From contig CAUVXB020000001.1 in NCBI GenBank assembly GCA_963555825.3, forward strand, positions 32,001-96,000: a DNA stretch of 64,000 nucleotides, read 5' to 3'. Under the pieces are notes generated by a model. The model made no database searches and had not been told where the DNA came from. It saw nothing but the letters and a program-made list of their open reading frames with translations. This document shows, one piece after another, positions 1 through 64,000 of the stretch (positions are counted from its first letter, which is position 1; every line of letters begins with the position of its first letter). The position numbers and the translations under genes are program-made. This stretch comes from Alphaproteobacteria bacterium (GTDB lineage: Bacteria; Pseudomonadota; Alphaproteobacteria; JAAXGF01).

Positions 1-925
1 GGTCCAAGGGCGCGACCACCGCCGCGACTTCGTCCGCGATGTCGCGCGTGCCGCGACCGGCGCGTACGGCGCCGTACAGCGTTTCAAGCGCCACGAGTTG
101 GATGTCGATGATGCGCCGTTGCAGATCGCTTGGTTTGCCGGTCAGCACGGTCCGCATCTGCGGCGCCGTATAGCGGTGGAAACAGCCGCCGAATTCGAGT
201 AGAACCGGATCGCCCGCAGAAATGGCGTGGCGCTTGAACGTGGTGTGAAAATAACCTGTTCGGTGCCCGGCATTGACGATCGGGTCGATCGAGAAGAATT
301 CCGATCCCTGCTCTATCATGACCTTGGCGGCCACCGCGGCGACATCGTTCTCGGTTATTCCCGGTTCGACCGCGTCGATGCCGGCGCGCATTCCCGCCGT
401 CGTGATCGTTGCGGATTCGCGCATCCACTCCAGCTCGGCCGGCGACTTCGTTACGCGCACATCGAACATGAGAAAAGTGGCGTCGACGAACTGCACATCG
501 TCGAGTTTCGCCCGCAGGCTGTCCAACAGCTTGGCGTCGAGAGGACCGCGATTGCCCATTTCGATGCGGCCCGCCTGCACACCGATCCGGCTTCGCGCAT
601 GACCGCGCGAAGCCAGCAATTCGGCAAGTTGGCCCGGCACCGCGTCGACGCCGACCCAATCAAACAGCACGAGATCCTCGATGTCGCCGTGCAGCACCGC
701 ACATGAGGCTTCAACTTCGCCAACCTGCATAAACGGTGGTTCGACAAGCGGCACGGCGAGACAGGCATATGCGTCCGGCCACAGGGTCTGATAGCCGGTC
801 AGATAACAAAGGTCGACCGCACTATGCACGAGCAACACGTCAATCTCGCTCGCCGCCATCTTTTCGCGTACGCGCGCCAGCCGTGCGGCGTACTCCTCCG
901 GTGGAAACGATCGTTCCCTGGGCAC
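1..925 (-). CDS. M24 family Xaa-Pro peptidase / creatinase-like hydrolase, running off the window edge
   Basis: Manual translation from GTG 925: FPPEEYAARLARVREKM...DVLLVHSAVDLCYLTGY...VRVTKSPAELEWMRESA...GDPVLLEFGGCFHRYTAPQMRT. Not in the ORF track because it has no stop in the window. Confidence 0.85.
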   Translation of the reverse strand, partial: MPRERSFPPEEYAARLARVREKMAASEIDVLLVHSAVDLCYLTGYQTLWPDAYACLAVPLVEPPFMQVGEVEASCAVLHGDIEDLVLFDWVGVDAVPGQLAELLASRGHARSRIGVQAGRIEMGNRGPLDAKLLDSLRAKLDDVQFVDATFLMFDVRVTKSPAELEWMRESATITTAGMRAGIDAVEPGITENDVAAVAAKVMIEQGSEFFSIDPIVNAGHRTGYFHTTFKRHAISAGDPVLLEFGGCFHRYTAPQMRTVLTGKPSDLQRRIIDIQLVALETLYGAVRAGRGTRDIADEVAAVVAPLD

Positions 926-997
926 GGGCCCGCTCAGGAGAGCTTCGAGATAGTTATCCATCGGCGGCCTCCGAAGCGTTGCGCAGGTGTTTTGTTA

Positions 998-1203
998 TCA
1001 GCCCGGTCGCCGCCGCACCAGACCCTCGCGGTGGATCAGGCGGACGCGGGGCGGGCTCGCCCCGGCCAAGTCGGTGATGTCGACAGTATAGGGGCCGCTC
1101 GACTTTTCGAGCTTCTTGCTGAGCGTTGGTAGCAACTCGGGCGGCAAAGGCGCGGCGGCCTCGATGGCGAGCTCGGTCTCGTTCGACCAGCCGCCGGCGC
1201 GTT
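998..1203 (-). pseudogene. 5'-truncated copy of the nucleotidyltransferase-like gene at 7248-7562
   Basis: Translates WSNETELAIEAAAPLPPELLPTLSKKLEKSSGPYTVDITDLAGASPPRVRLIHREGLVRRRPG*, nearly identical to the 7248-7562 product. Similarity stops at the IS630 end. Confidence 0.8.
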
Positions 1204-1206
1204 CTT

Positions 1207-2385
1207 ATACCAGTGAGCGCCTGAATTGACTCTCGGGATATTCATTGATGGCGGATGATGGCGGATTGTGATTCTATGGTCTCCCACCAGATGTGGGGGA
1301 TGTCATGGGATCAGCACTCAAGATACGGGATGATTTGACGCCTTTGGAGCTTCGGCGCTGGGCTCGCGTGGAATCGTACGGTCGAGCGGCGGCGCGGGCC
1401 TATGGGATCGCGAATGCTTTGGAGGAGATGCCCCGGGCTGATGCCGCGCGGCTTGCGGGGATGGATCGCCAAACGCTTCGCGACGCGGTTGTTCGTTACA
1501 ATGCAAAGGGATTGGAGGGGCTTCACGACCGTCCAAAGGGCTACTCGCCGCGGCGGCTGACGGCAGACGAGGAAGCGGCGCTGGCGGCGGTCATCATCGC
1601 CGGGCCGGAGCCTGAGCGCGACGGGGTTTGCGCCTGGACCCGGGCCGATCTGTGCCGCTGGCTGGAGGAGCGCTTCGCCAAGACCTACCACCCCTCGAGC
1701 ATGACCCGGGTTCTACGGCGGATGGGATTTTCCCGCCAGAAGGCGCGCCCGAGCCACCCGCGAAGGGACGCCGAAGCGCAGGAGCGCTTCAAAAAAGGGG
1801 GCTTCGCGACATCCTGAAGGCGACCGCCGCGGCGCATCCCGACAAGCGCCTACAGCTGTGGTTTCAGGATGAAGCGCGCGTCGGCAACAAGGGCCGGGTG
1901 TGTCACCGGTGGTGGCGCAGGGGCGAGCGTGCCCCCGGGACGCGTCAAATCGGCTACCAGTGGGCCTACATCTTCTCCGCCGTGCGCCCGGACACCGGCG
2001 ACGACGTCACCCTGGTGATGCCGAGCGTCAACGCCAAGGTCATGGACCTGTTTCTCGCACACTTCGCCGATACCCTGGACCAGGATGCGCACGCCGTCAT
2101 GATGTGCGACGGCGCCGGTTGGCACGACGAGCGCGCCCTCACCGTCCCCGACAACGTCACCTTGGCGCTGTTGCCGCCTTACAGTCCCGAACTCAACCCC
2201 GTCGAGCGGGTTTGGCTCTACCTACGCGAACGCTTCCTATCGCTCCGCGTCCTCGACGACACCGAGGCCATCATCGACGCCTGTTGCCAAGCATGGATCG
2301 ACCTCATCGCAGAACCGGATCGTATGCGAACCCTCTGCGCCTATCCATGGATCATGAAGGTGATTTCATAGGCTCACTGGTATTA
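1207..2385 (+). mobile_element. IS630 family insertion sequence
   Basis: Terminal IR ATACCAGTGAGC (1207) / GCTCACTGGTAT (2383) with TA at the ends; encloses an IS630 transposase. Confidence 0.92.
1293..2371 (+). CDS. IS630 transposase (HTH orfA 1293-1817 plus DDE orfB, joined by a -1 frameshift)
   Basis: Slippery AAAAAAGGGG at 1791-1800; DDE motifs WFQDEARVG, CDGAGWH, LPPYSPELNPVERVW. Confidence 0.9.
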
Positions 2386-2443
2386 GATGGCGGCAGGAAT
2401 GTTGCAACAAGAAAGGAGCGAGGCCAGCCTTCTCTTCGGTTAG

Positions 2444-3904
2444 CAGCCCGTTGACGAAGTCGGCACTGGACGCAAGCGGCCTGGTCTGATTCTTTGATGT
2501 TCTGATTTGACCGGAGGATTCGCCGATGGCGATGGGACAGCAGAAGGATCGTCAGGGGGACTTGATGGTGGGCTGGGCGGAGATGCCGCGCTCGCCGGGT
2601 CATGTGTTTTACGACCGCCTGCAGTCGGTGCTGATCGAGGGCGGCTTCGACGCCTTTGCCGAGGCGAGCTGCCGGCCCTATTACGCGGCCAGGATGGGCG
2701 CGCCCTCGGTGCCGCCCGGGCGCTATTTCCGCATGCACCTGGTGGGCTACTTCGAGGGCATCGACTCAGAGCGCGGTCTGGAGTGGCGTTGCTCGGATTC
2801 CCTGTCGCTGCGGGAGTTCCTGCGACTGGGGAGCCGTGAGCGGGTGCCGGACCATTCCTGGCTGTCGAAGACCCGCGCGCGCCTGCCCCATGAAGTCCAC
2901 GCGGCGGTCTTCGACTGGGTTCTGGCCTTGATCGGCGAGGCGGGTCTGGTGAAGGGCGAGCGCATCGGGGTGGATGCCTCGACCATGGAGGCCAACGCGG
3001 CGCTGCGCAACATCGTGCGGCGCGACACGGGTGAAGGCTACCGGGAGATGCTGGAGCACCTGGCCCGGGAGAGCGGCATCGAGACGCCCACGGCCGAGGA
3101 CCTGGCGCGTCTGGACCGCAAGCGCAAGGGCAAGAAGCTTTCCAACGAGGACTGGGTTTCGAAGAGCGACCCCGAGGCCAAGATCGCCAAGATGAAGGAC
3201 GGCACGACGCATCTGGCCTACAAGCCCGAGCACGCGGTGGATCTGGACACCGGCGCGGTGGTGGCCGCCGAGCTGCACCCGGCCGACGAGGGCGACACGA
3301 CGACGCTTCCCAAAACGTTGGAGACGGCCAAGGAGAACCTTGCGAGCGTTGACGCGGCGCCGACGGCAGAGGACCCGGCCGAATGTGTGACCGACAAAGG
3401 CTATCACTCACGGGCGGTCTTGAAGGCCTTGGACAACGGCCCGTGGAAGACCCGGATCGCCGAGCCCAAGCAGAAGGGCTTCGCGCGCTGGCGCGGCGAC
3501 GAGGCGGCGCGGCGCGCGGTCACCAACAACCGGACCCGGCTGTTATCGGGGGTGGCCAAGCAAGCCTTCAAGCTGCGCGCCGAGATCGTCGAGCGCTCCT
3601 TCGCCCACAACCTCGATCGCGGCGGCATGCGCCGGACCTGGCTTCGGGGCCGCGAGAACGTGCACAAGCGATACCTGCTCCACGTCGCCGGCCACAACCT
3701 ATCGTTGCTGATGCGCCAACTCATCGGCGCCGGCACCCCGCGCGAGGCCGTGGCGGGCGGATATGGCGGTATTTTCGTGCTGCTCACGCCCACCGGGGCC
3801 ATGCTGGGCGCACTGGGGGTCTCGCAAAGCGGCCAGACGGTTTTCGCCGCCGCATTCCTCATCTGGGAGTGAGAGCCGGAAAAAGCCACTTAATCAACGG
3901 GCTG
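2444..3904 (+). mobile_element. IS1182-like (IS5/IS1182) insertion sequence
   Basis: IR CAGCCCGTTGA / TCAACGGGCTG; 4-bp TSD TTAG at 2440-2443 and 3905-3908. Confidence 0.9.
2526..3872 (+). CDS. IS1182-family DDE transposase
   Basis: DUF772-like N-terminus (PSVPPGRYFRM..GYFEGIDSER..PDHS), VDASTMEANAA, DKGY, IVERSFAH. Confidence 0.88.
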   Translation: MAMGQQKDRQGDLMVGWAEMPRSPGHVFYDRLQSVLIEGGFDAFAEASCRPYYAARMGAPSVPPGRYFRMHLVGYFEGIDSERGLEWRCSDSLSLREFLRLGSRERVPDHSWLSKTRARLPHEVHAAVFDWVLALIGEAGLVKGERIGVDASTMEANAALRNIVRRDTGEGYREMLEHLARESGIETPTAEDLARLDRKRKGKKLSNEDWVSKSDPEAKIAKMKDGTTHLAYKPEHAVDLDTGAVVAAELHPADEGDTTTLPKTLETAKENLASVDAAPTAEDPAECVTDKGYHSRAVLKALDNGPWKTRIAEPKQKGFARWRGDEAARRAVTNNRTRLLSGVAKQAFKLRAEIVERSFAHNLDRGGMRRTWLRGRENVHKRYLLHVAGHNLSLLMRQLIGAGTPREAVAGGYGGIFVLLTPTGAMLGALGVSQSGQTVFAAAFLIWE

Positions 3905-4384
3905 TTAGAGGCGCCTCGGTGCCTTTCGGCCTACCCGGTGCGGTCGAAGTCGGCCAGTTCAGTGGGGCCACGGGTCCAGAACAACGCTCCTCTAAAATGT
4001 TCAGGAGTTGGTCGGCGCGTCGGTGGGTGCAGGCGGGGGTGCTTCCTCCGCGTATTGCGGTTGATGGAACCGTATACCCGCAAGACCTACCGCAATTAGT
4101 GCACCCGTAGATAGAAGAAAGCATATCCACGCGACACCGTATAAGCCGACGAACGGCCACGCCATGTCGAGAACATGTGAAGAGCTTACCAGTATGACAA
4201 CAGAAATCGCCTCCGCAATAATGATGAACAAACCTTGTCCAAGCGAGCGCAACGGAATCCATATTTTCTTTGCACTGAGCCTTGGGGCTTCATCCCATCG
4301 AATCACTTCCTGCCCGACGAGAGCAGTGAGCCTCGGGCGTATGACGTAGTGTATCGCACCCGGTTCCTTGGACACAAGTTTGTC

Positions 4385-5296
4385 TCATGCGGCGGGCCTG
4401 AGTGACATCGCGGTGTGCCACGCCTGACGAGCTTGAGCGGGGCTCAGGTAGCCGTTCTTCTCCACGATCCACTGGGCATTGTACTGTTCGACGAACCCGC
4501 GGACGGCGTTCCGCAGCTCCGCGATGTTGCGGTAGATGCGGCCATGGATGATCTGTTCCTTGAGCGTGCGATTGAACCTCTCGGCGACGCCGTTGGTCTG
4601 GGGCTGTTCGACGAAGGCGTAGGACGGCTGGATGCCCCAGAACTTGATCTGGTTGGTGAAGTGGTCCGACAGATACTGGGAGCCGTGATCCATCCGCAAG
4701 GCCAGCCCCCGCGCCGCACCGGCGGAGGTCGAGGCATACAGCCTCGCAAGCCCCATGGAGATCGGCTGAAGGGCGGCGAAGCGGTCGCCTCGCTTGCACA
4801 CATGCCAGCCGACGCACTCGGCGTTCCAATGCTCGATGGCGGTGAATATCCAGCCCCAGCCGTCGTCCACCGTGAACACCCGAACGCCGTCCGTGCCCCA
4901 CATGAGGTTGGGGGCATGGGTGATGATCTCACCGACATGGGGATTTCCGCCACGGCGGCGGCAGCGATGGGGCGAGAGCAGGTTGTTCTCGCGCATCACC
5001 CGGAGCCCCCGCTTGCGGGAAACACGGATGCCACGACAGACCCGAAGCCGAGCCCAGACCTTGCGGTGTCCCTCGCCCTCCCAGGGGGATGCCTCCAGGT
5101 CGGCCTCGATGGCCACCAGCAGAGCCTCGTCCGAGATCGAGGGCTTCGGTCCCCGGCGCTTTGCTGGTGGGCGCTCAGCGGTGGCCTGCTGCCGGGATTT
5201 CATGGCGTAGAACGAGGAACGGGCAAAACCCCAGGCCGCACAGACCCGCTGGAGGCCGTAGGCCAAACCCGTGCCGGGAGAGGTGGCGGCACTCAT
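4385..5296 (-). CDS. Integrase-core (rve) DDE transposase orfB
   Basis: PNLMWGTD, RMDHGSQY, PQTNGVAERFNRTLKEQ. Confidence 0.9.
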   Translation of the reverse strand: MSAATSPGTGLAYGLQRVCAAWGFARSSFYAMKSRQQATAERPPAKRRGPKPSISDEALLVAIEADLEASPWEGEGHRKVWARLRVCRGIRVSRKRGLRVMRENNLLSPHRCRRRGGNPHVGEIITHAPNLMWGTDGVRVFTVDDGWGWIFTAIEHWNAECVGWHVCKRGDRFAALQPISMGLARLYASTSAGAARGLALRMDHGSQYLSDHFTNQIKFWGIQPSYAFVEQPQTNGVAERFNRTLKEQIIHGRIYRNIAELRNAVRGFVEQYNAQWIVEKNGYLSPAQARQAWHTAMSLRPAA

Positions 5297-5703
5297 CGCC
5301 GCGACCTCCGCCGCCCCAAAGGGCCGGACGTCTCCGTCTTGGCCTCCAGCAGTTCCACCTGCATGATCAACTCCCCGATCCGCTTCATGGCGATGTCCAG
5401 TTCCGCCTTCACCGGATCGCCCTTGCGTTCCTTGAGCGAGGCATCGATCCCGGCGATCGCCTTCTCACGCCACTGCTCGAGCCGGAAAATCTCCACGCCC
5501 AACTGCCGCGACAAAAGTTCCACCGGCTCGCCACGCAAAAGCCGCAGGGCAACCTCACGCTTGCGCGTCACCGTCCACCGCTGGCCAAGTCCCAGCGGGC
5601 CTGCCGGCGAAACCTGGCCCGGGGAAAACGTGGACGAGCCAAGCTCGCCCTCGTTTACCACAGGCCCATCAACAGCAACTTTGTTCTCAAAATTGTCGGT
5701 CAT
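5293..5703 (-). CDS. Transposase orfA (HTH)
   Basis: RWTVTRKREVALRLLRGEPVELLSRQLGV; ATGA overlap with orfB; GGAGGA RBS. Confidence 0.8.
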   Translation of the reverse strand: MTDNFENKVAVDGPVVNEGELGSSTFSPGQVSPAGPLGLGQRWTVTRKREVALRLLRGEPVELLSRQLGVEIFRLEQWREKAIAGIDASLKERKGDPVKAELDIAMKRIGELIMQVELLEAKTETSGPLGRRRSRR

Positions 5704-6310
5704 GTTCCGGTCCTCCTTGGACACTTCGATTAAGCCAATTCTGTGTCCAAGGAAATCGGGTCCGACTCAGGCGTATGACGTAGTGCACATATTGCGCTAT
5801 TGCTAAAAGGCCTGAAAAGAAACTCCCGATTCTTATAAGTAGGACGGAGTTCAGTACAGCCAAGAATATGAAGAGGATCGTCAGGCTTGGGGAGTCCTGA
5901 ACGGTTTGAATGTAGGCATCGATATCGAACTGACTCTCTGGTCGTAATAGATAACCTGCGATGCCAAACAACGCCGTAAGGTAGATGCCCGACATCCTAT
6001 CGATGCGCTGCGAGTAATGATCGACCTCATCCCGAAGGGCCTGAAATTCTGCGAGATGAATTTGGACTTCTCTTTCGGAATCCATCGCCTAAATCTGCAA
6101 ATGAGTGCGCCCGCCTTCAAAGTGACGGCGACAATTTCTGGCGTCCATTCAAAACTCAACCTAAACCCGCGATAAGCCCGTGTCTGCCTTATTTCATCCT
6201 GCGGTTACAGATCGGGCGCCCACTGGCAAGTACTGGCTAGGTCCAGCGTTACCCCTTGTACGACGATATTGATAACGCACGAAAAGTCCGAAATTCGCCT
6301 TCGCCGATCG

Positions 6311-7051
6311 TTACCCTTTCCAAAAATTGTTTCTAGACAGTCTCGGTTCTACCAGCGTTTGCCCATCATTGACCACGCTCATTACACCGCCTCCGAGTTT
6401 CAAGTCTATCATCAGCATGAGTGCGGGCAGGTCCGCATATTGGATAAATGCGCCGTGTCGCGCCTTTTCCGGTGTCTGTCCAAGGGCGCCGTGAAGAGCA
6501 ACGCCCCAATTCTCGCTGAACCCGCTGCTTGAGTTCGAGCCTCGGGAAACCGGCGTAATCCGCACATACTGGAATCCCTTCAGGACCGCGACGCGACGAT
6601 TCATCGAGTGACTTAGGACCTTGCCCGCAATATCCTCTGTCGGAAATGCCCTTCGATAGGCATTACGGTAGCGAGTATAGCCCACATGGACCCATACCTG
6701 CATTCGGCGGTGGAGGACTGCAGACCCCTCCATTTCCCAGATAGGCAAGCTGGCGTCAATGGGCGGCGGCTCCTTGGTCCGAACCAGGAACGCCTTGTTG
6801 GGCGTGCCCTTCGCCAAAATTTTCACAATTTCGCCGATGTAGATCGTGATCGATTCCTCATTGAGAGCGGCGATCGGCACATGCACGCATTCCGGCAAAA
6901 CGTAGCGCCGGAACGCAATATCTCGGGCGACATGATCAATATCGAACGTCAAATCAATTATGGGGGGAGTGCGCGGGAACTGAGATATCGGCGCCGTCTG
7001 AAATTGTAGGGCGGTCGTGACGATTCGGCGAGGGTGCCGACAACGGCTCAC
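6311..7051 (-). CDS. Hypothetical protein (start uncertain)
   Basis: 246-codon ORF with protein-like composition in lower-GC DNA; no family recognised. Confidence 0.5.
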   Translation of the reverse strand: MSRCRHPRRIVTTALQFQTAPISQFPRTPPIIDLTFDIDHVARDIAFRRYVLPECVHVPIAALNEESITIYIGEIVKILAKGTPNKAFLVRTKEPPPIDASLPIWEMEGSAVLHRRMQVWVHVGYTRYRNAYRRAFPTEDIAGKVLSHSMNRRVAVLKGFQYVRITPVSRGSNSSSGFSENWGVALHGALGQTPEKARHGAFIQYADLPALMLMIDLKLGGGVMSVVNDGQTLVEPRLSRNNFWKG

Positions 7052-7054
7052 GTT

Positions 7055-7234
7055 TCACCATTGCAGCATGCGGTCGTTGGGGATGTCGCTGAACAGCAGC
7101 GTCCGCGTGTCGGCGAACCAGACCGGCCCTTCGGCCCAGCGCATGCCGGTGTAGAGCGTTTCGAGCGTCGCGCCCGGCACCAGCAGTTCGGCGAAGCGCT
7201 CATCGATGATCTCGACGGTGTTGTCCTGTGCCAC
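7055..7234 (-). pseudogene. N-terminal fragment of an SMP-30/gluconolactonase family protein
   Basis: VAQDNTVEIIDERFAELL..LETLYTGMRWAEGPVWF..LLFSDIPNDRMLQW*; only 59 aa of a ~300-aa family, ending at the accessory-region boundary. Confidence 0.8.
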
Positions 7235-7247
7235 GTCGTTGCTCCGT

Positions 7248-7562
7248 TCAGTCTTCCCCGGGCCGCCGCCACACCAATCCTTCGCGGTGGATCAGGCGGA
7301 CGCGGCGCGGGCTCGCCACAGCCATGTCGGTGATGTCGACGGTATAGGGCCCACTCGACTTCTCGAGTTTCTTGTAGAGCGCGGGCAGCAGCTCGGCCGG
7401 CAGGGGCGCGGCGGCCTCGATGGCGAGTTCGATTTCGTTCGACCAGCGACCGGCGCCGCGCGCGTGGGCGTCGCAGAGATAGACCGTGGCGTCGATACCG
7501 TCGAGCGCGGCCAGCACGGTCGCGCGGATGCGGCCGAGGTGGCGGTCGCTCGAGACCGACAC
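7248..7562 (-). CDS. Minimal nucleotidyltransferase (MNT)-like protein with degenerate catalytic motif
   Basis: VYLCDAHARGAGRWSNEIELAI aligns with the VYLFGSxARG...SDIDLAI consensus; PYTVDITD; IHREG at the C-terminus. Confidence 0.65.
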   Translation of the reverse strand: MSVSSDRHLGRIRATVLAALDGIDATVYLCDAHARGAGRWSNEIELAIEAAAPLPAELLPALYKKLEKSSGPYTVDITDMAVASPRRVRLIHREGLVWRRPGED

Positions 7563-7568
7563 GGGTTA

Positions 7569-8102
7569 GCCCGGCGTTCTCACTATGGACAGGCGCGTCA
7601 TCGCGTCGGGCGGAGCCGAGCCACCAGGAGAAGGCCGCCGAGCGTGGCCCGGGCCACGGTCAAGGTCTTCGACGCCGCGGGCGGCCCGCCCGGCGCGACC
7701 CGAAGGGCGGCGGATCTCGGACGACAGGCCGCGTCAAAGCGCTTGCCCGATGCGCGAGTACTCACTTGCACGATGCCACGGTACGTAGGACGGCCTTGCG
7801 TGGTCGTCCGGCAAGGCGCCCGGCGCGCCGTGATGCTGGGCGCATCGCAAGCGCCGGGCAACGCCGCCGGCGGCCGCGCAAGGCCGCCCTGCGGGTCGCG
7901 TTTCCCGCCCCCTCGGGGCGTCGGGAACGCTCTGCGATGCCAAGGCATCGCCGTCACGCCCCCGGCTGCCGAGGAAACGGGAAACGCGATCCTACGTGCC
8001 GTGGAATCGTGCAAGGGAGTACTGGCATCGCGCGGCGCCCTTTTCCTAGCCTGTCGGCCGATATCCGCCGTGCCGCACCTGTCCATAGTGAGAACTCCGG
8101 GC
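7569..8102 (-). repeat. 534-bp MITE-like palindromic element, copy 1
   Basis: 25-bp terminal IR GCCCGG(C/A)GTTCTCACTATGGACAGG; flanked by TTA/TTA, one of which is the uvrA stop; near-identical to 51124-51658. Confidence 0.92.
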
Positions 8103-10952
8103 TTAGGCTCTCTTGCGCTGGCGCTCGCGGCCGAGATAGGTGGCGAGGTATTCGCCGGTGTAGCTGCCGGGCGTCTCGGCGACCTGTTCGGGCGTGCCTT
8201 CGGCGACGATGGCGCCGCCGCGCTCGCCGCCGCCGGGACCCAGATCGATGATCCAGTCGGCGATCTTGATGACCTCGAGGTTGTGCTCGATGACGACCAC
8301 CGTGTTGCCGGTGTCGACCAGCGCCTGGAGCACGTCGAGCAGCTTGCGCACGTCGTCGAAGTGGAGCCCGGTGGTCGGCTCGTCGAGGATGTAGAGCGTG
8401 CGCCCGGTGGCGCGCCGCGACAGCTCCTTCGACAGCTTGACGCGCTGCGCCTCGCCGCCCGAGAGCGTCGTCGCCGACTGGCCGATCTGGATATAGCCGA
8501 GGCCGACCTTCTGCAGCATGGTGAGCTTCTCGCGGATCGTCGGCACCGCCTTGAAGAACGCGGCGCCCTCATCCACCGTCATGTCAAGAACGTCGGATAT
8601 CGACTTGTTTCTGAAGAGAATTTCCAGCGTTTCCCGGTTGTAGCGCTGGCCCTTGCAGACGTCGCAGCGGACGTAGACGTCGGGCAGGAAGTGCATCTCG
8701 ATCTTGATCAGCCCGCCGCCCTGGCAGGCCTCGCAACGGCCGCCCTTGACGTTGAACGAGAAGCGCCCAGGCTTGTAGCCGCGCGCTTGCGCCTCGGGCA
8801 GGCCGGCGAACCAATCGCGGATCGGCGTGTAGGCGCCGATGTAGGTCGCCGGGTTCGAGCGTGGCGTGCGGCCGATCGGCGACTGGTCGATGTCGATCAC
8901 CTTGTCCAACAGCTCGACGCCCTCGATGCGGTCGTGCGGACCGGGGTGGACATGCGCCCTCATGAGTTGCTTGGCGAGGCCCTTGTACAGCGTCTCGACG
9001 ATCAGGCTCGACTTGCCGCCGCCCGAGACGCCGGTGATGCAGGTGAAAACGCCGAGCGGGATGCGCGCCGTGATGTTGCGCAGGTTGTGGGTCCGCGCAC
9101 CGACCACGGCGAGCCGGCGTTCGGGCCGGCAGGCGCGTCGCTCGGCGGGCAGCGGGATCTGCTTGGCGCCGACCAGGTACTGGCCGGTCAGGCTGTCGGG
9201 GCTGGCCATGATGTCGGCCGGCCGGCCCTGGGCGACGACCTGGCCGCCGTGCTCGCCGGCCCGCGGACCCATGTCGATGACGTGGTCGGCGTCGCGGATC
9301 GCCTCCTCGTCATGCTCGACGACGATCACCGTGTTGCCGATGTCGCGCAGCCGTTTCAGCGTCATCAGCAGGCGGTCGTTGTCGCGTTGATGCAGCCCGA
9401 TCGACGGCTCGTCGAGCACATAGAGCACGCCGGTCAGCCCCGAGCCGATCTGCGAGGCGAGCCGGATGCGCTGGCTCTCGCCGCCCGACAGCGTGCCCGA
9501 GTTGCGCGACAGCGTCAGATAGTCGAGCCCGACGTTGACCAGGAAGCCGAGCCGCGCGTTGATTTCCTTGAGGATGCGCTGGGCGATCTCGCGCTGCGTC
9601 GGCGTCATCGCCTCGGACAGACCATCGAACCACACGGCCGCCTTGGCGATCGACATGTGCGCGGCCTCGCCGATGTGCTTACCGCCGATCTTGACCGCCA
9701 GCGCCTCGGGCTTGAGCCGGTTGCCGCCGCAGGCGTCGCACGGCGCGTCGCCGTGGTAGCGGCCGAGCTCCTCGCGCACCCAGCTCGATTCGGTGTTGTG
9801 CCAGCGCCGGTCCATGTTCGGGATGACGCCCTCGAACGGCTTGGTCGTCTGGTATTTGCGCAGGCCGTCGTCGTAGCGCATGGTCACCGGCTCGTCGCCG
9901 GTGCCGTAGAGCACCGCCTGGCGCGCCTCTTCGGGCAGCTCGGACCAGGGCGCGTCGAGCGAGACGCCGAAGCGCCTGGCGAGGCTCGCCAACGTCTGCG
10001 CGTAGTAGAGCGACGACGAGCCGCGCCACGGCTGGATCGCGCCGTCGCGCAGGCTGCGCCGGGCGTCGGGCACGACCAGCTCGGCATCGAAGTAGAGCCG
10101 GCTGCCGAGCCCGTCGCACGCCGGACACGCGCCATAGGGGTTGTTGAACGAGAACAGCCGGGGCTCGATCTCGTCGATCGTGAAGCCGGAGACCGGGCAG
10201 GCGAACTTGGCCGAGAACACCGTCACCTCGCCGGTCTCGGCGTCCTCGGCCTGGGCGATGCCGTCGGCCAGGCCCAACGCGGTCTCGATGCTGTCGGCCA
10301 GCCGGTTGCCGAGGTCGGCGCGCACGACGATGCGGTCGACCACCACGGCGATGTCGTGCTTGCGCTTCTTGTCGAGCGCCGGCGCGTCCTCGATGGTGGT
10401 CACTTCGCCGTCGATCTTGACGCGCTGGAAGCCGCGCTTCATCAGCTCGGCGAGTTCCTTGCGGTACTCGCCCTTGCGGCCGCGCACGATCGGCGCCAGC
10501 AGGTAGAGCTTGGTGCCCGCGTCCATGGCGAGCACGCGGTCGACCATCTGGCTGACCGTCTGGCTCTCGATCGGCAAGCCCGTCGCGGGCGAATAGGGCA
10601 CGCCGACGCGGGCGTACAACAGCCGCATGTAGTCGTAGATCTCGGTCACCGTGGCGACGGTCGAGCGCGGGTTCTTCGAGGTCGTCTTCTGCTCGATCGA
10701 GATCGCCGGCGACAGGCCCTCGATCGAATCGACGTCGGGCTTCTGCATCAGCTCGAGGAACTGCCGCGCATAGGCCGACAGGCTCTCGACATAGCGCCGC
10801 TGGCCCTCGGCATAGATCGTGTCGAAGGCGAGCGACGACTTGCCCGAGCCCGAGAGCCCGGTAATGACCGTCAGCGTGTCGCGCGGAATCTCGACGTCGA
10901 TGTTCTTGAGATTGTGCTCGCGCGCGCCGCGCACGTGGATCGTCTGCTGCAT
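8103..10952 (-). CDS. uvrA: Excinuclease ABC subunit A
   Basis: [26 protein letters not shown], two LSGGE ABC signatures, Zn fingers. Confidence 0.98.
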
Positions 10953-11133
10953 TCGCCTGATTGTAAGCCGATTGGGAGCCCTGCGCACTATATGGCGACC
11001 GGCGCCCGGAAATCGACCCCGATTCGGCGACTCATCACCGCTTCCGCGGGCGCGAGAGTGACCGATCGCCCGCGCGCGCCTATAATGCGGGCATGCGACG
11101 CGCGGGCGCGCGATTCGGACAACGTCGGTTGCA

Positions 11134-11553
11134 ATGGACCAGGACACCGTCAAACACCTCGAGCTGATCCAGGGCGTGGTCAACCGCCTGGCCAACAACT
11201 CGTTCGCCTACAAGGCCTGGGCGATCACCCTGGTGGCCGTGTTCATCCTGCTCGCCACCGCCATCGCCAGCCCGCATCTCCTGCCCATCGCGCTGATCCC
11301 GGCGCTCGGCTTCTGGGGCCTCGACGCCTACTATCTCCGGCAGCAGCGCTTGTTCCGCAAGCTCTACGACGCGGTGCGTAGCGCCGAGACCATCGCGCTC
11401 GCCGACGGCGCGTTTTCGATGGACACCACCCCCTTCGACGGCGAGGTCGCATCGTGGCTCGCCACCGCCTGCTCGAAGACCCTCCTCTGGCTCTACGCGC
11501 CGATCGCCGCCCTCATCCTGCTCGCCACCGCCATCGCGTTTGTTGGTGCTTGA
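11134..11553 (+). CDS. Small membrane protein (KHLExIQ..NSF..K.W family)
   Basis: [43 protein letters not shown]; about three TM segments. Confidence 0.75.
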
Positions 11554-11655
11554 GCGGACCGACAGCCGAGATCGCCCGGCGAAGGCGTTGGCATTTGCTC
11601 GGGCTGGGCATAGGCTATCGCGCGATCTTCAATCAAAAGAGTTCTACCCGACTCA

Positions 11656-12582
11656 ATGAGCTTTCAAGAAATTTGGCAGCTTGCTATCAGTGATCCGGGC
11701 TGGGCAGCGGTATTTCTGACAGCGGGACTCGCGATCATCGGTGGTGTTTGGGCGGTCTATCACCGTCTTTTCCCAGCGCGCGACAAAAGTGATCATCCAG
11801 GCGTCGACGTGGCCAACATCGTTAAAACGTTGCAGGAAGGCCATCGTCACCAGATCGAGGATGCAGTCCAGCGTGAGGAAGCGTTGCATGACCAGGTTCG
11901 CCAGCTTACGGACGCCGTACAGGCGCTTTCCGATGAACGGAACGAGCCGGACGCGCCTGCGGGAGTCGATGAGGCTCTGGCTCTCTTGGCAAAGGGCGAG
12001 ACGGACGCGGCCGAGGCCGTGTTTCAGGAAGTCAAAGAGCGCCGCACGGCCGAAGGCGAAGAATCGCGGAAAGAAACTGCCGCTGCTGCTCGACACATCG
12101 GCGCGCTCGCTTTTCTACACGACACCGACAAGGCGCTTTCCGCTTATCGTGAAGCGGTTGAGCTCGATCCCGAGAATTCTGATGGCTGGAACCGGCTTGG
12201 ACACCTTCTGAAGCGAATCGGCGATCTCGAAGGCGCCGAGGCCGCCTACAGCCACGTTCTGTCTCTGGGCAATCAAACCGATGATAAGGAACTCATTGCC
12301 GTTGCTACGGGCAACCTCGGCCTCGTCTACCAAACCCGCGACGATCTCGATCGCGCCGAGGAGATGCACAAGAAAAGCCTGGCGCTCGAAGAGGAGCTCG
12401 GGCGCAAGGAGGGGATGGCGAGCGATTACGGCAATCTCGGCATCGTCTACCGAACGCGCGGTGATCTCGACCGCGCCGAAGAGATGTACGAGAAAAGCTT
12501 GGAGCTGTTTCGGCAAGTCGGCGCTGCTCCAAAGATCGAAAAGGTCGTAGGCTGGTTTGCCGAGTTGCGCGGTTCGCAATAA
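11656..12582 (+). CDS. Membrane-anchored tetratricopeptide repeat protein
   Basis: N-terminal TM segment, helical linker, TPRs (GNLGLVYQTRDDLDRAEEMHKKSL and GNLGIVYRTRGDLDRAEEMYEKSL). Confidence 0.85.
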   Translation: MSFQEIWQLAISDPGWAAVFLTAGLAIIGGVWAVYHRLFPARDKSDHPGVDVANIVKTLQEGHRHQIEDAVQREEALHDQVRQLTDAVQALSDERNEPDAPAGVDEALALLAKGETDAAEAVFQEVKERRTAEGEESRKETAAAARHIGALAFLHDTDKALSAYREAVELDPENSDGWNRLGHLLKRIGDLEGAEAAYSHVLSLGNQTDDKELIAVATGNLGLVYQTRDDLDRAEEMHKKSLALEEELGRKEGMASDYGNLGIVYRTRGDLDRAEEMYEKSLELFRQVGAAPKIEKVVGWFAELRGSQ

Positions 12583-12648
12583 TAGGAGTATCTGCGCCGT
12601 CCCGTCAGCCGTGATCAGCGTAATGGCGCCCACATCGACGACCGCACC

Positions 12649-13401
12649 ATGAACAGCTTCGAATCAGACGGCATCGAGATCGCCTATATCGACGAAGGCG
12701 CGGGCGAGCCCGTCCTGCTGATCCACGGCTTCGCGTCGAACGTGGTGACCAATTGGGTCGATCCGGGCTGGGTGCGGGTGCTGACGCGCGCGGGCTACCG
12801 GGTCGTGGCGTTCGACAACCGGGGGCATGGCGAGAGCGAAAAGCTCTACGACGAGGCGGTCTACGGCGCCGAGCTGATGGCCGAGGACGCGCGGCGGCTG
12901 CTCGATCATCTGGACATCGCGCGGGTCGACGTGATGGGCTATTCGATGGGCGCGCGGATCACCGCGTTCCTCGCGATCGGTCACGCCGCGCGGGTGCGCA
13001 GCGCGGTGTTCGGCGGCTACGGCATCAACATGGTGCGTGGCGTCGAGGCGCGGCCGGTGATCGCCGAGGGCCTCGAGGCCGCCAGCATGGACGACGTGAC
13101 CGACCCGACGGCGCGCGCGTTCCGTATCTTCGCCGAATCGAGCGGCTCGGACCTGCGCGCGCTCGCCGTGTGTTTCCGCGCGGCCGGCGAGACCATCACG
13201 CTCGAGGCGCTGGCGACCATCGAAGCACCCGTGCTCTGCGCTGTCGGCACCGACGACGACATCGCCGGCTCGGCCGCCGAACTCGCCGCGCTGATGCCTG
13301 CGGGAGAGGTGCTCGACATCCCGGGCCGCGACCATATGAAGGCGGTCGGCGACCGGGTCTACAAGGACGGCGTGATCGCGTTCCTGGGCCGCCGGCGGTG
13401 A
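12649..13401 (+). CDS. Alpha/beta fold hydrolase
   Basis: LIHGF, DNRGHG, GYSMG nucleophile elbow, GRDH. Confidence 0.92.
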   Translation: MNSFESDGIEIAYIDEGAGEPVLLIHGFASNVVTNWVDPGWVRVLTRAGYRVVAFDNRGHGESEKLYDEAVYGAELMAEDARRLLDHLDIARVDVMGYSMGARITAFLAIGHAARVRSAVFGGYGINMVRGVEARPVIAEGLEAASMDDVTDPTARAFRIFAESSGSDLRALAVCFRAAGETITLEALATIEAPVLCAVGTDDDIAGSAAELAALMPAGEVLDIPGRDHMKAVGDRVYKDGVIAFLGRRR

Positions 13402-13632
13402 CCGCGCGATTCTTTGTGCGGTCACCTGCGGTGACCTGCGCTCAATCGCCGCGCAAGCTTCCGCCGAACGGTCGGCGGCCCGCGGTCGCGGGCTGGTAGA
13501 TTCCGGCCGATTCGGATCGATCGAATTATGCGCTAACGGCCATATCGCTGTGGCCCAAGCGGGCGGAACCGCCTATGATGCGCGCGGGCCTCGATCGGCC
13601 GACAAAAAACACCAACGACAGGGGCGACATCG

Positions 13633-14103
13633 ATGTCCGGCAGCGTCAATAAAGTGATCCTCATCGGCAATCTCGGGCGCGACCCCGAGCAGCGCAATCT
13701 GAACGACGGCTCGCCGGTCGTGAACATCTCGCTCGCCACCTCGGAGCGCTGGACCGACCGCGCGAGCGGAGAGCGCCGCGAGCGCACCGAATGGCACCGC
13801 GTCGTGATCTTCGACGAGAAGCTCTGCGAGATCGCCACCAAGTATCTGCAGAAGGGCTCGAAGATCTTCGTCGAGGGCCAGCTCCAGACGCGCAAATGGA
13901 CCGACCAGTCGGGCAACGACCGCTACTCGACCGAGGTCGTGCTGCGCCGCTTCAACGGCTCGCTGACGATGCTCGATTCGCGCGGCGAGGGCGGTTACGG
14001 CGGCGGCGATTCCTACGGCGGCGGGGCGCCGGCGGGCGGTGGCGGCGACGCGCCCGAGAGCGGCGGCGGCGGTGGCGACTTCGACGACGACATCCCGTTC
14101 TGA
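13633..14103 (+). CDS. ssb: Single-stranded DNA-binding protein
   Basis: [16 protein letters not shown]; C-terminal DDDIPF. Confidence 0.98.
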
Positions 14104-14239
14104 CCCTTGGTATAATCGCCTATCTTGTCGTTCGCATTGCTTGCAAATGCCAAATCTGGTATAAATTCGCGTGTCTTCCGGCCGATTGCCTGAAATCACG
14201 AGTGCCCCGATTTTCGCCCACCACCCGGCCGATTCCTAA

Positions 14240-17090
<2,851 letters not shown>

Positions 17091-17098
<8 letters not shown>

Positions 17099-17642
17099 CC
17101 GGCGGCTGGGCGTCTATCCCGGGACCTTCGATCCCATCACCTACGGCCATCTCGACATCATCCAGCGCGCCCGGCGGCTGGTCGATCACCTGATCATCGG
17201 CGTCTCGGTCAGCGCCGGCAAGGACCCGCTGCTGAGCCTTGACGAGCGCGTCGCCATCGTCAACGAGGAACTCGCCAGCCTCGAAGGCGACGGCGACGCG
17301 ACCACCGAGGTGCGTCCCTTCGACACATTACTGGTCGATTTCGCCTCATCGGTCGGCGCGAGTACCGTCATCCGCGGCTTGCGCGCGGTCTCCGACTTCG
17401 AATACGAATTCCAGATGACCGGCATGAACGCGCGGCTCGATCCGACCGTCGAGACGGTGTTCCTGATGGCGACTGAGAAGCACCAGTTCATCGCCTCCAA
17501 GCTGGTCAAGGAGATCGGCCGGCTGGGCGGCGACATCTCGTCCTTCGTCTCGCCCAATGTCGGGCGGCACCTCGAACGCCGCTTCGCGCGCCGCGGCGCG
17601 GGCGAAGTACCGGGCGGGCAGGCGGCGCGGTATATCTACTGA
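17091..17642 (+). CDS. coaD: Pantetheine-phosphate adenylyltransferase
   Basis: [28 protein letters not shown]; overlaps the gyrA stop. Confidence 0.97.
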
Positions 17643-17693
17643 TCGCACGCCGTCCGCCGTATCCGGTCTAGCCATGGCGGCGAACCGCGCACC

Positions 17694-19873
<2,180 letters not shown>

Positions 19874-19942
19874 TCCTTGGTATGAGTCACGCGCCACGCT
19901 TGACCGGCCGGGGGCGCGAACCTTATGGTGCGCGCGCCTTGG

Positions 19943-20018
19943 GGGCGCGTAGCTCAGTCGGTAGAGCATCTGACTTTTAATCAGAGGGTCCCAGGTTCAA
20001 TCCCTGGCGCGCCCACCA
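19943..20018 (+). tRNA. tRNA-Lys (UUU), copy 1
   Basis: 76-nt cloverleaf: GGGCGCG acceptor stem, CTTTTAA anticodon loop, encoded CCA. Confidence 0.97.
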
Positions 20019-20128
20019 ATTTCGTCAACAGGTTAGCTGGGTACGGCTGAGCCGTTTTCTTTATTAACAAGGCGAAGGAAAGGAATCCAGGCGGCTTCGA
20101 CCATTTCCCCCGGCAGCACCTGCCGCCT

Positions 20129-20707
20129 TCACTGACCGTGCTTCTCCAACCACTCGCGCGCCATCGCCTGGGCCTTCGATATGTCGGCGGAGGTCATTTC
20201 CTTGGCGGCAATGTCACGGTACTTCCGCCCTAACGTGTTGCCCTGCTCCGCCGCGATGTCGAACCACATGTGGGCTTGGATAAAGTCCGGCGACGCGCCC
20301 AGGCCGTGGCGGTACATGAGGCCGGTTTCCAACTGGGCGCGGACATAGCCCTGCTCGGCGGCCATTCGATGCCACTTCAGCGCCTCTGCATAGTCCTGCG
20401 GCACGCCGTCACCGGAGTGGTATATGACGCCGAGGATGGACTGGGCCACGGCAACACCCTGCTCGGCGGCCTTTCGATACCACTTCGCCGCCTCGGCGAA
20501 GTCCTGCGGGACGCCCACGCCAATTTCGTACATGAGGCCGAGGTTGAACTGAGCCTCGGCATGGCCCTGTTCGGCCAGCGGGCGGAATTCCTTGATCGCC
20601 ATGGCATAGTCGCCCAGCCCATAGGCAGCCGCGCCTTCGTCGAAGCCAGCCCGCGCCGGTCCGACGAGCGTGACGAGAAGAACAGCCGCTATCGCGATGC
20701 GCTTCAT
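20129..20707 (-). CDS. Secreted Sel1-repeat protein
   Basis: Signal peptide followed by AQFNLGLMYEIGVGVPQDFAEAAKWYRKAAEQG-type repeats. Confidence 0.92.
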   Translation of the reverse strand: MKRIAIAAVLLVTLVGPARAGFDEGAAAYGLGDYAMAIKEFRPLAEQGHAEAQFNLGLMYEIGVGVPQDFAEAAKWYRKAAEQGVAVAQSILGVIYHSGDGVPQDYAEALKWHRMAAEQGYVRAQLETGLMYRHGLGASPDFIQAHMWFDIAAEQGNTLGRKYRDIAAKEMTSADISKAQAMAREWLEKHGQ

Positions 20708-20891
20708 TTCCGAGATCTCCCAAGGGGGCGATCATAGCCCGAAGCCGCGCGCGGTGCGAGTTGATGGGCGTCACGCCGTCCGGGATCAACCTCCGCTTCT
20801 GTGGCGCGATCCCGGGGCCGTTAGATGCCGCTTGTTGGGGTGCCTCGACCTCTGCCGCCGCCGGACTGACAAACTATGCCCTGCACCCTGC

Positions 20892-21191
20892 CTAGGCATT
20901 CCCCTTTGGCGGCCCGCCCATCACCTGATCCTCCGCGATGCGCGCCTCGATGTCGTCGAGCAGGCGCGCGAGCGCTGCCTCGATGTCGCTGCGGTCCACT
21001 CCCTCCAATAGCATCGCGCCGAGGAGTTCCGCCGCACCGTGAAGGGCGATGGAGAAGCGGGGGAGTTCGTTGTTGAGTTCCCAGGCCGCAGCGGCGGGGA
21101 GTAGGGCGATTTGGATAACCTCTTGCGCTCGGCAGACGGGGCAGTCATCGCTGAGGTCGTGGTCGAGGAGGGAGGTGAGGTCCATGGCCAC
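20892..21191 (-). CDS. Hypothetical protein with CxxC motif
   Basis: 99-aa acidic helical ORF, DDCPVC, plausible RBS. Confidence 0.65.
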   Translation of the reverse strand: MAMDLTSLLDHDLSDDCPVCRAQEVIQIALLPAAAAWELNNELPRFSIALHGAAELLGAMLLEGVDRSDIEAALARLLDDIEARIAEDQVMGGPPKGNA

Positions 21192-21283
21192 AGGTTCCCT
21201 GTAGGAGGTCGATAGGGAGGGCGCGCAAACTAGCTTACGCTAGAGGAGCGCCTCGCGAAGCTCGGATTATGCTGGAAGGCACC

Positions 21284-21381
21284 TTACGGCAGTGTCCTGG
21301 CAACGCGGAAGCCGTAATCGTTGCTCCGGCTGCCCGTCGCGAACCTGATGCGATCGGCCGAGCCAACGAAGCGCGGGTCGA
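21284..21381 (-). pseudogene. 3' remnant of an FGE-sulfatase / CLec-fold gene
   Basis: DPRFVGSADRIRFATGSRSNDYGFRVARTLP* matches the SAxR...GFRxAR C-terminus of the family. Confidence 0.65.
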
Positions 21382-21397
21382 GGCTGACATCGGGAGC

Positions 21398-23653
21398 TCA
21401 AGCCTCGGGCGCGGGCGGGGCGTCCTGCGCAGCCTGCCATTCGGCGTGCTCGGCGAGGACTGCTGTGACCTCGGCCTCGAGCAGCTCGCGCAGACGCGGG
21501 ATATCCGCCTCGCGCCCGGCTTCGCGGAAGTAATCTTCGAGCGGAGCTACGGTCTTTGCGATCATATCGTGATCCGCCGGGATCATCCCCGCTCGCGCCA
21601 TGGCCAACGGGATCGCCGCGGCGCGCAGTTGATGCGTTGCCGCCTCCCTCTGCGCCCCGGTCAGGACGAGGTCATGGGCCAGATTGGAATAGCGCGTCGC
21701 GGTGGAGAAATGGAGCGGCCCAAGCGCCGCCCGGGTGATCTCCATTCCCTTGCGCAAGTTCGTGAGTGCCTCGCGCCGGCGCGGCGCGTCGCCGGTCTCG
21801 TCCGCCCAAGCGGAATAGAGGGCACCGAGATTGCCGTACGCGGTGCCCACCAGCTCTCCCTGCTCGCCATAGGCCGCGACCCAAATATCGCGCGCCGCCT
21901 GAAGCTCCGCCTCGGCCTCGACAAAGCGTTCCCGCCGCGCATAGAACGCGCCCAGACTGTTGCGCGCATAGGCGCGTTCTGGATCGCCCTCCTCGGTCGC
22001 GGTCTCCATCACCGCGATCGCCTCGCGAAAGCGCCGCTCCGCTTCCACGTCCTCGTCGAGATCAGCGAGCGCGTCGGCCAAATTGCCGAGCGCCAAGGCA
22101 TAGGCGGTGCTTTCCGCACCACGGGCCGCCGCCACGACCGGCAGATTGGCCTCCCAAAGCCGCCTTGTTTCCGCGATGTCGCCGGTGGCATGGCGCAGAA
22201 ACATCGCCGTCTCATGCACGAAATTTGCGGCGATATCCCGGTCATCCGCGGCTGCCCCGGCTGCCAGCGGGGCAAGAGCGCGCGCATGGGGCGCCAGCCG
22301 GTGACAGCGGGGCCAGGCCACCACCTCGAATTGCGGATTGTCGCTGAATTGCGCGCGGCCCAAGCGGGCGGCGAGGCCGATCATCCGCGCCCGCGCGTCC
22401 GCGCCCATCCAGTCGCGCAGCACCGCCTGGGCCAGGCGGTGGATGCCGTGGGTCGGCCGCGGCTCGCCGCCCGGCCCGGCCCAGGTCGCTTCGGCCAGCA
22501 GGGAATTCTCCCGGCAGGCGGCGAAGGCGTCGCCCCGGCGCATCGCGTCGCCGGCCAGGCTGGCCAGCGGTTCCGGCAGCGGCTCCCATTGCCGCGCCGC
22601 GAGCGCCTCGGCGCCGTCGACGAGAAATTCCGGCGCGATGTCGTCGGGCGACAGGAAGGCGGCGAGCTTGAGCAGCGTCTGCGCGTCCGCGTCCAGCCGG
22701 TCGAGCGATTCCTCGACCGCGACGTAAAGGGATTTCTTGTAGGTGTCGCTCCGAGGCGCATCGTTCAGCCGCTCATGGAACCGCGCGGACAGCTCCGCGA
22801 CCGATATCTCATCGTTGCGGCGCAGAATCTGGCCCGCCACGACCAGCGCCAGCGGGTGGCGGTCGAGCACCTCGGTCGCCAGTTGCTCGAGCCCGGCCTC
22901 GCCGTCGCGGTGCGATTCGGCGGCAAGCAGGGCCACCGCCTCGTCGCCGGGCAGGACATCGAGCGGTACGGTCGCCGCCTTGCCGGTCCAGTCGGTCACC
23001 CGGCTGGTCACCAGATGGTCGATGCAATCGCCGTGCTGGAGCTGGTAGTGCAATTCACCCAGCCGCGCCGGGTCGTCGATATTGTCGTGGATGAGGAGCC
23101 AGCGCCCGCCCTCGGCCTTCAGGGCGTTCAGCACGAAGTCGATACCTTCCTCGGCCTTGTCGGGCGCCTTGATCCCGAGACGGGCGCCGAGGCGGGCAAA
23201 GCTGTTGCGCGCCTCGCCCAGCGACGTCGCGTCGACCAGCCAGGCGCCGCGATATCGCCGCTCCCGGCGCCGGGCGTATTCCCCGGCCAGCGCGGTCTTG
23301 CCATAGCCGCCCGGCCCGGTGACCGCGACGGCGGTCAGACCGCCCCGATCCTCGAACGCCCGCTCGATCCGCTCGATTTCCGTCTTGCGGCCGCGGAATT
23401 CGCGGTCCGGCTTGGCGAGCAGGGGGTCGATGATCGTGGGTTTGCCAATGACCCGGGAATAAATACGGCGCGCGAGGCCGACGATAACGGCGCGGATTCG
23501 TTTGACCAGAAATGCGATGATCGCGGCAATGGCAACAGCCGCGCCGAGCCACTCGGGCAGTGAAAACCCGAGAGGTTTGCACACCGACAAATCCCCCAGC
23601 CTGTACGCTTCCAGGCAAATATCAAGAAATTCCAAACCGGCCCACAGAGCCAT
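21398..23653 (-). CDS. STAND NTPase: TM - NB-ARC - TPR (NLR-like)
   Basis: FRGRKTEI, Walker A GPGGYGKT, Walker B LLIHDN, LVTSR, HPLAL, IHRLAQ, C-terminal TPRs. Confidence 0.88.
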   Translation of the reverse strand: MALWAGLEFLDICLEAYRLGDLSVCKPLGFSLPEWLGAAVAIAAIIAFLVKRIRAVIVGLARRIYSRVIGKPTIIDPLLAKPDREFRGRKTEIERIERAFEDRGGLTAVAVTGPGGYGKTALAGEYARRRERRYRGAWLVDATSLGEARNSFARLGARLGIKAPDKAEEGIDFVLNALKAEGGRWLLIHDNIDDPARLGELHYQLQHGDCIDHLVTSRVTDWTGKAATVPLDVLPGDEAVALLAAESHRDGEAGLEQLATEVLDRHPLALVVAGQILRRNDEISVAELSARFHERLNDAPRSDTYKKSLYVAVEESLDRLDADAQTLLKLAAFLSPDDIAPEFLVDGAEALAARQWEPLPEPLASLAGDAMRRGDAFAACRENSLLAEATWAGPGGEPRPTHGIHRLAQAVLRDWMGADARARMIGLAARLGRAQFSDNPQFEVVAWPRCHRLAPHARALAPLAAGAAADDRDIAANFVHETAMFLRHATGDIAETRRLWEANLPVVAAARGAESTAYALALGNLADALADLDEDVEAERRFREAIAVMETATEEGDPERAYARNSLGAFYARRERFVEAEAELQAARDIWVAAYGEQGELVGTAYGNLGALYSAWADETGDAPRRREALTNLRKGMEITRAALGPLHFSTATRYSNLAHDLVLTGAQREAATHQLRAAAIPLAMARAGMIPADHDMIAKTVAPLEDYFREAGREADIPRLRELLEAEVTAVLAEHAEWQAAQDAPPAPEA

Positions 23654-23975
23654 TCCTGATCGATATGCTAGCCGCCGCCCTTCAGCTTATACCAAACCGG
23701 CCACGTTCATGCGGCGAGGACAAGCTTCATTACAGCCGCGAATACAAGTCATTTCAATACAACCCTGTTCGCCAGAAGCTGCGGTAGGGTCGGGATGGCG
23801 CACTAACCACATCGGTTTGGTCACGCGAGGCAGGGCCGGTTCCCGTGTTATCCCAGATGCTCCAAATAGGTCGAAACTTCACCGAATTATGGTGCCGATC
23901 CCAGTATGGGAATCGATCGGACATTCACGGGTCAGCAGGTCGCGGTCACAGGAAACTGTCGCCTACGTGCTTCGA

Positions 23976-24735
23976 TCAATCTCGAAGCATAAGTTCACCC
24001 CAGAATGGAATTGCCGAAATTTTTTCCTGGGTAATGCCTGCGTTGGCGCCCTCGGCAACGTCGTCATAATCGAGACCGAGAAGCGGCCAAAACTCCAACA
24101 GTAGAAAATTCCTCAAGTTCGATCCGTAACAAATAATGTCAGATCCGTATACGGATAGAACCGGATTTCCTGCCTCGAGTGAATTCGCCAACAGATAGCG
24201 GTGCCCCGTAATCGGTATCAGCCTGGGTGCCGTTGCGACAAGCCGAGCAACCTTTTTGCGGACACCTGTGACCTCGCCTGGCCGCTCTCCCCAGCTGTCG
24301 AGCCATAAAGAGCTTTCTTCGACGTGGAACAGTAAACCTTCCAACGGCCAGTTCAATGCATCAATGATTGCCTCATCGTTTTTTTTGCCAATCAAAATAA
24401 GACGGTGCATCGCTTTCTTCGCTCAAGTCGTAAAGAGGCTCATCGCTCCAACCGACGCTATACACACCGCGATCGGGTGCGTTGAGGACGGCAAGAAACT
24501 GGCGATAATCTCTCGGAAACTTTAGCTCCCAATGCAGTTCGAGAGCATCAATCCGTGGTTCGCCTAAACCAATCTGCCATTGGGTGCCGGTTCGCCACGA
24601 GCTGCCGCCCACTCCCTCGGCCTTGAACGCGTCGAGTGTTGCGGTCTGATGGATTGCCCATGCTGCTTCGGTCTGATTCTTCAGCCATGGCAGGAAGTCG
24701 TCAAGATTGTCAGGAACTTTCGATAGGGAACTCAT
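23976..24735 (-). pseudogene. SMI1/KNR4-like protein, frameshifted
   Basis: GLGEPRIDALELHWELKFPRDYRQFL, APRLIPITGHRYL, NPVLSVYGSDIICYG; an A8 run (T 24379-24386) breaks the frame and A7 would restore it. Confidence 0.7.
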
Positions 24736-24747
24736 CCGGACTATGCG

Positions 24748-25710
24748 CTAATCGCGGTCGAATTGGCCCGAGCGCACCGCGGCGGCGATCAGGTTCCAGA
24801 TCAGCCGCCCGGCGGTCAGCGCGGTGATGCCGTTGACGTCGCGCATCGGCTGGATCTCGACGATGTCCATGCCCATGACGCGGCCCTTGGCGAACAGCCC
24901 GTGGATCAATTGGCGCATCTGCACGTAGCTCACGCCGCCCGGCGCGGGTGCGGCGACCGCCGGCATCTCGGTCGGGTCCATGCCGTCGGCGTCGACCGTC
25001 AGGTAATAGGTGCCGCCGTCGGGGATGCGCTCGAGCACCGCGGCCATGCCGATCTCGTGCAGCTCGTAGGCGGTGATCAGGTCGGAGCCGTAGGCCAGCG
25101 CGTCGCGCACCTCGCCCTCGCGCGCGCTGCCCTGGGCGCGCAGGCCGATCTGCACGATGCGGTCGAACCAGTCGAGCTCGGAGGCGCGCCGGATCGGGCT
25201 CGAATAGCCCTCGCGCGCGCCGTTGACCTCGTCGCGCCAGTCGAGATGCGCGTCGATATGCACCAGGGGGATCGGCCCGTGCTTCTCGAGCGCGCGGAAC
25301 ACCGGGATCGGCACGCCGTGGTCGCCGCCCAGGGTGACCAGCATGGCGCCGGCGTCGAAGACTTTTCGCGCCGCCGCCTCGGCGCGCCGGTAATGCGCCG
25401 ATAGGTCGCGCGCATCGCCCGGCGCATCGCCGATGTCGACGATGCGGATGTCGTCGCGTCCGTCGAACAGCAGGCCGCCGATGTCGAAGTCCCAGCGGTC
25501 GATATTCAACGAGATGCGCGCCGATTCGCGGCGGATCGCGGTCGGCGCGTTGGTCTGGTCGTTGGTCACCTCGTCGATCGTGTAGGGATCGCTATAGGCG
25601 ATGCCCATGATCGCGAGGTCGGCCTCGAGCTGATCGAGATCGGTGACCAGCGGGAAGTTCATGAAGGTCTGCATCTCCTTGCGAGGCGCGACGGTGAGTT
25701 GCTCGGACAT
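24748..25710 (-). CDS. Agmatinase / ureohydrolase family protein
   Basis: LGGDHG, HIDAHLD, DADGMDP, MDIVE. Confidence 0.92.
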   Translation of the reverse strand: MSEQLTVAPRKEMQTFMNFPLVTDLDQLEADLAIMGIAYSDPYTIDEVTNDQTNAPTAIRRESARISLNIDRWDFDIGGLLFDGRDDIRIVDIGDAPGDARDLSAHYRRAEAAARKVFDAGAMLVTLGGDHGVPIPVFRALEKHGPIPLVHIDAHLDWRDEVNGAREGYSSPIRRASELDWFDRIVQIGLRAQGSAREGEVRDALAYGSDLITAYELHEIGMAAVLERIPDGGTYYLTVDADGMDPTEMPAVAAPAPGGVSYVQMRQLIHGLFAKGRVMGMDIVEIQPMRDVNGITALTAGRLIWNLIAAAVRSGQFDRD

Positions 25711-25813
25711 TCTCGTCTTCTCCAGGACGTAGGGGGGGCGCGGGCGCGACACGAAAGTGCGGATTATAGGTGCCGCGATATGCCTGAACAAGAACACCGG
25801 CCCCGCGCCTTGG

Positions 25814-25889
25814 GGGCGCGTAGCTCAGTCGGCAGAGCATCTGACTTTTAATCAGAGGGTCCCGGGTTCGATCCCCGGCGCGCCCACCA
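25814..25889 (+). tRNA. tRNA-Lys (UUU), copy 2
   Basis: Complete 76-nt cloverleaf with CCA; four differences from copy 1. Confidence 0.96.
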
Positions 25890-26125
25890 CCTAAGTCAAT
25901 CGTATAGGGTTATCGAGCCAGGGAGCCGAGCGCGACGTTTTAAGGGTCATGGTCGAACATCGAACCCGCCAAGCGACTGCGTCCACATAGAACCAGCAAC
26001 CAGGCGCCAAACGTCCGGGGTCGAAGTCGTATCGTGTTCAGGTATGTTTTCTCTTGGAAAGCGGACACAAAAGGTACGAACTCTGAGATTCCGAGACTAG
26101 CCCATTCTGCTGGATTTTTCACAAA

Positions 26126-27004
26126 TCAAAAATTTTTTATACTCGAAATTTTAAGAAAGCGTTCACCCCATATGCCAAAGCAAGCAACAACCAACGTCGA
26201 AAAAACGAAAAATAACAAATTAACTACCCCCTCGCGTTCGTCCTTCATAATTTCATATGTACGAATATCTATTTGATATTCTCTCTCGACCTTATCCATT
26301 ACAACTTGATCAACAAAACCAATTATCACCCTATCGTCACTGTCTCTTGCTTTTGCCATCAAAAATGAATGTAAGCAGCTGTGCGCCATTCTTTACGTCT
26401 ATCTTTGTTGGTTGTGGAGATGAATGAGAAATGGACAAATTCTGCGGGGCAGCAAGGACAATGTTCGCACGATCAACGAAAGTATACGATATTTGTAGAT
26501 CGACGTCGATTGTTGTTGCATCTTGCGTTTCTGGAAGATCCGGCATCATCAGTTCCACCGACCCGGTCAAAGGCCCTTCACGTGGCACTTCGCTGCCATC
26601 CTTTGGCGGCCACGGAAACCGACCAGTGTCGATCGCGAATCCAGGCCCCTCAAATTTCCAAAGTTTCGCATTCGGACGGAGCAGCCCCGTTAAATCCTTG
26701 CGAGGCGAGTCGGGCTGCCCCGGTTGAACGTAGCCATTCCTTCCCATGGCAAACACGGATTGTGGTCTTGGAATGGACAAGAATTCGAAAGTTTTACAAA
26801 TATAGCCAATTTCATGCCGCCAATAACCGTATTCATTATCGTAAATTGCAATCCTAGCTCCAGCATCAATGTCTGCATAACCTGGGAATTCAGACGTTAG
26901 TCTCGGGTGATACGTATCTCGCGTCAACTTTAGAACAAACTCGGCTGCAACTTCAGAGCGATATATTTCCTGACTGCAAGAATTTATCCCTAAGTGTATT
27001 ATTT
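26126..27004 (-). pseudogene. AT-rich hypothetical gene, truncated by IS256 and probably frameshifted
   Basis: The frame of ORF 26337-26927 stays open up to the IS256 end; the overlapping ORF 26126-26389 carries a TM segment. Confidence 0.45.
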
Positions 27005-28456
27005 CGGCGATGTCCCTATCTCTGTTGAAATTCGTGGGGCAGGCGTCGCTGGTTGATGATGCTATGCTGCCTTCATGATGGTTTCAATGGCACTGTCGGC
27101 CTGAGCCTTTCTCAAGTGTTCCTGGAGAGCATTTCGGAGGATGGGCAGCTGACGATAGGCCTTGAGGCGACGGAAGGTTTTCTGGGCCTCCAGCAGGCCG
27201 GCGGCGGTCCATCTGAGCGCCATCTCGGCGTGTCTCCAGCGTTTGACGTTGCGGGTGACCTGGCGCACCGTGCCGAGCGCGTTCTCGACGATGTTGGTGC
27301 AGGCGAGCGAGCGCCGGAGTTCGTGCGGCAGGCCGAGGCGGATGACGGTGAGGATCTCGTCCAGCCCCTCCAGGATGCTGCCCGAGACGCCCGGTTCCTC
27401 ATGCTCCAGACGCCGGGCCAGGTTGCGCAGCAGCCGTTCGGCCTTGTCTGCGTCGTCCTGGTCCCAGGCCTGACGGAGCGCCTTCTTGACGCTCGCATGC
27501 AAATGCAGGGGCAGGCGCTCGATGATGTTACGGCCCTTGTGGACCTGGCAGCGCTGGATGGCGGCGGCCACACCGAAGGTGTTGCGGATCGCTTTGCTGA
27601 GCGCCTTCGCGCCATCGACGATGAACAGCCGGGGCAGCGTCGGATCGAGCCCCCTGGCGAGGAGATTGTCGAGCAAGGCCTGGACGACGACAGTGTTCTC
27701 CGTCGCCCCCTCGACCACGGCCAGGACATGCTTGTCGCCGTTGCCATCGACGCCGATCGCCGCCACCAAGACATGGTCGCCGACATGCAGACCGTCGATC
27801 TGGATGACCAGCAGGTCGAGCTCCGAGAGGTCCGAGGCGAGCCAGGCCTTCATCTTCTTGCGCGACAGCGCCACAAAGCGCCGGGAAACGGCCGACTTCG
27901 AGGTGCCGTCGCCACGCGCTTTCGCCAGGTCGCCCTCGGGCAGACGGACCGCGCGGTGGTACTTGCGGGTCGACACGTTCAGGACCATCAGGTTGAGCGC
28001 CCACTCGAGCAACAGGTTGCCGTCGCGCAGCACCTGCCAGCTCTCCAAACCCACCTCCTTGCCAGCATGGTCGCGAACCCGTGGCCGCTGCACTTTCACG
28101 CGGCCGCCGTGGTAGCCGATCTCGCTCTGCGTATGGCCCCAGCGATAACCCCGACGGTTCCCATGGCGACGATGTCGGGCCCCGCACACGGTCGTGGCGT
28201 CCTCCTCCATCATCTCGGCCAAGGCCTCGACCCCGGCCAGGAGACAGAACCGATCCACGCTGAGACGGACTGCGTCCATCGCGTCTGCCAGCGGCGGCAT
28301 AGGAAACGAGGTGGCAAGGGCTTTCGGGCTACTGGAACTACGGATATTCTTTCCCATGGTGTCGTTCTCCCTCTTGGGTTTGCAGCACCCGGAGCCTAAC
28401 GGCTCCAGGAGAGCGACACCTACCTCAACTTTTCAACATCGACCGGGACATCTCCG
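27005..28456 (-). mobile_element. IS256 family insertion sequence
   Basis: IR CGGCGATGTCCCTATCTCTGTTGAAA / TTTCAACATCGACCGGGACATCTCCG; imperfect 8-bp flanks TATTATT(T/C). Confidence 0.88.
27062..28357 (-). CDS. IS256 (mutator-type) transposase
   Basis: VSTRKY, SKSAVSR, IQIDG, IVDGAKAL, QRCQVHK, TNIVEN. Confidence 0.93.
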   Translation of the reverse strand: MGKNIRSSSSPKALATSFPMPPLADAMDAVRLSVDRFCLLAGVEALAEMMEEDATTVCGARHRRHGNRRGYRWGHTQSEIGYHGGRVKVQRPRVRDHAGKEVGLESWQVLRDGNLLLEWALNLMVLNVSTRKYHRAVRLPEGDLAKARGDGTSKSAVSRRFVALSRKKMKAWLASDLSELDLLVIQIDGLHVGDHVLVAAIGVDGNGDKHVLAVVEGATENTVVVQALLDNLLARGLDPTLPRLFIVDGAKALSKAIRNTFGVAAAIQRCQVHKGRNIIERLPLHLHASVKKALRQAWDQDDADKAERLLRNLARRLEHEEPGVSGSILEGLDEILTVIRLGLPHELRRSLACTNIVENALGTVRQVTRNVKRWRHAEMALRWTAAGLLEAQKTFRRLKAYRQLPILRNALQEHLRKAQADSAIETIMKAA

Positions 28457-28470
28457 TATTATTCTTTTAA

Positions 28471-28703
28471 CCGATATTTCCCAGATAGCATTCGTATCGG
28501 AGCAAATCGTAGGCGAACCCGAACACCGATGGAAGGAATTTCGCTCTGCGGTCATTCGGCAGCCCCGATTTGATGATTTGGCCGTTGTTGGAAGCCCATT
28601 TGGCCAAATTTGTCGTCATCCAGACACACCTCTCCTGTCTTTTCCACCTTGCCGTCAATTTCCTCGGCCTACGCCGGGACGGGGCTTCGGCGTAGATCAT
28701 CAA
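28471..28703 (-). mobile_element. Old IS1380 3'-end remnant (continues at 45202-45230)
   Basis: Collinear with the end of the intact IS1380 at 38539-38770 (IR CCGA(T/C)ATT(T/C)CCCAG; DDLRRSPVPA*). Confidence 0.8.
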
Positions 28704-28884
28704 CCCGCATTTCCCAAGTATCGTCGATATTCAGTGCGGCGAGAAGGCGATTCTGCTATAAGAATCATGAAGTTGTAGCATACATGGAGCGGCGGATATG
28801 GCACACCCGATGGGTGAATCGAAACCGGGGTGCCTTCGGGTCGTTTTTGACCGTCGATTGAAGCTTGAATTCCACGGTTCCAAG
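28704..28884 (+). mobile_element. IS1380 left end with transposase N-terminal stub
   Basis: IR CCCGCATTTCCCAAG; MAHPMGESKPGCLRVVFDRRLKLEFHGSK is cut by IS21. Confidence 0.85.
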
Positions 28885-29002
28885 TGAGAACGGCAGAGCA
28901 ATAATCCCCCACTGAAGCGGCCGGTCGATCCGGCTGCGGCGGACCAAAATGGGACCGCGTATAGCCTTCTGTCAGGGTTGCTCTGACTGGAAGGCGGGGG
29001 GG

Positions 29003-30502
29003 ATGTATCGGGTGGAGTTGTACGCACGGGTTCGGCGGGCGTGTCATGTCGAGGGGATGAGCACCCGCGAGGCCTCGCGGGTGTTTGGTGTAGACCGCAA
29101 GACGGTCCGTAAGATGCTGTCGTTCTCGGTGCCGCCAGGGTATCGCCGAAGCGCGCCGCCGAGGCGGCCAAAGCTGGGTCCGTTCACGGGAATCATCGAT
29201 CGGATCTTGGAAGACGATCGGACCAGCCACCGCAAGCAACGGCACACTGCGAAGCGCATCTTCGACCGCCTCCGGGACGAGTACGGTTTCACGGGCGGCT
29301 ACACCATCGTGAAGGACTACGTTCGTGAGCAGGGGCTTCGGTCGCGTGAGGTGTTCGTGCCACTCTCCCATTCCCCCGGTCACGCCCAGGCGGACTTCGG
29401 CGAAGCGATGGCGGTGATCGGCGGCGCGTTACGGAAGATCCACTTCCTTGCCTTCGACCTTCCCCACAGTGATGGTTGCTTTGTTGCGGCCTATCCGGCG
29501 GAGACGACCGAAGCATTCTGCGATGGCCACAACGCGGCGTTTGCCTTCTTCGGCGGCGTCCCCCGATCCATCCTGTACGACAACACCAAGCTGGCGGTTG
29601 CCCGGATCCTGGGCGATGGGAAGCGGCAGCGAACGCGCGTCTTCACGGAGCTTCAGTCCCACTATCTGTTCGAGGACAGGTTCGGCCGGCCGGGCAAGGG
29701 CAACGACAAGGGCAAGGTCGAGGGACTGGTCGGCTTCATCCGGCGGAACTTCCTGGTCCCCGTCCCGCGTGCCGAGAGCTTCGCGGCCCTCAACGATGCT
29801 CTCGCCGAACAGTGCCGCCGGCGCCAGGCGGCGCGGCTGCGGGGCCACAAGGAGACCATCGGCGAGCGTCTCGAGCGGGATCGTCAAGTTCTCTTGCCAT
29901 TGCCGCCTGCTCCCTATGATGCCTGCGATAAGCGCCCTGGACGGGCGAGTTCGCTGTCGCTGGTGCGTTACCGCAGCAACGACTATTCCGTGCCCGTGGC
30001 CTACGGCCACCGTGAGGTGCTCATCCGGGGCTACGTCGATGAGGTGGTGATCAGCTGCGGGGCCGAGGTGATCGCCCGGCACCGCCGGTCCTACGACAGC
30101 GAGGACCTGATCTTCGACCCGCTGCATTACCTGCCCTTGATCGAGCAGAAGATCGGCGCCCTCGACCAGGCCGCGCCATTGGCGGGCTGGGACCTGCCCG
30201 AGGCCTTCATCACTCTGCGGCGGCTCCTCGAAGCTCGTATGGGCAAGGCAGGCAAGCGCGAGTACGTCCAGGTGCTCCGTCTACTGGAGACCTTCCGGCT
30301 CGAGGAGGTCGAGGGTGCGGTCGGCGACGCCCTGCGGCTCGGCGCAATCGGCTTTGATGCGGTGAAGCACCTGGTACTGTGCCGCATCGAGCGGCGGCCG
30401 CCCAGGCTCAACCTCGACGTCTATCCGTATCTGCCGCGCGCCCGGGTCGCGATGACGTCCGCCAAGTCGTACATGAGCCTGCTGTCGGGGCTCGGCGCAT
30501 GA
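29003..30502 (+). CDS. istA: IS21 transposase
   Basis: HAQADFG, YDNTK, GNDKGKVEG, NDYSVP. Confidence 0.95.
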   Translation: MYRVELYARVRRACHVEGMSTREASRVFGVDRKTVRKMLSFSVPPGYRRSAPPRRPKLGPFTGIIDRILEDDRTSHRKQRHTAKRIFDRLRDEYGFTGGYTIVKDYVREQGLRSREVFVPLSHSPGHAQADFGEAMAVIGGALRKIHFLAFDLPHSDGCFVAAYPAETTEAFCDGHNAAFAFFGGVPRSILYDNTKLAVARILGDGKRQRTRVFTELQSHYLFEDRFGRPGKGNDKGKVEGLVGFIRRNFLVPVPRAESFAALNDALAEQCRRRQAARLRGHKETIGERLERDRQVLLPLPPAPYDACDKRPGRASSLSLVRYRSNDYSVPVAYGHREVLIRGYVDEVVISCGAEVIARHRRSYDSEDLIFDPLHYLPLIEQKIGALDQAAPLAGWDLPEAFITLRRLLEARMGKAGKREYVQVLRLLETFRLEEVEGAVGDALRLGAIGFDAVKHLVLCRIERRPPRLNLDVYPYLPRARVAMTSAKSYMSLLSGLGA

Positions 30503-31263
30503 CCGACACACCGCAAGTGCTGCTCGCCCACCACCTCAAGACGCTGAAGCTGCCGACCTTCCTGCGCGAGTACGACAAGATCGCCCGGCAGTGCGCCTCG
30601 GAAGGCGTCGATCACGTCCGCTACCTGTTGAGACTCGCCGAGCTCGAGCTGATCGACCGCGAGCGCCGCATGGTCGAGCGGCGCATCAAGGCGGCGCGCT
30701 TCCCCGTGGTCAAGAGCCTCGACAGCTTCGACTTCAAGGTCATCCCCTCGCTCAACAAGGCGCTGGTCCTGGAGCTGGCCCGCTGCGAGTACATCGAGCG
30801 CCGCGAGAACCTCATCGCGCTCGGCAACAGTGGGACCGGCAAGACCCACATCGCCCTCGGTCTCGGCCTGGCGGCCTGCCAGAAGGGCCTCTCGGTCGGC
30901 TTCATCACCGCCGCCGCGCTGGTCCACGAACTCATCGAGGCCCGCGATGACAAGCAGCTGCTGAGGTTCCAGAAGAAGCTCGCCACCTACAAGCTTCTGA
31001 TCGTCGACGAACTCGGCTTCGTGCCGCTGTCGAAGACCGGCGCCGAGCTGTTGTTCGAGGTGTTCAGCCAACGCTACGAGCGGGGCTCGACCCTGGTCAC
31101 CACCAATCTGCCCTTCGACGAATGGACCGAGGTGTTCGGCTCCGAGCGCCTCACCGGCGCGCTCCTCGATCGCCTCACCCACCACGTCAACATCCTCGAG
31201 ATGAACGGTGACAGCTACAGGCTCAACCAGAGCCGCAGGCGTCAAACCCCGACTGCTAACTGA
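30499..31263 (+). CDS. istB: IS21 helper AAA+ ATPase
   Basis: GNSGTGKTH, LIVDELG, LLDRLTHH, GDSYRL. Confidence 0.95.
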   Translation: MTDTPQVLLAHHLKTLKLPTFLREYDKIARQCASEGVDHVRYLLRLAELELIDRERRMVERRIKAARFPVVKSLDSFDFKVIPSLNKALVLELARCEYIERRENLIALGNSGTGKTHIALGLGLAACQKGLSVGFITAAALVHELIEARDDKQLLRFQKKLATYKLLIVDELGFVPLSKTGAELLFEVFSQRYERGSTLVTTNLPFDEWTEVFGSERLTGALLDRLTHHVNILEMNGDSYRLNQSRRRQTPTAN

Positions 31264-31454
31264 ACCGACCACCCAGCCCACGCTTGACCCCGTGGGCCCA
31301 CAGGTCCCTCCCGCGCGCGCCGCCGCGTCAGCCTGTTGAGGGCACGCCGCGTCGCGCGCGGGGCCCTCCCGTGGACTACGGGGACAAGCCCGCAGCCGCC
31401 AAGCGGTCCCTTCTTACACCGCCGAGGTGGTCCCTTTTTGCTCCGCCATTGACA

Positions 31455-31715
31455 AACTTCCTCAACAACGTCTCGGTGCCTTGGAAGCTGACCTGCGACG
31501 AGCTCATCTACTGTCATCAAGGGACCTTCCGTCTGATGTGCGACGGCGAAGCCTACGTCCTCAATCCGGGCGATATGATGCTCGTTCCCAAGGACAACGA
31601 GATCGCTTACGAGGCCGACGGCAAGTGCGTCATCTTCTACGCGGCAAGCCCCGTCGATCGGAAGCAGCGGGCGGGGATCACCGAAGTGCCGGGCATCGAT
31701 CCAGAGGACATGTGA
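31455..31715 (+). pseudogene. EutQ-like cupin, 5'-truncated by IS21
   Basis: WKLTCDELIYCHQGTFRL...LNPGDMMLVPKD cupin motifs. Confidence 0.7.
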
Positions 31716-31817
31716 TCCGACGTTTCCCCGCCATGCCCTCGACCGACCGTAATCGGCTGCATGTTCGGCGCGCCCGCGCGGAAGAGGGAATTCGTCGATT
31801 GAATTGGCGCGGGCCGG

Positions 31818-33322
31818 CTATCGACCGGTTGGATCGGGCGCGCCTTCCCAAGCTTCGTAGGCGGCGGGAAAGACGTCTTCGACAGGCTCGTTTTCAGGCC
31901 AGTAATCGGCGAACCGAGCCCACGCGCGATCGGTCGAGCGGCGCACTTCGGCGAGCAGCCTTTCCTCATCCCAAACCGTGAGGCGCCCGTCTTCGACCAG
32001 CATGCGGCCTTGGACCATGACATGCTTCACCACTTCACCATCGCAGCTCTGGATCAACGCCTTGATGGGGTCGAGGAACGGCCCTGAGCGCAGTCGCCCG
32101 AAATCGCAGACGACGCGATGTCGGCCTGCGCGCCCGGCGCCAGACGGCCCAAATCGGGCCGGTCGAGCGCACGAGCGCCCGCCAGAGTGGCGGCGTCGAA
32201 GATGTCGCGTGTCGACGCGTGTTCTTGATCGTGATCGGCGACCTTGCCCATCAGCGCGGCGAACTTGAGCTCGCCAAGGATGTCTTGGGGATAGCTGTCG
32301 GTGCCGATGGCCAGGTTGACGCCGGCGTCGCGATAGCGCTGGAGCGACTCGAGGAAGAGGCCACGCCGGGCAAACACCAGCGGGCAGTGAGCGACCGTCG
32401 CACCACTCGATGCGAGCTTGGCCAGATCGTCGCCGTAGGGAAATGCGATCTGGCTGTGACCGGAGGTGTAGAGGACGTGGCCGAGCACGACCTCCGGCCC
32501 CAGAAAATCGAGATCATGCAGCATGGAGACCGGCGTGCGGCCGGTCTCACGGATCGAATCCTGGACCTCGATAATCGATTCGGCGCAATGCGTGGTAATG
32601 CCGACGCCTAAGTCCTTGGCTGCCTCCTTGGTGCGGCGCAGCAGCTCGTGGGTGGTCGCGTGGTATTCGAGCGGGACCAAGATGCCACGGAACCGGCCGC
32701 CGAATGCCCCGTCGTATTGTCGGATGAACGCGACCGCTCTCTCCAGACCCCTGAGGCCCGCTGCTTCATCCCACTGCATGCGATGGCGTCCGCCCTGGTC
32801 GAAGTAATGGTGAGCCGAGGCGTAACCGGGCGAGGTGTAGAGGCGGATACCGAGTTCGCCGGCCAACTCCACCATCGGCCCCATGCCGTCGCTCGCGGCG
32901 CCGCCACCGAGCTCGCCGCCCATGTCGACCACGGTGGTGGCGCCGCATTTCAGAAGCGACGCGAGACTGAAGCGGATACCGGCCTCCGGTGTCTCGTGGT
33001 CGTGAATGGTTGGGCCATTGACGCCCTTGGCGGTGCAGTAGTTCAGGAAGCCGGACCGGAAGAGGTCGCGACGGCCGCCGTCGAACACCATGCGATCGCC
33101 GGCATGCGCCCCGACATGACAGTGCATGTTGATGAGACCCGGTATGACGAGATCGTGTCGGGCGTCGATCTCGTTGTCTGCCTTGCCACGCCAGGTTTTG
33201 CCGACGTGCTCGATAATGTCGCCACGAACGACGACCACGCCGTCTTTGATGATGCGATGCTTCGCGCCGTCGAAACCGACGATCCAGCCACCGTGAATCA
33301 CCGTAACGTCACCGCCCGACAT
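31818..33322 (-). pseudogene. Amidohydrolase (chlorohydrolase/SsnA-like), frameshift near 32115
   Basis: PGLINMHCH, HCAES, AIGTD, GRLAPGAQADI; the C-terminus (VKHVMVQGRMLVEDG) is in another frame. Confidence 0.85.
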
Positions 33323-33446
33323 ATATCGTCTCCATGGCAAGGGTTGCGGCAGAAGATGCCAGTGAACTCGACCGCCGACCCTCCCTTAGAGTCCATCGCG
33401 CGCAGAAATGCTAGCCCGTTGGGTCGGTCACCACGGGCCGACCGCG

Positions 33447-33740
33447 CTATGCGTTGACCGGCGGCTCGTGCGGCAGTCGGCTCAGCACGTCGCGGCCGTC
33501 TTCGGTGATGACCAGCGTGTGGCCAGTCGACATCGCGACGCCGGAGTCGGCACCCGTGTACATGGCGTGCAGGAAGAACACCATGCCGGGCGCCGCGATC
33601 AGCGGGTTGCCCGAATAGAGCATCGGCGGCACGTCCATCCAGGTCGGACGGTAGGTCGCGCCCGGCGCATAGCCGCAGGCGGCAAAGCGGTGCACCGTCC
33701 GGCTCGCCTCGTCGAACACCCGGCGGTGGAGGTCAATGGG
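33447..33740 (-). pseudogene. C-terminal fragment of an M24 peptidase
   Basis: CGYAPGATYRPTWMD..PGMVFFLH..GHTLVITEDGRDVLS; pairs with the N-terminal piece at 41420-41787. Confidence 0.8.
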
Positions 33741-33743
33741 GGA

Positions 33744-36700
33744 TCACGAAACCGGACATTCCGCCGCCGGCCGTTTTTGAAGGACAACGTTGGTCGTCAC
33801 CAATTCGGGCTGATCGTCGCCGGCCAGTTCCGTAAGACCTATCTTGATGTTTAGCGGGTTGGCGCACCAAGCAGTAACAAACGCATCCTCGGCAGCGCCG
33901 CCGCTGCCTTTGGCGAGATTGAGAACGACCATGCCAGGTTGGCTGCTCCAGTCGGCGACAACATGGACGGGTATCTTGTCGTGTTCTTCGATCGTGGCGC
34001 TGAAGGCCTCCTCCACGCGGTTGAACTTGGGATAGGCGCGGCCAAGCCTGACTGGCGCCCGCAGTACGACGGGCGCGGCAAAGCCATCGATCTGATCGGT
34101 TGCGATCTGAAACTTGGCTTGGTTCGCCGCAGAATAGAAGACAACCGTCTCAGGCGCCCAAGAGAAGTACCGTCGGCCGTCGCGACTCAGCTGGTAGGAA
34201 ACCCCGACACGCAAGGCGGCGCCGTCGAATTCCGCCGCGTCGAGGTCGGTGGGCAGTGTGACTAGTGTCGCGGCCTCGAACCATTGCCCAAGAAGCCGAT
34301 TTGCGATGTCCATCTCCACCTCTGGCAGCATCTCGCCTGTGGTGGTGGTGAGTTCGACGGCGATTTTCTCGTCGCGCGCGGCCGCCGGCATCGGCGTGGC
34401 CAACTCGACCCCGCAATTTTGCCATCGCGATATTGACGAAACGGGGCAAATGAGGGCGCAAGGCGATCGCATCGGTCGCCTCGGGTGAACCGGCGCAGGG
34501 CTGCCCGTCTACGGTGTCAACGATCTCGATCGGATACCTGCCCGGTCCGAAACTCGTCCAAACGATCATCTCGGCCGGAGCCACACGGTCGGGCGTACGC
34601 GGCAGACTGTTCATGTCGAAGGTGACGGCAAGGCCGCGCATGTCTGGAAGCACCCGGAGTCCTTCGTGGCGCTTGCCGCGTAGATAGACCTCTGAACCGC
34701 GCCACAAATTTCGTCCCTTGATGAGGAATTCAATTCGGCCTGCGCAAGCGGAAACCGGATTTGGAATGACCTCGGTGATCGTTGTCGACTCGAAGCCCGA
34801 AGGCAAGAGCCCGTCAGCGATGAAACCGGTCAACGTCGCCGTTGCGCGCTGCTGCGGCCTGAGGCGCAACGAAATCTGCCGTCCACCATCCGGTTGCATG
34901 TTGTTGAGAATGCCCGTCCCTTGATGCCAGTTTCCGGCCCAAGCGGTGCGTATTTTCAACAGCATTTCTGGCCACCAGCCTGGCACCGAGACATCGGCAT
35001 AGACGGGGTGGTTGGCAGAGATTTGGCGATAGACAAGCTGGTTCTCCTCGGGTTCCAAGATCGCCTTGGGCCCGAACACGTAACCAAATCGCGCCGTGGA
35101 GTCGGCGTCCTGCGTCAAACTCTGCCGATCGGTGTAGCCGATCACCAGGGGGGTACGCTCGATGGCTTCGGCGAGTCCGACGGCGGTGCGCGACGCCGCC
35201 GCACCGGCATTGATGCCGAGACCTTGGGTCGGCAGTGTCGCCGCCAAGGAAAAGGCGAGCTGCATGGAATTCGCGGCGCTAGCCAGCGTCGACAATCGCT
35301 GGACCCGCTCGGTCGGCTGGGCCTGATAAGTATAGGGTTGCCCCCGCCAGCGGCATTCCGTGCCGTTGTGCCAAACTACGGTATCTACGAATGAACTCGG
35401 AACTGGAAGGGCTTCGATTTCCTTCCAGCAGCCAGGTGCCTGGACCCCAGCAGTCTGTGGTGCCTGATCCACAGCGGTTGAGGTGCCTTGTTCGCGAAGA
35501 TCTCGCGCCCCGTAGGCCGCTTTGGAAAGCTGCGCCGCGAGCGCCCTTAAGTCATGCGATAATTCGATTTCGCCGGCGCCGCCGTCCCGCAGCAGCTCTG
35601 ATCGATAAGAGGAAAGGAAGACCTCAATCGCGCTAAGTGACGGAAAAGTTTCAATTAGATTTTTCGACAGCGCGCCCGGATCATAGGTGATTGTTTCGCC
35701 GCTGTCGTTTTTCGCACATTTGTCACCCAACTCACGTGACATTGCCGACGCTTCCAACGCTTCGGCGATACATGGATTGTCAATTGCCTCGCGTACGATG
35801 TCTTGGTGGCCGGGGTACGTGAACAGGATCAGGTCATTCAAGCCCTTTTGTGTGTATACGGGATGTTCGAGCGGCACGTAGTCCATCAATTCATTTTGCA
35901 GCATTACCGTCTGCAATCGTTCCCATTCGACGGGATTGCCGGCGCTCTGCTCCTCGACGCCCCGGCGCATGAGGGAGACCAGCCAATCCAGGTAAAGCCG
36001 CGATACCTGGTCGGCGCGGGCTTCGGCGGACGCGATCTCGAGGTCGAGGACGCCGAACTTGTTCTTGACCGCCCCGGGCAGCACGGTCGCGGTGAACTGA
36101 AGGCGATAGAGGGCGTTTCCGTTCGCATCGTGGACATCGTCGAGCCCGACCTCGGTCAAGCGCTGGCGAATGCGGGCACGGTAGGCGTTTAGGTCCTCGA
36201 AATGCTCTTCGGGCGAAGACTCGAGGGACGACGAGCGGGCCCGCGGCCCTTTCCCGGGTTCGGGTGTCAGGCTGGCGACCAGATCGTTGGCCTTCTTCGC
36301 GGCCTCGGCCAGCCGAGTCTCGATGCTTGTGGTGTTGGGGTCGGTTATCGCCGTCGGCGTGCCCATATTCGCATTGGTCGGATTTAATGCAGCGTTCGAC
36401 GGATCGGTCTGCCGCAGCTTGTTGAGCTCGTCGATTTCGTTCTGGAGCTTGATCAGCTCGATTTCGGCGCGCGCGGATTCGATGTCCTCGCGGCGCGCGA
36501 AATCACGGCCGATTGCCGGGTTGAACGAGATACCCAGCTGCCCGGCAAACGCCTCGATCACGGAAAGATCCCGCCTGATCTGAGGCTCGAAGGTCTGCGA
36601 GACGCTTTCCTGGAGCATGAATTCGAGGTGGCGTACTTCACGCAGGCGATCGTTGATCAGCGTCTCGCGGGAAATCACTTGAGGATCGCCTACCAGAATT

Positions 36701-36846
36701 GCGGCCGCGGTCTGGGCCGATTTCTCGTCGACTTTGCCGATCGAAAAATCGGCGTAAGGGTTGTCTTCGAATACCGAGCAGGCGGTCAGCGCCACCATGG
36801 TCGCCGCGAGCAGGACGCGCCGGGCGGAATGTCCGATTGATGTCAT
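33744..36846 (-). CDS. Large (~1030 aa) lipoprotein of unknown function, one frameshift near 34420
   Basis: Lipobox ALTA-C after a signal peptide; coiled coil; IPT/TIG-like segment ITEVIPNPV..FLIKGRNL; the C-terminus continues in ORF 33744-34472; RBS GAGGGGAG. Confidence 0.7.
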
Positions 36847-37307
36847 TGTCCGTCTCCCCTCGTTAGGCAGCGTTCCCGGGCACAACGATCCTACCCGAGA
36901 GCGCTCCAATGTGTCCCAATTCGGCTGGTCATCGGTCCATCGCGGTCAGACGCGCTTCAAAATTGAGACGTCGAGGAGTTCGAGGACCTTGTTGATATCG
37001 ATCGCATAGGTCCAGTCTTCCTGCATGCGTCCCGTTCGAAGCTGTTCCTTCCATCCGCCCCAGAGCAAGGCGACGGGTCGGAAGGTCCCATCGTCCATTA
37101 CGATGAGTTTACCGCTGTCGCCATGATCGCTAAACTGTTCGTCGTTTTCCTCGTCACCGATTATGAGGTAGTCGGTGTACTTTCTCTCGTCGTCGAAATC
37201 CCACTCAGAATCGTACCAGGAATACGCGAATGCAGCGATGTGAGCTGGTCCCAGAAAATCGGACAGGGAGCTAAGGTGTATTCCACCGGCTAATGGAGGA
37301 ATACGGG

Positions 37308-37589
37308 ATGACGGCACGACGACGGTTTACGGCGAAGTTCAAGGCCCGGGTGGCGCTGGAAGCGCTGCGGGGCGACAAGACGATCCAGGAGCTCGCGGCC
37401 AAGCACAAGGTGCATCCGAACCAGGTGAGCACATGGAAGCGCCAGGCGGTGGACGGTCTTGGCGAGGTATTCTCGAACGGCGTGGACCGCGCCCGTCGGG
37501 ATCATGAATCAGAGATCCACGGCCTCCATGCCAAGATCGGTGAGCTGACGGTGGAACGGGATTTTTTGGCCGGCGGGCTCAAGCGATGA
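37308..37589 (+). CDS. IS3 transposase orfA
   Basis: RRRFTAKFKARVALEA..HPNQVSTWK; GATTTTTTG slippery site. Confidence 0.92.
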   Translation: MTARRRFTAKFKARVALEALRGDKTIQELAAKHKVHPNQVSTWKRQAVDGLGEVFSNGVDRARRDHESEIHGLHAKIGELTVERDFLAGGLKR

Positions 37590-38515
37590 GCCGGGGGGTG
37601 CGCAAGGCGATGATCAGGCGTGACGCTGCCGACCTGAGCTTGGGCCGTCAATGCCGCCTGCTTTCGATCAGCCGGTCCGCGTTCTATTACGCGCCGAAGG
37701 GCGAGAGCCCGGAGAACCTGGCGCTGATGCGCCGCATCGACGGGTTGTTCATGAAGCATCCGTTTTACGGCAGCCGTCAGATGGTCCGCCAGTTGCGGCG
37801 CGAGGGGATCGCGGTGGGCCGTCATCGGGTGCAGCGCTTGATGCGGCTGATGGGCCTCGAGGCGATCTATCAGGCGCCGAGAACCAGCACGCCGCACCCG
37901 GCGCACCGGGTTTATCCCTATCTGCTCAAGGGGTTGGCGATCGAGCGGCCCAATCGGGTCTGGTGCGCCGACATCACCTACATCCCCGTCCAGCACGGCT
38001 TCCTGTACTTGGTCGCGATCATGGACTGGGCGACCCGCCACGTTCTGTCCTGGCGGTTGTCGAACACCATGGACGCCTCTTTCTGCGTCGAGGCGCTGAA
38101 CGACGCGCTGGCCCGATACGCCACGCCGGAGATCTTCAACACCGACCAGGGCAGCCAGTTCACCAGCCTCGACTTTACCGGTGTCCTCAGGGACGTGGGT
38201 GTCGCGATCTCAATGGACGGCCGGGGCCGCTGCATGGACAACATCTTCATCGAGCGCCTCTGGCGGTCGCTCAAATACGAGGCGGTCTACCTCCACGAGC
38301 TGACCGACGGTTTTGCGGCCGAACGGGTCATCGGCGAGTGGATCGGCTTCTACAACACAGAGCGGCCCCATTCGTCCCTCGACGGTCAAACGCCGGCGGA
38401 AGCCTACGGCGCCGGGCAGCCTGTGGATATGATGGATAAGTCTGACGGCTTACCCACATCCCCACAGGCTCAACAGCAACAAAAGGATGTGATAAACAGG
38501 ATTTTGGCAGCATGA
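37586..38515 (+). CDS. IS3 transposase orfB
   Basis: WCADITY, NTDQGSQF, DNIFIERLWRSLKYE. Confidence 0.93.
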   Translation: MSRGVRKAMIRRDAADLSLGRQCRLLSISRSAFYYAPKGESPENLALMRRIDGLFMKHPFYGSRQMVRQLRREGIAVGRHRVQRLMRLMGLEAIYQAPRTSTPHPAHRVYPYLLKGLAIERPNRVWCADITYIPVQHGFLYLVAIMDWATRHVLSWRLSNTMDASFCVEALNDALARYATPEIFNTDQGSQFTSLDFTGVLRDVGVAISMDGRGRCMDNIFIERLWRSLKYEAVYLHELTDGFAAERVIGEWIGFYNTERPHSSLDGQTPAEAYGAGQPVDMMDKSDGLPTSPQAQQQQKDVINRILAA

Positions 38516-38538
38516 TCAGACAGCAGAATACACCTTAA

Positions 38539-40180
38539 CCGACATTCCCCAGATGATATCCAAATTCGCGGAAATCGTACCACGGCCCCAACTCCAAGGG
38601 AACTCTGTTCCCATTGCAGCCATCCGATGACATGATTTTGGTAATCGGCCAGCGCGTGGAAGGCCATTTGGTCGTTTCTCTTGCCATCCAGACACACCTC
38701 TCGTGTCGCAATCTCCTTGCCGTCGATTCCCTCGGCCTACGCCGGAGCGGGTCTTCGTCGTAGATCATCAATCAGGCTCAAGATTTTCTGGAACAAGCTT
38801 CTGGTGACTGCAACCTCGGCCAATTGAAATGTGACGTACCGGCCATGGCTGACAACTTTCGCACCGATCTTGACCAGCTTCTCCCTCAGCGTCGTCAGCG
38901 ACCATTGCTCCACGGCATCGGGCAACGCCAGGGTACGCATGAAGTTGCCGAGGTTATAGGCGAGTGCATGCAGCTGGAGCCGGACGGCATTGTTGCGTAA
39001 CGAACGGCATGACAGCCGCGTCCACTTGATGGCGTTCTTGCCTTCCTTGATCCATTGCTCGGCAGTGCCGCGCTGATTGTAGAACGCAACAACCCGCTCG
39101 GCAGGACGGCTCAGGTTGGTGACGATGAAGCCGACGCGGGGATACAGTTCCCCTGAGTGCCACTCCACCTTGGCGACGACCCGGCGGGGCTTCGTCCAGC
39201 TACCGGCCCGATAGCTGAAGTTCGCGTAATACCGACGAACTTCCTTCGGCGGCCGACCGACGGGGCGCTTGAGCAGGTGCGCGATGCTGTCGTGCAGCAC
39301 CTTGTTGGCCGGAAGCCGGATGGCGTACTTGAAGCCTTCCGCTTCCAGAAACTCATAAACCTCGGGCGAGGCGAAGGCGGCGTCACCACGGAAATAACGC
39401 CGGAGTGTCTTGTTCCGGTATCGAGCGACCACCGGGTCCAACACATCGCGCCATTCATGGGCGCTGTGCACGTTGCCCGGACGCAGGGCGCAACGCTCCA
39501 GATCGCCGAACTGGTTGAACACGAACAGCGGGTGATAGCACGTGCAGCCGAAGTGACCGTTGTAGGCCGTGCCCTCCTGGTCACCGTAGGTCGGGCTGAC
39601 GGAGCTGTCCATGTCGAGCACGATAATCTTCGGCGGCTTGCGCTCGTTAACCTGGTCGATCCAGATGCCCAAAAGGTCAGCGAGCGCGGCGAGGTTGTCA
39701 TTGGTGGCGAGTAACTCCGTCTCGAACCGGCCCATCTGGCTGGTCGATGCGCCGCCGCGCTCGACAGCCCTGCCGCCGACGATCCACCGCATCGCAGGAT
39801 CGCGCCCCAGCCGGTCGGCGTCGTTCACGTCCTCGTACCCGGCGAGACGACCATAGACGGATTGGCGAAGGAGACCGATGATGCCGTGCCAACCGTTCTT
39901 GCCGGTCCGGCTGTCAGCAATAACGTCACCGGCCAGCGTGGTCAGGCCGAGGGCTTCGTCCAGTTCACGATAGGCGAGCAGACCAGCGTCTGACGTGATC
40001 CGCGAACCGTGGAACTCGAACTTCAGTCTTCGGTCGAAAAACGCCCGCAGAAGCCCCCGATCCGACTCACCCTCCAGGTTCCGCATTCGACCCACCCTCC
40101 GTCTGATCTAATCCACTGATTCTTATACAGGAATCAGACGGAAACCGCATCAGATGGATCGGTCACTTGGGGAATGCGGG
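38539..40180 (-). mobile_element. IS1380 family insertion sequence (intact)
   Basis: IR CCGACATTCCCCAG / TTGGGGAATGCGGG; 5-bp TSD CTTAA at 38534-38538 and 40181-40185. Confidence 0.93.
38737..40095 (-). CDS. IS1380 transposase
   Basis: ITSDAGLL, LDMDSS, LRPGNVHSA, RGDAAF, YNQRGTAEQWIKEGK. Confidence 0.95.
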   Translation of the reverse strand: MGRMRNLEGESDRGLLRAFFDRRLKFEFHGSRITSDAGLLAYRELDEALGLTTLAGDVIADSRTGKNGWHGIIGLLRQSVYGRLAGYEDVNDADRLGRDPAMRWIVGGRAVERGGASTSQMGRFETELLATNDNLAALADLLGIWIDQVNERKPPKIIVLDMDSSVSPTYGDQEGTAYNGHFGCTCYHPLFVFNQFGDLERCALRPGNVHSAHEWRDVLDPVVARYRNKTLRRYFRGDAAFASPEVYEFLEAEGFKYAIRLPANKVLHDSIAHLLKRPVGRPPKEVRRYYANFSYRAGSWTKPRRVVAKVEWHSGELYPRVGFIVTNLSRPAERVVAFYNQRGTAEQWIKEGKNAIKWTRLSCRSLRNNAVRLQLHALAYNLGNFMRTLALPDAVEQWSLTTLREKLVKIGAKVVSHGRYVTFQLAEVAVTRSLFQKILSLIDDLRRRPAPA

Positions 40181-41419
40181 CTTAACTACGCTGCCAACCT
40201 GTCCAACAAAGTGGGACCACCTCAATGGTCCCTTTCTGGAACGATCGCGTTCTGCCTACAGCAAACACCTTTTGTCCAATGGGACCCATGGTGTCGAGGT
40301 CGAGTGGGACCGGGTCACCCAGTTCGTGATATTCCACCTCGTCCTGTTCGTTAAGCACCGGCACGCGTGGGTCTATGTCCGATATAGGCCGAGTTGGGTG
40401 CAGCGGTGCGAAGGCACAGTCTACCCGATAATCGTTCTCGGGAAGGTCCACGATGCCCGGAAAGCGGACCTCGTCTGGGAGGTATTCGAATACCTTTGAA
40501 ACTCTACCCAAGGGGACGCCGCCTCTTGTAGGAAACAAGAGCATGTCCCCCACTTCACCCGCGACGTGTTTGTTTGTGATCAGGCCAATATCACCATTGC
40601 TGGCCTGCCCAAAGCAGCCGAGCGTGCCATACCAGCCGGAACGGTGGTAGAGCTGTGCTCCGGGCGTAATGACGTCGCTCCATCCCTTTAATGACTCAAG
40701 AAGACTGATTCTGCCCGGCGTCGACAGTTGTGGAGGTCCAATGATGTCGTCAGGACCGACCACGGGGGCTTTGTAACCGGGTTGAACTCCCGTCACATCG
40801 ACAAGACCGATCTCGAAGAATTCATCCTTTTTTCCTCCCTGAACAATATCTACTGGACAATAGAGACCGTTTGGCCCTTCGAGCCTGTCCTCGATGGCTA
40901 TGCTATCGGGCAACCATTTCTTTGCGATTTTTCGCGGTACGAAGATTATTATACAGGGGTCCCCGTCACCGTTCTTGCGGCCAATGGCGCTACCCAGGTT
41001 CCCGTTAATGGACTGAATATAATCGTTATTAAGTTCTCGAATTATTAGCAATTCCCGAAGATTGTTTGCTTGCGCCATGACTGGTCCTCCCTACCAGCAT
41101 GCAACTGCCGATTCTTGTTGAAATCACCGACTGATGCATTCTTGTGATATGGCCACTTTGTCCGTAACCGTTTGTTGAGATGTCCCCGTTTGCTCGTCCA
41201 GGTCGTGATATGCGTTGGCACAACTTTCTGACGAAGACGGATTGGGTATTAAACGAATCACTCTACAACGATTTCTTTATTTTGTCGCGCCGGTTAGGGG
41301 ATCAAGATTCCATTGCCCTTCCTGCATACCGCACATCGCGTACGAAGTTCGATTTTTGCTGAGCGGCATTTGGCCTCAAGGATTGGTCTCGAAAGCAGCC
41401 CCGCATTACGGCAAGTAAT

Positions 41420-41787
41420 GAGACGATGAACTCGATGCCGATGCGCGCGCCCTCGAGGCCCTTCTCGGCGCGGATGTCGCGCAGCTCGAGCGCCGGGTTT
41501 ACGCCTTCGGCGCCGTACCAGACGCGGATGTCGGGAATGATCGAAGTCTCGCGCGCCTGCTGCACGTCGGGCCGGCGCGTCAAGAGCGTGATCGGCATCT
41601 CGTCGGCGGTCAGCACGGCGCACTGGGAGAAGACGTAGCCCGCGGTGTCGAAGCCGGTCAGGTAGTAGTGGCTCTCCCGGGCGAAGATTTACAGCGCGTC
41701 GAGGTCGCGCATCGCGTGCGCCCGCGCCCGGGCGATGCGTCTCTCGTGCTCCTCGCGCGTGAAAAACAGCACGGGCGTGGCCGCCAT
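41420..41787 (-). pseudogene. N-terminal fragment of an M24 peptidase, with an internal stop
   Basis: FTREEHERRIARAR..LDAL*IFARESHYYLTGFDTAGYVF..RIGIEF; TAA at 41689-41691. Confidence 0.8.
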
Positions 41788-41800
41788 CCTTGCCTTCCGT

Positions 41801-43480
41801 CTATCGTTCCGGCGCGCCGTGGCGTTGGCGGGTCTGCCATTCGGCGTCGAGCCAGACCGGTGCGTTCGAGGCGGCGAGCGGCGGGCGGCCGCGGATCAGG
41901 TCGGCGGCGCGCTCGGCGACCATGATGGTCGGCGCGTTGAGGTTGCCGTTGGTGATGGTCGGGAAGACCGAGGAATCGACGACGCGCAGCCGTTCGACGC
42001 CGCGCACCCGGCACTCGGGGTCGAGCACGGCGAGCGGGTCGTCGTCGTCGCCGATCTTGCAGGTGCAGGACGGGTGGTAGGCGCTCTCGCCGTTGGCGCG
42101 CACCCAGGCGTCGATCTCTTCGTCGGCCGTCATCGACGCGCCGGGCTGGATTTCCTCGCCGCGGTAGGGATCCATCGCGGGCTGCGCGATGATCTCGCGG
42201 GTCAGGCGGATGCAGTGGCGCCAGTCGACCCGGTCGGCCTCCGCCTCGAGGTAGTTGAACAGAATCTTGGGCTTGGCCCTCGGATCGGCCGAGGCGATGC
42301 GCACCCAGCCGCGGCTCTTCGGCTTGTTTGGCCCGACGTGGACCTGGAAGCCATGGCCGTCGAACGCGGCGTTGCCGTCGTAACGCATCGCGGCGGGCAG
42401 GAAGTGATACTGGATGTCGGGCCATTTGACGCCTGACTTGGAGCGGATGAAGGCGCAGGATTCGAAGTGGTTGGTCGCCCCTAGACCATCCTTGAAGAGC
42501 ACCCAGCGCGCGCCGATAAGAAGCTTGCTGAGCGGGCCGATCTTGGAATTCAGCGTAATCGGCTGGGTGCAGCGGAACTGGAAGTAGACCTCGAGATGGT
42601 CCTGAAGGTTCTCGCCGACGCCGGCGAGATCGTGGACGACCTCGACGCCGGCCGCCTCGAGCACGGCGGCGGGGCCGATGCCCGAGAGCTGCAGGAGTTG
42701 CGGCGTGCCCACCGAGCCGGCGCTCAGGATGACTTCCTTGCGGGCACGCGCCTGGTGCATCGTGCCGCCGCGCTCGTAGGCGACGCCGGTCGCCGTCCGG
42801 CCGGCGAAGCTGACGCGGTGGATCAGCGCCTCGGAGACCAGCGTCAGGTTTGGCCGGCCGAGCGCTGGCTTGAGATAGGCGTTCGACGCCGACCAGCGCA
42901 CGCCGTCCTTGACCGTCATGTGCATCGGCCCGAAGCCTTCCTGCTGGAAGCCGTTGTAGTCCTCGGTCTCCAGATAGCCGGCCTCGACGCCGGCGTCGAT
43001 GAAGGCGCGGTAGAGCGGGTTGAGCCGCATGTCGTTGCCGTTGCAGGTCGCCAGCGGCCCATCGTCGCCGCGATAGTCGTCGGTGCCGCCGCGCCAGGTC
43101 TCGGCGCGCCGGAAGTAGGGCAGGCAGTGGCGGTAGCCCCAGTCCTTCGCGCCGTGTTGCTCCCAATCGTCGAAGTCGCAGGCGTGGCCGCGCACGTAGA
43201 CCATGCCGTTGATCGACGACGAGCCGCCGATCACCTTGCCACGCGGGCAGTCGAGCCGGCGGCCGTCCATGTAGGGTTCGGGCTCGGTCTCGAATTGCCA
43301 GTTGTAGCGTTGCATGTTCATCGGGATCGACAGCGCGGTCGGCATCTGGATGAAGACGCTGCGGTCGCTGCCGCCGGCCTCGAGCACCAGGACACGGTTG
43401 GTCGGGTCCTCGGAGAGGCGGCCCGCGAGCACGCAGCCGGCCGAGCCGGCGCCGACGATGATGTAGTCGAACTCTTCCAT
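41801..43480 (-). CDS. betA: Choline dehydrogenase
   Basis: GMC oxidoreductase motifs ([28 protein letters not shown]) plus BetA-type [12 protein letters not shown] and [12 protein letters not shown]. Confidence 0.93.
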
Positions 43481-43596
43481 GCGCCCGATCCCTCGACGTT
43501 ACGCTATGGCAGAGGCTATCACTCCGCGTGCTGGTCAAGAAGCGCGCGATCGGTAAAGTGTCGCCTGCAGGCGAACCGCGGGAGAGAGGGCAAGGC

Positions 43597-44796
43597 TTGT
43601 ACGACTACGCGATCATCGGCGGCGGCATCGTCGGGCTGTCGACTGCCTGGCAGTTGAAGCGTCGGCTGCCCGACCGCTCGGTGCTGGTGATCGAGAAGGA
43701 GGCGGCGGTGGCGCGCCACCAGAGCGGCCACAATTCGGGTGTCATCCACGCCGGCGTCTACTACCGGCCGGGCAGCATGAAGGCGCGTTTCTGCCGCGCG
43801 GGCGTCGCCGCGACGATACGCTTCTGCGAGGAAAACGACGTCGCCTACGATCAATGCGGCAAGCTGATCGTCGCGACCGACGCCGCCGAAGTCGGGCGCA
43901 TGAAGGCGTTGTTCGAGCGCTGCGGTGAGAACCGCATCGCCGCCGAATGGCTCGGGGCCGAGGCGCTCGCCGAGCGCGACCCGCGAATCGCCGGCGCCGG
44001 CGCGATCCTGGTGCCGTCGACCGGCATCGCCGATTACCCCGGTATTGCGCGCGCCATGGCGCGGCTGTTCGAAGCGCTGGGCGGCGAGATCCGGTTGAAC
44101 GCGCGGGTGACGGGTCTGCGCGAGACCCCGGACGCGGTGATCGTCGGCGCCGGTGGCGACGCGATCGAGGCCCGGCGTCTGGTCGTCTGCGGCGGGCTGA
44201 TGGCCGACCGCCTGGCGCGCATGATGGGGCTTACCGCCGACTTCCGCATCGTGCCGTTCCGCGGCGAATACTTCCGCCTGCCGCCGGCCAAGAACGACAT
44301 CGTCCGACACCTGATCTATCCGGTGCCCGACCCGGCGATGCCGTTCCTCGGCGTCCACCTGACGCGCATGATCGACGGCAGCGTCACGGTCGGGCCCAAC
44401 GCGGTGTTGTCGTTCGCCCGCGAGCGCTACACCAAGGGCGCGGTGAGTGCGCGCGACGTCGCCGCGATGGCGTGCTTTGGCGGCTTCTGGCGGCTGATGG
44501 CGAAGAACCTCGCGTTCGGCGTCGCCGAGATGCGCAACTCGCTCTCGAAGCGGCGCTATCTCGAACACTGCCGGACGTACTGCCCCGAGCTCGAACTCGG
44601 CGACCTCGGCGCCTATCCGGCCGGCATCCGCGCCATGGCGGTGGCGCGCGACGGCGCCATGCTCCACGACTTCGTGTTCGGCGAGACGCCGCGCAGCATC
44701 CACGTCTGCAACGCGCCGTCGCCCGCCGCGACCTCGGCGATCCCGATCGGCGGCCACATCCTCGACAAGATCATCGAGCGCTTCGAGGCCGGCTGA
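43597..44796 (+). CDS. lhgO: L-2-hydroxyglutarate oxidase
   Basis: HQSGHNSGVIHAGVYY, IYPVPDPAMPFLGVH, CNAPSPAATS; TTG start assumed. Confidence 0.9.
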   Translation: MYDYAIIGGGIVGLSTAWQLKRRLPDRSVLVIEKEAAVARHQSGHNSGVIHAGVYYRPGSMKARFCRAGVAATIRFCEENDVAYDQCGKLIVATDAAEVGRMKALFERCGENRIAAEWLGAEALAERDPRIAGAGAILVPSTGIADYPGIARAMARLFEALGGEIRLNARVTGLRETPDAVIVGAGGDAIEARRLVVCGGLMADRLARMMGLTADFRIVPFRGEYFRLPPAKNDIVRHLIYPVPDPAMPFLGVHLTRMIDGSVTVGPNAVLSFARERYTKGAVSARDVAAMACFGGFWRLMAKNLAFGVAEMRNSLSKRRYLEHCRTYCPELELGDLGAYPAGIRAMAVARDGAMLHDFVFGETPRSIHVCNAPSPAATSAIPIGGHILDKIIERFEAG

Positions 44797-44807
44797 AGCT
44801 TGCGGCA

Positions 44808-45201
44808 CTGGAGCATTGGTCGCTGACGACTCTGCGGGCTTGAGCGGCAAAGCCGATCAAGGGTGGTCAAGATTGGTGCCAAGGTCGTCAGACACGGGCG
44901 ATACGTCACGTTCCAATTGGCCGAGGTTGCCGTGCCGAGGGAACTGTTCCGGAGAAACCTGAGCCCGATTGATGATCTACGACGAAGACCCATTCCGGCG
45001 TAGGCCGAGGAAATCGACGGCCAGGTGAAAACGACGGGAGGGGTGTGTCTGAATGGCGGAAAATCTGGGCAAATGGCCTTCCAAACGAGGACCGATCTCC
45101 AAAATCGGGCCCTCGGATGGCTGCGGAAGCGATGCCGTTCCCTTGGCGGTGGAACGGTGGTACGAATTCCACGGTTTTGGATGGCGTCTGGGGAATGTCG
45201 G
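44808..45201 (+). mobile_element. IS1380 transposase C-terminal stub and right end
   Basis: EHWSLTTLR..VKIGAKVVRHGRYVTFQLAEV; IR CTGGGGAATGTCGG ends at 45201. Confidence 0.85.
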
Positions 45202-45598
45202 TCAATACTGCTTAGGATTAACTGACGTGGTGCGGCGCGTTCGGTCGTCGAGTGACGATACGCCACCAAGGAGGGCGGACGCAGAAGTGGCGGAGGCGCT
45301 TGTCAGTCGGCCCGACCGGCTGGCGACCGGCAAGGATGGTGTCGACGATTTAGGGGGCCAGCAAAGCGAGTTGGATCCTGTGCCTAGCGTCCCTGGCGGC
45401 AAGCCCGCCGAAGCGTGCGATCTCGCGGATGAGGACAGGGCGAAAAATTTTCTTCAGAACAAACGCAATTGGGTAGAATAAGACCACTTGAGAGCATCCG
45501 GCTTGACGACCTATGGCCGCACTTATTCATGTTGCGCGAGTCTGAGGCGCGCCGGGAGCGCTAGTTGCGACACCATCTTGCATCCCGAGTAGTCCCCC

Positions 45599-48247
45599 TT
45601 GCCTGATCCCGAAAACAAAGCCAGTCCCCTTACCGCAGCCGAGAGCAACCCTGGGGACACCCCCCGAGATGTCCCCAAGGGCGCTCGCGATAACGCCAGC
45701 CCAGAACGCGTCTCGACAGATCGGGCAGCCGCCGCCCGACAATATCCCGCCGTCACCGCCGCAGACGGGGGGAAGCTAACCGCGCCATCGCAGTTTTTCT
45801 TTTTCGCAGGTGTGTTTCTTCTCACCTTGACCACTTTGATGCTTGAAATAATTCAGACACGAATTCTTTCCGTTGTCTCATGGTATTATTTCGCGTTTTT
45901 TATTATCAGCATCGCGATGTTCGGCATGACCGCCGGCGCGGTTTGGGTTTACATGCGGCACGACCGGTTCACGGAAAAGACGCTGTCTCGCGACCTCGTT
46001 TTTTCCACTACGGCGTTTGCGCTGAGTATCGCGTTGTCGCTGGCCGTGCAGATGACCTTGGTACCGACCGTGGTGAGAACCGTGACGTCGATCATCGTAT
46101 GGGTCGAACTGGCGATCTGCATGGCCGTTCCTTTCTTCTTTTCCGGCGTCGCGGTGAGCTTGGCTCTGACTCGCAGCCCCTATTCCATTGGTCGGGTGTA
46201 CGGGTTTGATCTGGCCGGGGCCGCGCTCGGCTGCTTGGGCGCGTTATTGGTGCTCAACATCACCGACGGCCCCTCGGCGATCTTGTGGACGGCGGCGATA
46301 GGCGCGGCGGCTGCCGTTGCCTTCACCAAATCGGGGATCGGCGTTGCGTCTGGTGAAGAGCCCGCGCTGATTTCTGTATTGCGGCGACCGAAGCTGGTAC
46401 TTTGCCTCCTCGCGTTCGTCGCGCTGGGTAACAGCCTGGCCGAGAATGGACTCCGGCCGCTGGCGATCAAAGGACAAATTGCATTGCCGACCGTGGCGAT
46501 CGAATTCGAAGAGTGGAACACGTTCTCACGGATTATCGCGCAGCGAACCGTCAAGAGAGAGCCGCATATGTGGGGTCCCTCGCCGATGATGCCGCAGAAC
46601 AGATGGCTGATCGATCAAAAAAAGATGACCATCGATGGACAGGCCAGCTCGAGGATGTATCGCTTCACGGAAAACGTGGAGGATATGGCGTTTCTGAAAT
46701 ACGACATAACCAACTTGGGCTATTTCCTGCCCGACCGTGAACGGGCAGCGGTGATCGGGGTCGGCGGCGGGCGAGACCTGATGTCGGCCTGGACGTTCGG
46801 CGTCCGCGACATCACCGGCGTCGAGATCAACCCGATCTTCATCAAGCTGTTGACCGGCCTGCCCGAATTCGCCGACTTCGCCGGCCTGAGCAGGCTCGGC
46901 GGAATTACACTCGTCGTTGACGAGGGGCGTAGCTGGTTCGCGCGGACCGACGAGAGCTTCGATGTCATCTTGATGAGCTTGGTCGATACCTGGGCCGCGA
47001 CCAGTGCGGGCGCGTTCTCGCTGAGCGAGAACGGCCTTTACACGTTGGAGGCATGGCGGGTCTTCCTCAATCGGCTGACGCCACGGGGTGTTTTCTCGGT
47101 TAGTCGTCACTTCGCCCCCAGCAACGTCGATGAGGCGGGCCGCTTGGTAAGCCTGGCGACGGCGACTCTGATGGACATGGGTTATACGGCCCCGCAGCGC
47201 CACATTTTTCTCGCCGCCGCGGGCAAAGTGTCTACGTTGCTGGTCTCACGGTCGCCCTATTCGTCGGCGGACCTTAAGGTCCTGGAAGACGTCGCCGATC
47301 GATACCAGTACCAAGTGTTGGTGAGCCCGACGAAGAGGCCGGCCTCGGAGGTGCTGTACAACATCGTCACGGCGCGTGACAAGGCGCAGCTCGAGCGATA
47401 CACCGCCGGCCTCGTGCTCGATCTCACGCCGCCAACCGACGAGCGGCCGTTCTTCTTCAATCAATTGCCGCCACTGCAAGCCCTCAAGGTCTTATTCAGG
47501 TCGCGAGATGCCGTCAGAGGCGAGGGGACGGCAAGCGGTAACCTCGCTGCCACGGTGGTCCTACTGCTATTGTTTCTCGTTTCGACTTGGCTCGTCGCCG
47601 CGACCATCATCATTCCGATCCTCCCGGCCATCGAAGACGTGGGCGCTCGTTTGGTCACCGGAGGCACCGGTTACTTCGTGCTCATCGGCATCGGTTTCAT
47701 GACCGTCGAGATCGGGCTGTTACAACGAATGTCTGTGTTCCTCGGGCCCCCGGTCTATTCGCTCAGCGTCGTCCTCTTCACCTTGATTCTGGTGACCGGC
47801 ATAGGGAGTTTCATCTCGGACAGGCTCCGGCTCGACAGCCCGAAGAAGTTCGCCATCTGGTGCGCCCTGACCGGTGGCTACGTCATCCTACTTCCGTTGT
47901 GGCTGCCGACTCTCCTCCTCGTCTTCGACAGTGCCAACCTTTTCAGCAGGGCGGCCCTCTGCGTCGGCGTGATTGCGCCGGCGGCGGTTCTGATGGGCGC
48001 GGGCTTCCCGACCGGCATACGACTGATCTCCGCCGTCGATCGCGGGCCGACGCCCTGGTTCTGGGCGATCAACGGCGCGACGGGCGTGCTTGCGTCGATC
48101 ATCGCCGTTGCGTGCAGCATTTCCTTCGGCATCGACGTCACCCTGCGCGTCGGCGGTGTTTGCTACCTTCTCTTGTTGCCCGCCGCGCTGACCATCGGAT
48201 TTCGCGGATCAACCGGTGCGTCGGGCCACGCGGTGGCCACAGTCTGA
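45599..48247 (+). CDS. Polytopic membrane protein with a spermidine-synthase-like SAM domain
   Basis: TM bundles flank VIGVGGGRD, GVEINP, DEGRSW, ENGLYTLEA, TDERPFFF; start uncertain. Confidence 0.85.
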   Translation: MPDPENKASPLTAAESNPGDTPRDVPKGARDNASPERVSTDRAAAARQYPAVTAADGGKLTAPSQFFFFAGVFLLTLTTLMLEIIQTRILSVVSWYYFAFFIISIAMFGMTAGAVWVYMRHDRFTEKTLSRDLVFSTTAFALSIALSLAVQMTLVPTVVRTVTSIIVWVELAICMAVPFFFSGVAVSLALTRSPYSIGRVYGFDLAGAALGCLGALLVLNITDGPSAILWTAAIGAAAAVAFTKSGIGVASGEEPALISVLRRPKLVLCLLAFVALGNSLAENGLRPLAIKGQIALPTVAIEFEEWNTFSRIIAQRTVKREPHMWGPSPMMPQNRWLIDQKKMTIDGQASSRMYRFTENVEDMAFLKYDITNLGYFLPDRERAAVIGVGGGRDLMSAWTFGVRDITGVEINPIFIKLLTGLPEFADFAGLSRLGGITLVVDEGRSWFARTDESFDVILMSLVDTWAATSAGAFSLSENGLYTLEAWRVFLNRLTPRGVFSVSRHFAPSNVDEAGRLVSLATATLMDMGYTAPQRHIFLAAAGKVSTLLVSRSPYSSADLKVLEDVADRYQYQVLVSPTKRPASEVLYNIVTARDKAQLERYTAGLVLDLTPPTDERPFFFNQLPPLQALKVLFRSRDAVRGEGTASGNLAATVVLLLLFLVSTWLVAATIIIPILPAIEDVGARLVTGGTGYFVLIGIGFMTVEIGLLQRMSVFLGPPVYSLSVVLFTLILVTGIGSFISDRLRLDSPKKFAIWCALTGGYVILLPLWLPTLLLVFDSANLFSRAALCVGVIAPAAVLMGAGFPTGIRLISAVDRGPTPWFWAINGATGVLASIIAVACSISFGIDVTLRVGGVCYLLLLPAALTIGFRGSTGASGHAVATV

Positions 48248-48285
48248 CCGCGCGTCCACTGTTCGACTCTGAATATGCCGGCCAG

Positions 48286-48529
48286 TGTACGTAAGCAGCT
48301 CGCAGAATCAACGTCGCGAACCAACGGAATTTACATAAATAACATAAGCAGTTTACATTTTAAGGTGACGGTGATGGTTCACGGCTAAAAGTAAGCAGTT
48401 ACTTTGTTGCACGCTATGGGTCAGGGGCGTGGTGCCTTGCGCGTCTTCAACTGCTCATTGCCTCGCTCGTGCTCATGCTTAAACCGCGACCGCCGACGAC
48501 TCGGAAGAATTGTAAACTGCTTACGTGTA
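48286..48529. repeat. Four copies of a GTAAGCAGTTTAC-like motif (three direct, one inverted)
   Basis: Copies at ~48291, ~48344, ~48391 and inverted at 48512-48524, in AT-rich intergenic DNA. Confidence 0.65.
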
Positions 48530-48679
48530 AAAAATAGGGCACCGCCCGCTTAATCGTCGAGCGGCGAGACGTCTTCGCGGTGGAGGGATAAACCGGGTCA
48601 AAACACCATTACGATCCGCAGCCAATGGTGGATGGCGGCTTATACTGATGCGGCAACGACCGCAGGGGGAGGCGCGGCC

Positions 48680-49603
48680 ATGTCGATCCGTCGTCTGAGG
48701 ACGCTGCTGGCGATCGCCGAGCGGGGGAGCTTCGCCGGCGCCGCCGCTGACGTGCATGTCTCGCAGGCGGCGGTCAGCATGCAGATGAAGTCGCTCGAGG
48801 ACGAACTCGGCGTCACGCTGTTCGACCGAAGCCGGCGGCCGCCCGCGCTCACCCCGTCGGCCCACGCCCTGCTGCCCAAGGCGCGCGAGATCGTCGGCGG
48901 CTACGACGACCTGGTCCGCACGGTGCGCGACGGCGGCGGCCTGGCCGGCGAGCTGACCATCGGCGCCCTGCCGACCACCATGACCGGCCTGGTGCCCAAG
49001 GCGATCAGCGCGCTGCGCGCGCGCTATCCCGAGCTGCGCGTCCGGGTCGTGCCGGCGCTGTCGGCCGAGCTGATGGCGCAGGTCGAGCGCGGCCAGCTCG
49101 ACGCGGCGATCGTCAGCGAGCCGCCCTATGCCCCCGCCCGTGTCGAATGGTCGGTCTTCGCCGCCGAGCCGCTGGTCGTCGTCGCCGCCGAGGATGCGAC
49201 GGCCACGACGCCCGAGGCGCTGCTCGCCGCGCACCCCTTCATCCGCTTCAATCGCCAGGCCTGGGTCGGCCGGTTGATCGACGAATGGCTTCAGCAAAGC
49301 GGCATCCAGGTCCGCGAGGCGATGGAGCTCGATACGCTCGAGGCGATCGCGACCATGGTGTTCCACGGTCTCGGCGTCTCGATCGTGCCGCTGACCAGCG
49401 TGCCGTCACCCAACCCGCTGGCGCTCAAGCGCGTGCCGCTGGGTTCCGGCGCGCGGCCCCGGCTGCTCGGCGTCGTCGTCCGGCGAGATTGCCCGAAGCG
49501 CCGGCTGATCGATCTGTTCCGCGAAGAGCTCGTCGAGCTGGTGCGCGCCGCCGGACGGGCGACGCCGATGGGCCCGACCGCCCTCGGCGGAATTTCGAAA
49601 TAG
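48680..49603 (+). CDS. LysR family regulator
   Basis: GSFAGAAADVHVSQAAVSMQMKSLEDELGVTLFDR. Confidence 0.95.
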   Translation: MSIRRLRTLLAIAERGSFAGAAADVHVSQAAVSMQMKSLEDELGVTLFDRSRRPPALTPSAHALLPKAREIVGGYDDLVRTVRDGGGLAGELTIGALPTTMTGLVPKAISALRARYPELRVRVVPALSAELMAQVERGQLDAAIVSEPPYAPARVEWSVFAAEPLVVVAAEDATATTPEALLAAHPFIRFNRQAWVGRLIDEWLQQSGIQVREAMELDTLEAIATMVFHGLGVSIVPLTSVPSPNPLALKRVPLGSGARPRLLGVVVRRDCPKRRLIDLFREELVELVRAAGRATPMGPTALGGISK

Positions 49604-49605
49604 GT

Positions 49606-49670
49606 TCAGAGTTTCTGATATAAAACTTAATTTCAATTTGTTTTTCATTAAGTGAAGTTGATATTAAAAT
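49606..49670 (+). promoter_or_regulatory. Putative LysR box and AT-rich promoter of the dehydrogenase operon
   Basis: T-N11-A dyad TCAGAGTTTCTGA at 49606-49618, followed by an AT-rich tract. Confidence 0.5.
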
Positions 49671-49710
49671 GATTGCCGATCGGTCGGCGGGACTAGGCCC
49701 GTCGCGGGCA

Positions 49711-50454
49711 ATGGACTTCCCAATGACGGCTGACGGCACGGCGCAACTCGACGTCTCGGTCTGGCGCGGCGATGGCGGTGGCGGGCGCTTCGTGCGCTAT
49801 GCCGTGCCCGACCGCGAGAGCCAGACCGTGCTCGACGTGGTGACCTGGATCCAGCGCCGCCTCGACCCCACGCTCGCCTACCGTTTCTCCTGCCGCGTCG
49901 GCATGTGCGGTTCCTGCGCCATGACGGTCAACGGCAAGCCGCGCTGGACCTGCCGCAGCCACGTGCGCAAGGTCGCCAAGGACGGCCGTCTCGAGATCGG
50001 ACCGTTGCGCAACCTGCCGGTCATCAAGGACCTCGCCTGCGACATGACCGTGTTCTTCGACAAATGGGTCAAGGCCGAGGGCCGCTTCGTGCCGACCGCG
50101 ACGCGCGCCGATCCGGTGGCGCCGATCTCGCCCGCGACGCCGGCGCGCCAGGCGGCCGACGCCGCGATCGAATGCATCAACTGCGCGGTCTGCTACGCTG
50201 CCTGCGACGTCGTCGCGTGGCAGCCGTCCTATCTCGGCCCGGCCGCGCTGAACCGCTCCTGGACGCTGGTCAACGACGAACGCGACGGCGGGCAGGGCGC
50301 GCGGCTGCGCGCCGTCGCGGGCGACGCCGGCTGCCACAACTGCCACAGCCACCAAAGCTGCATGACCCATTGCCCGGTCGAGCTCAACCCGACCGCGTCG
50401 ATCGCCGGACTCAAGCGCGCCACGGCGCTGGCCGCGCTCAAAGGCGAACTCTGA
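49711..50454 (+). CDS. SDH/FRD-like iron-sulfur subunit
   Basis: CRVGMCGSC, CINCAVCYAAC, CHSHQSCMTHCP. Confidence 0.92.
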   Translation: MDFPMTADGTAQLDVSVWRGDGGGGRFVRYAVPDRESQTVLDVVTWIQRRLDPTLAYRFSCRVGMCGSCAMTVNGKPRWTCRSHVRKVAKDGRLEIGPLRNLPVIKDLACDMTVFFDKWVKAEGRFVPTATRADPVAPISPATPARQAADAAIECINCAVCYAACDVVAWQPSYLGPAALNRSWTLVNDERDGGQGARLRAVAGDAGCHNCHSHQSCMTHCPVELNPTASIAGLKRATALAALKGEL

Positions 50455-50783
50455 TGCTCGGCATCCGTCTCTACCTCGCCCAGCGCTTGACCGCGATGAT
50501 CATGGCGCCGCTCGTGATCGGTCACATCGCGTCGATGATCTATGCCGTTCGGGGCGGGCTCGACGCCGCCGAGGTGCTCTCGCGCACCCAGGGGAGCGTC
50601 CTGTGGGGGCTGTTCTACGGCATCTTCGTTGTCGCCGTCTCGATCCACGCCGCGATCGGCCTGCGCGTCGTGGTGCACGAGCATCTGAAGCTCGCCGGCC
50701 GGGCGCTCGACGGCTTTACGCTCGTCGTCGGCCTCGGCCTGCTGGCGCTCGGCGGCCGCGCGGTCGTCGCGGTGGTACTGTGA
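50454..50783 (+). CDS. SDH-like membrane anchor subunit 1
   Basis: QRLTA..IHAAIGLR; three TM segments; TGATG coupling. Confidence 0.85.
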   Translation: MLGIRLYLAQRLTAMIMAPLVIGHIASMIYAVRGGLDAAEVLSRTQGSVLWGLFYGIFVVAVSIHAAIGLRVVVHEHLKLAGRALDGFTLVVGLGLLALGGRAVVAVVL

Positions 50784-51124
50784 TGATCCGGCCGCACCGC
50801 AACCATCCGCTCTGGTTCGCCTTCGCGCTGCACCGGCTGTCGGGCGTCTGTCTGGCGCTGTTCCTGCCGGCGCACTTTTACGTGCTCGGCCTGGCGCTGA
50901 CCGAGCCCGCCGCGCTCGACGGCTTCTTGCAGTGGACCGACGCACCGCTGGTCAAGGCGGCCGAAATGGGGCTGGTCGGCCTGCTTGCGGTCCATCTGTT
51001 CGGCGGCCTGCGCCTGCTCGCCCTGGAATTCCTGCCGTGGCGCGACTGGCAGAAGAGCGCCGCGGCGACCGCCGCCGCCGTCTCGCTGTTCGTCGCCGGC
51101 GGCTTCCTGTTCAATGCGGTTTAG
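50783..51124 (+). CDS. SDH-like cytochrome b membrane subunit 2
   Basis: LHRLSG..HLFGGLR haem-ligand motifs; three TM segments. Confidence 0.85.
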   Translation: MIRPHRNHPLWFAFALHRLSGVCLALFLPAHFYVLGLALTEPAALDGFLQWTDAPLVKAAEMGLVGLLAVHLFGGLRLLALEFLPWRDWQKSAAATAAAVSLFVAGGFLFNAV

Positions 51125-51658
51125 CCCGGACTTCTCACCATGGACAGGTGCGGCACGGCAGATATCGGACGACAAGCTAGGAAAGGCGTGTAGCGCGATG
51201 CCAGTACTCCCTTGCACGATTCCACGGCACGTAGGATCGCGTTTCCCGTTTCCTCGGCAGTCGGGGGCGTGACGGCGATGCCTTGGCATCGCAGAGCGTT
51301 CCCGACGCCCCGAGGGGGCGGGAAACGCGACCTGCAGGGCGGCCTTGCGCGGCCGCCGGCGGCGTTGCCCGGCGCTTGCGATGCGCCCAGCATCACGGCG
51401 CGCCGGGCGCCTTGCCGGACGACCGCGCAAGGCCGTCCTACGTACCGTGGAATCGTGCAAGTGAGTACTCGCGCATCGGGCAAGCGCATTGACGCCGCCT
51501 GTCGTCCGAGATCCGCCGCCCTTAAGGGTCGCGCCGGGCGGGGCGGGCGCGGCGTCGAAGACCTTGACCGTGGCCCAGGCCACGCTCGGCGGCCTTCTCC
51601 TGGCGGATCGGCTCCGCCCGACGCGATGACGCGCCTGTCCATGGTGAGAAATCCGGGC
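51124..51658 (+). repeat. 535-bp MITE-like palindromic element, copy 2
   Basis: Terminal IR GCCCGGA(C/T)TTCTCACCATGGACAGG; TA flanks; reverse complement of 7569-8102 with scattered substitutions. Confidence 0.92.
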
Positions 51659-51664
51659 TAGCCG

Positions 51665-53395
51665 ATGATCGAACGCCATGACACCGACGTTTTGATCCTG
51701 GGCAGCGGCGGCGCCGGGCTGTTCGCCGCGCTGCACGCCCTGAAGGCCGCGCCCGAGGCCAAGATCACCATCGCGGTCAAGGGGCTGATGGGAAAAAGCG
51801 GCTGCACGCGTATGGTGCAGGGCGGCTACAACGTCGCGCTGTCGTCCGGTGATTCGGTCGAGCGGCACTTCATGGACACGATCGCCGGCGGCAAATGGCT
51901 GCCCAACCAGGACATGGCGTGGCGGCTGTGCGAGACCGCCGTGACCCGCGTCCAGGAACTCGAAAACGAGATCGGCTGTTTCTTCGACCGCAACCCCGAC
52001 GGCACGCTGCACCACAAGGCCTTCGCCGGCCAGACCTTCGACCGCACGGTCCACAAGGGCGATCTGACCGGCATCGAGATCATCAGCCGGCTGATGGAGC
52101 AGGTGCTGGCGCGGCCCATCGAGCGCATGGAGGAGCACCGCGCACTCGCCTTCATCCCGACCAAGGATGGCGCCGCGTTGGCCGGCGTGCTGCTCGTCGA
52201 CATGCGCCGCGGCGTCTTTCGTTTCGTCCGCGCCAAGGCGGTACTGCTCGCCACCGGCGGCGGGCCGACGATGTATCGCTACCACACGCCGTCGGGCGAC
52301 AAGACGATGGACGGGCTGGCCATGGCGCTGCGCGCTGGGCTCACGTTGCGTGACATGGAGATGGTGCAGTTCCACCCGACCGGTCTGCTTGCCGGCCACG
52401 ACACGCGGATGACCGGCACGGTGCTCGAAGAGGGCCTGCGCGGCGCTGGCGGTTACCTGCTCGACGGTGACGGGCGGCGCTTCATGTTCGATTACGACAC
52501 CCTGGGCGAACGGGCGACCCGCGACATCGTCAGCCGCGGAATCTACGACGAGATGCGCCGCGGCCGGACGACGCCCAACGGCGGCGTCTACATCCAGATG
52601 AGCCATCTCGGCCCCGACGACGTGCGTGCGCGATTCAGCGGCATGGTCAAGCGCTGCGCCGACTGCGGCTTCGACCTCGCCGGCGGCCGGGTCGAGGTCG
52701 TGCCGACGGCGCATTACTTCATGGGCGGCGTGGTCTGCGATACCGACACGCGGACCACCTTGCCCGGCCTCTACGTCGCCGGCGAGGACGCTGGCGGCGC
52801 CCACGGCGCCAACCGGCTGGGCGGCAACGGCGTCGCCAACTCGACCGTCTTCGGCGGCATCGCGGGCGATGTCATGGGCCCGGCGGCGGTCTCCGGCGGC
52901 GCCTTGCGCGAGCCCGACGAGGCGCTGATCGAGGCCGAAGTCGCCCGCGCCCGGCACCCGTTCACCAAGAAACCGGGCGACGCAAACGCGTTGCGCGACC
53001 GGCTGATGGATACGATGTGGGACGACGTCGGCGTGTTGCGCACCGCCGAGGGTCTCGCCCGCGGGCTTGCCACGCTCGCCGACATCGGCGCCGAGCTGAT
53101 GGCGATCGGCCTGGCGGACGACGATATCGTGTTCAACATGACCTGGCATGATTGGCTCAACTTGCGTAGCCTGATCGAGGTCAGCGAGGCGATCACCCGG
53201 GCCGCGCTGGCGCGCGAGAACTCGCGCGGCGCCCACTATCGCGAGGACTTCCCCGACCAGGGCGAGCTCGCGACCTCGACCTTCACAGTGGTGCGCCGCG
53301 AGGGCGACGCGCTGACGGTTGGCCGACAGCCGGTCGACTTCACCATCGTCCGGCCCGGCGAGACGCTGCTCGACGACAAGGAGGCAACGGCATGA
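51665..53395 (+). CDS. SdhA/FrdA/NadB-family flavoprotein (TfrA-like)
   Basis: GSGGAG, KSGCTRMVQGG, QFHPTG, EGLRG, RDIVSR, AHYFMGG, HGANRLGGN, SRGAHYR. Confidence 0.92.
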   Translation: MIERHDTDVLILGSGGAGLFAALHALKAAPEAKITIAVKGLMGKSGCTRMVQGGYNVALSSGDSVERHFMDTIAGGKWLPNQDMAWRLCETAVTRVQELENEIGCFFDRNPDGTLHHKAFAGQTFDRTVHKGDLTGIEIISRLMEQVLARPIERMEEHRALAFIPTKDGAALAGVLLVDMRRGVFRFVRAKAVLLATGGGPTMYRYHTPSGDKTMDGLAMALRAGLTLRDMEMVQFHPTGLLAGHDTRMTGTVLEEGLRGAGGYLLDGDGRRFMFDYDTLGERATRDIVSRGIYDEMRRGRTTPNGGVYIQMSHLGPDDVRARFSGMVKRCADCGFDLAGGRVEVVPTAHYFMGGVVCDTDTRTTLPGLYVAGEDAGGAHGANRLGGNGVANSTVFGGIAGDVMGPAAVSGGALREPDEALIEAEVARARHPFTKKPGDANALRDRLMDTMWDDVGVLRTAEGLARGLATLADIGAELMAIGLADDDIVFNMTWHDWLNLRSLIEVSEAITRAALARENSRGAHYREDFPDQGELATSTFTVVRREGDALTVGRQPVDFTIVRPGETLLDDKEATA

Positions 53396-54321
53396 TCAAG
53401 ATCGACCGCATCGAAGAGGTCGCCTTCGAGCTGATGGCCAAGGCCAGCATCGAGATCCCGGCCGACTTCCGCGAAGGCATCAAGGGCATGGCCGACGAGG
53501 AGACCGAGGAGCTCTCCAAGTTCGTGCTGCAGACCATGATCGAGAACTGGGAGGCGGCGGAACTCGACCGCCGGCCGATGTGCGCCGACACCGGCCTGCC
53601 ACGTTACTACGTCAAGGCCGGCAACGAGGCGCGAATCGAGGGCGGCTTCGTCGCGCTCGAGAAGGCGCTGCGCAGCGCCACCGCGCGCGCGACCCAGGCG
53701 ATCCCGCTGCGACCCAACCGGGTCCACCCGATCAGCCGCAAGGACCTCAACAACAACGTCGGCCAGCACGCGCCCGAGGTGCAGTACGCCTTCGAGCCCG
53801 ACGGCGACTGGCTCGACATCACCACGGTCCACAAGGGCGGGCTGTTCGGCACCGACTACCGCATGCTGTTCCCGGGCGACGGCATCGACGGCATCAAGCG
53901 TTTTTTCCTCGACGTCATGGTGCAGTTTGGCCGCCGCGGCCTGGCCTGCCAGCCGGCGATCGTCGGCGTCGGGCTCGGCGGCAACAAGGACACCTGCATG
54001 CGCCTCGGCAAGGAGGCCGCGTGCCTCAGGCCGGTCGGCGAGCGCAACCCCGATCCCGAGATCGCCACGCTCGAGCTGGAACTCAAGGAGCTCGGCAATT
54101 CGATCGGCATGGGGCCGATGGGCTTCGTCGGTCATTCGATGGTGATCGATTGCAACATCGAGATCGGCTACACCCACACCGGCGGCATGCCAATCAGCGT
54201 GCACACCTTCTGCCTGTCGTCGCGCCGCGCCACGGCCCGCATCTTCGCCGACGGCGCGATCGAATACCGCGCCGACCCGAAATGGTTCACCCCCTACTAC
54301 CGGCGGGAGGGCATCCAATGA
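53392..54321 (+). CDS. Fe-S hydro-lyase, fumarate/tartrate type, alpha subunit
   Basis: PMCADTG, ACQPAIVGVGLGG, GMGPMGFVG, CLSSRRA. Confidence 0.9.
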   Translation: MIKIDRIEEVAFELMAKASIEIPADFREGIKGMADEETEELSKFVLQTMIENWEAAELDRRPMCADTGLPRYYVKAGNEARIEGGFVALEKALRSATARATQAIPLRPNRVHPISRKDLNNNVGQHAPEVQYAFEPDGDWLDITTVHKGGLFGTDYRMLFPGDGIDGIKRFFLDVMVQFGRRGLACQPAIVGVGLGGNKDTCMRLGKEAACLRPVGERNPDPEIATLELELKELGNSIGMGPMGFVGHSMVIDCNIEIGYTHTGGMPISVHTFCLSSRRATARIFADGAIEYRADPKWFTPYYRREGIQ

Positions 54322-54992
54322 CCGTGGCCAAGCGCAATACCGTCCGCCTCGAAATGCCGGTCAGCGACGCGGCGCTCGCCGCGCTCGAGCAGGGTGACGT
54401 CGTCTTTCTGGACGGGCTGATCTACACCGCGCGCGAGGGGGTCTATCGCCGCGTGCTCGAGGAAGGGATCGACCTGCCGGTCGATGTCGCAAAGATTTCC
54501 AACGTCAACTTCCATTGCTCGCCGGCCGCCAGCGTGCGCGACGACGGTTCCTACAACGTCGGCGCGGTGACCGCGACGGCGAGCTTCCGTTTCGCCAAGT
54601 GGCTGCCGGCGTGGTTCGCGCTGACCGGCGCCAAGGTCATTATCGGCAAGGGCGGCATGTCGGAAGAGACCTACCGCGAGCAGTTCGTGCCGCGCGGCGC
54701 GCGCTATTTGACGACCGTCGGCTACGGCACCGGCGCGCTGCTCGGCCGTGGCATCAAGCGCACGGTAGGCGCCCACTGGATCGCCGAGCTGGGCAACGCC
54801 CAGGCGCTGTGGATCTTCGAGGTCGAGAACTTCGGGCCCTTCATCGTCGACAGCGCGGCCGACGGCTCGAGCCTGTTCGAGCGCTCGAACCGCCAACTGA
54901 ATGCGCGCATCGACAAGCTTTACGAAGGTCTCAAGCCGGCCGCGCTCGGCCGCTACGGCGAAACCACCTCGCGCGAAGACGAAGTCATCTGA
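54318..54992 (+). CDS. Fe-S hydro-lyase beta subunit
   Basis: GDVVFLDGLIYTARE, IIGKGGM, FEVENFGPFIV. Confidence 0.9.
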   Translation: MTVAKRNTVRLEMPVSDAALAALEQGDVVFLDGLIYTAREGVYRRVLEEGIDLPVDVAKISNVNFHCSPAASVRDDGSYNVGAVTATASFRFAKWLPAWFALTGAKVIIGKGGMSEETYREQFVPRGARYLTTVGYGTGALLGRGIKRTVGAHWIAELGNAQALWIFEVENFGPFIVDSAADGSSLFERSNRQLNARIDKLYEGLKPAALGRYGETTSREDEVI

Positions 54993-55039
54993 TCGAACCA
55001 GGCGCGCGCCACCAACGCTTGTTTCCAACAACGCGAGAA

Positions 55040-55102
55040 AAAGGTGGCAGACACCATTATTATTAATTGATAAATCGACATATAATGGTGTCTGCCACCT
55101 TT
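55040..55102. repeat. Perfect 21-bp inverted repeat (REPIN-like / bidirectional terminator)
   Basis: AAAGGTGGCAGACACCATTAT-N21-ATAATGGTGTCTGCCACCTTT between convergent genes. Confidence 0.85.
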
Positions 55103-55172
55103 AGCCGAGCCCTTTCGTCATGACTAGGCTGAAGTCGCGATGTTTGTCGGATGGCTTTGGGCGGATCGGCTA

Positions 55173-55853
55173 TTACTGGTGGCCGCCGCCGCCCTCGTCG
55201 GTCGGCAGACCGACCTCGATGGTCGGCGGACCGCCCGCGTTGTCGGCGAGCCCGATGTCGAAGGCCGGCGCGTCGACGCCCTCGGTGACCTTGCCGGTCG
55301 GGTCGACGCTGACGCCCATGGCGATGCCGAGGCCGGCCGACTGGCCGCCGCGTAGCGCGGTGACGACGCTGCTGCCGCGGAACATGTACACCGTCGTCGT
55401 GCCGTCGGCGCCGACACGGACGACGAGGTCGGTGCCGCGAATGCCGATCAGCGCGACGGGCGTGCGCAGTTGGATACTTCGCTTGTCGAGCTTGCCGGTG
55501 ATGAAGCGGAACACGCCCTCGCCCAGGTCGAGCACCATCTCGCCGGCGCGGGTGTCGGGGTCGTAGACGAAGCGGTCGAGCGTGACCTGGCTGGACGAGC
55601 CGAGGCGAAGCCGGGTCTCGTCGAGGAACTGGAGATGCAGGGCGCCGTCCTTGATGGTTTCGACCAGTTCGTCGGTCACCACGGCGTCGGTCCGGTAGAG
55701 CATCTCCTTGGCGCCCTCGGGCGCCGTGCCCCAGGCCCGCACCCTGATCCGCTCGACATTGCCGATCTCGCCGGCGGCCATGGCAACCGGCACACCGATT
55801 GTCAATAAAATTGCCGCCCAGGCCAAGCTGGCGGCCAACGATTTACCCATCAT
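55173..55853 (-). CDS. Secreted FecR-domain protein
   Basis: Signal peptide; FLDETRLRLGSSSQVTLDRFVYDP, TPVALIGIRGT. Confidence 0.85.
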   Translation of the reverse strand: MMGKSLAASLAWAAILLTIGVPVAMAAGEIGNVERIRVRAWGTAPEGAKEMLYRTDAVVTDELVETIKDGALHLQFLDETRLRLGSSSQVTLDRFVYDPDTRAGEMVLDLGEGVFRFITGKLDKRSIQLRTPVALIGIRGTDLVVRVGADGTTTVYMFRGSSVVTALRGGQSAGLGIAMGVSVDPTGKVTEGVDAPAFDIGLADNAGGPPTIEVGLPTDEGGGGHQ

Positions 55854-56094
55854 CCCAACACCCTCCGGCCCTCGAGCCCACGTCACACAAGCGGTCGGCA
55901 CCCACACCGGCCGGCCGCCCGATGACGACCATACACAGAAAGCCGCCATCTGTCGATCAATTCACCGCAGGAACCCGGCGTAAGCCCCCGATTCGGCGCA
56001 ATATTCCGATGCCGACCGTCGATCCGAGCCGCGACAGACGGCCGCAACTGGTCTATCGTCGCACCGAGGACATATCCTGGGAGGAGAGGCGAGG

Positions 56095-56835
56095 ATGGAC
56101 GCGCGGCTGACCGACTACAAGGTTCTGACCTTCGACTGTTATGGCACTCTGATCGACTGGGAATCGGGTATCTGGGACGCGCTCCAGCCATTGCTGATGG
56201 CCAACGACTGCGACGCGATCATGCGCAACCAGGGCCTCGAGGCCTTCGGCAAAATCGAGAACGCCCAGGAGTCGGAAACGCCTGACATGCTCTATCCCGT
56301 CGTGCTGGCGCGGGTTCACGCGAGCTTTTCCGCGCGGTTCAACTTGCGCGTGACCGACGAACTCACCGCCGCGTTCAGCGCCTCGGTGCCCCATTGGCCG
56401 GCCTTCCCCGATACCGCAGACGCGTTGCGCGCACTCAAGCGGCACTTCAAGCTGGTCATCCTGTCGAACGTCGACCGCGATGGCTTCGCCGCGTCGAACC
56501 GCAAGCTGGGCGTCGCCTTCGACGCTATCTACACGGCCGAGGACGTCGGCTCGTACAAGCCGACGCCGCGCAATTTCGAATACATGTTGGAACGCTTGAG
56601 CGCCGATCTCGGGCTCGATGCGGGCGACGTGCTGCACACCGCGCAGAGCCTGTTCCACGATCATGTTCCGGCGCGCGCCTTCGGCCTCGCCAACGCCTGG
56701 ATCGACCGGCAGGGACTCGACCAGGGCGGCAACTGGGGCGCGACGGCGCCGGTCGCCGAGCGGCCCGAGGTCGACTTCCTGTTTCCCACCATGGCCGCGA
56801 TGGCCGAGGCGACGCGCGCCGAGGCGAGCGGCTAG
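56095..56835 (+). CDS. HAD-family hydrolase (haloacid dehalogenase type II-like)
   Basis: FDCYGTLIDW, ILSNVD, SYKP, QSLFHD. Confidence 0.92.
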   Translation: MDARLTDYKVLTFDCYGTLIDWESGIWDALQPLLMANDCDAIMRNQGLEAFGKIENAQESETPDMLYPVVLARVHASFSARFNLRVTDELTAAFSASVPHWPAFPDTADALRALKRHFKLVILSNVDRDGFAASNRKLGVAFDAIYTAEDVGSYKPTPRNFEYMLERLSADLGLDAGDVLHTAQSLFHDHVPARAFGLANAWIDRQGLDQGGNWGATAPVAERPEVDFLFPTMAAMAEATRAEASG

Positions 56836-58871
56836 ACGACGAGGCGTTCGCGGCGCGGCGTATCGCCGGCGCCGAATGCGCGCGCGTATTTGTGGCCGGC
56901 ATAAACCGCGGCGGCGATCGACGACGGCGCGGCGCAGTCGCCGATGCGTTCGAGCGTCTTGACGCCCGCTGCCTCCAAACGTGCCGGATCGGCGGCGAGC
57001 GCGCTGTACAGCCCTTCGCTCGGCTCGCGCGAGGTGACCACCACCAGCGTATCCGCGGTGATCGTCGAGGGGCGCTCAGAGAACGCGCAGGAAAGGGTAC
57101 AGGACGCGCCGTCGAAGCCGGTGACCAGCTGCGAGACGACGATCTCGACCTCGAGTTCGATCATGCGCGCCTGGATGCGCGGCTGGTCGAGCGTGTACTC
57201 GCAGTGCGGCGAGACGACGCCGGCGCTGGTCACCAGCGTCACCGAGCGGCCCACGGCACGCAGCTTTTCGGCGATCACCGGCGCGATGTAGAAGTTGTCG
57301 TCGTCGTAGACCACGACGTGGCCCTCGGCCGCCGCGCCCGCCATGACGTCGCTGGGCGACAATACGCGCTCGTGTTCCCAGCCCTCGATCGGCGTGAAGC
57401 TCGATCGGCCGATGCCGTTCCTGCGCCACGCCGCGCCGGTCGCGATGCAGACGTGCGGGAAGCCGAACTCGAGCACCTGCTCGGCCGAGAGTTCGCTGTC
57501 GCGGTAGATTTCGACGTTGGGCATCTTGCCGATCTGATAGACGCGGTAGTCGCGCACCCGGCCCCATTCGCCCAAGCCCGGCAGCTTGCTCTCGGCGTCG
57601 ACGCGGCCACCGAGCTCGGTGGTCGCCTCGGCCAAGGTGACCGAAACGCCGCGTTCGCCCAGGGCGCGCGCTGCCTCGAGCCCGGCGGGCCCGGCGCCGA
57701 CGATCAGGACGCCGTCGTCCGACGTCTTGGGCGGGATGATCTCGGGGTGCCAGCCGCGCCGCCACTCCTCGCCCATGGTCGGGTTCTGCGTGCAGCGGAT
57801 CGGCACGCCCAAGCCGTCGCCGACGATGCACATGTTGCAGCCGATGCATTCGCGGATGTCGTCCGCGCGGCCCTCCTCGATCTTCCGGGGTAGGAACGGA
57901 TCGGCGATCGACGGGCGCGCCGCGCCGATCAAGTCGAGGACGCCGCGTTTGATCTGGCCGACCATGGTGTCGGGCGAGGTGAAGCGTCCGACGCCGACGA
58001 CCGGCTTGGTGGTCACCTGCTTGACGAAGGAGATGAAGGATTCCTGCGCCGCCTCGGGCGCGAAGCGCGAGGTCCGCGCGTCGGCCGCAAAATGCGCGAT
58101 GTTGACGTCCCACAGGTCGGGCAGTTCGGCGAGCATCTCGACGATCTCGCGGCCCTCGCCGTCGAAACGGATACCGAGGTCGGCGTCGAGGCCGTCGACG
58201 GCGAAGCGGATGACCACGCCGCAGCGGTCGCCGACCGCGTCCTTGGTCTCCTCCAAAAGCTCGCGTGTCAGACGCACGCGGTTCTCGAGCGAGCCGCCGT
58301 ATTCGTCGGTGCGCTGGTTCTGCACCGGCGAGAGGAACTGGTGCGGCAAGTAGCCGTGCGCCGCATAGACGTAAACCAGGTCGAAGTCGGCCTGCTTGGC
58401 GCGGATCGCCGCGTCGCGGTGCCAGCGGCGCAGTTCGCGGATGTCGGTCTTGTCCATCGCCCGGGTCTGGCCCGACCTGTGCCAGGTCGGCATGCTGGTC
58501 GCGGCGACGCCGGCCTCGCGCGTCAGGTCGTTGGACGACGAGAAGCCGCCGTACCACAGTTCGCAGTCGGCGAGCGCGCAGTGGCGATGCACCGCCTCGG
58601 TCATCGCCGCGTGGTTCTTGACGTCGTCGTCGTCCCACAGGGTGCAGTAAGGGGCGGGCGCATCGTCCGACGACGGGTGGATCGAGCAATACTCGGTACA
58701 CACGACGCCCCAGCCGCCCTCGGCCTTGACCTCGCGTATGCGGTTGAGCGTCGCGGGCATGTCCGATCCCATGCCCGAGCAGTGCGGCACCTGATAGAAT
58801 CGGTTGGGCGCCGTCACCGGGCCGATCTTGACCGGTTCGAAGAGAATGTCGTAACGCGGATCGCGGGCCAT
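56832..58871 (-). CDS. Trimethylamine/dimethylamine/histamine dehydrogenase family flavoprotein
   Basis: MARDPRYDILFEP..NRFYQVPHC (FMN-linked Cys), YAAHGY, CIGCNMC..C Fe-S motif, GAGPAG. Confidence 0.88.
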   Translation of the reverse strand: MARDPRYDILFEPVKIGPVTAPNRFYQVPHCSGMGSDMPATLNRIREVKAEGGWGVVCTEYCSIHPSSDDAPAPYCTLWDDDDVKNHAAMTEAVHRHCALADCELWYGGFSSSNDLTREAGVAATSMPTWHRSGQTRAMDKTDIRELRRWHRDAAIRAKQADFDLVYVYAAHGYLPHQFLSPVQNQRTDEYGGSLENRVRLTRELLEETKDAVGDRCGVVIRFAVDGLDADLGIRFDGEGREIVEMLAELPDLWDVNIAHFAADARTSRFAPEAAQESFISFVKQVTTKPVVGVGRFTSPDTMVGQIKRGVLDLIGAARPSIADPFLPRKIEEGRADDIRECIGCNMCIVGDGLGVPIRCTQNPTMGEEWRRGWHPEIIPPKTSDDGVLIVGAGPAGLEAARALGERGVSVTLAEATTELGGRVDAESKLPGLGEWGRVRDYRVYQIGKMPNVEIYRDSELSAEQVLEFGFPHVCIATGAAWRRNGIGRSSFTPIEGWEHERVLSPSDVMAGAAAEGHVVVYDDDNFYIAPVIAEKLRAVGRSVTLVTSAGVVSPHCEYTLDQPRIQARMIELEVEIVVSQLVTGFDGASCTLSCAFSERPSTITADTLVVVTSREPSEGLYSALAADPARLEAAGVKTLERIGDCAAPSSIAAAVYAGHKYARAFGAGDTPRRERLVV

Positions 58872-59018
58872 GGCCGTCCCCCTAAGCATGTCGTGTCGTT
58901 CTCGTCGCTCAGCCTGCCACGGCGGAAGGGCCGCGCGCATCAGAAGATTTGCCACAAGGATGGACGGGCCTGGGCTTGCCGCTTATAGCTGGACGATGCT
59001 CGGCACCCTCGCACGGAC

Positions 59019-61118
59019 GTGTCCATGGCGCACGAACTCGACTGTCTCCTCGATCCATCCTGCGTCGCCATCGTCGGCGCGTCCGAAGACCTCGGCAAGT
59101 TTGGCGGCCGTGCGTTCGCCAACCTGATCGAGGGCGGCTATCAGGGTCGGATCGTGCCGATCAACCGGGCGCGCGAGACCTTGCGTGGGTTCGCCTGCTT
59201 CGCCGCGATCGGCGACGTGCCCGAACCGATCGACGTCGCCGTGCTGGCCGTGCCCTCGGCCTATGTCGACGGCGTCGTCGCCGAATGTGCGGCGGCCGGG
59301 GTCAAGGCGTGCATCGTCGTCTCGTCGGGCTTCGCCGAGCTGGGCGCCGACGGCGCGGCGCGCCAGGACGCCCTGGCCGCGACGGCGCGCGCCGCGGGCA
59401 TGGCATTGTTGGGCCCCAACTGCCTGGGCCTTGCCGTGCCGCGCCGAGCGCTCGCGCTCTCGCCGACTGTCGTCTTCACCCTGGGCGGGGATTTAAGCGA
59501 CGGCGGCATCGCGCTGGTCAGCCAGTCGGGCGCGCTGATGACCCAGATGTACGCCGTGGCGCTCGATGGCGGCGCTGGGTTCAGCGGCTGTGTCTCGGTC
59601 GGCAATCAGGCGGATCTGGAGCTCACCGACTTCGTTGAGTATTTCATCGACGATCCGGCGACGCGTGTCATCGCCTGCTATGTCGAGGGGCTGATCGCGC
59701 CAGGGCGCTTCGTCGCGGCGCTGGCGCGCGCCCGCGCCGCCGGCAAGCCGATGCTCGTCACCAAGGTCGGGCGCACCGAGGCCGGCGCCGACGTCGCCCG
59801 CTCGCACACCGCGTCCATCGCCGGCGCGTTCGCCGCCTTCGAGGCGGTCTGTCGGCGTCATGGCGCGACCCTGTTCGACCAGGCCGAGGACATGATCCGC
59901 GCCGCCGACGTGCTCGATCGTTGCGGCCGGGCGCCCGGCACGCGCTATGCGGTGATCTCGGGCTCGGGCGGCGGCGCGGCGCTGGCCACCGACAACCTCG
60001 CCCAGACGCCCTTCGAGGCGGCGCGCCTGTCGAATGCGTCGCTCGCGGCGCTTGCCGACGCCTACGCCGAACCGCAGCGCAAGCTGCCGCTCGACCTCGG
60101 CGCCCATCTCGCCGGCTATGGACCCGACCGCTCCGTGCAGGTCGCCGAGACGGTGATGAGCGACCCGGGCGTCGATTGCGGCATCCTCGTCGCGACGCCG
60201 CAGCCGTTCATCCCCGAAACAATCGACGCCTTCGTCACCGCGAGCCGGAACAACGACAAGCCGACACTGGTGATCGCCCAGGCCGGCCTGGTGCGCGACG
60301 AGATGGCGCAAGTCCTGGCGCGCCACGACTATCCCGTGCTGCCCAGCCTGGGCGCCGCGATCGGTTGTCTGGCAACTTTCGCGCCGGCCGAAGACATCGG
60401 CGGCGAAACGCCCGACACCATCGACCTTCCCGGCGAGCTCACCGCATCGGGGCGTCTCACCGAGACGCAATCGAAGGCGTTGCTCAACGCCGCCGGCGTG
60501 CCGACGACGAACGACGTCTTCGCGGCCACCAAGGACGACGCGGTCGCGGCGGCCGACCGGCTCGGCTATCCCGTCGTCTTGAAGGCGGTGTGCCCGACGC
60601 TGGTGCACAAGAGCGACGTCGGCGGTGTGCGCGCCGGGCTCGCCGACGCGGCGGCGGTCGCGGCGGCGTGGGATGCGATCGCCGAGGGGTTGGCGTGCCA
60701 CGGATACGATGACGTCGAGGGCTGCATCGTTGCGGAGATGGTCGCCGGCGTCGCCGAGCTGATCGTCGGCGCACGCTGCGACCCCGACTTCGGACCGATG
60801 ATCGTGATCGGCTTCGGTGGTACGTGGGTCGAAGTCGTCGAGGACGTCCAGGTCGCCATGGCGCCGATTTCGGCACGCCAGGCCGAGGCCATGATGCGAC
60901 GGCTCAAACTCTGGCCGTTGCTCGACGGCGCGCGCGGCCAACCGGCCGCCGACGTCGCCGCGGCCGCCGAGGCGGCGAGCCGAGTGAGCCATTTGGCCGC
61001 GGCCTTGGGCCGGCGTCTCGTGGAACTGGACGTAAACCCGTTGATCGTCGGCGTGGCGGGTAGCGGCGCCGTCGCCGTCGACGCCCGCGCGACACTGCAG
61101 GAGGAGGGCCATGGCTGA
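59019..61118 (+). CDS. ADP-forming acyl-CoA synthetase family protein
   Basis: LGPNCLG, SQSGA, SHTASIAG, HKSDVGGV, ELDVNP. Confidence 0.92.
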   Translation: MSMAHELDCLLDPSCVAIVGASEDLGKFGGRAFANLIEGGYQGRIVPINRARETLRGFACFAAIGDVPEPIDVAVLAVPSAYVDGVVAECAAAGVKACIVVSSGFAELGADGAARQDALAATARAAGMALLGPNCLGLAVPRRALALSPTVVFTLGGDLSDGGIALVSQSGALMTQMYAVALDGGAGFSGCVSVGNQADLELTDFVEYFIDDPATRVIACYVEGLIAPGRFVAALARARAAGKPMLVTKVGRTEAGADVARSHTASIAGAFAAFEAVCRRHGATLFDQAEDMIRAADVLDRCGRAPGTRYAVISGSGGGAALATDNLAQTPFEAARLSNASLAALADAYAEPQRKLPLDLGAHLAGYGPDRSVQVAETVMSDPGVDCGILVATPQPFIPETIDAFVTASRNNDKPTLVIAQAGLVRDEMAQVLARHDYPVLPSLGAAIGCLATFAPAEDIGGETPDTIDLPGELTASGRLTETQSKALLNAAGVPTTNDVFAATKDDAVAAADRLGYPVVLKAVCPTLVHKSDVGGVRAGLADAAAVAAAWDAIAEGLACHGYDDVEGCIVAEMVAGVAELIVGARCDPDFGPMIVIGFGGTWVEVVEDVQVAMAPISARQAEAMMRRLKLWPLLDGARGQPAADVAAAAEAASRVSHLAAALGRRLVELDVNPLIVGVAGSGAVAVDARATLQEEGHG

Positions 61119-61851
61119 GCCAGCCGTCAGCTACACCGTCGAGGACGACATCGCGGTGATCGTCCTCGAACGGGCGGATTCGCGCAACGCAATCAACATC
61201 GACATCCTCGAGGGACTGGAGGCGGCCTGGCAGCGCTTCAACGAAGCGGACGAGCGCGTCGCCGTGCTGGCCGCCCGCGGCGAGCATTTCTCGGTCGGCC
61301 TCGACCTCAAGGCCCCGCCGCCGGATATGTGGCGCTGCGTTCCGGGCGTCGGCGTCGACGTCGCCAAGCCGATCGTCGCGGCGGTCAGCGGCTGGTGCGT
61401 CGGCGGCGGGCTGATCCTGATTCAGATGAGCGACCTCTGCGTCGCCGCCGAGAACACGAGGTTTCTTTACCCCGAGGCCAAAGTCGGCGTGACCGGCGGG
61501 CTGATCGCCGGGCTGGCGGCGCGCGTCCCGGTCAAGATCGCCATGGAGCTGATGCTGCTCGGCGAGCCGGTCGACGCCGAGCGCGCCTATAGCGTGGGCC
61601 TGATCAACCGCGTCGTGCCCGACGGCGAGCATATCGCGGCGGCCAAGGCGATGGCCCACACCATCGCCGGCTATGCGCCGCTGGTGACCGCGGCGCTCAA
61701 GCAGCTGGTCGGCGACATGGTTCCGGTCAGCGCGACCGAGACGGCCTACCGCACCAAGAAGACGCTGGACGCGATCATGACCAGCGACGATCTGGCCGAA
61801 GGCGTCGCCGCCTTCAAGGAAAAACGCCCGCCCAAATTCAAGGGAAGCTGA
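61111..61851 (+). CDS. Enoyl-CoA hydratase/isomerase family protein
   Basis: FSVGLDL, KPIVAAVSGWCVGGG, PEAKVG, AFKEKRPPKFKG. Confidence 0.92.
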   Translation: MAEPAVSYTVEDDIAVIVLERADSRNAINIDILEGLEAAWQRFNEADERVAVLAARGEHFSVGLDLKAPPPDMWRCVPGVGVDVAKPIVAAVSGWCVGGGLILIQMSDLCVAAENTRFLYPEAKVGVTGGLIAGLAARVPVKIAMELMLLGEPVDAERAYSVGLINRVVPDGEHIAAAKAMAHTIAGYAPLVTAALKQLVGDMVPVSATETAYRTKKTLDAIMTSDDLAEGVAAFKEKRPPKFKGS

Positions 61852-61875
61852 GCGGCTCGCGGCCGGGCAGGAGTG

Positions 61876-62523
61876 TCAACCGGCGCCGATGCCAGGACCG
61901 AAATGAGCCTCGTGGACCGGTTTGATCTTCGGCCGTTCCATGACCGTTTCGGCCAGCCGGTAAATCTTCGGCCAGTCGCGCCGCATGGCGTCGTAGTCGC
62001 CCCACCATTGGGTGATCATCCAGACGTAGATGTCGAGGGTGCCGAATCGGTCGCCGAGGTAGTAGGGCCCGTCGCCCAACGCGGCCTCGAAGATGCCGTA
62101 GTGGCGGCTGAGATACGCCGTCGCCGCTTCGACGATACCGGCCGCACCCGACGGATCGGTGGTGTAGAACGCCCGCCGCATGCGGAGATATTCCGGTCCC
62201 CAGATGTTCGTGACGAAGAACAAAAGCCAGCGATTGACCTGTGCGCGTTCGACCGATCCAAAGGGTGCCGCGAGGCCGGCATCAGGATGCGCGTCGGCGA
62301 GATGCATCAGGATTGCGATGTTCTCGGTCAGCACTGACCCGTCGGCAGGTTCCAGGACCGGCACCTGCTGACACGGGTTAAGGCGGGTGAACTCTTCGCT
62401 GCGCTGGGCGCCGGCCGCGAGATCGATGTCGACGATTTCGACCGGCGCCTCGATCTCGGCCAGTGCCGCGCGGACGGAAACGCCTCCTGTCCCTTGTCCG
62501 TCGTACAAGCGGTACATGGTCAT
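61876..62523 (-). CDS. Glutathione S-transferase family protein
   Basis: LNPCQQVPVL..LTENIAIL, YYLGDRFGTLDIY; GGAGGA RBS. Confidence 0.9.
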   Translation of the reverse strand: MTMYRLYDGQGTGGVSVRAALAEIEAPVEIVDIDLAAGAQRSEEFTRLNPCQQVPVLEPADGSVLTENIAILMHLADAHPDAGLAAPFGSVERAQVNRWLLFFVTNIWGPEYLRMRRAFYTTDPSGAAGIVEAATAYLSRHYGIFEAALGDGPYYLGDRFGTLDIYVWMITQWWGDYDAMRRDWPKIYRLAETVMERPKIKPVHEAHFGPGIGAG

Positions 62524-62623
62524 CCTCCGAGTTTGCGAATGCGTTGTCACTATAGGCGCGGCTGCGGACGATCGGCAGTCAGCATCGCTTTCCGTATTAA
62601 AAGATTTTCTTTATACTGGGGCG

Positions 62624-63571
62624 ATGCCACGACGGCTCAAATTCCTCAACGCCCTGCACGCGTTCGAAGCTGCCGCGCGCTTGGGAACCTTTACCCGGGT
62701 GGCGCAGGAGCTCGGCGTCACGCCGGCCGCGGTGGGGCAACAGGTTCGCATCCTCGAGGGCTATCTGGGCTGCAAGCTTTTCAAGCGAACAAACCAGGGC
62801 TTGCAGGCGACGGCGAACGCGTCGCTCGCCCTCGCGGACTTGCACAGCGGATTCGATCGGTTGGAGGCGGGCTTCGGTCGATTGGTCGGTCAGGCCGGCG
62901 ACAACCGGCTTTCCGTGAGCGTCGCGCCGGCACTCGCCTGGCGGTGGCTGACACCGCGAATTCAACGGTTGTACCAGCGATGTCCGAACATCGACTTACG
63001 CATGGACGCGTCGTTGCGCCTGGTCGATGTCGCGGGTGGCGAGTTCGATATTGCGGTTCGATACGGCGAGGAAGAACCGGGCGGTTTGGTCAGTCCCGTT
63101 CTGTTCGAAGAACACCAGCTCCCGGTTTGCGCGCCGGGCCTCTGGCAAGACGGCGGATGTTCGACGCGCGAAGACCGATTGCTGAACCTGCCTTTGATCC
63201 ATGTCGAAAGCGAGACGAGCGATACGAGCGTCTCGACCTGGCGAGACTGGGCCGCGCCCCGGCTTTACGCGGAAGACGACCGGTTCGACCGGGGACCGCG
63301 ATACCCGAGTTCGGCCATGGCGCTTCAGGCCGCCCTAGACGGTCAGGGCGTCACGATCAATGGCCTGGTCCTCGTCATCGATGATCTCGTCGAGGGCAGA
63401 CTCGTCGCGCCGCTCGGGCCTGGCAGCGCAGTGAAGCAGCGATTTGCCTACCGTCTCGTCTATGCGCCGCTTCGACATCCGACGGCGATTCGGACGACGT
63501 TTCTGCAATGGGTCAACGCGGAAGCGGTCAAAACGAAGAGTCTCATGGCAGATTTCCTATCTGCCGGTTGA
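62624..63571 (+). CDS. LysR regulator (GcvA-like)
   Basis: LNALHAFEAAARLGTFTRVAQELGVTPAAV; divergent from the GST gene. Confidence 0.92.
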   Translation: MPRRLKFLNALHAFEAAARLGTFTRVAQELGVTPAAVGQQVRILEGYLGCKLFKRTNQGLQATANASLALADLHSGFDRLEAGFGRLVGQAGDNRLSVSVAPALAWRWLTPRIQRLYQRCPNIDLRMDASLRLVDVAGGEFDIAVRYGEEEPGGLVSPVLFEEHQLPVCAPGLWQDGGCSTREDRLLNLPLIHVESETSDTSVSTWRDWAAPRLYAEDDRFDRGPRYPSSAMALQAALDGQGVTINGLVLVIDDLVEGRLVAPLGPGSAVKQRFAYRLVYAPLRHPTAIRTTFLQWVNAEAVKTKSLMADFLSAG

Positions 63572-63669
63572 CCGCGAGTCCAAAGAGCATAGCATTCGAT
63601 GGACGATCGAGGCGTCGGCGCTTATAGCTGAGCAAAACTCGGCAATCCACGACACTTCGGATGGCTCTC

Positions 63670-64000
63670 ATGGCGGAACGCTACGACGCGATCATCATCG
63701 GCGCGGGGATCATCGGCGCGGCGACGGCGCTGGCGCTCGGGCGCAAGGGCTGGCGAACGCTCAATGTCGACAAGCTGCCGGCCGCCGGCTATGGCTCGAC
63801 CTCGGGCTCCTGCGCGATCATCCGGCCGTATTACTCGACGGTCGACGGCTCGGCGCTGGCCTACGAGAGCCATTTCTACTGGAAGGACTGGGAAGCTTTT
63901 CTCGGCGCGCCGGACGAACGCGGGCTGGCGCGCTATGTCAACTGCGGCTGCCTGGTCATGAAGACGCCGCAGAACGACTATCTGCGCAAGACCTGCGCGA
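63670..64000 (+). CDS. FAD-dependent oxidoreductase (DAO/sarcosine oxidase-like), partial
   Basis: MAERYDAIIIGAGIIG..GYGSTSGSCAIIR; runs off the window. Confidence 0.85.
   Translation, partial: MAERYDAIIIGAGIIGAATALALGRKGWRTLNVDKLPAAGYGSTSGSCAIIRPYYSTVDGSALAYESHFYWKDWEAFLGAPDERGLARYVNCGCLVMKTPQNDYLRKTCA

Follow-up and report, generated by a model that had tools for sequence, protein, structure and literature searches.

Two adjoining genes on a foreign insert, one for a NAL1-type protease and one for a large lipoprotein, raise the question of whether they work together and, if not, what the lipoprotein does. A first-pass annotation of the window (the whole 64-kb stretch of alphaproteobacterial DNA that was analyzed) proposed that the protease activates the adjoining lipoprotein as a conflict or defense effector, by analogy with protease-gasdermin pairs. 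Our results indicate that the insert is decayed and foreign and that its two genes, although neighbors here, do not form a conserved pair. The lipoprotein is a member of a large, undescribed and mostly stand-alone family, and its sequence patterns and models suggest, with a probability that we put at about one half, that it is a stand-alone, lipid-anchored beta-barrel pore-former.

The insert and its protease gene

The M24 pieces and the parts of the insert that do not belong to the lipoprotein gene are as follows.

41422..41787, minus strand: 5' piece of an M24 gene (Xaa-Pro peptidase or DoeA-like), matching approximately residues 10-130 of a 398-aa homologue
41079..41421, no strand given: left arm of the insert, non-coding and low in GC (49%)
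40225..41078, minus strand: 5' part of the NAL1-type trypsin-like serine protease gene (ATG at 41078; NAL1_N; catalytic His and Asp)
37241..40224, plus strand: IS3-family element (1,337 bp net; orfA 37293-37589, orfB 37586-38515) that interrupts the protease gene
38539..40180, minus strand: IS1380-family element (1,642 bp; transposase 40095-38737; 5-bp duplication)
36946..37237, minus strand: 3' part of the protease gene, with the catalytic Ser in GDSG
33447..33734, minus strand: 3' piece of the M24 gene, matching residues 305-394 of a 398-aa Xaa-Pro peptidase homologue

The anatomy claimed for the locus was confirmed, in that a split NAL1-type serine protease gene and a frameshifted lipoprotein gene lie between two M24 pieces whose middle is absent, with ~174 codons missing between the N- and C-piece matches. 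The GC content of the insert is 49-60%, versus 68-69% for the M24 pieces, and an in-frame stop is present inside the N-piece (41691-41689). By sequence, the two pieces likely derive from one gene, as the first-pass annotation held, but this is not proven, because two paralogues of the same M24 subfamily lie in tandem on a Terrarubrum plasmid and the N-piece is about equally close to both (65.5 and 66.3% identity). We found no target duplication and no terminal or inverted repeat at the insert junctions, and the lipoprotein stop lies ~10 bp from the right junction; on these grounds, a larger island may have left the present insert as a remnant. A promoter scan of the left arm (41079..41421) revealed no sigma-70 consensus site, and neither promoter nor terminator scans of the locus proved informative.

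The N-part of the protease matched the Pfam domains PF25608 (NAL1_N; E 3e-18) and PF25819 (Nal1_C; E 4e-10), and the C-part matched PF25819 (E 1e-13). Without the IS block the gene has 381 codons, and most full-length homologues are 375-412 aa long. The IS3-family element is bounded by imperfect terminal repeats, with a 3-bp duplication (CAT), and the IS1380-family element is nested near one of its ends; both family names are our reading of Pfam transposase domains and end sequences. Among 58 protease rows, the catalytic His and Asp were present in all and the Ser in 57, the single gap being the window N-piece, whose Ser sits in the C-piece. The NAL1 profile reached the rice NAL1 structure (PDB 7y77) at E 1e-62, and six-chain entries were among the matches of this PDB search; NAL1 is a hexamer. 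Thus, homology assigns the window protease to the NAL1 family, whose members are cytoplasmic, trypsin-like serine proteases; this bacterial member shares both Pfam domains and the His/Asp/Ser triad with plant NAL1. The substrate of the plant protein is a TOPLESS-like corepressor, according to PMC12915138. The protease had no match among plasmid or phage collections, and word searches of open-access text found, among the matches listed, no study of bacterial NAL1 proteases, which are closely related to a rice yield gene.

Linkage of the protease and lipoprotein genes

The spacing reported for the two genes was accurate: the lipoprotein ATG (36846), preceded by a ribosome-binding site, lies 99 bp past the protease stop in the same orientation, and there is no minus-strand terminator-like site between the genes. 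Both genes are on this one insert and on one near-identical sister contig, sister copies of the locus being 97-100% identical. Activation by the protease would also fit a lipoprotein that appears pore-like, and it has precedents. According to PMC9612521, bacterial gasdermins (bGSDMs) with a lipidated N-terminal Cys often adjoin a protease and are activated by the loss of ~20 C-terminal residues, and PMC11169675 states that CDCL lipoprotein toxins require proteolytic activation. The window locus resembles the former in that a protease adjoins a candidate beta-pore-former with a lipobox Cys near its N-terminus.

However, a survey that was made from the lipoprotein side only, of 14 other loci among more than 800 clusters (11 of these loci with ~10 kb upstream), revealed no match to the NAL1 profile at any of them (best E 6). 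The NAL1-free loci include three members of the window clade with full upstream flanks (L002, L003 and L005), this clade being defined by a quick tree of 34 rows with SH-aLRT support only, which left out L007 and most homologues. Among 3,285 ORFs, a trypsin-type motif in a plausible gene was found once, ~7 kb away in L011, in a gene that we take from its motif to be HtrA-like. Comparison of contig sizes between 32 lipoprotein-homologue and 66 protease-homologue contigs revealed none in common, except for the near-identical copies of the locus. Neighbor families shared among the lipoprotein loci were limited to one small pair and common families (integrase, ABC, SDR and enoyl-CoA hydratase).

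Furthermore, a signal-like N-terminus was present in 0/58 protease homologues versus 121/131 lipoprotein homologues, which would place the two proteins in different compartments; the CDCL activators, by contrast, are surface lipoproteins according to PMC11169675. The lipoprotein also differs from the short bGSDMs in being exported and ~1,030 aa long and in having no NAL1 protease at the 14 other loci. Neither gene was matched by PADLOC. The first-pass annotation had also taken the breakage of both genes as fitting a costly system, but this argument is weak, because neighboring metabolic genes are broken as well: the adjoining M24 gene has a stop, the adjoining amidohydrolase gene is frameshifted, and the window contains at least six transposase loci. 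Altogether, with linkage at 0/14 loci and a mismatch of compartments, the proposed two-gene system probably does not exist. Activation of the lipoprotein by the adjoining protease as a conflict or defense effector is very improbable, and for a pore-forming lipoprotein an additional activation by the NAL1 protease in the window lineage is very unlikely.

A lipoprotein family with a candidate membrane hairpin

The features of the lipoprotein gene are as follows.

36778..36846, minus strand: signal peptide and lipobox, ending at Cys23
34837..36717, minus strand: core, residues 44-670, modeled as a discontinuous beta-sandwich with two large helical insertions (~60-243 and 278-500)
36520..36555, minus strand: another stretch with beta-type alternation, residues 98-109, preceding the long helices
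35191..35268, minus strand: candidate membrane beta-hairpin, residues 527-552, within a segment of near-invariant length (P511-P566)
34513..34794, minus strand: IPT/TIG domain, residues 685-778, from Foldseek and structural Z
33744..34432, minus strand: 3' part in another reading frame, encoding the variable tail

The window gene (~1,030 codons; stop at 33744) changes frame between ~34432 and ~34399, at the point where the alignment with the intact homologues P0001 and P0016 passes from one frame to the other. Its tail is 30-36% identical to intact homologues, and past residue 767 the tails of homologues are 13-438 residues long. The lipobox and IPT/TIG region that had been read from the sequence were recovered, and long helices are present for the coiled coil: the lipobox Cys is kept in 133/139 homologue rows, the model has the helices at residues 110-147 and 172-233, and the IPT/TIG domain matched 3mqi with a Foldseek probability of 1.0 and structural Z of up to 9.9. 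The lipoprotein (SpII) signal was assessed from motif and hydrophobicity. Helical matches of the hemagglutinin HA2 type in a PDB sequence search (E of at least 0.02) were dismissed as noise.

The family comprises 1,729 clusters when the threshold is E<=1e-3 and 848 when it is E<=1e-30, with near-full-length members of ~750-1,400 aa. Its hosts are diderm environmental bacteria (Pseudomonadota, Planctomycetota, Nitrospirota and one deltaproteobacterial genome), and intact genes occur in cultured soil or sediment bacteria, Dongia sedimenti (L008) and Bradyrhizobium hereditatis (L012). The lipoprotein had no Pfam, NCBIfam or PADLOC match, and word searches of open-access text found no paper on the family among the matches listed. 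In mobile collections there was one plasmid match, from Vibrio. The GC content of the lipoprotein gene was at least 4 points under that of its flanks in 8/12 loci and equal to or above it in the remaining loci (four, including three AT-rich ones), so that the lower GC is weak evidence of transfer.

Lol sorting rules tie an Asp at the +2 position after the lipobox Cys to membrane destination, and this Asp is absent in 122/133 homologues. The signal in the sequence indicates export by Sec and lipidation at the lipobox Cys; from the Lol rules, the protein would then be sorted to the outer membrane.

The segment P511-P566 spans 55 residues in 132/139 rows (SD 0.4), whereas the neighboring insertion ranges from 182 to 499. 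Within it, large hydrophobic residues occupy positions 528, 530, 532, 534 and 538 in 75-96% of rows and positions 543, 545, 549 and 551 in 51-83%, with small residues alternating. The period-2 amplitude exceeded the helical amplitude at residues 527-539 (0.35 vs 0.10) and 542-552 (0.22 vs 0.02), and among 12 model helices it did so only in 89-108 and 519-537. Thus, an amphipathic hairpin with alternating residues, as in the leukocidin stem, is present as a sequence pattern. The conserved Trp624, Trp625 and Trp636 form a candidate membrane-facing patch.

In the Atlas language-model search, the whole protein matched one unnamed cluster at 0.81. The features of residues 480-680 placed leukocidin clusters first (0.91), followed by ETX/MTX2, aerolysin and monalysin; the leukocidin match has 154/256 features in common versus 170 typical of true members, on a score that is uncalibrated for fragments. 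The hairpin segment is conserved, yet its model pLDDT is 60-67, and both models draw residues 519-563 as helices. This helix-turn-helix, in an Ala- and Gly-rich segment with a mean of 1.6 charged residues at 527-552, could suggest an alpha-helical membrane pore or anchor resembling glycine zippers or colicins, but the period of 2, not 3.6, and the Atlas matches to beta-pore-formers make such a structure improbable.

Pore-former or adhesin

To place the fold of the core, its model was compared in two VIA structural searches, one of Foldseek-selected chains and one an unbiased wide search, and the best 50 rows were considered. Among the Foldseek-selected chains, the best match of the core was the Epx1 prepore (Z 8.6, rmsd 4.6, 142 aligned), and an integrin reached Z 8.1. 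Twelve of these 50 rows were hemolysin-family chains, one of them presumably so, and 11 had alignments of 134-143 residues versus 133 or fewer in every other row. None of the best 50 rows of the wide search reached Z 8; an Ig-like adhesin domain came first (Z 7.8, 118 aligned), and hemolysins tied with such domains at Z ~7. The two longest alignments of the 50 were those of gamma-hemolysin (156 aligned; Z 7.2, rmsd 5.5) and NetF (148 aligned; Z 6.9, rmsd 4.8).

Sequence-level comparisons showed no link to pore-formers. The identity between core and hemolysins was 4-8%; HHalign against 13 natural leukocidin-family proteins gave probabilities of 0.2% or less, with reversed controls higher; and 27 homologues plus fragments had no match to Pfam pore-former families at E<=10, nor did the lipoprotein sequence match PF07968 (leukocidin). 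The profile alignment yielded no register and the fold searches yielded residue ranges, neither of which places the hairpin at the position of a hemolysin stem. In a Foldseek search of the PDB, the core had no match at E<=1e-3, and only the IPT/TIG domain was matched; BFVD likewise gave none at this threshold. The MACPF-containing sMAC structure 7nyc appeared in the Foldseek core search at E 0.24 and was rejected as noise. Gasdermin, CsgG and secretin were represented by no row among the best 50 of three structural lists obtained with a 627- or 808-residue model.

These results bear on whether the protein is instead an adhesin or scaffold, with an Ig-like sandwich comparable to those of pilins and cohesins, an Ala/Gly segment that serves as a helical packing or oligomerization motif, and an unrelated protease. 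The Z scores of CLIPPER, pilin, cohesin and integrin domains match or surpass those of the hemolysins, the IPT/TIG matches include surface glycan-binding lipoproteins, and such a protein would account for the helical models of 519-563 and for the missing sequence link. We nevertheless consider it rather unlikely, given the strict period-2 pattern and fixed segment length, the hemolysins as longest alignments in both VIA searches, and the language-model features that favor beta-pore-formers. Thus, the "membrane effector" of the first-pass annotation gains support from hairpin periodicity, hemolysin-like folds and language-model features, whereas its two-gene activation does not.

As a beta-barrel pore-former, the lipid-anchored monomer would have, according to the models, a hemolysin-cap-like sandwich and two helical insertions, with residues 519-563 folded away as helices. 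The period-2 pattern and the fixed segment length suggest that, on ring assembly, residues 527-552 would refold into one amphipathic hairpin per subunit to form the barrel. The IPT/TIG domain and the variable tail may be the binding end, by analogy with BSAPs. The barrel may enter the membrane of a competitor or, somewhat less probably, the bacterium's own outer membrane as a channel. A weapon would usually need an immunity gene, and no conserved one was found at the loci examined. Several loci have an adjoining gene with a signal-like N-terminus, shared by L005 and L007 only (34% identity).

Hemolysin and leukocidin toxins are soluble secreted monomers of ~300 aa. The sandwich core aligns with this family (Hla, Luk, NetB/NetF, CPB and Epx1; PF07968) over 130-156 residues at Z 6.1-8.6 with no detectable sequence homology, but the lipoprotein differs in its lipid anchor, its length, its helical insertions and its IPT/TIG domain. 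The hosts also differ, as each of the 34 plasmid records that matched LukF-PV came from Bacillus, Clostridium, Enterococcus or Staphylococcus. CsgG-type lipoproteins build a beta-barrel from hairpins on oligomerization; the window lipoprotein is much larger, without a CsgG sequence match, and a Pfam scan of 99 selected proteins (97 of them locus neighbors) found no curli or secretion genes. MACPF/CDC proteins have two hairpins, whereas the window lipoprotein has one clear hairpin, no MACPF or CDC domain by Pfam (E<=1, E<=10), hosts in other phyla and no conserved immunity gene found. PMC9724662 describes a single long amphipathic hairpin in the region of the sandwich of the alpha-hemolysin/leukocidin family, PMC12853789 describes BSAPs of Bacteroidales with a lipoprotein signal, a conserved pore-type core and a variable C-terminal part, and PMC11169675 describes CDCLs as pore-formers with a lipoprotein signal. 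The window family resembles BSAPs and CDCLs in its signal, its candidate pore-type core and its variable C-terminal part.

Tentatively, the lipoprotein may represent a hemolysin-fold, lipid-anchored class of pore-formers in diderm bacteria, numbering over 800 clusters (50% identity), which would be a counterpart of the MACPF/CDC lipoprotein toxins of Bacteroidales or a new self-inserting outer-membrane channel. Testing for pores should be inexpensive, given that cultured bacteria carry intact genes and the predicted hairpin is sharply defined. Beta-barrel formation by the family, if true, would bring a fold that is most familiar from Gram-positive toxins, in a lipid-anchored form, to hundreds of environmental Gram-negative lineages, and it would hint at the origin of the fold, either an antibacterial weapon or an envelope channel.

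Anatomy of the locus

The first-pass annotation described a broken protease gene and a broken lipoprotein gene between two pieces of an M24 peptidase gene. This anatomy proved accurate, and its coordinates were confirmed. The order on the minus strand is betA, M24 5' piece, spacer, protease, lipoprotein and M24 3' piece, in a window of ~65% GC that appears to be alphaproteobacterial:

41787-41422, minus, M24 5' piece, first of five elements after betA
between the M24 5' piece and the protease start, spacer of 49% GC
start 41078, minus, NAL1-type protease gene
40224-37241, IS3-family element splitting the protease gene, with a 3-bp duplication
40180-38539, IS1380-family element nested in the IS3-family element, with a 5-bp duplication
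start 36846, end 33744, minus, lipoprotein gene
33734-33447, minus, M24 3' piece
31818-33340, minus, amidohydrolase of the Chlorohydrolase family, broken between two frames that match profile positions 4-403 and 405-488
1628-3869, 27065-31260, 37241-40224, about 28470-28860 and 44850-45480, IS-laden regions (transposase loci and ORF translations resembling the end of IS1380)

The protease stop and the lipoprotein start are 99 bp apart, and the lipoprotein frame changes between about 34432 and 34399. The M24 pieces, whose matches are mostly rhizobial, cover approximately residues 10-130 and 305-394 of Xaa-Pro peptidases 398 aa in length, which leaves ~174 codons missing. Because a Terrarubrum plasmid carries two tandem paralogues of this peptidase, two source genes for the pieces are possible. 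On the Terrarubrum locus (L015, 6097-13448), an ABC transporter operon is flanked by these paralogues. Window positions 2-961 on the minus strand hold part of another M24 peptidase (PF00557, PF01321), which runs into the edge of the window. No duplication or terminal repeat was found at the insert junctions examined, and the right junction lies ~10 bp from the lipoprotein stop; therefore, the present insert may be what remains of a larger island.

The window is rich in insertion sequences, with at least six transposase loci, and a cupin gene (31284-31712) has apparently lost its 5' end at an IS21-type element. Between uvrA and ssb/gyrA, a gene for a 139-aa protein (11134-11550, plus strand) matches PDC-M50A, a candidate defence model in PADLOC (E 1.8e-41), and is followed by a TPR protein gene (11656-12579). 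An NLR-like NB-ARC/STAND and TPR protein (21401-23653, minus strand; weak Pfam NB-ARC match, E 1.8e-5) had no match in PADLOC. Finally, an 882-aa protein with hydrophobic ends (45599-48247, plus strand) was without a Pfam match; its central Gly-rich motif resembles that of spermidine-synthase-like methyltransferases.

The protease and a test of its linkage to the lipoprotein

Both protease pieces matched NAL1 Pfam domains. We found 66 homologues, most of the full-length ones being 375-412 aa, and a profile of 58 homologues matched rice NAL1 structures with an E of 1e-62. The catalytic triad is conserved among the homologues, a signal-like N-terminus was seen in 0 of 58, and the protease had no match in plasmid and phage collections or in PADLOC. 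P0033, a homologue 99% identical to the window protease, lacks the IS and ends early in another frame; the identity without the IS indicates that the insertion was late. Three homologues of ~490 aa (P0094, P0095 and P0096) carry a C-terminal extension of ~100 aa, and four of 319 aa (P0079, P0080, P0085 and P0089) lack a Nal1_C match. Among the open-access listings searched, we found no description of bacterial NAL1 proteases. The substrate that NAL1 degrades in plants is a TOPLESS-like corepressor (PMC12915138).

The first-pass annotation proposed that protease and lipoprotein form a two-gene system and suggested a check for conserved linkage. We ran it from the lipoprotein side on 14 loci carrying lipoprotein homologues (13 from a single genome scan and one from a plasmid search), out of a family of more than 800 clusters; the upstream ~10 kb was present in 11 of these, L004, L007 and L013 being without it. 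An unfiltered NAL1 profile search of six-frame ORFs found no NAL1 gene at any of the 14 loci (best E 6). A quick tree placed L002, L003, L004 and L005 in a well-supported clade with the window, and the protease is absent from the three with full flanks (L002, L003 and L005). Furthermore, when 3,285 ORFs were scanned for trypsin motifs, 12 carried a match, but only one of these resembles a genuine protease: an HtrA-like gene ~7 kb from the lipoprotein homologue at L011. As an indirect check, the contigs of 32 lipoprotein homologues (23 of at least 6 kb) were compared with those of the 66 protease homologues, and none were equal in size. The one size common to both sets, 36,833, belongs to near-identical copies of the window locus with other indels (P0033, P0227 and P0229); thus, the pairing was seen only in the window's lineage. 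The two-gene system is therefore unsupported, and a protease-activated pair is very improbable. The argument that two broken genes betray a costly system also fails, because the neighbouring genes are broken too: a stop is present in the flanking M24 gene, and the next gene, for the amidohydrolase, is split across frames.

Neighbours vary between the lipoprotein loci and include metabolic genes, transposases, a retron (L002) and a CHAP-domain protein (L012, Bradyrhizobium hereditatis). The retron, of type II-A with an NDT effector and RT (L002 5845-7742, plus strand), precedes the lipoprotein homologue by 2.2 kb; no other defence system was clearly recognised in the scanned neighbours. At both L005 (9228-9935) and L007 (1774-2214), the lipoprotein gene adjoins a gene for a small protein with a signal-like N-terminus; these two proteins share 34% identity and are a candidate partner or immunity gene.

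The lipoprotein family and its modelled fold

The lipoprotein belongs to a real, large and unannotated family. No family in Pfam, NCBIfam or PADLOC matched it, and no description was found among the open-access listings searched. Protein searches gave 32 homologues (32-51% identity), a good number of which are intact proteins of 1,000-1,100 aa, and a profile search gave 1,729 clusters at E≤1e-3 (848 at E≤1e-30), the best 150 of which were inspected. The export signal is widespread in the 139-row alignment, with the lipobox Cys in 133 rows; of the 131 rows with sufficient length for scoring, 121 have a hydrophobic stretch before it. Asp directly follows the Cys in 11 of the 133. Residues 46-70, 206-275 and 501-640 are conserved, and 301-500 and the tail vary freely. 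At L005 (9965-13063), the homologue lies in two ORFs split at the IPT domain.

Models of residues 1-808 (pLDDT 81.6, pTM 0.78) and of the core, 44-670 (pLDDT 79.5, pTM 0.74), agree, with strands at 49-58, 244-273, 505-515 and 566-661 in both. Long helical insertions (~60-243 and 278-500) interrupt the core strands, which are predicted to form one discontinuous beta-sandwich, since fold matches span 44-670. The IPT/TIG-like beta region noticed at first pass is an Ig-like tail domain, IPT/TIG, at 685-778.

Comparison with pore-forming folds, also suggested at first pass, gave a divided answer. The core had no Foldseek match at E≤1e-3, but when the top 1,000 were realigned, the Epx1 prepore came first (Z 8.6, rmsd 4.6, 142 aligned), and an integrin reached 8.1. 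Hemolysin-family chains filled 12 of 50 rows (11 by title, plus 6u3y), and 11 of the 12 had alignments longer than every other row. A wide VIA search gave matches tied near Z 7: CLIPPER (7.8, 118 aligned), pilin (7.3), gamma-hemolysin (7.2, 156 aligned) and NetF (6.9, 148 aligned). Because a Z under 8 may reflect just a common arrangement, the modelled resemblance to the hemolysin-family fold is suggestive rather than settled. The CLIPPER, pilin and integrin matches would also suit an adhesin or scaffold.

A candidate hairpin and readings of function

Strands 505-515 and 566-574 are joined by a segment that has 55 residues in 132 of the 139 rows. Within it, every other position across 528-538 and 543-551 tends to hold a large hydrophobic residue and the positions in between a small one; a Pro-x-x-Gly turn separates the two arms. 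The period-2 amplitude exceeds the helical one on both arms (0.35 vs 0.10 on the first, 0.22 vs 0.02 on the second), which makes a helical pore improbable. Among 12 model helices, period-2 was above helical in 89-108 and 519-537 only; sliding helical windows gave this in 25 of 140, mostly weakly outside those two. The pattern and the fixed 55-residue length also speak against an adhesin or scaffold, which we regard as possible yet on the unlikely side. The segment is modelled as helices at pLDDT 60-67 though conserved, which is what a refolding part would show. On alpha-hemolysin topology, an order with four strands ahead of the hairpin and five after it may fit; the comparisons made did not place the hairpin at the stem position.

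Language-model features of residues 480-680 placed leukocidin clusters first (0.91, 154 of 256 shared), followed by ETX/MTX2, aerolysin and monalysin, which is a lead only. No signal emerged when profiles were compared with 13 natural leukocidin-family proteins, and Pfam gave no pore-former match for 27 homologues and fragments. Of the first-pass reading, the membrane-effector part is favoured by the hairpin pattern and the hemolysin-like fold matches, and the protease pairing is unsupported.

Residues 98-109 (window 36520-36555, minus strand) form a second strongly alternating stretch, a single arm ahead of long helices; by analogy with CPB N-termini, which form a second small barrel (PMC9724662), it could build such a barrel or a third membrane strand.

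In working, the lipoprotein would be most like the alpha-hemolysin family, with its cap, rim and stem (PMC9724662), and its layout recalls Bacteroidales lipoprotein toxins; by sequence, it is a member of neither. BSAPs are lipoproteins of the cell surface in which a MACPF core is followed by a receptor domain at the C-terminus (PMC12853789), and CDCLs have SpII signals, surface-protease activation and an immunity lipoprotein (PMC11169675). The lipoprotein differs from bacterial gasdermins (PMC9612521) in both adjacency and compartment.

We put the probability that the lipoprotein forms a beta-barrel pore at about one in two. It would be sorted to the outer membrane, its subunits would assemble as a ring, each contributing one hairpin to a membrane barrel, and its tail would bind a target. 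That the pore is a weapon is a tentative reading, and that it is the cell's own channel is doubtful. For this lipoprotein family, the pore-forming hypothesis is testable.

Follow-up and report, generated by a model that had tools for sequence, protein, structure and literature searches.

A NAL1-family protease gene broken by nested insertion sequences in an alphaproteobacterial genome

We found that the minus strand of a 64,000-nucleotide stretch of an alphaproteobacterial genome (the window) carries, at 41078..36946, a gene that is split by an IS3-family element which in turn carries a nested IS1380-family element. The best reading of this locus, with a probability of roughly 0.85, is a gene that was acquired horizontally, codes for a prokaryotic member of the NARROW LEAF1 (NAL1) protease family and was inactivated recently; its family membership, fold, catalytic triad and break are demonstrated here, and the window's copy is now a pseudogene.

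NAL1 (also SPIKE, GPS) is a major target of rice breeding and among the best-known rice yield genes. Passages in papers as late as 2024 still term it plant-specific (PMC3756344, PMC10970654).

The interrupted gene and its reconstruction

The list of open reading frames includes a 298-aa ORF (40182..41078) and a 123-aa ORF (36946..37317), both on the minus strand. Between the two gene fragments lie IS3-type orfA and orfB on the plus strand and a gene for a 452-aa transposase (38737..40095) on the minus strand (Table 1). As a preliminary description of this DNA had claimed, removal of the two elements fuses the fragments: excision in silico (by script) of 37241..40227 leaves a single open frame of 381 codons plus a stop. 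The rejoined protein is identical in 380 of 381 positions to P0071 and in 378 of 381 to P0078, both of which occur naturally as uninterrupted 381-aa proteins and belong to the same 90% cluster. It is also identical to both of them at junction residues 278–292, and this match to intact proteins through the junction means that the frame across the break is native rather than a product of chance. The 5′ part of the gene encodes the NAL1_N domain and the first portion of the protease domain with His171 and Asp220, and its ORF at present extends to 40182 through 13 further residues that derive from the IS3 end; the 3′ part encodes the remainder of the protease domain, whose GDSG motif contains the catalytic Ser326. 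The upstream non-coding stretch (Table 1) yielded neither a sigma-70-like site nor an Rfam family. In the public annotation the 298-aa N-terminal fragment does stand as a separate protein, P0070.

Table 1. Features of the disrupted NAL1-family locus in the window
Feature	Coordinates	Strand	Remarks
NAL1-family gene, 5′ part	40225..41078	-	codons 1–284 and 2 bases of codon 285
NAL1-family gene, 3′ part	36946..37240	-	last base of codon 285 to the stop
Upstream non-coding stretch of the NAL1-family gene	41079..41657	-	GC 0.57
IS3-family element, whole	37241..40224		3-bp duplication ATG; contains the IS1380-family element
IS3-family element, left (main) part	37241..38539	+	terminal inverted repeat; orfA 37293..37589; orfB 37586..38515
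IS3-family element, right-end stub	40182..40224	+	carries its terminal inverted repeat
Target-site duplication ATG, left copy	37238..37240	.	
Target-site duplication ATG, right copy	40225..40227	.	
IS1380-family element	38540..40181	-	transposase 38737..40095; TTAAC on both sides

The outer element has the hallmarks of the IS3 family, namely overlapping orfA and orfB (Pfam HTH_Tnp_1, an HTH domain, and rve, a DDE domain, respectively), imperfect terminal inverted repeats that start with TG (located by script at 37241 and 40224) and a 3-bp target duplication. Its transposase scores 279.7 bits against NCBIfam transpos_IS3 (cut-off 160), and the genome holds 30 related IS3 copies of at least half length. 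The inner element, which sits 43 bp from the IS3 right end, has the single DDE transposase (392.4 bits against NCBIfam transpos_IS1380, cut-off 180), the inverted repeats (arms at 38543–38556 and 40163–40176) and the short target duplication of the IS1380 family. The latter was read from the sequence as TTAAC at 38535–38539 and 40182–40186, and is backed by a comparison with an intact IS3 copy from another place in the genome, on which the two IS3 parts overlap by 5 bp. Several further copies of this IS1380 type in the genome have at least 99.5% identity, which indicates that it was recently active. The IS3-family element inserted at codon 285, which lies between the triad Asp and Ser, and the IS1380-family element entered that IS3 at a later time. 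The break separates the triad Asp from the Ser, and therefore neither fragment can be an active protease.

In the window's own 90% cluster, just two of the 16 recorded proteins are full length. This may reflect weak selection on the gene in this lineage, or errors in those assemblies.

Membership in the NAL1 family

The NAL1 family is defined by the Pfam families PF25608 (NAL1_N, gathering cut-off 27) and PF25819 (Nal1_C, 26.1). NAL1_N matches the N-terminal fragment with 65.8 bits and P0071 with 65.1 bits; Nal1_C matches the N-terminal and C-terminal fragments with 41.7 and 51 bits, respectively, and intact P0071 with 104.9 bits over model positions 7–264 of 268. Searches of the PDB sequences with phmmer returned nine NAL1 sequences, at E 1.7e-18 to 1.9e-17 for the N-terminal fragment and E 5.7e-8 to 1.1e-7 for the C-terminal fragment, in colinear order, and only NAL1 chains passed E 0.1 for either fragment. 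The AlphaFold model of P0071 (pLDDT 90.9, pTM 0.90) gave the same picture, as the first 34 Foldseek ranks are all NAL1 chains (E 1.1e-31 to 1.3e-23), with TM scores of 0.74–0.80 over about 400 columns that span the whole length. The intact product is a two-part protein, with a small N-terminal domain that corresponds to the ATP-binding domain of rice NAL1, followed by a serine protease domain of the chymotrypsin fold. The core thus shared with rice NAL1 (PDB 8PMM, 8PMG, 8HAS, 7Y77 and others) has its two domains in the same order, at 27–28% identity in the structural alignment.

Pfam, phmmer and Foldseek therefore agree in placing this bacterial protein in the NAL1 lineage, and the whole-length resemblance proposed earlier holds; the plant motifs which the preliminary description quoted were close to the rice NAL1 letters but not letter-perfect. 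Its portrayal of the protein as a hidden look-alike does not hold for the family in general, because, of the 66 other matches, all except one are already tagged by PF25608 and PF25819; Pfam covers the family, and the window's protein adds a member to it. Prokaryotic proteins with both domains (about 345–390 aa) share their length, their domains and the invariant residues with the window's protein; few carry a name, and then it is "hypothetical protein". Nor did we come across a publication that deals with any of them. The window's protein shares 99.7% identity with P0071, 81% with P0002 and 63% with L002 (from an alphaproteobacterial MAG), all three of which are intact, in contrast to the window's split copy.

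Active site and nucleotide pocket

In the phmmer alignments His171, Asp220 and Ser326 align with H234, D291 and S385 of rice NAL1, so that the triad is intact, as claimed, although its His and Asp now lie on the N-terminal fragment and its Ser on the C-terminal one. In an alignment of 57 rows (51 non-plant and 6 plant), the His is found in 50, the Asp in 51 and the Ser in 50 of the 51 non-plant rows, and all three in the 6 plant rows. Among the ATP/Mg-binding residues compared (rice R120, R122, K123, K139, V140, Q149, L151, D166 and V167), the equivalents of K139 and D166 are kept in 51 and 49 of the 51 non-plant rows, respectively, and that of R120 is Lys in 45; the window's protein follows this pattern at all three sites. 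Rice NAL1 has four basic phosphate ligands, and two of them, R122 and K123, are not conserved: the window's protein has Gly and Asp there, and Ile in place of the adenine contact Q149; the positions of V140, L151 and V167 remain hydrophobic.

As described in PMC12012508, an N-terminal strand of rice NAL1 (within residues 31–88) exchanges with strand 11 and stacks two trimers into the active hexamer cage. The segment that aligns with this NAL1-specific strand 11 (rice 264–271) is a strand in the P0071 model. The window's protein starts at the residue aligned with rice residue 90; because it starts at the ATP-binding domain, the hexamer-stacking strand has no counterpart. That strand is a feature of the plant protein and lies outside the Pfam family definition. 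The bacterial protein thus lacks the plant N-terminal extension of about 88 aa (rice residues 1–88, including the trimer-joining strand) as well as the C-terminal extension of about 130 aa. A TOPLESS-related corepressor and FZP, the known substrates of plant NAL1, belong to the plant proteome, and a bacterial counterpart is not expected. Direct inspection of the N-terminus of the rejoined protein showed no hydrophobic signal-like stretch, in line with the earlier statement that there is no signal peptide. We consider the chances even that the intact protein works like NAL1, that is, as a cytosolic, nucleotide-binding, self-associating protease for selected protein substrates and not as a secreted digestive enzyme.

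Foreign origin and patchy distribution

Unlike rice NAL1, the window's gene is bacterial, broken and foreign in composition. Its GC content is 0.53 (GC3 0.57) against 0.65 for the genome, and the neighbouring GMC oxidoreductase gene has a GC3 of 0.92. The gene is present in a single copy, and none of the 40 relatives searched carries a match. On these grounds it looks foreign, which bears out its assignment to lower-GC accessory DNA. NAL1_N exceeds its cut-off in two of the 401 genomes of a phylum sample, the window's genome included, and the prokaryotic members come from bacteria and archaea of more than 15 named phylum-level groups and are deeply diverged. The NAL1 family in prokaryotes is rare, stand-alone and spread over many phyla.

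Such a rare and patchy distribution, together with the foreign composition and the repeated breakage of the gene in its own cluster, is what could be expected if the intact protein were part of an anti-phage or inter-bacterial conflict system, a dispensable accessory gene whose protease activates or accompanies a toxic effector. Effector-type Pfam domains have indeed been added in four of the 20 long family members scanned, namely Endonuclease_NS in P0108 and P0111, TIR_2 in P0133 and Astacin in P0090. However, only a minority of the members are fused in this way, and P0108 derives from the transcriptome of a eukaryote. The genomic context also speaks against this proposal: family loci have no conserved neighbour gene that would name a partner, substrate or pathway. 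The 104 neighbour ORFs of 29 loci matched 102 Pfam families, none on more than three ORFs, and the 25 neighbour families listed include no common defence family, with the transposase family DDE_Tnp_1 on only two ORFs. Neither PADLOC applied to P0071 nor tblastn of 50,697 phage records and 72,556 plasmid records gave a match. We therefore regard a role in conflict as improbable.

Relationship to plant NAL1

The bacterial profile matches named NARROW LEAF 1 proteins, as well as proteins of ferns, lycophytes and Closterium, at about 1e-55 to 1e-60. In an unrooted maximum-likelihood tree of 48 rows, the streptophyte group (support 100/100) falls within an 18-row set (97/94) that also holds Mariprofundaceae, Thermodesulfobacteriota and Methanoperedens rows. 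The streptophytes thus stand among prokaryote sequences in this tree, and other prokaryotic members lie closer to them than the window's protein does.

We infer that plant NAL1 probably comes from the prokaryotic family, through a gene transferred to the streptophyte lineage. The alternative is a transfer in the reverse direction, or none at all, with an origin of the family in streptophytes (or great age in both groups) and prokaryotic copies that come from a plant gene. It gains from the tree being unrooted and from the streptophyte stem being its longest inner branch (0.97): with the root on that stem, plants would be sister to all prokaryote rows and not nested among them. Against it stand the deep divergence and phylum-level breadth of the prokaryotic members, the restriction of the named eukaryotic members found to streptophytes (bar one MMETSP transcript, which is placed elsewhere in the tree), and the contrast between the minimal two-domain core of the prokaryotic forms and the added extensions of the plant ones. 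We hold this alternative to be unlikely.

Two further readings concern the window's own protein. The two fragments might still function, as a split protein or through loss of the IS in part of the population; the frame of the C-terminal fragment is still open, and IS elements can carry outward promoters. This is very unlikely, as the break, which falls in the protease domain's second beta-barrel, parts Ser326 from His171 and Asp220, the C-terminal frame has no start codon downstream of the IS3 end (read directly) and the intact homologues include no form split at this position. Least credible, and not supported, is a generic S1 (trypsin-like) protease whose likeness to NAL1 is limited to catalytic motifs: the Atlas feature matches include, next to the Nal1 labels, clusters that bear the label Trypsin or Trypsin_2, and the protease domain also fits alpha-lytic proteases by fold, but the NAL1_N match lies outside the protease fold, no non-NAL1 PDB sequence fell below E 0.19 for either fragment, and 20 orders of magnitude separate the NAL1 chains from the next Foldseek fold (alpha-lytic protease, E 3.4e-11), with a fall in TM score from 0.8 to 0.44. 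Enzymes of the alpha-lytic/streptogrisin type (PDB 2ALP, 5MRR, 2SFA) share with the P0071 model the chymotrypsin double-barrel fold and the Ser/His/Asp chemistry, but they are secreted proteins of about 200 aa with a pro-region and no NAL1_N domain, at 16–18% identity and TM scores of 0.42–0.44 (normalised to the query). The best matches were thus not generic S1 proteases devoid of the NAL1 N-terminal domain, nor did the rejoined frame depart from intact homologues.

Implications

For this genome the practical point is a modest one: two fragments, annotated or unannotated, are one dead accessory gene, killed by the very active IS load. The so-called plant-specific NAL1 belongs to a rare family that extends across bacteria and archaea, where its catalytic core exists, together with the odd ATP-binding domain, as a unit of about 380 aa. 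Structural biologists are thereby offered small, extension-free versions in which nucleotide binding and triad activation can be approached, and students of evolution gain a candidate for gene transfer to land-plant ancestors. More tentatively, NAL1 may be a domesticated prokaryotic gene that later gained the N-terminal stacking strand and the C-terminal tail, with a prokaryotic core that would act in conflict systems, a role hinted at by fusions to TIR and non-specific endonuclease domains. If that reading were true, intact bacterial members such as P0071 would be minimal models of how the NAL1 core is switched on.

Structure of the interrupted gene

The NAL1-family protease gene consists of two frame-compatible fragments separated by an IS3 element that itself carries an IS1380 element (see the table of features). 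The IS3 element ends in imperfect repeats with ATG on both outer sides, and excision of 37241..40227 leaves a single open frame of 381 codons. Both transposases scored well above their NCBIfam cut-offs (392 bits against 180 for IS1380 and 280 bits against 160 for IS3). The IS1380 element is flanked on either side by TTAAC (read from the printed sequence), in agreement with which the two parts of the IS3 element overlap by 5 bases when aligned to an uninterrupted IS3 copy from another site in the genome. Most likely, IS3 entered the gene first and IS1380 then entered IS3; the full-length composite occurs only once in the genome. Neither fragment can be an active protease, since the insertion, in codon 285, parts His171 and Asp220 (upstream) from Ser326 (downstream).

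The rejoined frame is real. The 90% cluster that contains the 298-aa N-terminal fragment (P0070) also includes two uninterrupted 381-aa proteins, P0071 and P0078, to which the rejoined translation is identical at 380 and 378 of 381 positions, respectively. Residues 278–292, which span the junction, are the same in all three, and the rejoined gene carries no lesion beyond the insertion. The in-frame fusion across an ATG duplication proposed in the preliminary description, and with it the observation of a broken gene, is thus confirmed.

Features of the interrupted gene and its surroundings (positions in the window)
Feature	Position	Strand	Remarks
N-terminal ORF, 298 aa	40182..41078	-	ORF list
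C-terminal ORF, 123 aa	36946..37317	-	ORF list; 2.9 kb downstream, frame compatible with the 298-aa ORF
IS3-type orfA	37293..37589	+	between the gene fragments
IS3-type orfB	37586..38515	+	between the gene fragments
IS1380 DDE transposase, 452 aa	38737..40095	-	between the gene fragments
IS1380 element	38540..40181		inverted arms 38543-38556 and 40163-40176
IS3 imperfect terminal repeats	37241 and 40224		located by script
ATG outside IS3	37238-37240 and 40225-40227		located by script
919-aa ORF	34150..36909	-	directly downstream of the broken gene
882-aa ORF	45599..48247	+	putative gene
IS256-family transposase	27062..28357	-	upstream
IS21 istA	28949..30502	+	upstream
IS21 istB	30379..31263	+	upstream
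tRNA genes	19943..20015 and 25814..25886		

Only 2 of the 16 proteins recorded in this 90% cluster (P0001 and P0068–P0081) are full-length (381 aa). The others are pieces with breaks near residues 75, 195, 285 and 315. In P0001, residue 315 is followed by a short tail that is out of frame. P0072 is broken at residue 285, as is the gene in the window; its 33-residue tail reads through an IS3 end into a different frame of the downstream gene, as though no more than a short remnant were left there. This fragmentation may reflect either real decay or assembly error.

Assignment to the NAL1 family

In Pfam, the N-terminal fragment matched NAL1_N (PF25608; 65.8 bits, cut-off 27) and Nal1_C (PF25819; 41.7 bits, cut-off 26.1), and the C-terminal fragment matched the end of Nal1_C with 51 bits. 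For the intact P0071, the Nal1_C match reached 104.9 bits and covered model positions 7–264 of 268; NCBIfam had no model for it. When all PDB sequences were searched with phmmer, nine sequences of rice NAL1 were the only matches with E < 0.1 (1.7e-18 to 1.9e-17 for the N-terminal fragment and 5.7e-8 to 1.1e-7 for the C-terminal one). These matches are colinear: residues 3–80 and 125–285 of the N-terminal fragment correspond to rice 90–169 and about 186–349, and the C-terminal fragment to about 357–444.

The AlphaFold model of P0071, built from a 57-row alignment, had a pLDDT of 90.9 and a pTM of 0.90. In a Foldseek search of the PDB, ranks 1–34 were all NAL1 chains (E from 1.1e-31 to 1.3e-23, TM 0.74–0.80, 27–28% identity over about 400 columns). 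The alpha-lytic protease group came next and was matched over the protease domain only (E 3.4e-11, TM 0.44). The likeness to NAL1 was originally said to extend along the whole protein, and it does. Best matches to generic S1 proteases without the NAL1 N-terminal domain, or a frame at odds with intact homologues, were looked for and not found; the Pfam, phmmer, AlphaFold and Foldseek results all point to NAL1. Assignment to the NAL1 family is therefore supported.

Distribution of the family

A word-index search returned 67 proteins, the best being the cluster with the window's own fragment. Most are 375–390 aa long, and the few that are named are called hypothetical protein. Of the other 66, 61 have both Pfam domains, four have one and one has none; precomputed Pfam matches cover 65 of them. 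A profile built from 24 members matched 1784 of 1.84 billion representatives at E ≤ 0.001, 276 at 1e-10 and 116 at 1e-30.

Among GTDB species genomes we confirmed 34 loci, found in Alphaproteobacteria, Gammaproteobacteria, Burkholderiales, Mariprofundaceae, Thermodesulfobacteriota, Myxococcota, Chloroflexota, Spirochaetota, Clostridia, Planctomycetota, Verrucomicrobiia, Acidobacteriota, Aminicenantes, Binatia and Cyanobacteriota. Two are archaeal, from Methanoperedens and Methanothrix MAGs (L020 and L034), and NAL1_N also scored above its cut-off in Methanosarcina acetivorans, one of the control genomes. At L005, a locus in a Chloroflexia MAG, the homologue (6001–7144) is divided into two overlapping ORFs (6001–6384 and 6320–7144), an arrangement suggestive of a frameshift or sequencing error.

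All 20 long members that were scanned contain NAL1_N and Nal1_C, and four of them have one extra Pfam domain fused to this core: a C-terminal Endonuclease_NS in P0108 (from an MMETSP transcriptome) and P0111 (source name 'endonuclease G'), TIR_2 in P0133 and an Astacin metalloprotease in P0090. These fusions hint at a role in conflict systems, but P0071 had no match in PADLOC or, by tblastn, in either the phage or the plasmid collection.

Relationship to the plant proteins

At about 1e-55 to 1e-60, the prokaryote profile matches named NARROW LEAF 1 proteins of Rhododendron and Vitis as well as fern proteins and those of Selaginella, Diphasiastrum and Closterium. A quick tree of 86 rows was limited to rows of at least 330 aa with the GDSG and TNxHV motifs, which excludes every shorter representative as well as 7 of the 34 related loci; in it, all eight labelled plant rows fall in one clade of 18 rows (support 100, stem 0.91). 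A more careful tree had 48 rows, after removal of near-duplicates and the long branches P0139, P0172, P0126 and P0115. Here the streptophytes form an 8-row group (100/100), in which P0140 is Diphasiastrum by name and the label of P0134 rests solely on its position in the clade. This group lies within an 18-row set (97/94) together with Mariprofundaceae, three Thermodesulfobacteriota and Methanoperedens rows, which in turn falls in a set of 22 rows (100/100). The window's protein belongs to the other 26 rows, beside rows from two MAGs, one of Alphaproteobacteria and one of Chloroflexota (99/97).

This tree is unrooted; for any root position other than the streptophyte stem, the genes of plants are nested among those of prokaryotes. 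With that proviso, the nesting points to gene transfer into the streptophyte line. A plastid origin of the plant genes is not favoured because the cyanobacterial rows do not lie near the plant rows.

Comparison with rice NAL1

As set out in PMC12012508, rice NAL1 comprises an N-terminal domain (1–88), an ATP-binding domain (89–172) and a serine protease domain (184–458) with the triad H234/D291/S385. According to the same paper, contacts of the ATP-binding domain with the protease domain hold it together as a trimer, a cage arises when two stacked trimers swap an N-terminal strand with strand 11 (264–271), and only the hexamer has active triad geometry. The bacterial protein extends from the equivalent of rice residue 90 to near rice 449. 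It is thus the bare two-domain core of NAL1 and lacks the plant protein's stacking device.

Rice NAL1 sites in 51 non-plant rows of a 57-row alignment and in the window's protein
Rice site	Non-plant rows	Window's protein
K139	kept in 51/51	K50
D166	kept in 49/51	D77
R120	Lys 45/51, Arg 2/51	K35
V140, L151, V167	mostly hydrophobic	hydrophobic
R122	not conserved	Gly
K123	not conserved	Asp
Q149	Gln 31/51	Ile

Residues 195–201, which align with rice strand 11, form a strand in the P0071 model. From this strand and the site comparison, we infer that the intact protein would be a nucleotide-binding, self-associating cytosolic protease. Two-copy modelling of P0071 (alignment A2) scored 0.00, which carries no weight for or against an oligomer.

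Genomic setting and neighbouring genes

The locus is a dead accessory gene. Its GC content is 0.53 (GC3 0.57), compared with 0.65 for the genome and a GC3 of 0.92 for the neighbouring GMC oxidoreductase gene. It is present in a single copy, and the same query found no such gene in 40 related genomes (12 from the same family and 28 from the same class; completeness 57–100%), so that the lower-GC accessory DNA of the preliminary description holds. Of 401 genomes sampled across the phylum, two had NAL1_N above its cut-off, one of them being the window's own. A weak second NAL1_N match (26.5 bits, cut-off 27) lies outside the window in a 172-aa open frame of the same contig (G000:C1:1985244-1985378, plus strand).

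Counting copies of half length or more, the genome carries 30 IS3-like and 59 IS1380-like elements. Several IS1380 copies show at least 99.5% identity; for IS3-like copies, identity to the element at the locus is mostly about 88% and reaches 96% in only one. Because the IS load is very high, insertion into an accessory gene is unsurprising. The stretch from the second tRNA gene to about 41650, with its IS256 and IS21 transposase genes, may be one island. Rfam detected no family at the locus (the only two matches in the window are the tRNAs elsewhere), and an upstream promoter search found no sigma-70-like site.

The 919-aa ORF has a lipoprotein-like N-terminus (a hydrophobic stretch, then Cys) and a GC3 of 0.69; its best Atlas match, with a score of 0.81, is a lead only. 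Neither this nor the 882-aa ORF matched Pfam, NCBIfam or PADLOC. The idea of an operon partner was dropped because tblastn, ORF clustering and the Pfam scan showed no conserved neighbour: tblastn of the 919-aa ORF against the 34 related loci gave no match, all-against-all clustering of flank ORFs recovered just the NAL1-family gene and its antisense shadow ORFs, and the 102 families detected in 104 neighbour ORFs at 29 loci each occurred in at most three ORFs.

NAL1 relatives outside plants

The family is already known to Pfam. Because both domains are defined there, NAL1 membership is a routine result once the fragments are read together. A search of the literature other than two Nature Plants papers on NAL1 and supplements turned up no publication on relatives of NAL1 in prokaryotes, and 'bacteria' and 'prokaryot' do not occur in the main text of the PNAS 2025 paper on NAL1. 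In passages of the field's literature, NAL1 is still termed a 'plant-specific protein' (PMC3756344, PMC10970654). The wider significance of the locus lies in what sequence analysis suggests beyond it, namely a prokaryotic NAL1 family and its likely transfer into plants.
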